Assembly: GCF_032444005.1 (NCBI RefSeq)
Contig: NC_091291.1
Location: forward strand, 22,692,001 to 22,756,000
Source of the DNA: Ranitomeya imitator
Lineage: Eukaryota
DNA: 64,000 nucleotides
Reading direction: 5' to 3'
Part shown: one piece after another, positions 1-64,000 of the stretch
How positions within the stretch are numbered: position 1 is the first letter of the stretch
Layout of the letters: each line of letters begins with the position of its first letter
The notes under the pieces: model-generated
Databases searched by the model: none
The model's input: the letters and a program-made list of their open reading frames with translations, nothing else
What the model was told of the DNA's origin: nothing
Made by a program: the position numbers and the translations under genes

Positions 1-158
1 TTTCACGGTCAGGACGTCTGCACTAATTCGCGCTCGTGTAGACAGATGGCTCCTCGCGTGAGCTCTACAGATAAAGATGGCAGCTCCGACATCCCCCCGG
101 GGGGGCAGTACTGGGCATTTACTAAGTGTTCACACCCCGGCATCGCTCCTCCTCTCAC

Positions 159-317
159 CATGATGTTGGGTAGAGTCGCGTAACGTGGTTCGTTTAGTCG
201 CAGGTCGGCGGTCACCACAGCCGGTAGCTTCATGCTGATGGTTTCCAGACCCCCGTCTACCTCCCGGACCACAGTCAGCTTCTCGCCTTCTACTTTAACC
301 TCGGATGCAAAAGTGGC
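159..317 (-). CDS. ETFB: Electron transfer flavoprotein beta, coding exon 5 (ATFASEVK...RYATLPNIM)
   Basis: 159 nt, phase 0/0; acceptor cag at 320-318, donor gtgaga at 158; translation matches the ETFB segment [19 protein letters not shown]. Final exon lies left of position 1. Confidence 0.97.
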
Positions 318-1015
318 CTGGAGAGAGAACGTCGAGGTTAGTGGGAGAAGACATGCAAAGATTCTTCCCGGACGAGCCGGATGGATGAGGCCAAATTTCA
401 CATGACCTTCAATCTCGCACCCAACGGCCTCCATAAATGACAAACTATGGACGGCAGCGGTAGGAGGCCCACCCAAACGGGCATGCTCTCCAGGGCGGCG
501 GGGGTCCCAGCGGTCAGAACGTTAAGCTCATGGAACGACCAACACTCGCCAAGTTGGGACAACTTAGGAAACCCGTCAACTGTCTCATGCCGACCGCACC
601 AAAGCAGTTTTGAGAGACCGGTCAATAACAGGGAAACCAGTCAACCAAGACTTGGCGGGGCGAAAAGTCGGAGCGGACCTTTCTCTTCCTCTCAATGTAC
701 AGGTTTCCCATTAAGTGGCACAACTTTTTGTAGTGAGGGATCTAGCCATGATTTTCTGTCCATCCAGCATGAAACGATTGATAGGCTCCATTTAAAGGGG
801 TTATCCAGTATCTCTCGTTTCCACCTCATGGGGTAGGAGGCGCTACCAAGGTCGGGCATGTTGGCTGCTTGCCAGGAGACAAGATACCCGACAAATGCCC
901 TTCCGCAACGCCTCTCTGCCAAGAAGCTAGAGGAGCTCGGTGACCCTCCTATGTCTGGAGGGCAGAGATGAAGCTCTTGATTCCTCTCTGGAGCCCGTTC
1001 CCTGGTTGGAGGTAC

Positions 1016-1078
1016 CTGAGGCCAGTCCAGGAGAGCAGCGGTCATCTGGCCGGTTTGGTTACAGTCGTCGTCGATGGC
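1016..1078 (-). CDS. ETFB: ETFB coding exon 4 ([21 protein letters not shown])
   Basis: 63 nt; acceptor tag at 1081-1079, donor gtacc at 1015; conserved [12 protein letters not shown] motif. Confidence 0.97.
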
Positions 1079-1292
1079 CTAGGAGGGAAGACCGAGGGAA
1101 AAAGAGTGAGCAGGAGAGACAAGAAGGCAGAGAACTCTCACCCTGGATCCTTATATGAAAGCCGGCATTTTGGAAGAGGCATCATCGCCGCGATGCCTGA
1201 CTGATGCCATATAACCATGAACTATGGCTGCACACTGCCGGCCGCTATAAGGCCCGCAGGGCGGTAAGATGGAGGCGCGCACACACACACAC

Positions 1293-1451
1293 CTGCTTTC
1301 CCAGCAGCACCAGGTTCACGTTCTCCTTCTTGGCCACAGCGGCCAGAATCTTAGAGACCTGGAAAGGTCCGAGCGTCTCGGCATCCTTGGCAGACAAATC
1401 TACGTGGATCCCCCGGTCGACTCCCATGGCTAAGGCCGTGCGGATCGTCTC
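1293..1451 (-). CDS. ETFB: ETFB coding exon 3 ([14 protein letters not shown]...LVLLGKQ)
   Basis: 159 nt; acceptor tttttcag at 1452, donor gtgtgt at 1292; matches ETFB ALAMGxDRGIHV. Confidence 0.97.
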
Positions 1452-1713
1452 CTGAAAAAAAAAAGTTAAATATTTTGATAAATTTGTACTTTTATGGATG
1501 TGGCGATATTAAATGCGCTGAGAAAAAAGGGGATTGCAAAAAGGGGAGCAATTTAGACTTTAGGATTTTTATTTTTACGTTACTTATGCCATATACTGCA
1601 ATACTACAGAAGATTACCGCTCTCCTATGAAGCAGAGTCATTGGCTGGGCTTCAAAGATGGCGGCGATCTGGGCCAACGAGCGATAGAATGATTGTATCA
1701 TGCAATCGGCCAC

Positions 1714-2025
1714 TTAAAGGGGTTATTCCCATTTTCATAGATGAGTATTGTTGGATAGAGCTAGTAAAGACAAGCACTTTTGCAATTTACAACTTGCTAA
1801 AATTTCCAGCCGTTCTTGAGATATTACTGCTTTTCTTTTGCTTACAGCTCATTGCCTTGGATACCGACCACCGCAGTAGGTCTCCTAGGCAATGAGCTGT
1901 AAACAAAAGTGTTAATAACTAAAGAACGGCTGAAAATTTTAACACGAAGTAAATTACAAAAGTGCTCGTATTTACAAGGACAATCCGACAAGATACATTT
2001 CTGAAAATGAGAACAAACCCTTTAA
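1714..2025. mobile_element. T2/Kolobok-type MITE in ETFB intron 2
   Basis: TTAA-AGGGGTT...AACCCT-TTAA termini; internal inverted arms; related copy at about 41360-41770. Confidence 0.7.
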
Positions 2026-3277
2026 ATGGATATAAACAGAAGCAGTTAAAGAGGTTGCAACCAGTGCAATCTAAAGGGGTATTGTAGTCCAGCTCACTTT
2101 CATATTGGGTGGGTGACACCCATCGCCGGGACATGTGGCCGATCAGCAAGGATCATGCACCTATCATGGGGAACAGGAAGAGTGCTGACCCCCACTGGCC
2201 ACTTCCAGTACTGCACTCACTGCAATAAAACAGTCGCCAGCTGCAGCATAAGAGGTAATCCGGAAGAAATAAAATCTAGATATTGGGGAATTAATAAATC
2301 CTGGTATCTGTACGGTATTATTACAGCACACATATGAGCGTGGCAAGGCTTGCATATAATAGTGTGGATTTATAGATAATTTCTGCGACTCGGGGTGTAA
2401 ATGACACTGGTGCAGCGTTCAGATTAAAATCAGAACAAGAAGCAGCGGGGAGCTAAGTATCCGCCATTTCTCTGATATAACACATATCAAAAGCCGGGAA
2501 AAGTAGACTGTAATTAAGGCGTTGTGCTTAGGTCGCTCCTCCGTCACAAGACGCAGACAATTTCCTCCATTTCCCATGGGTCAGGTAACAGGATTAGATA
2601 GACGAGCCGACGATGGCGCACAGGAATGAATAGGCTATGGGCGATGTCACCGCGTGCACAATCATCCAGGCCCCGGTAATATCCAGATCACTCCTACAGA
2701 TTACAAATATAATAATTATTTCTACTATATAATTGTCTAAGGGTCACGTCTGTCTGTCAGTCACGGAAATCCCGCGTCCAATCAGTGACGGGGACAGTCC
2801 GGCCGTGAAATGGCCGCTCCCTACTCCCCCCAGTCAGCGCCCACATAGCGTTAAAAGGACTGCCTTACACCGCGGCATAACGTGGTGTAACGCACTCCGT
2901 TAACGCTGCCATTAACCCTGTGTGACCAACGTTTTACTATTGAGGCAGCCGATGCAGCATCAAGAGTAAAAACATATAAAGTTAAAAATAATTTAAAAAA
3001 AAATAAAACAAAATCATTATATACTCACCCTTCGGTGGCCCCCGGATCCAGCCCAGGCCCTTCCCACTCCGGTCGCAATAATGCATTGCGGCAATGACCG
3101 GAGAGGACGTAGCGGTCTCGCCTGACAACTAAATCATCATGTGTTATTGCCGCTTGGGACCGGAGCGGCGCGTGAGGAGCGGGAAAGGCCTGGGATGGAT
3201 CCGGGGGCCATCGGAGGGTGGGAACCATTTTTTAATTTTTTATTTTTTTTTAACAGGGATATGGTGCCCACATTGCT

Positions 3278-3443
3278 NNNNNNNNNNNNNNNNNNNNNNN
3301 NNNNNNNNNNNNNNNNNNNNNNNNNNNNNNNNNNNNNNNNNNNNNNNNNNNNNNNNNNNNNNNNNNNNNNNNNNNNNNNNNNNNNNNNNNNNNNNNNNNN
3401 NNNNNNNNNNNNNNNNNNNNNNNNNNNNNNNNNNNNNNNNNNN
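3278..3443. other. N-run (assembly gap or masked sequence)
   Basis: 166 N. Confidence 0.99.
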
Positions 3444-6400
3444 CACACACACACTACGTGGGCTGTGCCACACACACACACACACTACGTGGGCTGTGCC
3501 ACACACACACACACACTACGTGGGCTGTGCCACACACACACACACTACGTGGGCTGTGCCACACACACACACACTACGTGGGCTGTGCCACACACACACA
3601 CACTACGTGGGCTGTGCCACACACACACACACTACGTGGGCTGTGCCACACACACACACACTACGTGGGCTGTGCCACACACACACACACTACGTGGGCT
3701 GTGCCACACACACACACACTACGTGGGCTGTGCCACACACACACACTACGTGGGCTGTGCCACACACACACACTACGTGGGCTGTGCCACACACACACAC
3801 TACGTGGGCTGTGCCACACACACACACTACGTGGGCTGTGCCACACACACACACTACGTGGGCTGTGCCACACACACACACTACGTGGGCTGTGCCACAC
3901 ACACACACTACGTGGGCTGTGCCACACACACACACTACGTGGGCTGTGCCACACACACACACACTACGTGGGCTGTGCCACACACACACACTACGTGGGC
4001 TGTGCCACACACACACACTACGTGGGCTGTGCCACACACACACACTACGTGGGCTGTGCCACACACACACACTACGTGGGCTGTGCCACACACACACACT
4101 ACGTGGGCTGTGCCACACACACACACTACGTGGGCTGTGCCACACACACACACTACGTGGGCTGTGCCACACACACACACTACGTGGGCTGTGCCACACA
4201 CACACACTACGTGGGCTGTGCCACACACACACACTACGTGGGCTGTGCCACACACACACACTACGTGGGCTGTGCCACACACACACACTACGTGGGCTGT
4301 GCCACACACACACACTACGTGGGCTGTGCCACACACACACACTACGTGGGCTGTGCCACACACACACACTACGTGGGCTGTGCCACACACACACACTACG
4401 TGGGCTGTGCCACACACACACACTACGTGGGCTGTGCCACACACACACACTACGTGGGCTGTGCCACACACACACACTACGTGGGCTGTGCCACACACAC
4501 ACACTACGTGGGCTGTGCCACACACACACACTACGTGGGCTGTGCCACACACACACACTACGTGGGCTGTGCCACACACACACACTACGTGGGCTGTGCC
4601 ACACACACACACTACGTGGGCTGTGCCACACACACACACTACGTGGGCTGTGCCACACACACACACTACGTGGGCTGTGCCACACACACACACTACGTGG
4701 GCTGTGCCACACACACACACTACGTGGGCTGTGCCACACACACACACTACGTGGGCTGTGCCACACACACACACTACGTGGGCTGTGCCACACACACACA
4801 CTACGTGGGCTGTGCCACACACACACACTACGTGGGCTGTGCCACACACACACACTACGTGGGCTGTGCCACACACACACACTACGTGGGCTGTGCCACA
4901 CACACACACTACGTGGGCTGTGCCACACACACACACTACGTGGGCTGTGCCACACACACACACTACGTGGGCTGTGCCACACACACACACTACGTGGGCT
5001 GTGCCACACACACACACTACGTGGGCTGTGCCACACACACACACTACGTGGGCTGTGCCACACACACACACTACGTGGGCTGTGCCACACACACACACTA
5101 CGTGGGCTGTGCCACACACACACACTACGTGGGCTGTGCCACACACACACACTACGTGGGCTGTGCCACACACACACACTACGTGGGCTGTGCCACACAC
5201 ACACACTACGTGGGCTGTGCCACACACACACACTACGTGGGCTGTGCCACACACACACACTACGTGGGCTGTGCCACACACACACACTACGTGGGCTGTG
5301 CCACACACACACACTACGTGGGCTGTGCCACACACACACACTACGTGGGCTGTGCCACACACACACACTACGTGGGCTGTGCCACACACACACACTACGT
5401 GGGCTGTGCCACACACACACACTACGTGGGCTGTGCCACACACACACACTACGTGGGCTGTGCCACACACACACACTACGTGGGCTGTGCCACACACACA
5501 CACTACGTGGGCTGTGCCACACACACACACTACGTGGGCTGTGCCACACACACACACTACGTGGGCTGTGCCACACACACACACTACGTGGGCTGTGCCA
5601 CACACACACTACGTGGGCTGTGCCACACACACACTACGTGGGCTGTGCCACACACACACTACGTGGGCTGTGCCACACACACACTACGTGGGCTGTGCCA
5701 CACACACACTACGTGGGCTGTGCCACACACACACTACGTGGGCTGTGCCACACACACACTACGTGGGCTGTGCCACACACACACTACGTGGGCTGTGCCA
5801 CACACACTACGTGGGCTGTGCTACACACACACTACGTGGGCTGTGCTACACACACACTACGTGGGCTGTGCTACACACACACTACGTGGGCTGTGCTACA
5901 CACACACTACGTGGGCTGTGCTACACACACTACGTGGGCTGTGCTACACACACTACGTGGGCTGTGCTACACACTACGTGGGCTGTGCTACACACACTAC
6001 GTGGGCTGTGCTACACACTACGTGGGCTGTGCTACACACACTACGTGGGCTGTGCTACACACACTACGTGGGCTGTGCTACACACACTACGTGGGCTGTG
6101 CTACACACACTACGTGGGCTGTGCTACACACACTACGTGGGCTGTGCTACACACACTACGTGGGCTGTGCTACACACACTACGTGGGCTGTGCTACACAC
6201 ACTACGTGGGCTGTGCTACACACACTACGTGGGCTGTGCTACACACACTACGTGGGCTGTGCTACACACTACGTGGGCTGTGCTACACACTACGTGGGCT
6301 GTGCTACACACTACGTGGGCTGTGCTACACACTACGTGGGCTGTGCTACACACTACGTGGGCTGTGCTACACACTACGTGGGCTGTGCTACACACTACGT

Positions 6401-6935
6401 GGGCTGTGCTACACACTACGTGGGCTGTGCTACACACTACGTGGGCTGTGCTACACACTACGTGGGCTGTGCTACACACTACGTGGGCTGTGCTACACAC
6501 TACGTGGGCTGTGCTACACACTACGTGGGCTGTGCTATACACTACGTGGGCTGTGCTATACACTACGTGGGCTGTGCTATACACTACGTGGGCTGTGCTA
6601 CACACTACGTGGGCTGTGCTATACACTACGTGGGCTGTGCTATACACTACGTGGGCTGTGCTATACACTACGTGGGCTGTGCTATACACTACGTGGGCTG
6701 TGCTACACACTACGTGGGCTGTGCTATACACTACGTGGCTGTGCAATATACGTGGCTGTGCTATACACTACGTGGGCTGTGCTATACACTACGTGGGCTG
6801 TGCTATACACTACGTGGGCTGTTATACACTACGTGGCTGTGCAATATACGTGGCTGTGCTATACACTACGTGGGCTGTGCAATATACTACGTGGCTGTGC
6901 AATATACTATGTGGCTGTGCAATATACTACGTGGC
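3444..6935. repeat. Minisatellite CTACGTGGGCTGTGC(C/T)(AC)n, unit 21-31 bp
   Basis: Read directly; source of the 1316/1293/1167/646/556-aa periodic ORFs. Confidence 0.98.
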
Positions 6936-7094
6936 CGGCCGCGAATTGGCGCGGGATTTGAACCACGCTTCGCTAATTGGTCGCGCCCGGCCGAATCCTG
7001 TGTATTCAATGTATTATTCTAAAATCTCCATAAATAAACTACATATATATTCTAGAATACCCGATGCGTTAGAATCGGGCCACCATTAGATAGA

Positions 7095-7268
7095 TTAGAA
7101 TATAAGACATAATTTCAGCTGTTTCACACTTTTTTGTTAAGTATATAATTCCACATGTGATAATTCATAGTTTTGATGCCTTCAGTGTGAATGTACAATT
7201 TTCATAGTCATGAAAATACAGAAAAATCTTTAAATGGGAAGGTGTGTCCAAACTTTTGGTCTGTACTG
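7095..7268. mobile_element. Tc1-like transposon terminal fragment
   Basis: Ends ggtgtgtccaaacttttggtctgtactg-TA, a typical Tc1 right terminus. Confidence 0.6.
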
Positions 7269-8081
7269 TATATCTAAATAAAACTTTTTTTTTATATATA
7301 TATTTTTCAACTTATTTCGATTTTTGCTTTTTTATTATTATTATTAACATTTTTATTTCTTCAATTTAAATAATTAAAAAGATAAAACAATCTGCCCGAG
7401 GTGCAGGTGTAGTATTGATCAAGGTAAAAAAAAAAAAAAAAAAAAAAGTAATCTGCAAAATTTGGGAATAAAAAAAATAAAAAATAATAAATAAATAAAT
7501 AAAAATGAAACAGTGCCTGACAGATGCAGTAATCATCTCCGAGTTTTCGGCTCTGCCAGGGAAGCGCGATTGCAGCTCCTTAACCATGAGATTGCTGAAT
7601 GCGAAATCTACTAATCGCCGCCCTGTCTGGGCACTGCTCGCTCACGGAGACATGCGCTCGCCGCCATGACATTTAGAAAAGATGGAGGAGGGAGCGAGCG
7701 GAGAGCGTCAGGATCCGGCTTTCTGAATCATTAACCAGAGGAGGGAGACGGAGGGAAAAACATATAGGAGGACTATGAGGGTAACGGGCTGGGGGCCGGG
7801 GGAGAGGGATAGTGGAAAGGGCTGAGAGCGCAGCCTACAAATACTAGGAGGAGAAGAGCATGACATACCATGCCCAGCTGTCAGTCAAGGGTTTGGTTTT
7901 TTTTTCTATATATTTAAGCAAAAAAAAAAAAAAAAAAAAAAATCATGACTGACAGCAAAAACAGATTTAGAATTTTGTTTTTGCAGTAAAAAGAAAAAAG
8001 TAAAAAAAAAAAAAAAAAAATCTATAAAATATATATTCTAAATATATATTAATTTCTCAGAGATGAGAACCAAAAACTGAC

Positions 8082-8255
8082 NNNNNNNNNNNNNNNNNNN
8101 NNNNNNNNNNNNNNNNNNNNNNNNNNNNNNNNNNNNNNNNNNNNNNNNNNNNNNNNNNNNNNNNNNNNNNNNNNNNNNNNNNNNNNNNNNNNNNNNNNNN
8201 NNNNNNNNNNNNNNNNNNNNNNNNNNNNNNNNNNNNNNNNNNNNNNNNNNNNNNN
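8082..8255. other. N-run with A-rich low-complexity flanks
   Basis: 174 N. Confidence 0.99.
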
Positions 8256-9192
8256 AAAAATAATACACAATAAAAATCCCATAAAACAAAAAGCAAACAA
8301 ATCAAATATATTAAATAAAAGAAACCAATGCAAATAAAAAAATACAAAGATACTAAACATAAATAACATACACTTTCAAAAAAAAAAAAAAAAAAAAAAA
8401 AAAGATTAAAGACCGAAAAAACAAGGTGTTAAAATAAAAAAACAAAAAAAAAAAAAACAATGAACACTAGATAACCAACATATTTCTTTTAAAAACAAAA
8501 GTGCAAAACTATGGAGAAAAATGCATAAAAGAAGACCAAGAAAAATTACTAAATAGAAAAATAAAAGCAATAAAAAATACTGATGATTAAAAAAAAAATA
8601 AAAAAATTCAGCCACTAGTACGGTGCGTAGGTGGCAGATGATGACCACTTAAGGAGCTTTCCAAAGACTCTGATAGGTCAGGCAGGTACATTTTGCTTGC
8701 ATACTGCTTGTGTGTCAGTCTCCACTGCTAGATTAGCATTGTATTCCGGAACAGGCTGGGCCCTTGTGGCCCTCCGATAATTGTGAAGGGCACAGCACAC
8801 CCCGATGTACAGGCTTGTGTGGTGGAGGGGCCTCCTCGGTGGGTTTCTGATTGACACGAGCGGCAGCAGCCATAAACTGTGGATGACTTTCTGCTGCAAA
8901 ATTACTAGAGCAGAAAAGCGGAACTGACAGGTCTGAGGATTGGTTGCTGGGGGGACCGATCCTGTGAATGAAGTCGGGGCCTCTGAGCCGATGCATCTGC
9001 CGGGCAGGACGCACGGGGCAGAGGGGGGGTAGGAAGCAGCAGTGCATCATCTCCAGGTCTGATGGAGGGGTGGGCTCTGCACATCCAAGAGGGGCACGGG
9101 GGTCTTCTCTGATCGGAGCAACATCCATAGCAGATATTCAACCCTTGTGAGTGAAGGCCATGAGCCTCCGACTTTAAGAAAAATAGTAATCT

Positions 9193-9422
9193 CTTAAAGC
9201 GGATGCCCAAGCTTAGAATAATAAACTGTTTTCTTGCAGAAACGGCGCCACCTCTGTCCACAGGTTGTGTCTGGTATTGCATGGAAGTGAGGTATAATGC
9301 TGCTGACAACCTTGCGGGCAGAGGTCGCGTTGTTTTTTGGAAGAAGCCACGTTGGACAACCCCTATCAAGATCCCCTTTGCCTTTGAGGGACTGAATAAA
9401 AAGGTATGCATTTCCCTTTAAG
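9193..9422. mobile_element. T2-type MITE remnant
   Basis: TTAAAG...CCCTTTAA ends; internal motif aacggcgccacct...gtgtctggtattgca recurs near 11065 and 33705. Confidence 0.45.
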
Positions 9423-11296
9423 AACTTAAGAGAAGAACAACAAGTGATGGAATATCTAAAAAAATAAATAAATAAAAAATAATGCTATATATTTATTCGC
9501 CTGGATCACACGGCGGGATGTTCCGGGGGATTCCTGGCGTATATACGACGCGCGTCTGCTTTCGTTAATTTACACAAGCGTCGGACCTGGCAGGTGTCGG
9601 CCTCGTGCCGCGGGCGCAGTGTAAGGTCCATCGCCAGAAAGAGTAAGGAGGTGTAACAGATGTGCTGAGGAAAAGAGGACGGCGCCCCCTACTGGTGACA
9701 GCGGGGAACGCAGGCCAGAAATAAAAAAAAATTAACATCTTGCTGTCATTTGTATTTGCTTTCTACTCCACTCACAGCCAAAGCTGCACCAAGAATTTTT
9801 TCCTGCTTTCAGTTGTATGGCCTTGTTATAGTCACTGTCTTGTTTCCCCAGGCGACTAGTTAAAAAAAAGCAAGGGTGCAGGTCGCGCCACTCCTGTCGC
9901 CCCCATGGGTGCAGGCCGCGTAACTCCGGCTGCCTCCGTGTACTGGACGCAGAAAGCGCAAATCTTTTTTGCTTAACCCGGCGACAAAGTTCACTTCTCC
10001 AAGATGCCTTGAATTATTTTTTTCTTGAAACCGAAAATCTGGAGAACGTTCTTTGTCCCTTGGGTCCTGGACAGGGGGCAAATAAAGAAATAAATGCGGA
10101 TAGAAAAGCTCCCAAATGAGCGCTGCATAGACTGACCCGTCTGGCTCTGCTGCATCGCCGTCACATCCGCACATGCGGCTCACGTGGAAGCTTTTAGCGA
10201 GGGGAGAATTGTGAGCGCTGGAGCGCGGGCACCGCGGGGCATCAGCGGTGATGAGTCTGAATTGTATGATTAATACGTCCCGGGCCCGTGTGCCGCGTTA
10301 TCCGGGGAGCCCGGTGTGCGATACATCTGCAGCGGAGAGAGCGCTTCGGACCCCCAGGACGCTGCTCTGACTGATCCGAGACAAATCCATCAATAACGCC
10401 AATTACTGCCCCTGCGCCACCAGCGCCAGGGACCCTGCACAGTCCTGCGCTGTAATGAGAGGCGACAGCACACCAGCCTCACGCTCAATGTTACATTGCA
10501 TCACAAGGGATTAAGGATGCAAGTGCAGCAAACCCTCAGCTGTGAGAAGGAGGCAGTGCGAGGACTCCTCTGCTCATGCATTGCTCAGCAGGGGGCGCTA
10601 AGCTGACGTCAACAGCCTGGCACGGAGCAAAGACACCAAAGGGGAAAAGGCGTCTAAGTCGTCTTTATCCTTGTAATAATTAATGACAACACTTCCAGTT
10701 TTCACCACTAGATGTCAGCATAACAGTGAAAACTAGCCACAGGGAGATCTCGCTTTACAGCCTGCTGCAAACTGAAGCTTCTATAAAAAAAAAAAAACCA
10801 AAGCACCGGACTGCCAAATATATTCGCAGTACGTGGCCATTATTAATGATGGCGATTAATGATGCTACAATAGTCTCCAGGTCTTTTTAATCCAGTGATT
10901 GGCACCCGCCAGGTATAGAGCGGGCTCAGCCCCTGTGCCCGTGCCTTGGACCTGCACTGGACGTACTATTAATTAAGACATTCGCTGGAAAAGGCTGGTC
11001 CAGCACCGCACCGCTCTACGAGTCGTGTCTGGTATTACAGCTTAGTTCCAGTGATGCCAGTGGTGCAATACCAGTCACAACCTGTGCATAACGGTGGCGC
11101 TGTTTTTGGAATAAGGAGGTCATTTGGGGGTTTTTTTTGCAGCTGATCTGGGTGTGCAAAGACTCCAGAGCGCCGAGCGATCGCCACCAGGTCACCGCTG
11201 CCTCTGCTCGCTACCCTGCGCACATTCAGGACTAAATCGGCCGCAAGAGGGAAGGCAGAGGCGATGATAAACCACGTCTGCGTAAAAGTGGAGTAC

Positions 11297-11455
11297 CTGA
11301 CACTGCTGGGGGCCGCAGCTGACCGCGATGATCTCGCCGACGATCTTCTTCTCCTTTAATCGGACGGCTTCTTCCACCGCGATCTCGCAGAACGGATTCA
11401 TCGAGTGCTTCACGCCATCGGTGACCACGCCGGTCTTATCGGGCTTCACGCGGAC
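11297..11455 (-). CDS. ETFB: ETFB coding exon 2 ([30 protein letters not shown]...CGPQQCQ)
   Basis: 159 nt; acceptor ctccgcag at 11456, donor gtactc at 11296; conserved [18 protein letters not shown]. Confidence 0.97.
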
Positions 11456-12318
11456 CTGCGGAGAACAGAGAGGCGACGTTGGGTTACGGTGGTCGCCAGG
11501 AAGGTCCCCCCTACCTCAACCTCTGCTCTTTTCTACACCGATGCAATGGGACAAATTGCTGCTGTGTGACCTTATAAACGAAAGGTATCCGCAGCCCCAT
11601 GTAAAACGCGGTTCATCCTGAGCCACCTGATTCAGGAACAGGAATATGACTGCAAGGCTACATATTACGTAACACAAGCCCCCAGGGATCATCAATCTGC
11701 TAAATTAAATGCCAAAGGTCATTTTTTTCCCTGCTTATTAATGAATCTTTTTTTTAATTAGGGACCAGAAACGCGTTTCTCGCCTCGCAGACTGTTCCCG
11801 TGTCAGCAGGACGCCGCGTGACGAGCCGCCTCCACCTGCCGCAGAGGTTAACCATTCAATCTGGACGCTGAAGTGCATCTCAAGGACACGTTGGTTGTGT
11901 GCCTTGAACAGATGCCAGGAGAGAAGTGGCGCGCCGTCGCCCTCCCTGCCGCCGCAGAGCCGCACCGGACCGTTTAGACAGGAGAACACCTTTACTATCT
12001 GCGCTGCTCACAATCTCCTCTGATAGGAGGCAAACGAGATAAGGAATATGTTAAGTCAAATCTCATTTGTGCTATAGGGGGAAAAAATGAGAAATGGAAG
12101 ATAGGGGCCGCGGGGTCGTCCTGAGCTGCCGGAGCTCCCCCTGGTGGGCACAAGGTGGAAACGCAAGGTAGAAAGAAAAACGACGCCAATGTCTATGAAG
12201 AAATCAATAGTCCTGTAATGAGCCGGCGATGATCCCACTCACTTACATAGGGGACCATCACCGGCTCATTACAGGACTAATATTAACTAATAACACAGAC
12301 AATCTTCATAAAAAAAAT

Positions 12319-12449
12319 NNNNNNNNNNNNNNNNNNNNNNNNNNNNNNNNNNNNNNNNNNNNNNNNNNNNNNNNNNNNNNNNNNNNNNNNNNNNNNNNNN
12401 NNNNNNNNNNNNNNNNNNNNNNNNNNNNNNNNNNNNNNNNNNNNNNNNN
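12319..12449. other. N-run
   Basis: 131 N, AT-rich degenerate flanks. Confidence 0.99.
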
Positions 12450-12663
12450 TCATTTGAGGCATTTTTTAGCATTATTTAGGGAATTGTGTTTTTTTTACTA
12501 TTATTTTGGGATAATAATAATACATTACTATTAGTTTGTTTCTTACCATTTGGGGATTTTTTTTAAATTATTTTGGGATTCTTTTTTTTACTATAATTAT
12601 TTTGGGACTTACGGTAATAACAATAATAATAATAATTTTATTATTAAGTGCCAAAATAATTAT

Positions 12664-12697
<34 letters not shown>

Positions 12698-12759
12698 CGA
12701 AACAATCCAAAAATAATTTTTTTAAAAATTTCCAAAATGGTAACAAACAAATTAATACT

Positions 12760-12882
12760 AATAATAATAATTATAATAATCATCTTTATTTTTATATAGC
12801 GCTAACATATTCCGCAGCACTTTACATACATCATTGCTGTCCCCAATGGGGCTCACAATCTAAATTCCCTATCAGTATGTCT
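12760..12882 (-). mobile_element. 3' fragment of the tRNA-derived SINE
   Basis: Matches 32746-32875 (ctttatttttatatagcgctaacatatt...gctcacaatctaaattccctatcagtatgtct). Confidence 0.75.
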
Positions 12883-13013
12883 TAATAATAATATTATCAT
12901 TATTGATTATTAAATACCAAAATAATTTAAAAAATCTCCAAATGATAAGAAACAAACATTACAAAAATAAAAATAATAATAATATGGGAGTTTATTTTTC
13001 ATTTATTTTCATT

Positions 13014-13142
13014 NNNNNNNNNNNNNNNNNNNNNNNNNNNNNNNNNNNNNNNNNNNNNNNNNNNNNNNNNNNNNNNNNNNNNNNNNNNNNNNNNNNNNNN
13101 NNNNNNNNNNNNNNNNNNNNNNNNNNNNNNNNNNNNNNNNNN
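13014..13142. other. N-run
   Basis: 129 N. Confidence 0.99.
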
Positions 13143-14153
13143 ACTATTATTATTTTGGGCTTGTTGTTTCTATTTTTTATTCATTATTTTGGGAGTATTA
13201 TTTATTTTTATTTTTTTTGCTGGAGGAGTTGTGCCTTCAAATGACACCATTGTTTTGTCATATAAAACAAAAAAAACAAAAAAAAACACAGGCAGAAAAT
13301 ATTAAGTGCAATAATAAAAAATATCACAAAATGCCAATGACTTAAATGTGGCGGCCGGGGATTGATCAGGGCTGGCAGGTGCTGGCTGTGTGGACCCGAC
13401 GTGTGACGCACTATTACATCCTGCGGAGAGAAGGAGTCAATGAGAGGATGTCTCACTACTAAGAAGATCCCAGAGTGGTTGCATGGTCTTCTTAAAGGGG
13501 ATGTCTAGGATTAGAAAAACATGGCTGCCTTCTCGTAAAAATAGCGCTACTCCCACCTGCAGTGATTAGTGCAGAGCAGCCTGGGTGGGAGACATAAAGG
13601 GGATTTTAATCAGAAGTTGGAGCCAAGATGTAACGTAAAACCCGTCACCATCATCAGTGCGTGATGCCGCATCTACGGCCGCCATCTGAGGGGTCTTATA
13701 AAACAGCCCTTTAAGCCTCCCTTCATCCACAATCACATGACTGATAAGGATCATCTCCATCCTGAGTGCTCGTCTGCAGCGGTGACAGCGTCTCCTCAGA
13801 TTCTTCCATCTCCTCCAAAAACAAAAGCTGAAAACTGAGAGAATAAAAGAAGCGGCGGACGAGCGGCGCCATTTCCATACAATCACCTGCAGCTATTGAC
13901 GCCGCCACTCCATCTTCACAAGACGACACTTCATCTGCAGCCGCAGCAGAGGGGAAGCGACAGATCATCGCCCCCGCAGACTCACAGCACAGGGCCCCTC
14001 ATTAGTTCCTAATATCGCTGACGGGAGAAGAATCTCAGAGGCTGAAGGCTGGAAAGCATCGTCACAACCCACATTCATTCATGCAGAAAGCCCCTGGCCG
14101 CTGTGGTCACAAGTCCAAAACCGAGGACCTCGTCTTATGTTGCTGCAGTATTA

Positions 14154-16350
14154 CCTCAGCAAGGCACCTCCCTCCGGCGGACCCAGGCCTCAGCAAGAGC
14201 TCAACCTGGCAGACCCAGGCCTCAGCAAGGCCCTTCCCTCCGGCGGACCCAGGCCTCAGCAAGAGCCCAACCTGGCAGACCCAGGCCTCAGCAAGGCACC
14301 TCCCTCCGGCGGACCCAGGCCTCAGCAAGAGCCCAACCTGGCAGACCCAGGCCTCAGCAAGGCACCTCCCTCCCCCTCCGGCGGACCCAGGCCTCAGCAA
14401 GAGCCCAACCTGGCAGACCCAGGCCTCAGCAAGCCCCCCCCCCTCCCTCCGGCGAACCCAGGCCTCAGCAAGCCCCCCCCCCCCCCCCCCCTCCGGCGGA
14501 CCCAGGCCTCAGCAAGAGCCCAACCTGGCAGACCCAGGCCTCAGCAAGGGCCCCCCCCCCCCCCTGCCTCCGGCGAACCCAGGCCTCAGCAAGCCCCCCC
14601 CCCCCCCCCCCTCCGGCGAACCCAGGCCTCAGCAAGCCCCCCCCCCCCCCCCCTCCGGCGGACCCAGGCCTCAGCAAGAGCCCAACCTGGCAGACCCAGG
14701 CCTCAGCAAGGGCCCCCCCGGCAGACCCAGGCCTCAGCAAGGCCCCTCCCTCCGGCGGACCCAGGCCTCAGCAAGGGGCCCCCCCGGCAGACCCAGGCCT
14801 CAGCAAGGCCCCTCCCTCCGGCGGACCCAGGCCTCAGCAAGGGGCCCCCCCGGCAGACCCAGGCCTCAGCAAGGGGCCCCCCCGGCAGACCCAGGCCTCA
14901 GCAAGGGGCCCCCCCGGCAGACCCAGGCCTCAGCAAGGGGCCCCCCCGGCAGACCCAGGCCTCAGCAAGGGGCCCCCCCGGCAGACCCAGGCCTCAGCAA
15001 GGGGCCCCCCCGGCAGACCCAGGCCTCAGCAAGGGGCCCCCCCGGCAGACCCAGGCCTCAGCAAGGGGCCCCCCCGGCAGACCCAGGCCTCAGCAAGGGG
15101 CCCCCCCGGCAGACCCAGGCCTCAGCAAGGGGCCCCCCCGGCAGACCCAGGCCTCAGCAAGGGGCCCCCCCGGCAGACCCAGGCCTCAGCAAGGGGCCCC
15201 CCCGGCAGACCCAGGCCTCAGCAAGGGGCCCCCCCGGCAGACCCAGGCCTCAGCAAGGGGCCCCCCCGGCAGACCCAGGCCTCAGCAAGGGGCCCCCCCG
15301 GCAGACCCAGGCCTCAGCAAGGGGCCCCCAGGCAGACCCAGGCCTCAGCAAGGGCCCAACCCAGCGGACCCAGGCCTCAGCAAGGGGCCCCCCCGGCAGA
15401 CCCAGGCCTCAGCAAGGGGCCCCCCCGGCAGACCCAGGCCTCAGCAAGGGGCCCCCCCGGCAGACCCAGGCCTCAGCAAGGGGCCCCCCCGGCAGACCCA
15501 GGCCTCAGCAAGGGGCCCCCAGGCAGACCCAGGCCTCAGCAAGGGCCCAACCCAGCGGACCCAGGCCTCAGCAAGGGCCCAACCCAGTGGACCCAGGCCT
15601 CAGCAAGGGCCCAACCCAATGGACCCAGGCCTCAGCAAGGGCCCCCCCCGGCAGACCCAGGCCTCAGCAAGGGGCCCCCCCCGGCAGACCCAGGCCTCAG
15701 AAAGGGCCCAACCCAGCGGACGCAGGCCTCAGCAAGGGCCCAACCCAGTGGACCCAGGCCTCAGCAAGGGCCCAACCCAGCAGACCCAGGCCTCAGCAAG
15801 GGCCCAACCCAGCGGACCCAGGCCTCAGCAAGGGCCCAACCCAGCGGACCCAGGCCTCAGCAAGGGCCCAACCCAGTGGACCCAGGCCTCAGCAAGGGCC
15901 CAACCCAGTGGACCCAGGCCTCAGCAAGGGCCCAACCCGGCAGACCGAAGCCTAATCAAGAGCAGAACCCGGCAGACCAAGGCCTCAGCAAGAACCCAAC
16001 CCGGCAGACCCAGGCCTCAGCAAGGGCCCAACCCGGCAGACCGAGGCCTAATCAAGAGCAGAACCCGGCAGACCAAGGCCTCAGCAAGAACCCAACCCGG
16101 CAGACCCAGGCCTCAGCAAGGGCCCAACCCGGCAGACCGAGGCCTAATCAAGAGCAGAACCCGGCAGACCAAGGCCTCAGCAAGAACCCAACCCGGCAGA
16201 CCCAGGCCTCAGCAAGGGCCAAAGCCAGCAGACCCAGGCCTCAGTAAGGGCCGAAACCGGCGGACCCAGGCCTCAGCAAGGGCCGAAGCCGGCGGACCCA
16301 GGCCTCAGCAAGGGCCGAAGCCGGCGGACCCAGGCCTCAGCAAGGGCCGA
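14154..16350. repeat. C-rich minisatellite, about 32-bp unit cccccccggcagacccaggcctcagcaagggg, ETFB intron 1
   Basis: Direct periodicity; all three plus frames are open because the unit lacks stops. Confidence 0.97.
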
Positions 16351-16758
16351 AGCCAGCAGATAATTACAGTAGGGACAATTATTTCAAGTATTGGGGTCCC
16401 TGCGCCTCAAAACAGGTGCAGCACAGAATTAGGGGCAGGATGAGAACCAGTGGGGACGGAGCTGGAGAAGTGAAATGTGTCTGCACTACGGACTCTGCAG
16501 GAGAGCTGTGACCGGGAAGAAGTCACCATGGCGGACTGGGTCAGATGGAGAAGAGGTGAAAAGTGAAAACCCCAAACCTGGCTCCTCCCACTGGAGCCGC
16601 GCGGAGCTTGTCTGGGAACAAAGTAGGCCAGATCATAAAGCTGCAACTCTGAAGGCTCTGCTCACTTCCCCTTTAAGCAGCTCTACAATGTGAGGAGCCA
16701 TCCAACAGCTTCGGTATCCCAGCTTCCAAAACTGCTGCAAGTATACAGACGTGTCCAG

Positions 16759-19700
16759 CCGCTCCTCCTCCTGACAACCACACACCGCTCCCCTCCTCCT
16801 GACAACCACACACCGGTCCCTCCTCCTGACAACCACACACCGCTCCCCTCCTCCCCCTGACAACCACACACCGCTCCCCCCTCCTCCTGACAACCACACA
16901 CCGCTCCCCCCTCCTCCTGACAACCACACACCGCTCCCCCCTCCTCCTGACAACCACACACCGCTCCCCCCTCCTCCTGACAACCACACACCGCTCCCCC
17001 TCCTCCTGACAACCACACACCGCTCCCCCCTCCTCCTGACAACCACACACCGCTCCCTCCTCCTGACAACCACACACCGCTCCCCCTCCTCCTGACAACC
17101 ACACACCGCTCCCCTCCTCCTCCTGACAACCACACACCGCTCCCCCTCCTGACAACCACACACCGCTCCCCCCTCCCCCTCCTGACAACCACACACCGCT
17201 CCCCCTCCTCCTCCTCCTGACAACCACACACCGCTCCTCTCCCCCTCCTGACAACCACACACCGCTCCCCCCTCCTCCTCCTGACAACCAAACACCGCTC
17301 CCCCTCCTCCTCCTGACAACCACACACCGCTCCCCCCTCCTCCTCCTGACAACCACACACCGCTCCCCCTCCTCCTCCTGACAACCACACACCGCTCCCC
17401 CTCCTCCTGACAACCACACACCGCTCCCCCTCCTCCTCCTGACAACCACACACCGCTCCCCCCTCCTCCTCCTGACAACCACACACCGCTCCCCCCTCCT
17501 CCTCCTGACAACCACACACCGCTCCCCCCTCCTCCTCCTGACAACCACACACCGCTCCCCCCTCCTCCTGACAACCACACACCGCTCCCCCCTCCTCCTC
17601 CTGACAACCACACACCGCTCCCCTCCTCCTCCTGACAACCACACACCGCTCCCCCTCCTCCTGACAACCACACACCGCTCCCCCCTCCTCCTCCTGACAA
17701 CCACACACCGCTCCCTCCTCCTCCTCCTGACAACCACACACCGCTCCCTCCTCCTCCTGACAACCACACACCGCTCCCTCCTCCTCCTGACAACCACACC
17801 GCTCCCTCCTCCTCCTGACAACCACACAACGCTCCCCTCCTCCTCCTGACAACCACACACCGCTCCCCCTCCTCCTCCTGACAACCACACACCGCTCCCC
17901 CTCCTCCTCCTGACAACCACACACCGCTCCCCTCCTCCTCCTGACAACCACACACCGCTCCCCCTCCTCCTCCTGACAACCACACACCGCTCCCCCCTCC
18001 TCCTCCTGACAACCACACACCGCTCCCTCCTCCTCCTGACAACCACACACCGCTCCCCCCTCCTCCTGACAACCACACACCGCTCCCCCCTCCTCCTCCT
18101 GACAACCACACACCGCTCCCCTCCTCCTCCTGACAACCACACACCGCTCCCCCTCCTCCTGACAACCACACACCGCTCCCCCTCCTCCTCCTGACAACCA
18201 CACACCGCTCCCTCCTCCTCCTCCTGACAACCACACACCGCTCCCTCCTCCTCCTGACAACCACACACCGCTCCCTCCTCCTCCTGACAACCACACCGCT
18301 CCCTCCTCCTCCTGACAACCACACAACGCTCCCCTCCTCCTCCTGACAACCACACACCGCTCCCCCTCCTCCTCCTGACAACCACACACCGCTCCCCTCC
18401 TCCTCCTGACAACCACACACCGCTCCCCTCCTCCTCCTGACAACCACACACCGCTCCCCCTCCTCCTCCTGACAACCACACACCGCTCCCCCTCCTCCTC
18501 CTGACAACCACACACCGCTCCCCCTCCTCCTCCTGACAACCACACACCGCTCCTCTCCCCCTCCTGACAACCACACACCGCTCCCCTCCTCCTCCTGACA
18601 ACCACACACCGCTCCCCCTCCTCCTGACAACCACACACCACTCCCCCCTCCTCCTCCTGACAACCACACACCGCTCCCCTCCTCCTCCTGACAACCACAC
18701 ACCGCTCCCTCCTCCTCCTGACAACCACACACCGCTCCCCTCCTCCTCCTGACAACCACACACCGCTCCTCCTCCTCCCGACAACCGCTGCCCTTCTACT
18801 GACAACCACACACCGGTCCCTCCTCCTGACAACCACACACCGCTCCCCTCCTCCCCCTGACAACCACACACCGCTCCCCCCTCCTCCTGACAACCACACA
18901 CCGCTCCCCCCTCCTCCTGACAACCACACACCGCTCCCCCTCCTCCTGACAACCACACACAGCTCCCCCTCCTCCTGACAACCACACACCGCTCCCTCCT
19001 CCTCCTGACAACCACACACCGCTCCCCTCCTCCTCCTGACAACCACACACCGCTCCCTCCTCCTCCTGACAACCACACACCGCTCCCTCCTCCTCCTGAC
19101 AACCACACACCGCTCCCTCCTCCTCCTGACAACCACACACCGCTCCCTCCTCCTCCTGACAACCACACACCGCTCCCTCCTCCTCCTGACAACCACACAC
19201 CGCTCCCTCCTCCTCCTGACAACCACACACCGCTCCCTCCTCCTCCTGACAACCACACACCGCTCCCTCCTCCTCCTGACAACCACACACCGCTCCCCCT
19301 CCTGACAACCACACACCGCTCCCCTCCTCCTCCTGACAACCACACACCGCTCCCCTCCTCCTCCTGACAACCACACACCGCTCCCCCTCCTCCTGACAAC
19401 CACACACCGCTCCCCTCCTCCTCCTGACAACCACACACCGCTCCCCTCCTCCTCCTGACAACCACACACCGCTCCCCCTCCTCCTGACAACCACACACCG
19501 CTCCCCCCTCCTCCTGACAACCACACACCGCTCCAATCCTCCTCCTGACAACCACACACCGCTCCCCCTCCTCCTGACAACCACACACCGCTCCCCTCCT
19601 CCTCCTCCTGACAACCACACACCGCTCCCCTCCTCCTCCTCCTGACAACCACACACCGCTCCCCTCCTCCTCCTGACAACCACACACCGCTCCCCTCCTC

Positions 19701-19770
19701 CTCCTGACAACCACACACCGCTCCCCTCCTCCTCCTGACAACCACACACCGCTCCCCTCCTCCTCCCGAC
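16759..19770. repeat. C-rich minisatellite, 29-36-bp unit ctcctcctgacaaccacacaccgctcccc, ETFB intron 1
   Basis: Direct periodicity with variable (CCT)n; a variant block (caccggtccctcc...) occurs near both 16810 and 18830. Confidence 0.97.
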
Positions 19771-19859
19771 ACCAGAGTTGACATATTGTAATGACGGGGG
19801 CAGTTACCCTCTCCCCGGTGCCCGGCAGCCCTCCGCCTCCTGACCGCCGCACCTCTCAC

Positions 19860-19913
19860 CTTCACTGCATAGTCTATGACCCGCTTGACACCGACCAGGG
19901 CCCGCAGCGCCAT
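19860..19913 (-). CDS. ETFB: ETFB coding exon 1 (MALRALVGVKRVIDYAVK)
   Basis: ATG at 19913, 54 nt, donor gtgaga at 19859; matches ETFB N-terminus VKRVIDYAVK. Confidence 0.96.
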
Positions 19914-19939
19914 GTTTCCTGCAGACCGAATTCAAGCCT

Positions 19940-20370
19940 CTGCGCCGCCAACCAATCAAATCTTTCACATAGCCATCAGCCAATCACGGATCTAAACACT
20001 TTAGCCAATGATAAGACTCGACTTCTAGTGAAATGCGTCACGTGCTCCTACAGCACCAACCAATCACTAAAGAAGACGTCACGTCATTTAGAGGTCAAAT
20101 CAGACTGCTGCGGGGCGGCCATATTTGATTCGGGCAGCGAGAATTTCTGCAGTGCAGACCCACACGTTGAGTCTCAGAGAGAGCAGGTGATGACGATTTG
20201 TGTCTGTCTGTGAGAAGCCGAGGCGGAGGCTATAATATAGCAAATGCTACTAATACTAAAAGCGTCACCTGCCCATTACACTGCTGCGATGATATCCACC
20301 AATCACATTCCAGCTCTCATTTCTCTGCGCCCTTTTGGAAAATGATAGAAGCTCGCTGATTGGTTGCACT
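19940..20370 (-). promoter_or_regulatory. ETFB proximal promoter, TATA-less housekeeping type
   Basis: CCAAT at 19952, 19980, 20005, 20060, 20299 and ATTGG at 20359; GTCACGTG E-box 20037-20044; GACGTCACGTCA CRE-like 20075-20086; GGGGCGG 20112-20118; GCCATATTT YY1-like 20118-20126; directly upstream of the ETFB ATG. Confidence 0.7.
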
Positions 20371-20779
20371 TCACAGCTGCCTCACTTTCCGCTCATGCTT
20401 GTTTTGACATACTTTTGCAAGTTTTTTTTTTTTTTTTGTAATTTACCAATAAGGACAAACAAAACACAGGTGAAATACAAAAATTAACCCCTGTGTGCCC
20501 GTCAGGAGATATTAAAGCCGTAACGGTCTCGTACAAGCAAATATATAAACCTATAAAAAAAATGTGCAAAAGTCAGACCTCAAAGTACAAAAAAAATACC
20601 AAACTTTATTAGAAGTACAATTAACAAGAAACAACAATGATGGTGATGTATACCAATGTAAAAAAGTGGCGTGTTTGACATTGTTCCCGTGATACTCTAT
20701 CTCTAATGTGGCATAATAGCATCTACAAAACGAATAAAACGAATCAAGCTACATTTCCTCAGGTCCGATGGTGCCAGGT

Positions 20780-20821
20780 CCCCTACGCGCGTTTCGGCTG
20801 CGTGTGCCGTCTTCCGTGGGG
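20780..20821 (-). ncRNA. Minimal hammerhead-ribozyme-like motif with degenerate core, Penelope 3' UTR
   Basis: CCCC-A-CGGAAGA-C-GGC-acacgca-GCC-GAAA-CGCGCG-TA-GGGG: stem I CCCC/GGGG, stem II GGC/GCC, palindromic stem III; core has CGGAAGA in place of CTGANGA. Confidence 0.45.
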
Positions 20822-22113
20822 AGTGGCATCATCAGATCACTGACCGGATTAAATAGTGCTCCCGCCCAATCAAATTAAATTAAAATGCTTCGCGTCATCT
20901 GGCCGCCTCCTTATTGCGGCGCATGCTCCGACCGCCGCCAAGAGACCCGAGTCCTCCACGGCGTCATCAGGTAGCCCCGCCCACACGAACGCCCATCCAG
21001 GCGATCACCTGAGACGCCAGCGGACAACGCACAGCCAAGTGGCGAGGGGCGCGCACGCGCACAGAGGCAGGCCACACACGGAGCGATGCCACCATAATCA
21101 AGCAGGTAATAATTAACCCCAGATTCTAAATTTGACCCAAGCGTCACATATGAATAGCGGACAAGAGATGACAATACTAGAATCTCCCAACAATACACAC
21201 AAACATATACCAATTACTATAACAAGTGAAATTATACAATGTGAATATAAATATACAACACATTTAATAAGTGCAATGTATCAGAAATAATTAATATAAT
21301 ATCCTAAATATCAATATTCTAATATCATCCAAACAATAATCATACATTAAAAATTCATATATAATGAACATCATAACACATATATGGATATATAAAGTGC
21401 AAAACTACTGACAATATAATACTTTGAAAGTGAACCACATACATTTATGTACAACATGGTAGAAAACACCATACCAACACATATATATATATATATATAT
21501 TTTATAAAAAAAAATACAAATTAATTATAAAGTGCATATAGTAGGGAAATCTTCCATTTTCGTCCAGCTTCATTCACAGCTCGCAAAAAGTAAAAAAAAA
21601 AAAACACATGGCGGAGGCTGAAAAATAGCAGAAAATCATTAAAATCAATATAAAAACAATAAACGTTAAAATCCAATGAACCGCATATATATTAAAAAAA
21701 AGCAACCACATTAAAGAAAAGGTGCAAAGCTCAAAGTTTCGTTTAAACCGTCAGGTTTCAAGGTGCGGAGTTCCCAAATCCAACGGGATTCTTTTTGAGC
21801 CAAGGCTTTGCTCACATTACCCCCCCATGGATTCAGAGGGATGCAATCTATCCCCTTTACCCTCAAGCAAGAAGGATCAATGGCATGAAACTGTTTGAAG
21901 TGCCTCGGGACACTTTTTAATACCTCCAAATTATCTTCTTCTTTCCCAGCAAGGATATCCATCACGTGTTCTCTGATTCGTATCTTCAGGGCTCTTGTGG
22001 TCAACCCTACATAGATTTTAGTACACGTACAATACGCGTAGTAAACTACCGCAGTGGTAGTACACGTTATTGTTTGTGTAATTTTAAATTTTCGTCCATC
22101 CGAAGATACGAAT

Positions 22114-23850
22114 TGTCACGTCCGCTCGATCAGTCACGTCCGCACATACTTACCTGCCTTCTCCCATCCCTCGGCGCACTCCCGATCCTGTCCCTCGCCG
22201 CTCTGCCTCTTCTTTTGCTGGCTCACGGCGTCTGGTGTCTTTGCGCATGCGCGGTCGCGTCTCCTCCGTCGCTGAGCCTTCTGGGAGGTCGCAACCCGAT
22301 GGCTCCGCCCCAACATGGCGGCGCCCATCGGGTATTTCTTCCCGACGTCTTTCCAGGTAAGACGCCTTTGCTTTGTAGGTGCTCTGTCTGCTGTCAGCTT
22401 TCCTATGCCCTAGGCTCCCTAGTCTTAGTATCTCTTCCCTGCTTAGTTCTTTCTGTGTCTCTTCTCAGTGTTCCTGCCGTGTCCTGCCAAGTCCTGTGTT
22501 CCTGTCGTGTCCTGCCTAGTTCCGTGTTCCTGCCGTGTCCTGCCTAGTTCCGTGTTCCTGCCGTGTCCTGCCAAGTTCCGTGTTCCTGTCGTGTCCTGCC
22601 AAGTTCCGTGTTCCTGCCGTGTCCTGCCAAGTTCCGTGTTCCTGTCGTGTCCTGCCTAGTTCCGTGTTCCTGTCGTGTTCTGCCTAGTTCCGTGTTCCTG
22701 TCGTGTCCTGCCTAGTTCCGTGTTCCTGTCGTGTCCTGCCTAGTTCCGTGTTCCTGTCGTGTCCTGCCAAGTTCCGTGTTCCTGCCGTGTCCTGCCAAGT
22801 CCTGTGTTCCTGCCGTGTCCTGCCTAGTTCCGTGTTCCTGCCGTGTCCTGCCAAGTCCTGTGTTCCTGCCGTGTCTTGCCTAGTTCCGTGTTCCTGCCGT
22901 GTCCTGCCAAGTCCTGTGTTCCTGCCGTGTCCTGCCTAGTTCCGTGTTCCTGCCGTGTCCTGCCAAGTTCCGTGTTCCTGCCGTGTCCTGCCAAGTCCTG
23001 TGTTCCTGCCGTGTCCTGCCTAGTTCCGTGTTCCTGCCGTGTCCTGCCAAGTTCCGTGTTCCTGCCGTGTCCTGCCAAGTCCTGTGTTCCTGCCGTGTCC
23101 TGCCTAGTTCCGTGTTCCTGCCGTGTCCTGCCAAGTTCCGTGTTCCTGCCTAGTTCCGTGTTCCTGTCGTGTCCTGCCTAGTTCCGTGTTCCTGCTGTGT
23201 CCTGCCAAGTCCTGTGTTCCTGCCGTGTCCTGCCTAGTTCCGTGTTCCTGCCGTGTCCTGCCTAGTTCCGTGTTCCTGTCGTGTCCTGCCTAGTTCCGTG
23301 TTCCTGCTGTGTCCTGCCAAGTCCTGTGTTCCTGCCGTGTCCTGCCTAGTTCCGTGTTCCTGCCGTGTCCTGCCAAGTCCTGTGTTCCTGCCGTGTCCTG
23401 CCTAGTTCCGTGTTCCTGCCGTGTCCTGCCAAGTCCTGTGTTCCTGCCGTGTCCTGCCTAGTTCCGTGTTCCTGCCGTGTCCTGCCAAGTCCTGTGTTCC
23501 TGCCGTGTTCTGCCTAGTTCCGTGTTCCTGCCGTGTCCTGCCTAGTTCTGTGTTCCTGCCGTGTCCTGCCTAGTCCTGAGTTCCTGCCGTATCCTGCTTC
23601 GTCCCGTGTTCCTGCCGTATTCAGCTAAGTCCTGTATTCCTGTTGTTCCCCACCAGTCCTATAGCTCTGTGGTCTCTCTCTCTCTCTCGGGTCGTCCCTT
23701 TGGCTCTAGCTGTTGTGTCTCCATTCCCCCGAGGTCCTGCTCCTAACACTCCCTGTATAGGGGGTGGTTCCATCTGGTCCGCTCGACCCCGGGAGCTCTA
23801 GAGTCACGACCCAGAGGGTCCACTCTCGGATTCCTTTCCGAATCCTTACA
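22114..23850. mobile_element. Solo LTR nested in the Penelope ORF
   Basis: TGTCA...TTACA termini flanked by identical 5-bp TSD CGAAT (22109-22113 and 23851-23855); no coding capacity. Confidence 0.85.
22470..23640. repeat. 28-bp tandem repeat inside the solo LTR (gtgtcctgccaagttccgtgttcctgcc and variants)
   Basis: Direct periodicity. Confidence 0.95.
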
Positions 23851-26494
23851 CGAATTCAGTTGCTGTATCCACATTAGGGCACGCCACACACTTCCCACAT
23901 GGTTTACAACCCCATGGGGATCTTGGCTGTTGTTTTTGTGACCCAAATAATGGCCGTTCTTTTGGGACGTATAAACTCCTAACCAAAGTGTCCCTCAAGC
24001 TCTTTGATCTTCGCGCAGTGAGAGAGGGTTTCTGCGACAAATACTGTTTGAGCACTGGATCCGCCAATAAAACTGGCCAATGTTTTGCCACGCTATCAGA
24101 AAGTTTTCCCCCATTGGGAGTTATAGGTTGTCACCAACCTTACCTGATTAGTTGCAGTTTTTTTCCCCGACGAATAAAGAAGTTGATGGTGGTCCTTATT
24201 TCTAGCACGATTGTATGCTCTTTTTATACTTCTTCGACTGTAACCCCTCTCCAGGAATCTTGTCCTCATTTCCAGTGCACGTTTTTCAAAATCCTCCATA
24301 GTGGAGCAAATTCTTCTGATCCGCAGAAACTGGCCATATGGCACTGCATTGATTACATGAGACGGGTGAGAGGAGCTGGCATGTAAAACAGAATTGACCG
24401 CAGTATCCTTACAGAAGGCATCGGAGATTAACAGATCACTAGGGTCTCTTTTGACCAAAACATCAAGGAATTCAATCTGCTCATAACTGTATTTATATGT
24501 TAAATGAATGTTATACTCATTATTATTCAAAGTCTGAAAAAAAGTTTGAAGCTCAGACGATGTACCACGCCAGATCAGAAATATGTCATCGATGTAGCGG
24601 GTCCAAAAAATGACCCGCTCCATTGATGTACCCTGATCTGACGCGAATAGATCCCTCTCCCACAGCCCCAGGAACACATTTGCATACGAGGGCGCACAAG
24701 CCGCCCCCATCGCGGTGCCCTGGAGTTGTAGGTAGAGGGATCCATTAAAAATAAAAAAAAGTTATGAGTCAGAAGAAATTGTAGGAGGCTTACCAAAAAC
24801 TCGATTTCCTCCCTTGAAAAATTGGTCATAGTCAAAAAATTAGAGACCGCCCTCAAGCCATCATGGTGCCGGATGTTTGTATATAGCGACTCCACGTCGC
24901 AAGTCACTAGAAGCATATCCTCATCAATATGCACTGAGTCTATTTTTTTTCAAAAAATCAGACGTGTCCCGAGTGAATGAGGGAATGGCTTCCACCAATG
25001 GCTTGAGGAACATGTCTATGTATCTCCCGATGCCTTCCGTAAGGCTGCCTATCCCGGAAATGATGGGCCTTCCCGGAGGATTTTTCTGATTTTTATGCAC
25101 CTTTGGCAATAAATACAATACCAACAGATTATCCCTTACCTCCACAGTAATAATTACCCTCTCCTCCGCCCTCCATAGAATTTTTCGAAGCTCCTCTTTA
25201 TATGAGACAAGAGGATTGAACGTTAATTTTTTGTAACAAATAGAATCTCTCAACATTCTATATGCCTCTGTCTCATATAAACTCGTTGGTCAGATTACAA
25301 CATTTCCACCTTTGTCCGCAGGTTTTATTAAAATGTCCTTGAGGTTACTCGGAACCTTTATAGCTTGATGTTCTTTTTTTTGTCAAGTTATCCTGCCAGA
25401 CTATTGGTGGAATCCCTTCAAGCTCTTTTGTCACTAGTTGAATAAAAATATCCACATTTGGACATAGGGACAAAGGAGGAAATTTTTTTGGATTTCGGGC
25501 GGAGTGAGGGTGGTATCTTACCCAAAGATGGATTGACATGTTCTTCTGCCAGCTCCTCCAAATCCCTCAATGTAGCTTGTTCCTCAGGTAAAGGGAAATA
25601 ACTTTTGAATCTCTTCACTATGGTGCCACTTTTTAAGCCATAGCGATGTCCCGAACACATGCAGGTCCTTAATCACTGTAAAGGTGTCAAGCCGCGTGCT
25701 AGGGGAAAAGGTTAGACCCTTAGATAAAACAGAAAAGTTCTTCATTACTGAGTTCATAATTCGATAAGTTAATTACCTTTAGGGCATCATTTCTGGAGTT
25801 GGAGGTCTGCGGGCGTGTATTAGAATCCGATTTTTGTTCTTTTTTTTCCTTTTATTATTCCCAAATCTTGTTTGAATGGAGTATTGGGTTCCGTCAGATC
25901 TCCCTCCAGACGATGCCAAAGATGACACCGAAGAAGTTCTCCTAATATGACTCCCGGAACTTTTCCTTCTCCATCTATACACTGTGCCATTAGTGTTGGT
26001 TGCTGCACTGGTATCCGCACCATCAAAGACCGAAGCAGCTTGTTACCTGCCAGGTCGTGTCTCGATTTCTATAATCCATTGTTTGTCAACAACAACTCTG
26101 CGAAAATACACAGCAAAACACAATTTACCAATAAGGACAAACAAAACACAGGTGAAATACAAAAATTAACCCCTGTGCCCCCCGTCAGGAGATATTAAAG
26201 CCGTAACGGTCTCGTACAAGCAAATATATAAACCTATAAAAAAAAATGTACAAGTCAGGCCTCAAAGTACAAAACAAAATACCAAAATTGCCTTATCGCC
26301 TGTCGTTTCGTCTTCATCGCCGTATCTCAAATAAAATGTTCACCTCAGCAAAACTTTTTTTGAACTGGATGAGTGCAGTGATTTCGTTTCATTTCAAGTA
26401 TTGATGGGACCATTGTCTCCGTTCACTTGCACCATCAAACTCTACAAACAGTCGAGTGCTAGCTTTTCGTTCTCTCTACTATATTGTATAATGC

Positions 26495-27435
26495 ACCCCC
26501 ATAGGCAGACTCTATAATATAATGCAGCACCCATAGGCAGACTCTATAGTATAATGCAGCACCCATAGGCAGACTCTATAGTATAATGCACCCCATAGGC
26601 AAACACTATAGTATAATGCAGCACCCATAGGCAGACTCTATAGTATAATGCACCCCCATAGGCAGACTCTATAGTATAATGCAGCACCCATAGGCAGACT
26701 CTATAGTATAATGCAGCACCCATAGGCAGACTCTATAGTATAATGCACCCCATAGGCAAACACTATAGTATAATGCAGCACCCATAGGCAGACTCTATAG
26801 TATAATGCACCCCCATAGGCAGACTCTATAGTATAATGCAGCACCCATAGGCAGACTCTATAGTATAATGCAGCACCCATAGGCAGACTCTATAGTATAA
26901 TGCACCCGCATAGGCAGACTCTATAGTATAATGCAGCACCCATAGGCAGACTCTATAGTATAATGCAGCACCCATAGGCAGACTCTATAGTATAATGCAC
27001 CCCATAGGCAAACACTATAGTATAATGCACCCCCCATAGGCAGACTCTATAGTATAATGCACCCCCATAGGCAGACTCTATAGTATAATGCAGCACCCAT
27101 AGGCAGACTCTATACTATAATGCACCCCTATAGGCAGACTCTATAGTATAATGCACCCCCATAGGCAGACTCTATTGTATAATGCACCCCCATAGGCAGA
27201 CTCTATAGTATAATGCAGCACCCATAGGCAGACTCTATACTATAATGCACCCCTATAGGCAGACTCTACTGTATAATGCACCCCCATGGGCAGACTCTAT
27301 AGTATAATGCACCCCCATAGGCAGACTCTATAGTATAATGCGCCCCCCATAGGCAGACTCTATAATATAATGCACCCGCATAGGCAGACTCTATAGTATA
27401 ATGCACCCCCCCCATAGGCAGACTCTATAGTATAA
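26495..27435. repeat. About 30-31-bp minisatellite ataatgcagcacccataggcagactctatagt
   Basis: Direct periodicity. Confidence 0.95.
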
Positions 27436-28317
27436 TACAGCCTCGTAAAAACAATAAATATTCACCTCTCTTCCTCCTGGTTCCTCTGCTGCTCTGAGCG
27501 CCTGCACATCTCCAGACAGCAGGCGCCGAGTAGTGACGTCATGGTAACCCCTGTTGGTGTCGGCTTCGGTGACATCAGATGCTGAGAGGGGGATGATGTG
27601 AGAGGGAGTGTAATGCTGTTGAACCTGCAATAACAGGTGGGAGGCCCCGCCTGCTCAGGGGCCCCATAGCGGCAGGGTGGTAGAGCAGGGAGATCATGTC
27701 TCCTTGTTTTGTCGCAGTGCAACTGATGTGCGCGCCGATACAGTACAGTAGCATAGCTCTGGATGGGCCCCCTCCGAGCTCGGGGCCCGGGGCGACCGGT
27801 ATATACGCTACAGGAAGAAGGTAAAGGCCCCTAATTATGGGGCGCAATTACTTTTCCGATGGATTTTTGTAAAGACCCCTAACTATGGGGGGGGGGCAAT
27901 TATTTTTCCAATGGGTTTTTATGGCAGACAGAGCAGGAATATTCCACATTGCAAGCAATGGCGCCTTTATGATCACTCTGGGAGCAAGACGACACAATAG
28001 GAAGCAAGAACTGACCCATAAGAAGAATTAACCCCTTGAATTAAAAAAAAAAATCTAAAGAAGAGAGGTTTAAAAAAAAAAAAAAGTTAAAAATTATAAA
28101 TGGCGCCATTGCACTATGTGTCCACTAGGTGTCGCCACTTCATACACATTTCTTACACTATATACCTCTAGCGTCAGGATACAGATGATTTGTAAATGAG
28201 AAAACTGCAGAGAAGGGAAGTCCTTCTTATGGACCATTAGATTACCTGGATTTTATGTTTTGGATTCAGGGTGCAAAAAGTTGTGATTATAGGACAACCC
28301 CCTTTAAAATATTAACT

Positions 28318-28477
28318 TGGAACAATGACTCTGCCCACTAGGGGGCGCAAAAGTAAAAAAAAAAACAACTTTTATTCCTCCATAGACTTTTAGGCCTTCA
28401 TCAAGTCCATAAGTGTATGGCGTCATTATTATTCTTTTTTACTTTTGCGCCCCCTGGTGGGCATTGTCATCATTCCA
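28318..28477. mobile_element. Small palindromic MITE-like element with CTCF-like motifs in both arms
   Basis: About 43-bp imperfect inverted repeats (28318-28360 and 28435-28477) containing CCACTAGGGGGCGC and its complement GCGCCCCCTGGTGG. Confidence 0.65.
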
Positions 28478-28666
28478 TGTTGTAGATATTTTCTTTGTTT
28501 TCTTTTTTTTTTAACCCTTTTAAAATTGGTTGCCTGAGATCTCTTTAACCAAACCCGTGTGCATGACCCCAGCCCTGGTAATAATATATAATGACTCCGT
28601 AGATAATAACAGGTAACGACTCAGTCTTATTTTTTATTGGTCGCAGTTTTTTTCATGGTGGTCTTT

Positions 28667-29279
28667 TCAGTAGGCGAAACGCCTGGGTGCCCGCCTCACC
28701 CGTATAGGGTAACGCCTTGGCACTTCTTCAGGGTAGGTTGACATCCTTGGTATTTTCGCAGGTCTGGCCTTTGAAAGGGCCATCATAGAAGACTTCTGGT
28801 CATGCGTGGTCGACCCTGAGCTTGTGGTCGCCTCTGGTGGTGACTGTGGTTGAGGCATAGACCTTTGCGGCATGTCCTTAGCGTCCGTTTTTCCCGGCTT
28901 GGCCTCCTTACTGACAGTCTCCTCTGGTCGTGGAGATTTCAGGAGTGGCATTAGGACATTGTCTGTGGCCACCATTGGATGTGGAACAGTTTCCGGGGAT
29001 CTTGGGGCAGCATCCATTGAGTTTGGGCGGGGCGCGATCAGAGGTGATGCGGTGTCCGCCGGGGGTGGGAAGACTCTTTGTGGGACGCTTTCTAGTAATC
29101 TTCGAACATTGGTGGCGGCCATTGAGTAGTGATACATTTTTTTCGGATCGTCATTTAGTTCCCTCGGTGCATTGGTGCTGCCCGCTGTGCTCGGAGGAGC
29201 GACGCGCGCTGTGCTCGGAGGAGCGACGCGCGCTGTGGTCTCGGATTCGGCATCTTGATGTACATCCTTTTTAGGAAAT
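28667..29279 (-). CDS. Candidate orphan gene, exon 2 (Pro/Ser/Thr-rich, ends RRYPIRVRRAPRRFAY*)
   Basis: Acceptor ttttgcttacatttcag at 29280; frame open for 204 codons from acceptor to stop, with an in-frame TAA just upstream in the intron; in-frame 24-nt duplication; AATAAA at 28638-28633. Confidence 0.6.
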
Positions 29280-29460
29280 CTGAAATGTAAGCAAAATTAT
29301 TAATACGCAAAAAAAAAAAAAACAACAACAACACAACCATCCCCCTAAAACCTCAGGCTCATAATAATATGGAAACCTGAAAATAATACATTTTCAGGAC
29401 TGGAAGTATTAATAAATTGCTGCCACCTACAGGCGAAATAATATGAAAATGTAACTTCAC

Positions 29461-29468
29461 CCGTGCAT
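29461..29468 (-). CDS. Candidate orphan gene, exon 1 coding part (ATG CAC GG)
   Basis: gcgatcATG context (A at -3); phase-2 donor GG|gtgaag at 29460 matches the phase-2 acceptor at 29280, giving a 181-nt intron. The donor is weak. Confidence 0.45.
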
Positions 29469-30384
29469 GATCGCGGCGCTGTGGTCAGTCCTGTGTTCGG
29501 TCAGTGGTCAGGTCCGGATATGTGAAGCATAGAACTTCTGGCTGTTCAATAAGAAGAGTTCTTAGTGATGTCATCATTCCTATTATGATGTCATCATTCC
29601 TATTATGATGTCATCATCCCCCTGCACTGCAGGGAATCTCCCTATGAGTCAATGCTAATTATTTCACCTTGGGCCCCTTGCTGTCAATTTTCCTCGTTTC
29701 TCCAGGGACCAATTTAATTTATTTTCCACTCTCGTTATTGCATAAAAGGCGATTCCTTCTCACAGATTTCAGTAGCAGAGAACAAAGACAAAGTTTGTTT
29801 TTACAAAAAGTTTTCAAAAAGTTCAAAACATTAAATAAAGTTTTCACAACTTTCTAAAAGTTTTAAACTTTTATGTTGACAATGCAATAAAAACTTAATT
29901 TTAAGGAATTAAAGGGCGAAATTGAAGAATAAAAGACGAATAACAAAGATTTTAATTTTTTTAGAACAGTGGAACTTTTTAGCCGTACGTACACAGTTTT
30001 ATAGAAGAAATTGGGGTGACATTGACCCCCCCCCGTCCGTGCTGCCTGCCTGTTCTAGCGGAAAAAGAAAACTAAAACAACATTTAAAAAAAAAGTTATT
30101 CAAAAAGTTTTAATAGATTTTTGCTTTAACTTGCACATTTTGGAATAATTAATACAAGTCCTGTCGGGACTGCCGCACTTTACCTGCATTCACAGGTACT
30201 AAGAAAAAGCAGAAATAAAAATCCCCAAATTTCTAAAATCCTAAAATAAGCAATGTCCCTCCACAGATAAACTAAGAATTTGGGAACTGGTTGATGAAAT
30301 CACGACAAGTTGGATTTCAGTCCGTCCTCTGGTTCCTGGCAGCCATTTGTCTTCTTATTGTATACAGCGATCTGGTGGATTGTA

Positions 30385-32185
30385 TACAGCACCGCACAAA
30401 AATTTGGACACCCCTGTTCATGTTCATGCAGGGATTCTCCTTTTTTGGAATGTGCTCATTGCGGGTTCAGGCAGAAGGCAGCAAAACACAGGAAAACAAG
30501 GAGAAAAGAAACATGTGAAACAAACCAGATTATTCTGCTGGATTTACAGCAGCACTACTCAGTACATTTGGATTCACAGCTACTATACTGAATACTGCTG
30601 TATTTACAGCTACAATACTGAGTACTGCTGTATTCACAGCTACACTACTCCATGCTGCTAGATTCCCAGCAGCATTACTCAGCACTGCTGGATTCCCATC
30701 TACACTGCTCAGTACCGCTAGATTCACAGCTAGACTACTCAGTACGCTGGATTCACAGCTACACTACTCAGTACTTCTAGATTCACAGCTACACTATTCA
30801 GTATTGCTGGATTCACACCTAAGCTACTCAGTACTGCTAGATTCACAGCTACATTACTCAATATTGCTGGATTCCCATCTATACTACTCAGTACTGCTCG
30901 ATTCAGAGCTACACTACTTAGTATTCATGGATTCACACCAAGACTACTCAGTACTGCTAGATTCACAGCTACACTACTCAGTACTGCTGGATTCCCATCT
31001 ATACTACTCAGTGCTGCTGGATTCAGAGCTACACTACTCAGTACTGCTGGATTCACACCAAGACTACTCAATACTGCTGGATTCACAGCTACACTACTCA
31101 GTACTGCTGGATTCAGAGCTACACTACTGAGTACTGCTGGATTCACACCAAGACTACTTAGTACTGCTGGATTCACAGCTACACTATGCAGTACTGCTGG
31201 ATTCAGAGCTACACTACCCAGTACAGCTGGATTCACATCAAGACTACTCAGTACTGCTGGATTCACAACTACACTACTTAGTACTGCTAGATTCACAGCT
31301 ACTTTACTCAGTACTGCTGGATACACAGTTACACTACTCAGTGTTACCCCTCAGATTCCTCCCATTTTACCCTGATGACCACTTTACATCCCCTTGGCTT
31401 CTCTCAAACAACTTATTTAGGTTGTCGCCTGGTATGACTTCTAACAGTCTTTAAGGAGTTCTCAGAGATGCTGAGCTCTGTGTCCAACTCATCCCAAACC
31501 ATCACCATAGTTTACAGGTCAAGTGATTGTGGAGGCCATAGAATCTGATGCATCCTCCATCCCTCTCATTCTGGGTCACATCGCCCTGACATAGCCCGAC
31601 TGGTCTCCTCTGGACAGTTGATGTTGAGATGTTTCTGTTACTTGATGTCTTTACATCATTTATCTGAAGTGCTGTCAATTTGTGCTTTCTGAGGCTGGCA
31701 ACTCTGATGAACCTATCCTCTGCAGCAGAGGTCATTTTTAGGTTTCCTTTCCTCATGACAGCCAGTTTCATCACATATATTGATGGTTTTCATTACTGCA
31801 CTTCAGGTTACCTTCAAGATTCGAGCAATTTTCTGGATTGACTGACCTTGATGTTTAAAAGTAATAATGGACTGTTGTTTACGATTACATGAGGCATACC
31901 TGATTATTGGAAGCCATTCCAGCTGATGACTTAATGACGTTGCTGGAGAGAATGCTAGGGGGGTGTAAAGCCACCATCATAGTGACAGGGGAAATACATG
32001 AGATATCTAAGGTGTAATACAAATTCCGGTTTGTTTCTCACATTTTTCTTTACTCCCCTGCTTCCATATCTATGTGTTCCTTCCTTCGTGGTTTCGCTGC
32101 CTTCAGTCTGACTTTGCAATGTGCACTTGCCACTAAGAACAAGGAAATGATTGAATGGACAGGGGTGTTCAAACTTTTGCAGTTA
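30385..32185 (-). mobile_element. Old Tc1-like transposon relic with internal satellite
   Basis: Transposase fragment TSAAEDRFIRVASLR...ISTSTVQRR (31502-31774); partial inverted termini aaaatttggacacccctg (about 30398-30416) and caggggtgttcaaactttt (32160-32178). Confidence 0.6.
30530..31345. repeat. 30-bp tandem repeat ggattcacagctacactactcagtactgct
   Basis: Direct periodicity; same family at 32670-32745, 33040-33245 and, degenerate, 34690-35430. Confidence 0.93.
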
Positions 32186-32303
32186 TTACTTATCCATGGG
32201 CTCATGGGTGAAGGACTGGACATCAGGTGTACAGAGCAGTCTGGAGCAGGAGAAAGATGAATCTGATGAAGAGGAGGACATAAGCTGTGGACGATACCAG
32301 TGT

Positions 32304-32362
32304 TTACACCGACTCATATCCGGGTATTGGTGATGATTGATGAGCCAGGAGGTGGCAAATCC
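32304..32362 (-). CDS. NKG7: NKG7-like gene, exon 4 (GICHLLAHQSSPIPGYESV*)
   Basis: Acceptor gttttttcag at 32363; phase 1; TAA at 32306-32304; tail resembles the human NKG7 end PRPGYETL as recalled. Confidence 0.75.
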
Positions 32363-32745
32363 CTGAAAAAACAACAGCACAAGATGTAATGTGGGCTAGT
32401 ATTGGACACGTGACTGTCCATGTATTGGCTACCTGGTACTCTGTGACCCCATGTTCCCAGCCAATACGTCAGTAGATTTGATTTGGCTTTGGTTCTCACT
32501 CACATTCAGAGCTGCAATCACAATTCTGCTAGCTACCACTATACCTGATAGTTTGCTTTGACATCCCATAATATCTTACAGCCGCTTCAATGCATTTAGC
32601 ATTCACAAAATGCACAAAGAGCCTACAGGGAGTAACAACAATACACCATGTGTGACACGTAGAGTGCTAATGAGCACTGCTGGATTCACAGCTACACTGC
32701 TCAGTACTGCTGGATTCACAGCTACACTGCTCAGTACTGCTGGAT

Positions 32746-33031
32746 TAATAATAATAAATAATAATCTTTATTTTTATATAGCGCTAACATATTCTGCAGC
32801 GCTTTACAGGTTGCACACATTATCATCACAGTCCCCGTTGGGGCTCACAATCTAAATTCCCTATCAGTATGTCTTTGGAATGTGGGAGGAAACCGGAGTA
32901 CCCGGAGGAAACCCACGCAAACACGGAGAGAACATACAAACTCTTTGCAGATGTTGTCCTTGGTGGGGTTTGAACCCAGGACTCCAGCGCTGCAAGGCTG
33001 CTGTGCTATCCACTGCGCCACCGTGCTGCCC
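32746..33031 (-). mobile_element. tRNA-derived SINE (V-SINE-like)
   Basis: Minus strand: A-box GGTGGCGCAGTGG, B-box GGTTCAAACCC, central GGTTTCCTCCGGGTACTCCGGTTTCCTCCCAC, (TAT)n tail; splits a 30-bp array in intron 3. Confidence 0.88.
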
Positions 33032-33468
33032 ACATATTTTCAGCTACACTACTCAGTACTGCTGGATTCACATTTACACTACTCAGTACTGCTGGATTCA
33101 GAGCTACACTACTCAGGACTACTGGATTCAGAGCTCCACTACTCACTATTGCTGGATTTACAGCTACACTACTCAGTATTGCTGGATTTACAGCTACACT
33201 ACTCAGCACTGCTGGATTCACAGCTACACTTCTCAGTACTGCTGTATAAAGTCTGCATCTCTGGATATGACTTTAGTATAAGTCTGGAAAGGATTCTCAA
33301 AATTACAGGATATGCGATAAGCGTCTCACCCCCCCCCAGGAAGAATTGGGGTCCCTGAGACCACATCTGTCCCATCTTGATATTTCACCCCACCACCTAA
33401 ATACTTGTCACATGTTCTTACATGGATTTTTTTGTGTTTTTTTGATGGGGAAGGGACAGCAGACCAAC

Positions 33469-33597
33469 CTGAAATTATGAGGAGCACATTGGCTGTCCAG
33501 CACAGGTAGAAGGACCACTGGTAATTACAAGAACTGTTGAGGACTGAATAAGACGTCTCAGCCGTGTAAACGGACATCCCGACAAGAAGAAACATGG
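33469..33597 (-). CDS. NKG7: NKG7-like gene, exon 3 (AMFLLVGMSVYTAE...QWSFYLCWTANVLLIIS)
   Basis: 129 nt, phase 1/1; ttttgcag acceptor, gttggt donor; family motifs VYT and WSFYLxW. Confidence 0.85.
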
Positions 33598-34003
33598 CTG
33601 CAAAATATAAGGGCACAGAATAAACCACAAGGACCCCGAGAGTTGCATTCATTATTCAATTGGCTGAATGCAAAACCCTATTCTTTTTTTTTTTTTACCT
33701 GGAACAGCGCCACCTGTTAAGTTGTGGCTGTGTCTGGTATTGCAGCTCATTTTTTTTTTTCACTTGGGACTGTGCTGCCATACCAGAAAAAGCCACAACC
33801 AATGGAGAAATCTTGAAAAGGCTCTTTAATATACAAGTTTTATAAAATTACCTCCCCATCCCTAGTAGTGTAAGGTCTTTTTTCCCTTCTCCATAAGTTT
33901 GGGTCTTCTGCTTCCAGGTGGTGCTGTGATACAATAATGCAGCGCCATCTCATGTTGGAAAACATATCGAGCCTGATGAAGATGTTAGGACTCTTGTGCT
34001 CAC

Positions 34004-34150
34004 CTGATAAGCTTTGCAGGACAGCAGTTCCGAGGCAGGCGGTGATTCTTCCTACACGGAACTTGAGAAATGTGAGGCAGGAAAATATCATCCCAAAGAT
34101 GAGAAGCGCGGTGGAGAAGATAACAAACCCTCTGGTGGCATTTATGTATC
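34004..34150 (-). CDS. NKG7: NKG7-like gene, exon 2 (GYINATRGFVIFS...TAVLQSLS)
   Basis: 147 nt, phase 1/1; cttcctccag acceptor, gtgagc donor; two hydrophobic helices. Confidence 0.85.
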
Positions 34151-34224
34151 CTGGAGGAAGAACACACAGCCATCGTGTAATGATCACTATATATCAGATC
34201 ACAATATAATCAGTGAGCAGAACC

Positions 34225-34284
34225 CACCACTAGGGGGAGCTCACTGCATATTAATCGCTTTGCAGTGAGCTCCCCCTAGTGGTG
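34225..34284. repeat. Perfect 24-bp inverted repeat with 12-nt spacer (mini-MITE, CTCF-like arms)
   Basis: caccactagggggagctcactgca (34225-34248) and tgcagtgagctccccctagtggtg (34261-34284); related imperfect copy at about 48055-48146. Confidence 0.9.
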
Positions 34285-35703
34285 ACTTAAAGCAGACATT
34301 ATTTTATAGTTTAGCTAAAAAAGGTGATGGGAGGAAAGCAGAGATGATGTAGCTCTGTAGCAGAAAACCGGTGCTTAAACCATTACAGAGAATTTTGGAC
34401 CTAAAAAGAGTAAAAAAAATTAATTTATAGATAAATCGATAGTACAAGCGAATAAAAGAAACCTTGTAGTACATTTTATACGAGAAATCTGCTTCTTTCT
34501 CCACTTATGAGCCACATTCTCACCTGCCTCCTCAACTCATCATTCACACATTCTGTGAAAATCTGCATTGGTTAAGATAAATAGACTTACAGCTCACCGA
34601 GACTTCAGACTGCAGCTGCCAGTATAGAGGAAAAGAAAAGAATGCAATAAGCAGAGATGGCACTGCTGTTTTCTAGTAAGTGGTTTATCTAATGCCAGTG
34701 CTGGATTCACAGGTACACTACTCAGTACTGCTGTATAACATCATCAATATTTCGTCTCTGCTGTCAAATGAGTATTTTATCTGACTACAATTATGGATTC
34801 ACAGCTACACTGTCCAATACCGCTGTAAAAAGTCATCCCTGCTTCATCTTTCTAGTGTTTTTTTTTTTACCACAATGACAGATTCACAGCTACATTGTCC
34901 AGTATTGCTTTATAAAGTCATCCATGCTGCCGCTTTCTAGTAAGTGTTTTATCTCTTTAAAGTGCTGTATTCACAGCTACACTGTCCAGTGCTGTTGAAT
35001 AAACTCCACCATTTTGCCTCTTTCTAATGTGTTATAGTTCATCACAGTACTAGATTCACAGCTACACTGTCCAGTACTGCTTTATAAAGTCCGCTATACT
35101 GCTTCTTTATAATAACTGTTTATTGCACCACAGTGTTGGATGCATGATTAAACTGCACAATGCTGTTATATAAAGTGTCATCCATGCTGCAAATTTCTAC
35201 TAAGTGATTTATCACACCACAGTGCTGGATTCACATATACACTGTCCACTACTGCTGTTTAGTTATCCATCCTGCTGTTTTCTAGTAAGTGTTTCATCTC
35301 ACCACAATAGTGGATTCACACCTACAGTGTTCAGTACTTATGTATGAAATAATCGATACAGTTACTTTCTAGTAATGTTTTATCTCACCCACAGGTGGAT
35401 TTACAGCTACAATGCTCAGCACTGATCTCTAATATCCTCCATGCTGCTTTTGAACATGTTATATAGAAATTGGAGAGCAGGAATCCCTTATAACAGCTAG
35501 TCTACACCCACTAGGTTAGAAAAAAACTAAGAAAAGGGGCCAGAACCTGCAGAGGGGGAAATGTTAAAAAAGAGGTAAGTACAAGTCATATAATGGCTAG
35601 AAATAGCGATACTCCACATGTGCTCACACAGGAAAACTTATACATAAAAAAGTCACTTAAAAGGGTATTCTCATTATTCCCAGGTGCAGAATGAATTACT
35701 CAC

Positions 35704-35869
35704 CGCTCCCGTTGACTTTGGTACATATGTTTTTAGTACAAGTTTGCCACAATCCCATATGGAACAAGTCAGACCCAAAGCCAACCAACCAGAAGTCAGT
35801 GAGGATCCCGGTGAGGAGGAGAATGAAGCCGAGACTGGAGCAGCAGAGGCCAAAAATATTCATCAACAT
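35704..35869 (-). CDS. NKG7: NKG7-like gene, first coding exon (MLMNIFGLCCSSLG...TDFW...HMGLWQTCTKNIC...), absent from the ORF track
   Basis: ATG at 35869, 166 nt, donor G|gtgagt at 35703; PMP22/claudin W-GLW-C-C signature; the four exons total 501 nt = 166 aa plus stop. Family call is firm; the NKG7 versus LIM2-like name is less so. Confidence 0.8.
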
Positions 35870-35984
35870 GATTCACTGTGAGTCAAACGCAGAACCTGCA
35901 AAACCTTGGAGAGAGACAGAGAGATAGCGGTAATATTACATCCAACATGAGATGGTATAACGGTACGTACAAAATGGAGCAGTA

Positions 35985-38900
35985 TTATAGTAGTTATATT
36001 CTTGTACATAGGAGCAGTATTATAGTAGTTATATTCTTGTACATAGGAACAGTATTATAGTAGTTATATTCTTGTACATAGGAGCAGTACTATAGTAGTT
36101 ATATTCTTGTACATAGGAGCAATATTATAGTAGTTATATTCTTGTACATAGGGGCTGTATTATAGTAGTTATATTCTTGTACATAGGGGACAGTATTATA
36201 GTAGTTATATTCTTGTATATAGGAGCAGTATTATAGTAGCTATATTCGTGTACATAGGAGCAGTATTATAGTAGCTATATTCTTGTACATAGGAGCAGTA
36301 TTATAGTAGTTATATTCTTGTACATGGGGGCAGTATTATAGTAGTTATATTCTTGTACATAGGAGCAGTATTATAGTAGTTATATTCCTGTACATAGGAC
36401 GCAGTATTATAGTAGTTATATTCTTGTACATAGGAGCAGTATTATAGTAGTTATATTCTTGTACATAGGGGCTGTATTATAGTAGTTATATTCTTGTACA
36501 TAGGGGACAGTATTATAGTAGTTATATTCTTGTACATAGGAGCAGTATTATAGTAGTTATATTCTTGTACATAGGGGCTGTATTATAGTAGTTATATTCT
36601 TGTACATAGGGGACAGTATTATAGTAGTTATATTCTTGTACATAGGAGCAGTATTATAGTAGTTATATTCTTGTACATAGGAGCAGTATTATAGTAGTTA
36701 TATTCTTGTACATAGGAGCAGTATTATAGTAGTTATATTCTTGTACATAGGGGCAGTATTATAGTAGTTATATTCTTGTACATAGGGGCAGTATTATAGT
36801 AGTTATATTCTTGTACATAGGAGCAGTATTATAGTAGTTATATTCTTGTACATAGGAACAGTATTATAGTAGTTATATTCTTGTACATAGGGGCAGTATT
36901 ATAGTAGTTATTTTCTTGTACATAGGGGGCAGTATTATAGTAGTGATATTCTTGTACATAGGAGCAGTATTATAGTAGTTATATTCTTGCACATAGTGGC
37001 AGTATTATAGTAGTTATATTCTTGTACATAGGAGCAGTATTATAGTAGTTATATTCTTGCACATAGGGGCAGTATTATAGTAGTTATATTCTTGTACATA
37101 GGAGCAGTATTATAGTAGTTATATTCTTGTACATAGGGGGCAGTATTATAGTAGTTATATTCTTGTACATAGGAGCAGTATTATAGTAGTTATATTCTTG
37201 TACATAGGGGGTAGTATTATAGTAGTTATATTCTTGTACATAGGAGCAGTATTATAGTAGTTATATTCTTGCACATAGTGGCAGTATTATAGTAGTTATA
37301 TTCTTGTACATAGGAGCAGTATTATAGTAGTTATATTCTTGTACATAGGAACAGTATTATAGTAGTTATATTCTTGCACATAGGGGCAGTATTATAGTAG
37401 TTATATTCTTGTACATAGGAGCAGTATTATAGTAGTTATATTCTTGTACATAGGAACAGTATTATAGTAGTTATATTCTTGTACATAGGGGCAGTATTAT
37501 AGTAGTTATATTCTTGTACATAGGAGCAGTATTATAGTAGTTATATTCTTGTACATAGGGGCTGTATTATAGTAGTTATATTCTTGTACATAGGGGACAG
37601 TATTATAGTAGTTATATTCTTGTATATAGGAGCAGTATTATAGTAGTTATATTCTTGTACATAGGAGCAGTATTATAGTAGTTATATTCTTGTACATAGG
37701 AGCAGTATTATAGTAGTTATATTCTTGTACATAGGGGCAGTATTATAGTAGTTATATTCTTGTACATAGGGGCAGTATTATAGTAGTTATATTCTTGTAC
37801 ATAGGAGCAGTATTATAGTAGTTACATTCTTGTACATAGGAGCAGTATTATAGTAGTTATATTCTTGTACATAGGAACAGTATTATAGTAGTTATATTCT
37901 TGTACATAGGGGGCAGTATTATAGTAGTTATATTCTTGTACATAGGAGCAGTATTATAGTTGTTATATTCTTGTACATAGGGGCAGTATTATAGTAGTTA
38001 TATTCTTGTACATAGGGGCAGTATTATAGTAGTTATATTCTTGCACATAGGGGCAGTATTATAGTAGTTATATTCTTGTACATAGGGGCAGTATTATAGT
38101 AGTTATATTCTTGTACATAGGAGCAGTATTATAGTAGTTATATTCTTGTACATAGGGGGCAGTATTATAGTAGTTATATTCTTGTACATAGGAGCAGTAT
38201 TATAGTTGTTATATTCTTGTACATAGGGGCAGTATTATAGTAGTTATATTCTTGTACATAGGGGCAGTATTATAGTAGTTATATTCTTGCACATAGGGGC
38301 AGTATTATAGTAGTTATATTCTTGTACATAGGGGCAGTATTATAGTAGTTATATTCTTGTACATAGGAGCAGTATTATAGTAGTTATATTCTTGTACATA
38401 GGAACAGTATTATAGTAGTTATATTCTTGCACATAGGGGCAGTATTATAGTAGTTATATTCTTGTACATAGGAGCAGTATTATAGTTGTTATATTCTTGT
38501 ACATAGGGGCAGTATTATAGTAGTTATATTCTTGTATATAGGAGCAGTATTATAGTAGTTATATTCTTGTACATAGGAGCAGTATTATAGTAGTTATATT
38601 CTTGTACATAGGGGGCAGTATTATAGTAGTTATATTCTTGTACATAGGAGCAGTATTATAGTTGTTATATTCTTGTACATAGGGGCAGTATTATAGTAGT
38701 TATATTCTTGTACATAGGGGCAGTATTATAGTAGTTATATTCTTGCACATAGGGGCAGTATTATAGTAGTTATATTCTTGTACATAGGGGCAGTATTATA
38801 GTAGTTATATTCTTGTACATAGGAGCAGTATTATAGTAGTTATATTCTTGTACATAGGAACAGTATTATAGTAGTTATATTCTTGCACATAGGGGCAGTA

Positions 38901-40215
38901 TTATAGTAGTTATATTCTTGTACATAGGAGCAGTATTATAGTTGTTATATTCTTGTACATAGGGGCAGTATTATAGTAGTTATATTCTTGTACATAGGAG
39001 CAGTATTATAGTAGTTATATTCTTGTACATAGGGGACAGTATTATAGTAGTTATATTCTTGTACATAGGAGCAGTATTATAGTAGTTATATTCTTGTATA
39101 TAGGGAGCAGTATTATAGTAGTTATATTCTTGTACATAGGAGCAGTATTATAGTAGTTATATTCTTGTACATAGGGGACAGTATTATAGTAGTTATATTC
39201 TTGTACATAGGAGCAGTATTATAGTAGTTATATTCTTGTACATAGGAGCAGTATTATAGTAGTTATATTCTTGTATATAGGGAGCAGTATTATAGTAGTT
39301 ATATTCTTGTACATAGGAGCAGTATTATAGTAGTTATATTCTTGTACATAGGGGACAGTATTATAGTAGTTATATTCTTGTACATAGGGGCAGTATTATA
39401 GTAGTTATATTCTTGTACATAGGGGCACTATTATAGTAGTTATATTCTTGTATATAGGAGCAGTATTATAGTAGTTATATTCTTGTACATAGGGGCAGTA
39501 TTATAGTAGTTATATTCTTGTACATGGGGGCAGTATTATAGTAGTTATATTCTTGTACATAGGAGCAGTATTATAGTAGTTATATTCTTGTACATAGGGG
39601 CTGTATTATAGTAGTTATATTCTTGTACATAGGAGCAGTATTATAGTAGTTATATTCTTGTACATAGGGGACAGTATTATAGTAGTTATATTCTTGTACA
39701 TAGGAGCAGTATTATAGTAGTTATATTCTTGTACATAGGGGCAGTATTATAGTAGCTATATTCTTGTACATAGGGGCACTATTATAGTAGTTATATTCTT
39801 GTACATAGGGGCAGTATTATAGTAGTTATATTCTTGTACATAGGAGCAGTATTATAGTAGTTATATTCTTGTACATAGGGGCAGTATTATAGTAGTTATA
39901 TTCTTGTACATAGGGGCAGTATTATAGTAGTTATATTCTTGTACATAGGGGCAGTATTATAGTAGTTATATTCTTGTACATAGGGGCAGTATTATAGTAG
40001 TTATATTCTTGTACATAGGGGCAGTATTATAGTAGTTATATTCTTGTACATAGGGGCTGTATTATAGTAGTTATATTCTTGTACATAGGGGCAGTATTAT
40101 AGTAGTTATATTCTTGTACATAGGGGCAGTATTATAGTAGTTATATTCTTGTACATAGGGGCACTATTATAGTAGTTATATTCTTGTACATAGGGGCAGT
40201 ATTGTAGTAGTTCTG
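35985..40215. repeat. 35-bp AT-rich satellite ggagcagtattatagtagttatattcttgtacata, about 120 copies
   Basis: Direct periodicity; begins about 115 nt upstream of the NKG7-like ATG. Confidence 0.98.
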
Positions 40216-41359
40216 TATATTATAGTAGTACTATTAATAGTGATATCCCCAGTGGTCGCAGTAGCTCTTTACGGTACGTGCAGCATCTGAGCTCTTTGCA
40301 TTTGTCCGCACATGAATGTTGGAGACTTATGTGTCACACAGAAGCCACAGATCACACAGGATGTGCCGCTTTTTGTGTCTTTTATTCTCAGTATGTCTCT
40401 ATAGTTTCAGTTATTATCTGTATATAGAAATAACAATTGTATCAAGGTGAGGGTGCGAGATACAGATGTAGCAGAGCTGATTTTGTCATCGCTCCTGGTC
40501 TTACGCCCTCATACATACACATCTTATAATAAATCCTCGTTGCCCCCAGTATGTCATGTCCATACACCCAGTGATAATAATACGCTATAATATTCTGACC
40601 GCCGTTTTGCCCAGTGAAGGATAAGCTGCTTTACTCATGAGAATATCGTCCGGATATTACAGCAAGCAGAGATCCTGAAAATGGCGCGCGGCTCATATGT
40701 AAAGCGTCAGAATGTTGCATTATGAAATAATAAAAAAATAATAATTTCCTTTTTGTAGGAATGATAGAATATGTGGGGACGATTCCTAGATTTCGCATTC
40801 TGGCACCTTATGAGAGTTGCGATTCCCCCCTCTTCCCGCACTCCGGACCATCCATTAATAATGGGCACATGTCAATTTGGCCCCAGTCCTAGGAATTGGG
40901 GTACACGCTCCTCCATGCGCCCCTCAATTATACCCCATTCAGCTTTTCTCTGCCGTTTATTATAGTGATGTAGCAGAGCTGAGCTTGTTACGGTAACGCA
41001 GTCCTATGTAAAACCTTGGATGTAAGGAGATGCGCCCATTAATATGCTCAGCTCTGCTACATCCCCTTGTGCTCAGTATATAGCTCATAGTCACCTCTTT
41101 CCGGGGAGCGTGGAGGCCGTTCTTCTGCTTCCTGAGCGATGAGGCTGGTAAATGTGACTCTGCTGAGAACGCCGTCACCTTAAAGGTGTGAGATATGAGG
41201 GTGGTCTTTCTGTTTATGTTCCAGGAAGCCCCACAAAGTGCGGCCGCAGAAGCAGCATAACCGGTAAAAAAAAAAATCACATCACTGCAGCATTATAAAT
41301 ATTGTTCATCCAGGGCCTCCTTGTTCATGAACGGAATGCCAGATTACAGTGGAAGAGAC

Positions 41360-41770
41360 ACATTGCTTCTAAAGGTGTAACAAAAAGTCACGCAATGGAT
41401 AGAAATGGATAGAGCTTGTAGAGACGAGCACTCTTGCAATCTACTGCTTAATAAAATTTGCAGCCATTCTTGAGATATTAACACTTTTCTTTTTTCTTTT
41501 TTTTTTTTTTACAGCTCGTCGCTTTGGAGACCGACCACCGTAAGCTGTAGCGATCCTGGCCAGTTGCAAAACAGCGCTAACAGACGCAACAGAAAAAGGG
41601 CTTGTAAGCGCTGCTGCGGTGGTCGGTCTCCAAGGCAACGAGCTGTAAACAAAATTTAAAAAGTGTTAATATCTCAGGAACGGCTGCAACTTTTAAGAAG
41701 CAGTAAATTGCAAAAGTGCTCGTCTTTACAAGCTCTGACAGCATCCATATATCAAGATGAGAGTAACCCT
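41360..41770. mobile_element. T2-type MITE, same family as 1714-2025
   Basis: Long internal inverted arms (gagatattaacactt...acagctcgtcgctttggagaccgaccacc and complement). Confidence 0.65.
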
Positions 41771-44700
41771 TATCCTATAACAGGGAAGACCAAAGAACCC
41801 CCATAACAGAGATGGCCAAAGGGTCTCCATAACAGGGATGGCCAAAGGGCCCCCATAACAGGGATGGCCAAAGGGCCCCCATAACAGGGATGTCCAAAGG
41901 ACCTCCATAACAGAGATGGCCAAAGGACCCCCATAACAGAGATGGCCAAAGGACCCCCATAACAGGGATGGCCAAAGGACCCCCATAACAGAGCTGGCCA
42001 AAGGACCCCCATAACAGAGCTGGCTAAAGGACCCCTATAACAGAGATAGCAAAAGAACCCCCATAACAGGGATGGCCAAAGGACCCCCATAACAGAAATG
42101 GCCAAAGGACCCCCATAACAGAGCTGGCCAAAGGACCCCCATAACAGATGGCCAAAGGGCCCCCATAACAGAGATGGCCAAAGGGCCCCCATAACAGAGA
42201 TGGCCAAAGGGCCCCCATAACAGAGATGGCCAAAGGGCCCCCATAACAGAAATGGCCAAAGGACCCCCATAACAGGGATGGCCAAAGGACCCCCATGATA
42301 GAAAGGGCCCCCATAACAGAGATGGCCAAATGGCCCCCATAACAGAGCTGGCTAAAGGGCCCCCATATCAGAGATGGCTAAAGGACCCCCATAACAGAGA
42401 TGACCAAAGGACCCCCATGACAGAGATGGCTAAAGGACCCCCATAACAGAGATGGCTAAAGGGCCCCCATAACAGAGATGGCCAAAGGGCCCCCATAACA
42501 GAGATGGCCAAAGGGCCCCCATAACAGAGATGGCCAAAGGACCCCATAACAGAGCTGGCCAAAGGACCCCCATAACAGGGATGGCCAAAGGACCCCCATA
42601 ACAGAGATGGCCAAAGGACCCCATAACAGGGATGGCCAAAGGGCCCCCCATAACAGAGATGACCAAAGGGCCCCAATAACAGAGATGGCCAACGGGCCCC
42701 CATAACAGAGATAGCCACAGGCTAAAGGGCCCCCATAACAGAGATGGCCAAAGGGCCCCATAACAGGGATGGCCAAAGGACCCCCATAACAGAGATAGCA
42801 AAAGGACCCCCCATCACAGAGATGGCCAAAGGACCCCCATAACAGAGATGGCCAAAGGACCCCCATAAAGGGGCTGGCTAAAGGGGCCCCATAACAGAGA
42901 TGGCCAAAAGGCCCCCATAACAGAGATGGCCAAAGGACCCCATAACAGGGATGGCCAAAGGACCCCCATGACAGAGCTGGCTAAAGGGCTCTCATAACAG
43001 AGATGGCCAAAGGGCCCCAATAACAGAGATGGCCAAAGGGCCCCCATAACCGAGATGGCCACAGGCTAAAGGGCCCCCATAACAGAGATGGCTAAAGGGC
43101 CCCCATAACAGAGATGGCAAAAGGACCCCCCATAACAGAGATGGCCAAAGGACCCCCATAACAGAGATGGCTAACGGACCCCCATAACAGAGCTGGCTAA
43201 AGAGCCCCCATAACAGAGATGGCCAAAGGACCCCCATAACAGATGGCTAAAGGGCCCCCATAACAGAGATGGCCAAAGTGCCCCATAACAGGGATGGCCA
43301 AAGGGCCCCCCATAACAGAGATGGCCAAAGGGCCCCAATAACAGAGATGGCCAACGGGCCCCCATAACAGAGATGGCCACAGGCTAAAGGGCCCCCATAA
43401 CAGAGATGGCCAAAGGGCCCCATAACAGGGATGGCCAAAGGACCCCCATAACAGAGATAGCAAAAGGACCCCCCATAACAGAGATGGCCAAAGGACCCAC
43501 ATAACAGAGATGGCCAAAGGACCCCCATGACAGAGCTGGCTAAAGGGCTCTCATAACAGAGATGGCCAAAGGGCCCCAATAACAGAGATGGCCAAAGGGC
43601 CCCCATAACCGAGATGGCCACAGGCTAAAGGGCCCCCATAACAGAGATGGCTAAAGGGCCCCCATAACAGAGATGGCAAAAGGACCCCCCATAACAGAGA
43701 TGGCCAAAGGACCCCCATAACAGAGATGGCTAACGGACCCCCATAACAGAGCTGGCTAAAGAGCCCCCATAACAGAGATGGCCAAAGGACCCCCATAACA
43801 GATGGCTAAAGGGCCCCCATAACAGAGATGGCCAAAGTGCCCCATAACAGGGATGGCCAAAGGGCCCCCCATAACAGAGATGGCCAAAGGGCCCCAATAA
43901 CAGAGATGGCCAACGGGCCCCCATAACAGAGATGGCCACAGGCTAAAGGGCCCCCATAACAGAGATGGCCAAAGGGCCCCATAACAGGGATGGCCAAAGG
44001 ACCCCCATAACAGAGATAGCAAAAGGACCCCCCATAACAGAGATGGCCAAAGGACCCCCATAACAGAGATGGCCAAAGGACCCCCATAACAGAGCTGGCT
44101 AAAGGGGCCCCATAACAGAGATGGCCAAAAGGCCCCCATAACAGAGATGGCCAAAGGACCCCATAACAGGGATGGCCAAAGGACCCACATAACAGAGATG
44201 GCCAAAGGACCCCCATGACAGAGCTGGCTAAAGGGCTCTCATAACAGATGGCCAAAGGGCCCCAATAACAGAGATGACCAAAGGGCCCCCATAACAGAGA
44301 TGGCCACAGGCTAAAGGGCCCCCATAACAGAGATAGCTAAAGGGCCCCCATAACAGAGATGGCAAAAGGACCCCCCATAACAGAGATGGCCAAAGGACCC
44401 CCATAACAGAGATGGCCAAAGGACCCCCATAACAGAGCTGGCTAAAGGGGCCCCATAACAGAGATGGCCAAAGGGCCCCATAACAGAGATGGCCAAAAGG
44501 CCCCCATAACAGAGATGGCCAAAGGACCCCCATAACAGAGATGGCCAAAGGACCCCCATAACAGAGATGGCTAACGGACCCCCATAACAGAGCTGGCTAA
44601 AGAGCCCCCATAACAGAGATGGCCAAAGGACCCCCATAACAGATGGCTAAAGGGCCCCCATAACAGAGATGGCCAAAGGGCCCCCATAACAGAGATGGCT

Positions 44701-45830
44701 AAAGGGCTCCCATAACAGAGATGGCCAAAGGACCCCCATAACAGAGCTGGCTAAAGGACCCCCATAACAGAGATGGCTAAAGGGCCCCCATAACAGAGAT
44801 GGCTATAGGGCCCCCATAACAGAGATGGCTATAGGGCCCCCATAACAGAGATGGCTAAAGGGCTCCCATAACAGAGATGGCCAAAGGACCCCCATAACAG
44901 AGATGGCTAAAGGGCCCCCATAACAGAGATGGCTAAAGGGCCCCCATAACAGAGATGGCCAAAGGGCCCCCATAACAGAGCTGGCTAAAGGACCCCCATA
45001 ACAGGGATGGCCAAAGGACCCCCATAACAGAGATGGCCAAAGGGCCCCCATAACAGGGATGGCCAAAGGACCCCCATAACAGAGCTGGCTAAAGGGCCCC
45101 CATAACAGAGATGGCCAAAGGGCCCCCATAACAGGGATGGCCAAAGGACCCCCATAACAGAGCTGGCTAAAGGGCCCCCATAACAGAGATGGCTAAAGGG
45201 CCCCCATAACAGATGGCCAAATGGCCCCCATAACAGAGATGGCCAAAGGACCCCCATAACAGAGCTGGCTAAAGGGCCCCCATAACAGAGATGGCTAAAG
45301 GGCCCCCATAACAGAGATGGCTAAAGGGCCCCCATAACAGATGGCCAAAGGACCCCATAACAGGGATGGCCAAAGGACCCCCATAACAGAGCTGGCTAAA
45401 GGGCCCCCATAACAGAGATGGCTAAAGGGCTTCCATAACAGAGATGGCCAAAGGGCCCCCATAACAGGGATGGCCAAAGGACCCCCATAACAGAGCTGGC
45501 TAAAGGGCCCCCATAACAGAGATGGCTAAAGGGCTCCCATAACAGGGATGGCCAAAGGACCCCCATAACAGAGCTGGCTAAAGGGCCCCCATAACAGAGA
45601 TGGCCAAAGGGCCCCCATAACAGGGATGGCCAAAGGACCCCCATAACAGAGCTGGCTAAAGGGCCCCCATAACAGATGGCCAAAGGACCCCCATAACAGA
45701 GCTGGCTAAAGGGCCCCCATAACAGAGATGGCCAAAGGGCCCCCATAACAGATGGCCAAATGGCCCCCATAACAGAGATGGCCAAAGGACCCCATAACAG
45801 CTGGTAGAGCCCCCATAACAGAGCTGGCAG
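41770..45830. repeat. 26-bp satellite ggacccccataacagagatggccaaa with higher-order blocks
   Basis: Direct periodicity; identical translations at 42992-43237 and 43551-43796 show a 559-bp block duplication. Confidence 0.97.
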
Positions 45831-46054
45831 AGCCCCCAGTGTCAGTGCCAGACAGTGATTTGCTCGGTATAATGTGTGATAATATGAGACAGAACATTGT
45901 GTAAATCTACAGAAGTTACAGGGAAACTGCTACAATGTTGCAATATTTCCTTCCACCATTATTCCATCCTGTGATGTTCTGGGGCAGAGAAAGCCGCTGA
46001 TACTGGAAACCCACAGGACCAGCGAGGTGCGAGGTAAGCGGACCCCCTACATTA

Positions 46055-47490
46055 TCACTGCTATGTTTCTATGGACCCCCATTTACAATGACTGATAACA
46101 CCTATATACAGTAGATAACACAGGATCCACCATTCACAATAGGTGATGTCACAGCTCACCTCCTCCTCCTGTACAATGAATGATAATACCTCTATATACA
46201 GTAGATAACACAGGATCCACCATTCACAATAGGTGATATCACAGCTCACCTCCTCCTCCTGTACAATGTCTAATAACACCTCTATATACCGTAGATAACA
46301 CAGGATCCACCATTCACAATAGGTGATGTCACAGCTCACCTCCTCCTCCTGTACAATGACCGATAACACCTCTATATACAGTAAAGGATCCACCATTCAC
46401 AATAGGTGATATCTCAGCTCACCTCCTCCTCCTGTACAATGACTGATAACACCTCTATATACAGTAGATAACAGGATCCACCATTCACAATAGGTGATGT
46501 CACAGCTCACCTACTCCTCCTGTACAATGAATGATAATACCTCTATATACAGTAGATAACACAGGATCCACCATTCACAATAGGTGATATCACAGCTCAC
46601 CTCCTCCTCCTGTACAATGTCTAATAACACCTCTATATACCGTAGATAACACAGGATCCACCATTCACAATAGGTGATGTCACAGCTCACCTCCTCCTCC
46701 TGTACAATGACCGATAACACCTCTATATACAGTAAAGGATCCACCATTCACAATAGGTGATATCTCAGCTCACCTCCTCCTCCTGTACAATGACTGATAA
46801 CACCTCTATATACAGTAGATAACAGGATCCACCATTCACAATAGGTGATGTCACAGCTCACCTCCTCCTCCTGTACAATGACTGATAACACCTCTATATA
46901 CAGTAGATAACAGGATCCACCATTCACAATAGGTGGTCACAGCTCACCTCCTCCTACTGTACAATGACTGATAACCCCTCTATATACAGTAGACAACACA
47001 GGATCCACCATTCACAATAGGTGATGTCACAGCTCACCTCCTCCTCCTGTACAATGACTGATAACACCTCTATATACAGTAGATTACACAGGATCCACCA
47101 TACACAATAGGTGATGTCACAGCTCACCTCCTCCTCCTGTACAATGACTGAGAACACCTCTATATACAGTAGATAACACAGGGTCCACCATTCACAATAG
47201 GTGATGTCACAGCTCACCTCCTCCTCCTGTACAATGACTGATAACACCTCTATATACAGTAGATTACACAGGATCCACCATACACAATAGGTGATGTCAC
47301 AGCTCACCTCCTCCTCCTGTACAATGACTGATAACACCTATATACAGTAGATAACACAGGATCCACCATTCACAATAGGTGATGTCACAGCTCACCTCCT
47401 CCTCCTGTACAATGACCGATAACACCTCTATATACAGTAGATAAAGGATCCACCATTCACAATAGGTGATATCACAGCTCACCTCCTCCT
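46055..47490. repeat. About 90-bp satellite filling the 5' intron of claudin-domain gene B
   Basis: 30-aa periodic ORFs; the array ends at the acceptor at 47504. Confidence 0.96.
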
Positions 47491-47517
47491 TCTCCCTTTT
47501 TCAGGTGATCGGGCGAC

Positions 47518-47704
47518 ATGTCCTGGCAGTCTAAGCTCCTGACCTACGTGGTGATCCTGCTGCTCATTGGCACCAGCGTGCTGGCGATCACCGCCATGGT
47601 GTCCAGTTACTGGGGGCGAGTCCCATCTCAGTCCTTACACTTCGGATTGACGATAATTTGTGACGACAATGAGACGTGTTCCTCCAGGACACTCATCGGA
47701 GCAG
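47518..47704 (+). CDS. PMP22/claudin-domain paralog B, coding exon 1 (MSWQSKLLTY...SSYW...HFGLTIICDDNETC...)
   Basis: Acceptor ctttttcag at 47504, gacATG at 47518, 187 nt, donor G|gtaagg; probable non-coding upstream exon ending at GAG|gtaagc 46033. Confidence 0.8.
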
Positions 47705-47884
47705 GTAAGGAGAACACAACCCTCATCATCTTCATCTTGGTTATAAAGTGACTTATTTCCTCTCTTTGCAGCCACTAGGTGGCGCTATCAACAATGACTA
47801 TAGGCCACTTAGGGGCTTTGGTTGCTGGGGATTATTAGAATTTTTGGGTGCAGGGTCAGTGACCCCTCATTTCTGTCTTCACAG

Positions 47885-48013
47885 ATGATGTCCTGAACCT
47901 CCTGATCACCGCTTTCATCTTTTCCGCTGTTCTCTCGATGACTTGTGGCATTATGGAACTGATCAGGACCTTTGCTTGCTTTGCTCTGCTAGGTGGATGT
48001 TCTTTGCTCATAA
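47885..48013 (+). CDS. Paralog B, exon 2 (DDVLNLLITAFIFSAVLSMTCGIMELIRTFACFALLGGCSLLI)
   Basis: 129 nt, phase 1/1; tcttcacag acceptor, A|gtaagt donor; hydrophobic. Confidence 0.8.
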
Positions 48014-48199
48014 GTAAGTGCACAAGCAAAAACGACTTGTAAAAATCTCAGTTGCCTGCTGTCGCCACTAGGGGGAGCTCTATTAGTCTATTCCTGTCTA
48101 TCCATGTACGAATGTCTAAACATCGCCCTCTAGTGGAGGCAACAGGAAACACAGGTTTTTTTAAATTGGAAAATCGGAGTGGTGTCTGTGGTTATCAGA

Positions 48200-50350
48200 G
48201 GGTGCTGACCTCTGCGCTCCCGCGGCGCTGACCTCTGAGCTCCCCCTTTGCTGACCTCCGAGCTCCCCCGGCGCTGACCTCTGCGCTCCCCCGGCGCTGA
48301 CCTCTCAGCTTCCCCATCGCTGACCTCCGAGCTCCCCCGGCGCTGACCTCTGCGCTCCCCCGGCGCTGACCTCCGAGCTTCCCCAGCGCTGACCTCCGCT
48401 CTCCCCTGGCGCTGACCTCCGCGCTCCCTGGCGCTGACCTACGAGCTCCCCCAGCGCTGACCTCCGCGCTCCCCTGGTGCTGACCTCCGCACTCCCACGG
48501 CGCTGACCTCCGAGCTTCCCCAGCGCTGACCTCCGCGCTCCCCTGGCACTGACCTCTGCCCCCCTATCGCTGACCCCCGAGCTCCCCCGGCGCTGACCTT
48601 AGCGCTCCCCTGGTGCTGACGTCCGAGCTTCCCCAGCGCTGACCTCCACGCTCCCCTGGCGCTGACCTCTTCACTCCCACAGCGCTGACCTCTGAGCTTC
48701 CCCAGCGCTGACCTCTGCGTTCCCCTGGTGCTGACCTTCGAGCTCCCCCAGCACTGACCTCCGCGCTCCCCCGGCGCTGACCTCCGAACTTCCCCAGCGC
48801 TGACCTCCGCTCTCCCCTGGCGCTGACCTCCGCGCTCCCCCGGCGCTGACTTCCAAGCTCCCCCGGCGCTGACCTCTGCGCTCCCCCGGTGCTGACCTCT
48901 GAGCTTCCCCAGCGCTGACCTCCGCGCTCCCCTGGCACTGACCTCTGCACTTCCACGGCGCTGACCTCCAAGCTTCCCCAGCGCTGACCTCTGCGCTCCC
49001 CTGGCACTGACCTCTGCCCCCCCTATCGCTGACCTCCGAGCTCCCCTGGCGCTGACCTTTGCGCTCCCCCGGTGCTGACATCCGAGCTTCCCCAGCGCTG
49101 ACCTCCGCGCTCCCCTGGCGCTGACCTCTGCGCTCCCCCGGTGCTGACCTTCGAGCTCCCCCAGCACTGACCTCTGCGCTCCCCTGGCGCTGACCTCTAC
49201 ACTTCCTCATCGCTGACCTTTGAGCTCCCCCGGTGCTGACCTCTGCACTCCCCCGGTGCTGAACTCCGAGCTCCCCCATCACTGACCTCCACGCTCCTCC
49301 GGCGCTGACCTCCGAGCGCCATCGGTGCTAACCTCTGCGCTCCCCTGGTGCTGACCTCCGAGCTTCTCCGGCGCTGACCTCCGAGCTCCCTCGGTGCTAA
49401 CCTCTGCGCTCCCCCGGTGCTGACCTCCGAGCTTCCCCAGCGCTGACCTCTGCGTTCCCCTGGTGCTGACCTTCGAGCTCCCCCAGCACTGACCTCTGCA
49501 CTCCCACAGCGCTGACCTCTGCGTTCCCCTGGTGCTGACCTTCGAGCTCCCCCAGCACTGACCTCCGCGCTCCCCCGGCGCTGACCTCCGAGCTCCCCCG
49601 GCGCTGACCTCTGCGCTCCCCCGGTGCTGACCTCTGAGCTTCTCCAGCGCTGACCTCCGCGCTCCCCTGGCGCTGATCTCTGCACTTCCACGGCGCTGAC
49701 CTCCAAGCTTCCCCAGCGCTGACCTCCGCGCTCCCCTGGCACTGACCTCTGCCCCCCCTATCGCTGACCTCCAAGCTCCCCTGGCGCTGACCTTTGCGCT
49801 CCCCCGGTGCTGACGTCCGAGCTTCCCCAGCGCTGACTTCCGCGCTCCCCTTTCGCTGACCTCTGCGCTCCCCGGGTGCTGACCTTCGAGCTCCCCCAGC
49901 ACTGACCTCTGCGCTCCCCTGGCGCTGACCTCTGCACTTCCTCATCGCTGACCTTTGAGCTCCCGCGGTGCTGACCTCTGCGCTCCCCCGGTGCTGAACT
50001 CCGAGCTCCCCCATCACTGACCTCCGCGCTCCTCCGGCGCTGACCTCCGAGCTCCATCGGTGCTAACCTCTGCGCTCCCCCGGTGCTGACCTCTGCGCTC
50101 CCCAGGTGCTGACCTCCGAGCTTCCCCAGCACTGACCTCCACGCTCCCCTGGCGCTGACCTACGCACTCCCACGTTGCTGTCCTCCGAGCTTCCCCAGCG
50201 CTGACCTCTGCACTCCCACATCGCTGACCTCCGAGCTGCCCCGGCGTTGACCTCTGCGCTTCCCCGGCGCTGAACTCCGATATTCCCTAGCGCTGACCTC
50301 CGCGTTCCCCTGGCGCTGACCTCCGCGCTCCCCCGGTGCTGACCTCCAAG
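48200..50350. repeat. 23-bp pyrimidine-rich satellite gctgacctc(c/t)g(a/c)gctcccc(c/t)g, paralog B intron 2
   Basis: Direct periodicity with larger block duplications. Confidence 0.96.
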
Positions 50351-50369
50351 CTCTCATTTGTCTCCGCAG

Positions 50370-50495
50370 CGCTCTTGGGCTTCGCCGCGATGGTTCATTC
50401 AGTCGTTGTGTTCAACTCATTATTCGGGTCATTCTACACTTTCTCCTGGTCCTTCGCTGTGGGATGGCTGTCTGTGCTGACCGCGGCCATGTCAG
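50370..50495 (+). CDS. Paralog B, exon 3 (TLLGFAAMVHS...FYTFSWSFAVGWLSVLTAAMS)
   Basis: 126 nt, phase 1/1; tctccgcag acceptor, G|gtacgg donor; family motif FSWSFxxGW. Confidence 0.85.
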
Positions 50496-50509
50496 GTACG
50501 GTATAGGCT

Positions 50510-51320
50510 TAGATGCACAGCTCAGCAGATGGTGTCACACATGATAGGATTAGATACACAGCTCAGCAGTATCACACAGGAGAGGATTAGATACACAGCT
50601 CAGCATACAGTATCACACAGGAGAAGATTAGATACACAGCTCAGCAGTCAGTATCACACAGGAAAGGATTAGATACATAGCTCAGCAGACAGTATCATAC
50701 AGGATAGGATTAGATACACGGCTCAGCAGTCAGTATCACACAGGATAGGATTAGATACACAGCTCAGCAGTCAGTATCACACGGGATAGGATTAGATACA
50801 CAGCTCAGCAGATGGTATCACACAGGATAGAATTAGATACATGGCTCAGCAGACAGTAGCACACAGGACAGGATTAGATACATAGCTCAGCAGATGGTAT
50901 CACACAGGATAGGATTAGATACACAGCTCAGCAGACAGTATCACACAGGAAAGGATTAGAAACATAGCTCAGCAGATGGTATCACACAGGATAGGATTAG
51001 ATACACAGCCCAGCAGTCAGTATCACACAGGATAGGATTAGATACACGGCTCAGCAGACAGTATCACACAGGATAGGATTAGATACATAGCTCAGCAGTC
51101 AGTATCACACAGGATAGGATTAGATACACAGCTCAGCAGACAGTATCACACAAGATAGGATTAGATGCATGGTTCAGGAGACAGTATCACACAGGAGAAG
51201 ATTAGATACACGGCTCAGCAGTCAGTATCACACAGGATAGGATTAGATACACAGCTCAGCAGACAGTATCACACAGGATAGGATTAGATACACAGCTCAG
51301 CAGACAGTATGATAGGCTTA
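50510..51320. repeat. 41-bp satellite filling paralog B intron 3
   Basis: cagtatcacacaggataggattagatacacagctcagcag unit; same family as 58745-63060. Confidence 0.95.
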
Positions 51321-51362
51321 GATACATGTATCTATTCTCATGTTTCTTCTGCTGCTTCTCAG

Positions 51363-51526
51363 CTGCTCTCAGTTTCTTCTTATTTCGGACGGCACCAAAG
51401 ACGACATCGGATGAATCATCATCATCCTCCGCCCCAACCGCCATCGTGACCGTCACTGGGAACACTCAGAATCCTCCAGCGACCAAAGAAGGGATCGTCC
51501 CCCCACCCCAATATATTGTACAGTGA
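51363..51526 (+). CDS. Paralog B, exon 4 (AALSFFLFRT...GIVPPPQYIVQ*)
   Basis: Acceptor gcttctcag at 51362, phase 1; TGA ends at 51526; AATAAA at 51556-51561; total CDS 606 nt = 201 aa. Confidence 0.75.
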
Positions 51527-52799
51527 TGCCCCCCGAACTGATTCCAAATGAAATCAATAAATCATTGTGTTTTATTGACCCTTTTATTGAGAAAGTATTT
51601 ACACCCTGTGACCTTTTTCACATTGTTTTTCCAAGTTACACCCAAAAACTTAAATGTATTTTCTGTGACACTAAGACGCCAGTATCTGTGACGTGTTAGG
51701 CAAATGATACAAGGTTTCCATTTGTATTCAGCCCTCTGTATTCTGATGCCCCTAAATAAAATCCTGAGGGACCAATCATCTGGAGAAGTCACATAATTAG
51801 TTCATTGTGTCCCCCTGGGTGTGATTTCTGCTCAGTATAACTACAGATGTTCTGTGAAGGCCTAAGAGGTTTGTGTGAGGACATAAGGGATCAAATAGCA
51901 ACATAAAATCCAAGGAGCCCACCAGACAGGTCAAGGATAAAGTTGTGTAAAAGAGTAAACCGGGTTAGGTCATAAAAATATAGCCCAAGCTCCTAACATG
52001 TCTCGGAGCAGTGTTCAATCCATCATCCAAAAGTGTCACAATTGCAAACCCACCAAGACATGGCCGTCCACCTAAACTGACAACTCAAGGAAGGAAAACG
52101 TTACGTAACGGAGCAACCAAGAGGTTCATGGTCACTCTCGAGAAGCTGCAGAGATCCACAGCTCAGGTGGGAGAATCTGCCCATAGGACAACTATTAATA
52201 TACTCCAGAAATCTGGCTTTTATAGAACAGTGGAAAGAAGAAAACCATTTTTGAAAGCCATAAGAAGTCCCGTTTCCAGTTCGCAAAAAGCCATGTAGGG
52301 GACACAGCGAGCATCTGAAATAAGGGGCTCTGATCAGATGAGACCAAAGGAAAACTTTTTAGGCCAAATGCAAAACGGTATGTGTGGTGAAAAAATAACA
52401 CTGCTCATCACTGTGAAAACATCATCCCCACAGTTACACGTGGTGGAGGCTGCATCCTGCTGTGGGGAGGCTTTTCTTCAGCAGGGGCAGGAAAGCTCGT
52501 CAGAGTTGATGGGAAGATGGATGGAGATAAATACAGGGCAATCCTGGAGGAAAACCTGTTAGAGGCTGGAAAAAAACTTGAGACTGGGGTGTAGGTTCAC
52601 CTTCCAGCAGGACAGCAACCCTAAACATACTTCCATAACTACAATGGACGGATGAGATGAGGCCTGCACATGGCTTGAACAACATACAGCCCACCAAATT
52701 CACGTTTCTCAGATGCAAATACATGAGGGTGACCATTTTGAAATGGGCCATAATTTCGCAAGGGGTGGGGGGTACTTTATTCAGAGGTGCTGGGCATGT

Positions 52800-54745
52800 T
52801 TTACAGAGGCTCAGTGTCTGTGTGTTGGGGGATATTTTGCAGAGCGGCAGTGTGAGAGGGGATATTTTGGAGATGGGCAGTATGGGGTGGGATATTTTGG
52901 AGAAGGGCAGTGGGAGGGGGATATTTTGGAGAACTGCAATAAGCGGTGGGATATTTTGGAGAAGGCAGCATGAGGGGGATATTTTGGAGAAGGTTAGTAC
53001 AGGGTGGGATATTTTCGAGAAGGGCAGTACAGGGTGGGATATTTTGGAGAAGGGTAGTGTGAGGGGGATATTTTGGAGAAGGGCAGTACGTGGTGGGATA
53101 TTTTGGAGAAGGGCAGTGGGAGGGGGATATTTTGGAGAACTGCTGTAAGTGGTGGGATATTTTGGAAAAGGCAGTGTGAGGGGGATATTTTGGAGAAGGG
53201 CAGTACGGGGTGGGATATTTTGGAGAAGGGCAGTACGGTGTGGGATATTTTGGAGGAGGGTAGCGTGAGGGGGGATATTTTGGAGAAGGGCAGTTTGAGG
53301 AGAATATTTTGGACATGTGCAGTGTGAGGGAGGATATTTTGGAGAAGGGCAGTGTGAGGGATATTTTGGAGAAGGGCAGTACTGGGTGGGATATTTTGGA
53401 GAAGGGCAGTGTGAGGGGGATTTTTTGGAGAAGGGCAGTGTGAGGGGATATTTTGGAGAAGAGCAGTACTGGGTGGGATATTTTGGAGAAGGGCAGTGTG
53501 AGGGGGATATTTTGGAGAAGGGCAGTGTGAGGGGGATTTTTTGGAGAAGGGCAGTGTGAGGGGGATATTTTGGAGAAGGGCAGTGTGAGGGGGATATTTT
53601 GGAGAAGGGCAGTGTGAGGGGATATTTTGGAGAAGGGCAGTGTGAGGGGGATATTTTGGAGAAGGACAGTGTGAGGGGGGATATTTTGGAGAAGGGCAGT
53701 GTGGGGATATTTTGGAGAAGGGCAGTGTGAGGGGATATTTTGGAGAAGGGCAGTGTGGAGATATTTTGGAGAAGGGCAGTGTGAGGGGGGATATTTTGGA
53801 GAAGGGCAGTGTGAGGGGATATTTTGGAGATGGGCAGTGTGAGGGAGATATTTTGGAGAAGGGCAGTGTGAGGGGATATTTTGGAGAAGGGTAGCGTGAG
53901 GGGGAAATTTTGGAGAAGGGCAGTGTGGGGGGATATTTTGGAGAAGGGCTGTACGGGGTGGGATATTTTGGAGAAGGGCAGTGTGAGGGGGGATATTTTG
54001 GAGATGGGCAGTGTGAAGGAGATATTTTGGAGAAGGGCAGTGTGAGGGGATATTTTGGAGAAGGGCAGTGTGAGGGGATATTTTGGAGAAGGGCAGTGAG
54101 AGAGGGGATATTTTGGAGATGGGCAGTGTGAGGGAGATATTTTGGAGAAGGGCAGTGTGAGGGGGGATATTTTGGAGAAGGGTAGCGTGAGGGGGAAATT
54201 TTGGAGAAGGTCAGTGTGGGGGGATATTTTGGAGAAGGGCTGTACGGGGTGGGATATTTTGGAGAAGGGTAGTGTGAGGGGATATTTTGGAGATGAGCAG
54301 TGTGAGGGAGATATTTTGGAGAAGGGCAGTGTGAGGGGGGATATTTTGGAGAAGGGTAGCGTGAGGGGGAAATTTTGGAGAAGGGCAGTGTGGGGGGATA
54401 TTTTGGAGAAGGGCTGTACGGGGTGGGATATTTTGGAGAAGGGCAGTGTGAGGGATATTTTGGAGAAGGGCAGTATGGGGTGGGATATTTTGGAGAAGGG
54501 CAGTGTGAGGGGGATATTTTGGAGAAGGGCAGTGTGGGAGATATTTTGGAGAAGGGCAGTGAGGGGGGATATTTTGGAGAAGGGCAGTGTGAGGGGGATA
54601 TTTTGGAGAAGGGCAGTGTGAGGGGGATATTTTGGAGAAGGGCAGTGTGAGGGGGATATGTTGGAGAAGGGCAGTGTGAGGGGGATATTTTGGAGAAGGG
54701 CAGTGTGAGGGGGATATTTTGGAGAAGGGCAGTACGAGGGTGGAT
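52800..54745. repeat. 29-30-bp G-rich minisatellite ggatattttggagaagggcagtgtgagggg
   Basis: Direct periodicity. Confidence 0.96.
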
Positions 54746-55244
54746 AGTTTGGAGAAGGGCAGAGTGGGGAGGGGTTCTTTATGCAGGATGCACAGGCAAT
54801 TTATTCAGGGGTGCAGCATGGGAGATATCTTTATGGGGCAGTATAATGATGCTTACATTTTTAAGGGCACAGTGACGGGAATCGCTGCTGATGACGGAGA
54901 AGAAGTGAATCAATAGAGACGAGCTCTGGACATGAAATCTCGTCATGGCGTCTGTAGTACATGGAGACAAAAAGCGATGGGAACAACTTCAATCAGAGAA
55001 GATGTCATCTGCAAGGTACCTGGATGTAATTGTTTATTTGTGATGCTGACTACGTCTCCTCAGTACTGTAATTCCTGTCTGATAATGCCTGGTAACAACA
55101 ACAACTCCCAGCATCTCCTTATCATTGTTAAAGGCATACTAGGAGTTGTAGGTTCATGCGATACAATTGTACATGGGCCGGACATGACATTGCAGTTGAT
55201 CGCTGTACTAAGCTTGGAGATTTATTTATGTACCGACATCGGTT

Positions 55245-55680
55245 CTGGTGCTGCATTCATGTGCTGGTGGTGGTTCTGGTGCTTCATTCATGTGCTGTGG
55301 TGGTTCTGGTGCTGCATTCATGTGCTGATGGTGGTTCTGGTGCTGCATTCATGCGCTGATGGTGGGTCTGGTGCTGCATTCATGTGCTGTGGTGGTTCTG
55401 GTGCTGCATTCATGTGCTAATGGTGGTTCTGGTGCTGCATTCATGCGCTGATGGTGGTTCTGGTGCTGCATTCATGTGCTGTGGTGGTTCTGGTGCTGCA
55501 TTCATGTGCTGATGGTGGTTCTGGTGCTGCATTCATGTGCTGATGGTGGTTCTGGTGCTGCATTCATGCGCTGATGGTGGGTCTGGTGCTGCATTCATGT
55601 GCTGATGGTGGTTCTGGTGCTGCATTCATGTGCTGATGGTGGTTCTGGTGCTGCATTCATGTGCTGATGGTGGTTCTGGT
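55245..55680. repeat. About 31-bp tandem repeat ggtggttctggtgctgcattcatgtgctgat
   Basis: Direct periodicity. Confidence 0.94.
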
Positions 55681-55711
55681 TTTATACACATGTAGCAATC
55701 CAAAACTTGAT

Positions 55712-55770
55712 GGGCTTTGAACCCAGGACCTCAGCGCTGCAAGGCTAACCACTGAGGCACCGTGCTGCCC
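55712..55770 (-). mobile_element. 5' tRNA-like head fragment of the SINE
   Basis: Matches 32966-33031 (tttgaacccaggac...gcgctgcaagg...caccgtgctgccc). Confidence 0.7.
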
Positions 55771-57194
55771 TGTTAAAACTTAAAAATCCTCATAATTTAG
55801 AATTTTGAGATTATATGGAGAAATGGGCCAAATTGTGCTCAGTTTCTGTTCCAAAAACTCAGTGTAAGTTAAGAGTATGTTCAAACATAATTTTTGGAGC
55901 AGAATCTCTCTAAATCCTCATCAAATCCTCAAAACGTAGTTTTGGTGATGTATTCTTGTGAGTACCCCTTAATTTTTTGCTTCCCTTGGGATTGGTTCAG
56001 TACGGCATTGCGGCTCATGGACCAAAACATGTTGTCCAGCCCTGGCTTAGATCAGAGCATATTCACGTGTGTGAACGGCGCAGTCACAATCCAGACCCAA
56101 ATCCTAGAGAATCTGTGACAAATCGTGATAATAGCAGCTCACAGTCATCTCCATCCAATCTCACTGAGAGAGTGTGCAAAGAAAGGTGGTCCTACAAAGT
56201 ATTGACTCAGGGGGGCTGAATACAAATGCAAGTCTCAATTTATATTTTTGGAATATTTAGGAAACAATGTATCATTTCCTTGATACGTCACAAATACTCG
56301 CTACTTTGTGTTGGCGTCAAAATCTGGGAGTAATGTGAAAAAGTGGGGAAAAGTTCACGGGGTATGAATACTTTTTTCAAGTCACTGCATATAAGATCTG
56401 TTCTCATTATTTACATTTCTGCTGTGGAAATTAGTTCTGTTCCCTCCTGTAATAAAATCTAGTTATGAAAAGTCAGAGGAGCGGAATCTTTTGTAACTTA
56501 CAGGAACTGTGTAATTGGGATGTTTGGAAACACCCAGAGTTCATACATGTGCAACTTCCTAAACTCCGCACGTGCCGCATACAGAGGACGTGTGCAGTTC
56601 ATGAACAGAACTCCGGCAGCAGCAGTATATACTGACACAAATGAGAGAAAGCGGGATGGAACTTTAGCCACTAACAGGGGCTGTCGGTCGCTGATACACT
56701 GTAACAAACTGTGCCGCCCATATTCTTACATCATCATGATAGCTCTGGGTGGGGGGGGGGGGGTCTTGGATGGAAGCGTTTAGTGCCCCCATTATCTGAC
56801 ATCAGCGATGGATTAAATCAGCTTTATCAGAAAGCTGCAGATCTTTTTCTGACCCGGTGGCCCGGCGTTCTTCTGCTTTAATAAAACGCGTTGTCTCTTT
56901 AATAAACCACATAGAACCCGCCGTGTGTGATACAATGTAACAAGTTCTGATTCTATTTATTTATTTACACATTCCGGTGGTAAAATCACTTTTACGGCCA
57001 ATCAGAAATGAGGAAGTGATTGTGGCTGTAGCGGTGCGTGGCGTCGTACAGAGGAGCAGCTTGTGCTCCGCTACTTCTTTTAATTACAGCAGTAACCATG
57101 GAGACACGAGACGTTCACGGCGTCGCCACTAACGATATCATTCCTGGGGTCCCACCATGTGGCGTCACGAAAATGTCACATGATCTCCATATAG

Positions 57195-57925
57195 AAAGGG
57201 GCTGTCTGGCCAGAAAATATCAATGACCTATCCTTAAAGGGGATGTCTGGGCAGAAATTATTCATGACCTATCCTTAAAGGGGATGTCTGTATGGAAAAT
57301 ATTGATGACTTATCCTTAAAGGGGTTGCCTGGGCAGAAAATATTAATTACCTATCCTTAAAGGGGTTGTCTGGACAGAAAATATTGATGATCTCTATCCT
57401 TAAAGGGGCTGTCTGGACAGAAAATATTGATGATCTCTATCCTTAAAGGGGCTGTCTGGACAGAAAATATTGATGATCTATCCTTAAAGGACTTATCTGG
57501 CCGGAAAATTTTCATGACCGATCCTTAAAGGGGTTTTCTGGGCAAAATATATTGATGACCTATCCATAAACAGGTTGGATAAAAAATATTGATGACCTAT
57601 CCTTAAAGGGGTTGTCTAGATAGAAAAATATCAATAACCTATCCTTAAAGGGTTGTCTGAGTACAAAATATTCATGACCGAACCTTAAAGAGGTTGCCTG
57701 GACAGAAAATATTGATGATCTATCCTTAAAGGGGCTGTCTGGGCAGAAAATATTGATGACTTATCCTTAAAGGGGTTGTCTCGGCAGAAAATATTCATGA
57801 CCTATCCTTAAATGGGTTGTCTGGACATAAAATATTGATGATCTATCCTTAAAGGGGTTGTCTGGGCAGAAAAAAATTATGACTGATCCTTAAAGGGGTT
57901 GTCTGGATGGAAAATATTCATGACT
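57195..57925. repeat. About 41-bp tandem repeat built from a T2-MITE terminus
   Basis: Unit TTAAAGGGGTTGTCTGGGCAGAAAATATTGATGACCTATCC, about 17-18 copies. Confidence 0.9.
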
Positions 57926-58034
57926 TAATACATTGAATGGAGCTGTGCTCACTGGAGTTGTTTTCAGCTTTTAGGTGAAGGTACTGGTCGCCACTTTAAT
58001 TAAGCCTAGGTCATCAATATCTTATCGTTGGGTG

Positions 58035-58364
58035 TTCGTCACGGTATAAAAGTGGACGTAACGCAGGGCAACGTCTTAAAAAGTCTTAAAAAAGCTGCAG
58101 AGACGCTGATCCCTGGTGCTGTTACTTTGTTTCCTTTTCGGACATTGTTGCAGTGAACTTCTTGTTTCTACACTGGTGATTTTTCGCCCGGATGGGAGCC
58201 TGGACGGTTATTCGCTGCTCGCCGCCGATGCTGCCCGCAATGGCGCAACTCTTGCACAAGCCTGCAACGTCTCGGGGGGGATGGTGGGGTACATATAGTC
58301 GGATCTCACGTACAGTCCTGATTTCAGGGACCTGGGCGGCCATAGACATCATGACCACATTAAG
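58035..58364 (+). promoter_or_regulatory. Putative promoter and first exon of paralog C
   Basis: CGTCA half-CRE then TATAAAAG at 58045-58052; donor AAG|gtattt at 58365. Link to the exon at 63128 is inferred. Confidence 0.35.
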
Positions 58365-58744
58365 GTATTTGTGCCTTTTCTAAGGTTTCCCAAGGGGTAT
58401 AACAAATGACCAGGGGCCCCTAAACTGAGCTTAGCATAGGGCCCCACGGTCAGGGTCACAATGGGCGGTGATGAGGGATGGTGCTGCCCTGGAGCCTCAG
58501 TGTAGGAGCGCTGGGGGCATTAATTATCCCACCGGGCTATGCTGTAATGTGTATGTCAGCCACTGGGGGCGCGCTGACCTGTGCAAGGGGCAACTCCAGG
58601 GTCCTACATAGGGGTAGAGGGGTATTAGCCCCCAATCCTCCCCGGCCAATAACGTTACATCGTGCCGGACTCAACTAGGTCAGCGGATATTTCTAGGGGG
58701 GAAATCACTGACATCGCAACTACGGAAATAATATGAAAAAAGGA

Positions 58745-61700
58745 GGATTGGATACAGCAGCTCAGCCGACAGTATCACGCATGAGGAGCTTAGATACACC
58801 GAGCGAGCAAACTGCATCTGACATGATAGCTTTATATACAGTACATTGAGCTGCAGTCAGTATCACAAAGGATAGGATTAGATACACAGCTCAGAGAGTA
58901 CCACACATGATAGGATGAGATACAGCACATCATACAGTATCACACATAACAGGATTAGATACACGGCTCAGCAGACGGTATCACACAGGAGAGGATTAGG
59001 TACACGGCTCAGCAGTTAGTATCACACAGGGATAGGATTAGATACACAGCTCAGCAGCCAGTATCACACAGGAGAGGATTAGATACACAGCTCAGCAGAC
59101 AGTATCACACAGGAGAGGATTAGATACACGGCTCAACAGACAGTATCACACAGGAGAGGATTGGATACACAGCTCAGCAGTCAGTATCACACAGGAGAGG
59201 ATTAGATACACAGCTCAGCAGTCAGTATCACACAGGATAGGACTAGGTACATAGCTCAGCAGTCAGTATCACACAGGAGAGGATTAGATACACGGCTCAG
59301 CAGACAGTATCACACAGGAGAGGATTAGATACACGGCTCAACAGACAGTATCACACAGGAGAGGATTAGATACACGGCTCAGCAGTCAGTATCACACAGG
59401 AGAGGATTAGATACACAGCTCAGCAGTCAGTATCACACAGGATAGGACTAGGTACATAGCTCAGCAGTCAGTATCACACAGGAGAGGATTAGATACACGG
59501 CTCAGCAGTCAGTATCACACAGCAGAGGATTAGATACACGGCTCAGCAGACAGTATCACACAGGACAGGATTAGATACACAGCTCAGTAGTCAGTATCAC
59601 ACAGGAGAGGATTAGATACACGGCTCAGCAGTCAGTATCACACAGGAGAGGATTAGATACACAGCTCAGCAGACAGTATCACACAGGAGAGGATTAGATA
59701 CACGGCTCAGCAGTCAGTATCACACAGGATATGATTAGATACACGGCTCAGCAGTCAGTATCACACAGGAGAGGATTAGATACACGGCTCAGCAGTCAGT
59801 ATCACACAGGAGAGGATTGGATACACAGCTCAGCAGTCAGTATCACACAGGAGAGGATTAGATACACAGCTCAGCAGTCAGTATCACACAGGATAGGACT
59901 AGGTACATAGCTCAGCAGTCAGTATCACACAGGAGAGGATTAGATACACGGCTCAGCAGACAGTATCACACAGGAGAGGATTAGATACACGGCTCAACAG
60001 ACAGTATCACACAGGAGAGGATTAGATACACGGCTCAGCAGTCAGTATCACACAGGAGAGGATTGGATACACAGCTCAGCAGTCAGTATCACACAGGAGA
60101 GGATTAGATACACAGCTCAGCAGTCAGTATCACACAGGATAGGACTAGGTACATAGCTCAGCAGTCAGTATCACACAGGAGAGGATTAGATACACGGCTC
60201 AGCAGTCAGTATCACACAGCAGAGGATTAGATACACGGCTCAGCAGACAGTATCACACAGGACAGGATTAGATACACAGCTCAGTAGTCAGTATCACACA
60301 GGAGAGGATTAGATACACGGCTCAGCAGTCAGTATCACACAGGAGAGGATTAGATACACAGCTCAGCAGACAGTATCACACAGGAGAGGATTAGATACAC
60401 GGCTCAGCAGTCAGTATCACACAGGATATGATTAGATACACGGCTCAGCAGTCAGTATCACACAGGAGAGGATTAGATACACAGCTCAGCAGTCAGTATC
60501 ACACAGGATAGGATTAGATACACAGCTCAGCAGTCAGTATCACACAGGAGAGGATTAGATACACGGCTCAGCAGACAGTATCACACAGGAGAGGATTAGA
60601 TACACTGCTCAGCAGACAGTATCACGCAGGATAGGATTAGATACATGGCTCAGCAGACAGTATCACGCAGAATGGGATGAGATACACGACTCAGCAGTCA
60701 GTATCACAGGAGATGGGATTAGATACACGGCTCAGCAGTCAGTATCACACAGGAGAGGATTAGATACACTGCTCAGCAGACAGTATCACACAGGAGAGGA
60801 TTAGATACACAGCTCAGCAGTCAGTATCACAGGAGATGGGATTAGATACACGGCTCAGCAGTCAGTATCACACAGGATAGGATTAGATACACAGCTCAGC
60901 AGTCAGTATCACAGGAGATGGGATTAGATACACGGCTCAGCAGACAGTATCACACAGGAGAGGATTAGATACACGGCTCAGCAGTCAGTATCACACAGGA
61001 TAGGATTAGATACACAGCTCAGCAGTCAGTATCACAGGAGATGGGATTAGATACACGGCTCAGCAGACAGTATCACACAGGAGAGGATTAGATACACGGC
61101 TCAGCAGTCAGTATCACTCAGGATAGGATTAGATACACGGCTCAGCAGTCAGTATCACACAGGATAGGATTAGATACACAGCTCAGCAGACAGTATCACA
61201 CAGGAGAGGATTAGATACACAGCTCAGCAGTCAGTATCATACTGGAGAGGATTAGATACACAGCTGAGCAGACAGTATCACACAGGATAGGATTAGATAC
61301 ACGGCTCAGCAGTCAGTATCACACAGGATATGATTAGATACACGGCTCAGCAGTCAGTATCACACAGGAGAGGATTAGATACACAGCTCAGCAGTCAGTA
61401 TCACACAGGATAGGATTAGATACACAGCTCAGCAGTCAGTATCACACAGGAGAGGATTAGATACACGGCTCAGCAGACAGTATCACACAGGAGAGGATTA
61501 GATACACTGCTCAGCAGACAGTATCACGCAGGATAGGATTAGATACATGGCTCAGCAGACAGTATCACGCAGGATGGGATGAGATACACGACTCAGCAGT
61601 CAGTATCACAGGAGATGGGATTAGATACACGGCTCAGCAGTCAGTATCACACAGGAGAGGATTAGATACACAGCTCAGCAGTCAGTATCACACAGGAGAG

Positions 61701-63060
61701 GATTAGATACACTGCTCAGCAGACAGTATCACACAGGAGAGGATTAGATACACAGCTCAGCAGTCAGTATCACAGGAGATGGGATTAGATACACGGCTCA
61801 GCAGTCAGTATCACACAGGATAGGATTAGATACACAGCTCAGCAGTCAGTATCACAGGAGATGGGATTAGATACACGGCTCAGCAGACAGTATCACACAG
61901 GAGAGGATTAGATACACGGCTCAGCAGTCAGTATCACACAGGATAGGATTAGATACACAGCTCAGCAGTCAGTATCACAGGAGATGGGATTAGATACACG
62001 GCTCAGCAGACAGTATCACACAGGAGAGGATTAGATACACGGCTCAGCAGTCAGTATCACTCAGGATAGGATTAGATACACGGCTCAGCAGTCAGTATCA
62101 CACAGGATAGGATTAGATACACAGCTCAGCAGACAGTATCACACAGGAGAGGATTAGATACACAGCTCAGCAGTCAGTATCATACTGGAGAGGATTAGAT
62201 ACACAGCTGAGCAGACAGTATCACACAGGATAGGATTAGATACACGGCTCAGCAGACAGTATCACACAGGATAGGATTAGATACACGGCTCAGCAGTCAG
62301 TATCACACAGGATAGGATTAGATACACGGCTTAGCAGACAGTATTACACAGGAGAGGATTAGATACACAGCTCAGCAGACAGTATCACACAGGAGAGGAT
62401 TAGATACACGGCTAAGCAGTATCACACAAGATAGGATTAGATACACGGCTCAGCAGACAGTATCACACAGGATAGGATTAGATACACAGCTTAGCAGACA
62501 GTATCACACAGGAGAGGATTAGATACACAGCTTAGCAGACAGTATCACACAGGAGAGGATTAGATACACGGCTAAGCAGACAGTATCACACAAGATAGGA
62601 TTAGATACACAGCTCAGCAGTCAGTATCACACAGGATAGGATTAGATACACGGCTTAGCAGACAGTATTACACAGGAGAGGATTAGATACACGGCTAAGC
62701 AGTATCACACAAGATAGGATTAGATACACAGCTCAGCAGTCAGTATCACACAGGATAGGATTAGATACACGGCTCAGCAGTCAGTATCACACAGGAGAGG
62801 ATTAGATACACGGCTCAGCAGACAGTATCACACAGGAGAGGATTAGATACACGGCTCAGCAGACAGTATCACACAGGAGAGGATTAGATACACGGCTCAG
62901 CAGTCAGTATCACACAGGAGAGGATTAGATACACGGCTCAGCAGACAGTATCACACAGGAGAAGATTAGATACACAGCTCAGCAGACAGTATCACACAGG
63001 AGAAGATTAGATACACCAGCTCAGTAGGAAGTTTCACAAGTGATGGTCTTAGATACACCA
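58745..63060. repeat. 41-bp satellite cagtatcacacaggagaggattagatacacagctcagcagt, about 105 copies
   Basis: Direct periodicity with block duplications up to about 0.9 kb. Confidence 0.98.
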
Positions 63061-63134
63061 GTTAGGTGGTACCCTGTCCCCAGATAACATTCTTGTTGAC
63101 AGTTTTATGTTCTTTGCTCTTTCGCAGCCCTTCG

Positions 63135-63300
63135 ATGTCCTATGGGCTGAGACTGTCAGTCGGTGTGATACTGACGGTCAGCAATGTCTTCCTCCTCATC
63201 GCCATATCCACAAATCGTTGGGCCGACACTGCAGATGAGGTATATGCCGGCATCTGGAAACGGTGCAACCGAGAATTCTGCCAATCCCACGTGGAAATTA
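63135..63300 (+). CDS. PMP22/claudin-domain paralog C, first coding exon (MSYGLRLSVG...STNRW...YAGIWKRCNREFC...); rest outside the window
   Basis: Acceptor tttcgcag at 63127, ATG at 63135, 166 nt (same length and phase as the NKG7-like exon), donor A|gtaagt; W-GIW-C-C motif. Confidence 0.82.
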
Positions 63301-63956
63301 GTAAGTCATCATCAGGAGCGACTGTAAATCTGAGCCACATGTAGTTTCGCCGTTGTCCAGCTCCAGCAGGGGCTGTCACCTCGTAAGTCATCATCAGGAG
63401 CGGCTGTAAATCTGAGCCACATGTAGTTTCGCCGTTGTCCTGCTCCAGCAGGGGTTGTCACCTCGTAAGTCATCATCAGGAGCGGCTATAAATCTGAGCC
63501 ACCAGCAGTTTCGCTGTTGTCCTGCTCCAGCAGGGGCTGTCACCGCGTAAGTCATCATCAGGAGCGGCTATAAATCTGAGCCACCAGCAGTTTCGCTGTT
63601 GTCTTGCTCCAGCAGGGGTTATCACCTAGTAAGTCATCATCAGGAGCGGCTATAAATCTAAGCCACAAGCAGTTTTGCTGTTGTCCTGCTCCAGCAGGGG
63701 ATGTCACCTCGTAAGTCATCATCAGGAGCGGCTATAAATCTGAGCCACAAGCAGTTTCGCTGTTGTCCTGCTCCAGCAGGGGCTGTCACCTAGTAAGTCA
63801 TCATCAGGAGCGGCTATAAATCTGAGCCACAAGCAGTTTCGCTGTTGTCCTGCTCCAGCAGGGGCTGTCACCTAGTAAGTCATCATCAGGAGCGGCTGTA
63901 AATCTGAGCCACATGTAGTTTCGCCGTTGTCCTGCTCCAGCAGGGGTTGTCACCTT
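63301..63956 (+). repeat. Eight 82-bp tandem units starting at the paralog C donor site
   Basis: Units begin at 63301, 63383, 63465, 63547, 63629, 63711, 63793 and 63875, each with GTAAGT. Confidence 0.96.
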
Positions 63957-64000
63957 TGTCGCCTACGTTCCGCAGTGATCGGCCAGGTTCACGTATTGGC

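What the first reader, a model, noticed from the sequence alone, without database searches (positions are those of the whole stretch)
28633..29468. Hidden two-exon orphan gene (206 aa, Pro/Ser/Thr-rich, Arg-rich tail) between ETFB and the NKG7-like gene
Seen: the 156-aa track ORF is only the 3' part of a frame that stays open for 47 more codons up to a strong acceptor (29280) and closes just inside the intron. An ATG-CAC-GG|GT 181 nt upstream supplies the required phase 2. A 24-nt duplication (ARVAPPST x2) keeps the frame, and AATAAA follows about 30 nt after the stop. The product is MHGFPKKDVHQDAESETT...RRYPIRVRRAPRRFAY. Knowledge: I recognise no family; RRxxRxRxxPxR(F/Y) tails occur at Gypsy pol C-termini and in basic nuclear-targeting or chromatin-binding segments, and human has CLDND2 in this slot as recalled. 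Inference: a lineage-specific, disordered, possibly nuclear or germline protein, perhaps from a retroelement fragment.
Basis: partly seen in the sequence, partly recalled or inferred. Interest (0 to 1): 0.75.

Follow-up and report, generated by a model that had tools for sequence, protein, structure and literature searches.

The report
Fast-evolving disordered frog gene, conserved tail
The hidden reading frame is very probably a real gene, because tree frog and toad proteins share its layout and an almost identical arginine-rich last 16 residues; it is therefore not an orphan, and its first exon and its function remain unproven.

Summary
The frame length alone is weak evidence: it gives p about 0.005 per region, or roughly 0.3 such frames per window.

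An exhaustive HMMER search found two relatives. They are RefSeq models from Hyla sarda ('mucin-2-like', 234 aa) and Bufo gargarizans ('extensin-like', 299 aa). Both align colinearly to the very C-terminus, where a basic tail (RRYPIRVRRAPRRFAY, then stop) is 10-11 of 16 identical. Similarity survives composition shuffles (z 13-16). It also extends upstream of the first in-frame ATG, so an upstream start exon is needed.

So this is a real, fast-evolving, disordered, basic protein gene of hyloid frogs. It is not an orphan, and no sign of retroelement origin was found.

The proposed splice is not confirmed:
- cDNA-type contigs from two studies cover only the big exon.
- One contig runs unspliced across the acceptor.
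- No junction was seen.
- One template-switch adaptor points to a plus-sense RNA.

Function is inferred only. The tail is probably a nuclear-targeting or chromatin/nucleic-acid-binding motif. Interest is modest.

The parts
28667..29279 (-). Main coding exon: 203 codons plus one phase base and the TGA stop. It encodes nearly the whole protein.
   Evidence: Translation. Colinear homology to P0001 and P0002. tblastn places P0002 residues 61-299 in one HSP at 29224-28670. cDNA-type contigs cover 28683-29302 only.
28670..28717 (-). Conserved C-terminal tail RRYPIRVRRAPRRFAY, directly followed by the stop.
   Evidence: Alignment A1: 10/16 identical to Hyla and 11/16 to Bufo, and all three end on Tyr then stop. 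Tail-only shuffle z 9.2-9.4. Highest pLDDT of the model, 67-74.
29183..29237 (-). In-frame 24-nt tandem duplication (ARVAPPST x2), specific to this species among the three sequences.
   Evidence: TRF: 2.3 copies, 100% match. Contigs of X1, X4 and X5 span it without differences.
29280..29460 (-). Proposed 181-nt intron (gt...cag) with a long pyrimidine tract. Splicing is not confirmed.
   Evidence: Sequence. X5 contig 21 runs 29208-29302 and 24 letters further, unspliced across 29279/29280. No joint was reported.
29461..29468 (-). Proposed coding part of exon 1 (ATG CAC GG), with A at -3. Unverified.
   Evidence: No contig covers it. The N-terminal length of the model matches the Hyla protein within one residue.
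28633..28638 (-). AATAAA polyadenylation signal, 28 nt after the stop.
   Evidence: Sequence. Not covered by any contig.
29303..29345 (.). T-rich tract on the minus strand (pyrimidine tract of the proposed intron), which reads as an A14-containing tract on the plus strand. RNA-type coverage ends here.
   Evidence: This is the likely oligo-dT internal priming site if the plus-sense reading of the adaptor is right (inference).
29566..29651 (.). Promoter-like cluster 100-185 nt upstream of the proposed ATG: a 20-nt unit x2.6 carrying TGATGTCATCA (a CRE-like palindrome), plus one TGACTCA (AP-1 type) at 29645-29651. Speculative.
   Evidence: TRF and sequence. The motif identities come from general knowledge. 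There is no test, and the copies arise from one duplication.

Best explanation
This is a genuine protein-coding gene on the minus strand, between ETFB and a PMP22/claudin-family (NKG7/CLDND2-like) gene of a poison frog. One large exon (28667-29279) encodes almost the whole protein, which is about 200 aa, basic (pI 10) and Pro/Ser/Thr/Ala-rich. It is intrinsically disordered and has no signal peptide or membrane segment.

It belongs to a small, fast-evolving family so far seen only in hyloid frogs: Dendrobatidae here, Hyla sarda XP_056398859.1, and Bufo gargarizans XP_044134634.1. The shared layout, from N- to C-terminus, is:
1. A short N-terminus.
2. A variable number of degenerate 'T-N-x-x-R-x-L-E-x-V-P-Q' units.
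3. A KEAK...PG segment.
4. A Ser/Thr/Pro linker.
5. 'RPAKIP'.
6. An invariant-length basic tail R-Y-P-[ILV]-R-[VK]-R-[RK]-A-P-x-R-[FL]-x-Y, followed by the stop.

Because homology runs upstream of the first in-frame ATG (29137), translation must start in an upstream exon.

Inferred mechanism (not shown): the body is a rapidly diverging flexible spacer. Function sits in the constrained tail, which most likely acts as a classical basic nuclear-localisation signal and/or an arginine-anchored nucleic-acid or nucleosome-binding motif.

The confidence given is for the composite statement. A real conserved coding gene is about 0.85, the exact exon 1 about 0.45, and the tail function about 0.35.
For: Homology:
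- phmmer against 1.84 billion representatives gave exactly two hits, E 2e-5 and 3e-4. Both end at the C-terminus of query and hit.
- Alignment A1 shows the co-terminal tail and 43 invariant columns.
- Shuffle controls: full-length z 15.9 and 12.7. The body without the last 20 residues gives z 10.7 and 8.5. The 46 residues upstream of M47 against Bufo give z 6.3, with 0 of 1000 shuffles reaching the observed score.

Frame and copy number:
- The frame is kept open over about 190 aligned residues despite only 34-41% identity.
- tblastn finds one copy in the window, colinear in one exon.
- Run variants keep the frame: no gaps and no stops, with 5 replacement and 2 silent codon changes.

Expression:
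- RNA-type contigs of two studies are confined to the exon within a 3-kb stretch.

Protein properties:
- No Pfam, PDB, Atlas or Rfam match.
- AF2 gives pLDDT 52.8 and no secondary structure.
- There is no hydrophobic segment, and pI is 10.

Start exon:
- The N-terminal length of the 206-aa model puts the first 'ATN' unit at residues 58-60, against 59-61 in Hyla.
Against: - No splice junction was seen. One cDNA contig crosses the acceptor unspliced.
- A Smart-seq template-switch adaptor sits before 28784 in plus orientation, and coverage stops at a plus-strand A14 tract. Both fit a plus-sense (antisense) RNA primed internally rather than the minus-sense mRNA (inference).
- The 3' UTR and exon 1 are not covered.
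- The donor of exon 1 is weak.
- Variants are not biased to third codon positions, though there are only 8 sites.
- Only two relatives exist. Both are automatic gene models, and their genomic neighbourhood could not be checked.
- The tail function rests on resemblance only.
Confidence: 0.65

Rival explanations
1. Same gene, different structure. The transcript is unspliced here and starts near the T-rich tract (about 29303-29345). Translation starts at ATG 29137 and gives the 156-aa protein. The open 46 codons upstream would be a decaying repeat unit that now lies in the 5' UTR.
For: - Contig X5-21 is colinear with the genome across the acceptor and the in-frame TAA.
- No contig lies beyond the T tract or on exon 1, and there is no joint.
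- ATG 29137 has A at -3.
- The N-terminus of Bufo P0002 lies 14 residues before a 'TNTSRGLESVPQRAY' unit, which resembles the unit right after M47 (55% over 18 aa).
Against: - Homology to Bufo extends upstream of M47 (z 6.3), and the frame there is open.
- The 24-nt duplication preserves the frame.
- Hyla has about 58 residues before the equivalent unit, which matches the spliced model.
- The unspliced contig may belong to a plus-sense RNA.
Confidence: 0.2
2. It is not a functional gene in this species. It would be a chance or relic open frame inside a non-coding, possibly plus-sense, transcript. The similarity to the Hyla and Bufo models would reflect low-complexity composition or a decaying pseudogene.
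For: - The ORF length alone is expected about 0.3 times per window.
- The adaptor orientation and the A-tract suggest plus-sense RNA.
- Replacement:silent changes are 5:2 among run variants.
- The protein is not annotated in the collection searched.
Against: - Similarity survives composition-preserving shuffles, with z up to 16, including the non-repetitive tail.
- All three proteins stop right after the same Tyr.
- There is no frameshift or stop in 203 codons, nor in two other individuals' contigs.
Confidence: 0.07
3. It is a fragment of an LTR retroelement or another mobile element, with the basic tail derived from a pol C-terminus.
For: Only the recalled resemblance of R-x-R...P-x-R-[FY] tails to segments of retroelement polyproteins. 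The window is rich in repeats, with a Penelope-like RT remnant about 4 kb away.
Against: - No RT, RNase H, integrase, gag or chromodomain match, even at E 10.
- No long direct or inverted repeats bracket it.
- A single locus in the window.
- One contig path per run over the ORF, whereas the true repeat at 27645-27695 draws up to six contigs per run, including from another species.
- Only one annotated relative per other frog.
Confidence: 0.04

Closest known systems
XP_056398859.1 'mucin-2-like' (Hyla sarda) and XP_044134634.1 'extensin-like isoform X1' (Bufo gargarizans): uncharacterised RefSeq gene models
   Same: - Colinear similarity over about 190 residues.
- The same composition (45% P+S+T+A), basic pI and no hydrophobic segment.
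- The same repeat unit.
- The same 16-residue tail ending at the stop.
   Different: - Identity is only 34-41%.
- The number of repeat units differs, giving 203+3, 234 and 299 aa.
- This species has its own 24-nt duplication.
- The names given by the pipeline reflect composition only. There is no signal peptide, no Cys-rich mucin domain and no SPPPP extensin motif.
- Synteny is unknown.
Arginine-anchor nucleosome acidic-patch binders (CENP-C motif, HMGN/Dsup core, LANA)
   Same: A short basic motif in a disordered protein. It has R-x-R, and an aromatic residue 8 positions after the first Arg, as for R8/R10/Y16 of the CENP-C motif peptide (PMC10606924).
   Different: - No Trp follows the aromatic residue, and there is no RRS core.
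- No sequence search links them.
- Binding is untested. This is a resemblance, not membership.
C19ORF84 (SPOCD1-DNMT3L adaptor of the nuclear piRNA pathway)
   Same: A small, compact gene for a largely disordered protein in the same chromosomal neighbourhood in human. C19orf84 lies at chr19:51.388 Mb on the minus strand. The nearness to LIM2/NKG7/ETFB is from memory. It is reported absent from frogs on the basis of annotation names (PMC7618676).
   Different: - No reference sequence could be compared.
- The slot differs (between ETFB and the claudin-like gene, not beyond LIM2).
- DNMT3L is scored absent in frogs, and SPOCD1 absent in Bufo, which removes its known partners.

Membership tests
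Hyloid-frog 'RYPxRxRRAPxR[LF]xY-tail' family (P0001, P0002) | Significant full-length sequence similarity that is not explained by composition. | tested here: met
   phmmer E 2e-5 and 3e-4 in 1.84 billion proteins. Shuffle z 15.9 and 12.7, and body-only z 10.7 and 8.5.
Hyloid-frog 'RYPxRxRRAPxR[LF]xY-tail' family (P0001, P0002) | A 16-residue basic tail ending on Tyr immediately before the stop. | tested here: met
   Alignment A1. Tail z 9.2-9.4.
Hyloid-frog 'RYPxRxRRAPxR[LF]xY-tail' family (P0001, P0002) | Orthologous position (next to ETFB) and the same exon structure. | not testable with these tools
LTR retroelement (Gypsy/copia) polyprotein fragment | RT, RNase H, integrase, gag or chromodomain similarity. 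| tested here: not met
   Pfam at E up to 10 gave only MUCL1, at 0.093 and below its cut-off. There was none for P0001 or P0002.
LTR retroelement (Gypsy/copia) polyprotein fragment | Flanking LTRs and many dispersed copies. | tested here: inconclusive
   No bracketing repeats, a single copy in the window and a single contig path per run. Genome-wide copy number was not testable.
Mucin / extensin (names given to the relatives) | A signal peptide and secreted architecture, Cys-rich or vWD domains (mucin), or SPPPP repeats (extensin). | tested here: not met
   Maximum 19-residue hydropathy is 0.45. There are no Cys residues and no Pfam domains. No SPPPP is present in the translation.
CENP-C / HMGN-type acidic-patch motif | An R-R-S-x-R core or an R...Y-W signature, and binding to the nucleosome. 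| tested here: inconclusive
   By eye, R-x-R and an aromatic at +8 are present, but the RRS core and the Trp are absent. Binding is not testable here.
C19ORF84 | Sequence or profile similarity to axolotl, turtle or mammalian C19ORF84. | not testable with these tools

The most novel reading that the evidence does not exclude
The family could be the 'missing' anuran counterpart of C19ORF84. That gene is a small disordered germline adaptor in the ETFB-NKG7-LIM2 neighbourhood, and a 2025 survey scored it absent from frogs by annotation name. In that case the conserved basic tail would be its chromatin- or partner-binding end. Frogs would then have kept more of the nuclear piRNA-methylation pathway than reported.
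Probability: 0.05. Interest if true: 0.7.

Novelty: new member of a known kind. Interest (0 to 1): 0.3.

Why it matters
It adds an unannotated gene to this poison-frog locus. It also shows that two misleadingly named RefSeq models ('mucin-2-like', 'extensin-like') form one frog-restricted family, whose only strongly constrained part is a 16-residue arginine-rich C-terminal motif. Such families are typical raw material for studying how disordered, fast-evolving proteins keep a short functional anchor. If the tail proves to be a chromatin tether or a germline factor, the interest would rise. As it stands, this is an ordinary lineage-restricted gene of unknown function.

Tried and rejected
- **Word-index protein searches:** exon 2 alone gave nothing. 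The 3-sequence profile gave self hits only, with candidates saturated by low-complexity words. The C-terminal 110 aa of the Bufo protein gave a self hit only.
- **ESM Atlas:** no usable hit for the whole protein or the tail.
- **Pfam, PDB, Rfam:** Pfam found nothing above cut-off. For PDB, the profile search found nothing and the tail alone drew only non-significant hits, E 0.2-0.3, to designed reDPBB proteins. Rfam found nothing.
- **Earlier scan findings:** nothing by place, sequence or words.
- **Joined model:** the joined 206-aa spliced model was never sent to any search or fold. Only exon 2 was used, by reference.
- **Complex prediction:** not used, because no frog or vertebrate partner sequence was available.
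- **C19ORF84 comparison:** no sequence was obtainable and Zoch 2024 is not held. No human sequence was used.
- **Rejected reading, secreted mucin:** there is no signal peptide and no Cys.
- **Rejected reading, TSO mis-priming:** mis-priming on the minus-sense mRNA at the CCC at 28777-28779 would leave CCAT between the adaptor and 28784, and that is not observed.

Full report
**Observation.** On the minus strand the 156-aa ORF (28667-29137) lies in a frame that stays open for 46 more codons. The open stretch ends at a cag| acceptor whose last base is 29280, and the frame closes at TAA 29299-29297. ATG CAC GG|gtgaag lies at 29468-29459, which gives a 181-nt intron in phase 2. An exact 24-nt tandem (29183-29237; ARVAPPST twice) keeps the frame. 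AATAAA (28638-28633) follows the stop by 28 nt. The description is therefore accurate.

The frame by itself is weak evidence. Only 0.45% of dinucleotide shuffles of the 841-nt region reach 203 open codons. Spread over a 64-kb window, that is about 0.3 expected, and thousands in a frog genome.

**Context.** The window comes from a poison frog, according to notes of this scan. The region 9-476(-) carries an ETF-domain exon. The regions 33326-33652(-) and 63066-63344(+) carry PMP22/claudin-family exons. Much of the window is satellite-like tandem array.

**Relatives.** Pfam gave nothing and the word-index search gave nothing. The claim 'orphan' rests on absence of relatives, so I spent the exhaustive HMMER search on exon 2, by reference. 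It returned two proteins: P0001 (E 2e-5) and P0002 (E 3e-4). Both alignments run to the last residue of query and hit.

- P0001 is XP_056398859.1, 'mucin-2-like', from Hyla sarda (234 aa).
- P0002 is XP_044134634.1, 'extensin-like isoform X1', from Bufo gargarizans (299 aa).

In alignment A1 the tails read as follows, each followed by the stop:

| Species | Tail |
|---|---|
| This frog | RRYPIRVRRAPRRFAY |
| Hyla sarda | RRYPLRKRKAPKRLSY |
| Bufo gargarizans | GRYPVRVRRAPERLCY |

The proteins are compositionally biased, so I shuffled the query 1000 times for each comparison:

| Comparison | z vs P0001 (Hyla) | z vs P0002 (Bufo) |
|---|---|---|
| Full length | 15.9 | 12.7 |
| Without the last 20 residues | 10.7 | 8.5 |
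| Tail alone | 9.4 | 9.2 |
| The 46 residues upstream of M47 | -0.6 | 6.3 |

The upstream match to Bufo pairs 'TNAPRELNDDPK' with 'NNAPRELENAPK'. tblastn puts Bufo residues 61-299 in a single HSP at 29224-28670 and finds no second copy in the window.

A frame kept over about 190 aligned residues at 34-41% identity, in three frog families, ending at the same residue, is the signature of a coding gene. It does not fit a chance ORF. The gene is therefore not an orphan in the strict sense. The relatives' names are composition artefacts: none of the three has a hydrophobic segment, pI is 10-10.7, and 45% of residues are P, S, T or A.

**Protein.** No Pfam, PDB or Atlas match was found. AlphaFold2 on A1 gives mean pLDDT 52.8 and pTM 0.11 with no secondary structure. 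Confidence is highest (67-74) over residues 170-200. The layout runs as follows:
1. A short N-terminus.
2. Three degenerate 'T-N..R.LE.VPQ' units here, and more in Bufo.
3. A KEAK..PG segment.
4. An S/T/P linker.
5. RPAKIP.
6. The basic tail.

**Transcripts.** Within 27500-30500, runs X4 and X5 (one 2025 study) cover only 28683-29302. Run X1 (another study) covers only 29100-29236. A real repeat at 27645-27695 attracts many contigs from all runs, including another species. The locus is therefore transcribed and behaves as single-copy.

The proposed splice is not supported, for these reasons:
- There is no joint and no loose end at 29279.
- X5 contig 21 runs 29208-29302 and 24 letters further. 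That takes it across the acceptor and the in-frame TAA.
- Nothing lies on 29346-29519, which includes exon 1.
- Nothing lies on the 3' UTR.

X5 contig 18 carries GGTATCAACGCAGAGTACATGGG before 28784 in plus orientation. From my own knowledge, this is the 3' part of the Smart-seq template-switch oligo, which marks the 5' end of the copied RNA. Coverage also ends at a plus-strand A14 tract (29309-29322). Together these fit an internally oligo-dT-primed plus-sense RNA better than the minus-sense mRNA.

I considered TSO mis-priming on the minus-sense RNA and rejected it, because the expected CCAT is missing. The plus-sense reading rests on one adaptor in one contig, and contig ends are unreliable. 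It neither proves antisense transcription nor disproves the gene. A long plus-sense precursor is also unlikely, because a comparable A14 tract at 28072-28085 has no coverage upstream of it.

The eight differences between the runs and the window keep the frame. They make 5 replacement and 2 silent codon changes. That fits fast evolution but carries little weight.

**Start of the gene.** There is no in-frame ATG between the TAA and 29137, yet homology extends upstream. An upstream start exon is therefore required.
- The 206-aa model puts the first 'ATN' unit at residues 58-60, against 59-61 in Hyla. Hyla's 'MFRNF-FGEKQ' also lines up with 'MHG-FPKKD'. This is mild support.
- I put the exact exon 1 at roughly even odds.
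- The alternative, an unspliced mRNA starting at M47, gets 0.2.

The joined 206-aa sequence was not searched or folded.

**Retroelement idea.** No mobile-element domain was found, and no bracketing repeats. A 50-nt inverted-repeat, MITE-like element lies downstream at 28314-28481 but outside the gene. Dfam and Repbase are not available here.

**Mechanism (inferred).** Constraint is concentrated in the tail, while the body diverges and changes repeat number. The simplest reading is a disordered nuclear protein whose tail is a classical basic NLS (RVRRAPRR; RKRKAPKR in Hyla). The tail may also be an arginine-anchored nucleic-acid or nucleosome binder.

The CENP-C motif peptide uses anchor R8, R10 and Y16/W17 (PMC10606924). 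The frog tail has R-x-R and an aromatic residue at +8, but no Trp and no RRS core. This is a lead only.

**A further untested lead.** Human C19orf84 lies at chr19:51.388 Mb on the minus strand. By my recollection that is close to LIM2, NKG7, CLDND2 and ETFB. It encodes a small disordered germline adaptor, and it is scored absent in Rana, Bufo and Xenopus by annotation name (PMC7618676). A diverged orthologue would look much like this gene.

Against this lead, DNMT3L (in all the frogs scored) and SPOCD1 (in Bufo) are also scored absent, and the slot differs. No reference sequence could be obtained. I give it about 5%.

**Verdict.** It is a new member of an uncharacterised hyloid-frog family. 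The first exon is unconfirmed, a retroelement origin is unsupported, and function is inferred only.

Noticed in passing
window 28314-28481: A 50-nt inverted repeat (86% complementary, 68 nt apart) lies just downstream of the gene's poly(A) signal. It looks like a small MITE-type insertion.
   Followed up: no
window 29566-29651: A 20-nt unit repeated 2.6 times carries the palindrome TGATGTCATCA (CRE-like). One TGACTCA (AP-1 type) site lies 100-185 nt upstream of the proposed start codon. This is a possible promoter element, or just a microduplication.
   Followed up: no
window 21711-25256 (minus): ORFs with reverse-transcriptase-like (…RYIDDIFLIW…) and GIY-YIG-like stretches suggest a Penelope-like retroelement remnant between ETFB and this gene. 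Pfam gave no hit at E 0.01 for the two pieces tried.
   Followed up: partly
window 3458-7089, 14081-16443, 16633-19913, 26478-27436, 30535-31342, 41726-45785, 48439-50132, 52657-54650: Very long satellite-like tandem arrays give ORFs of hundreds to over 1000 codons in several frames. They surround the ETFB first exon (MALRALVGVKRVIDYAVKV at about 19913, minus) and inflate any ORF list for this window.
   Followed up: no
window 27645-27695: A short dispersed repeat is present in many contigs of all four runs laid, including the other species (organism B). It served as an internal contrast to the single-path coverage of the ORF.
   Followed up: partly
window 28784 and 29303-29326 (plus strand): A Smart-seq template-switch adaptor sits at 28784, and coverage ends at a genomic A14 tract. 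This is a possible local antisense RNA over the coding exon, or an internal-priming artefact.
   Followed up: partly
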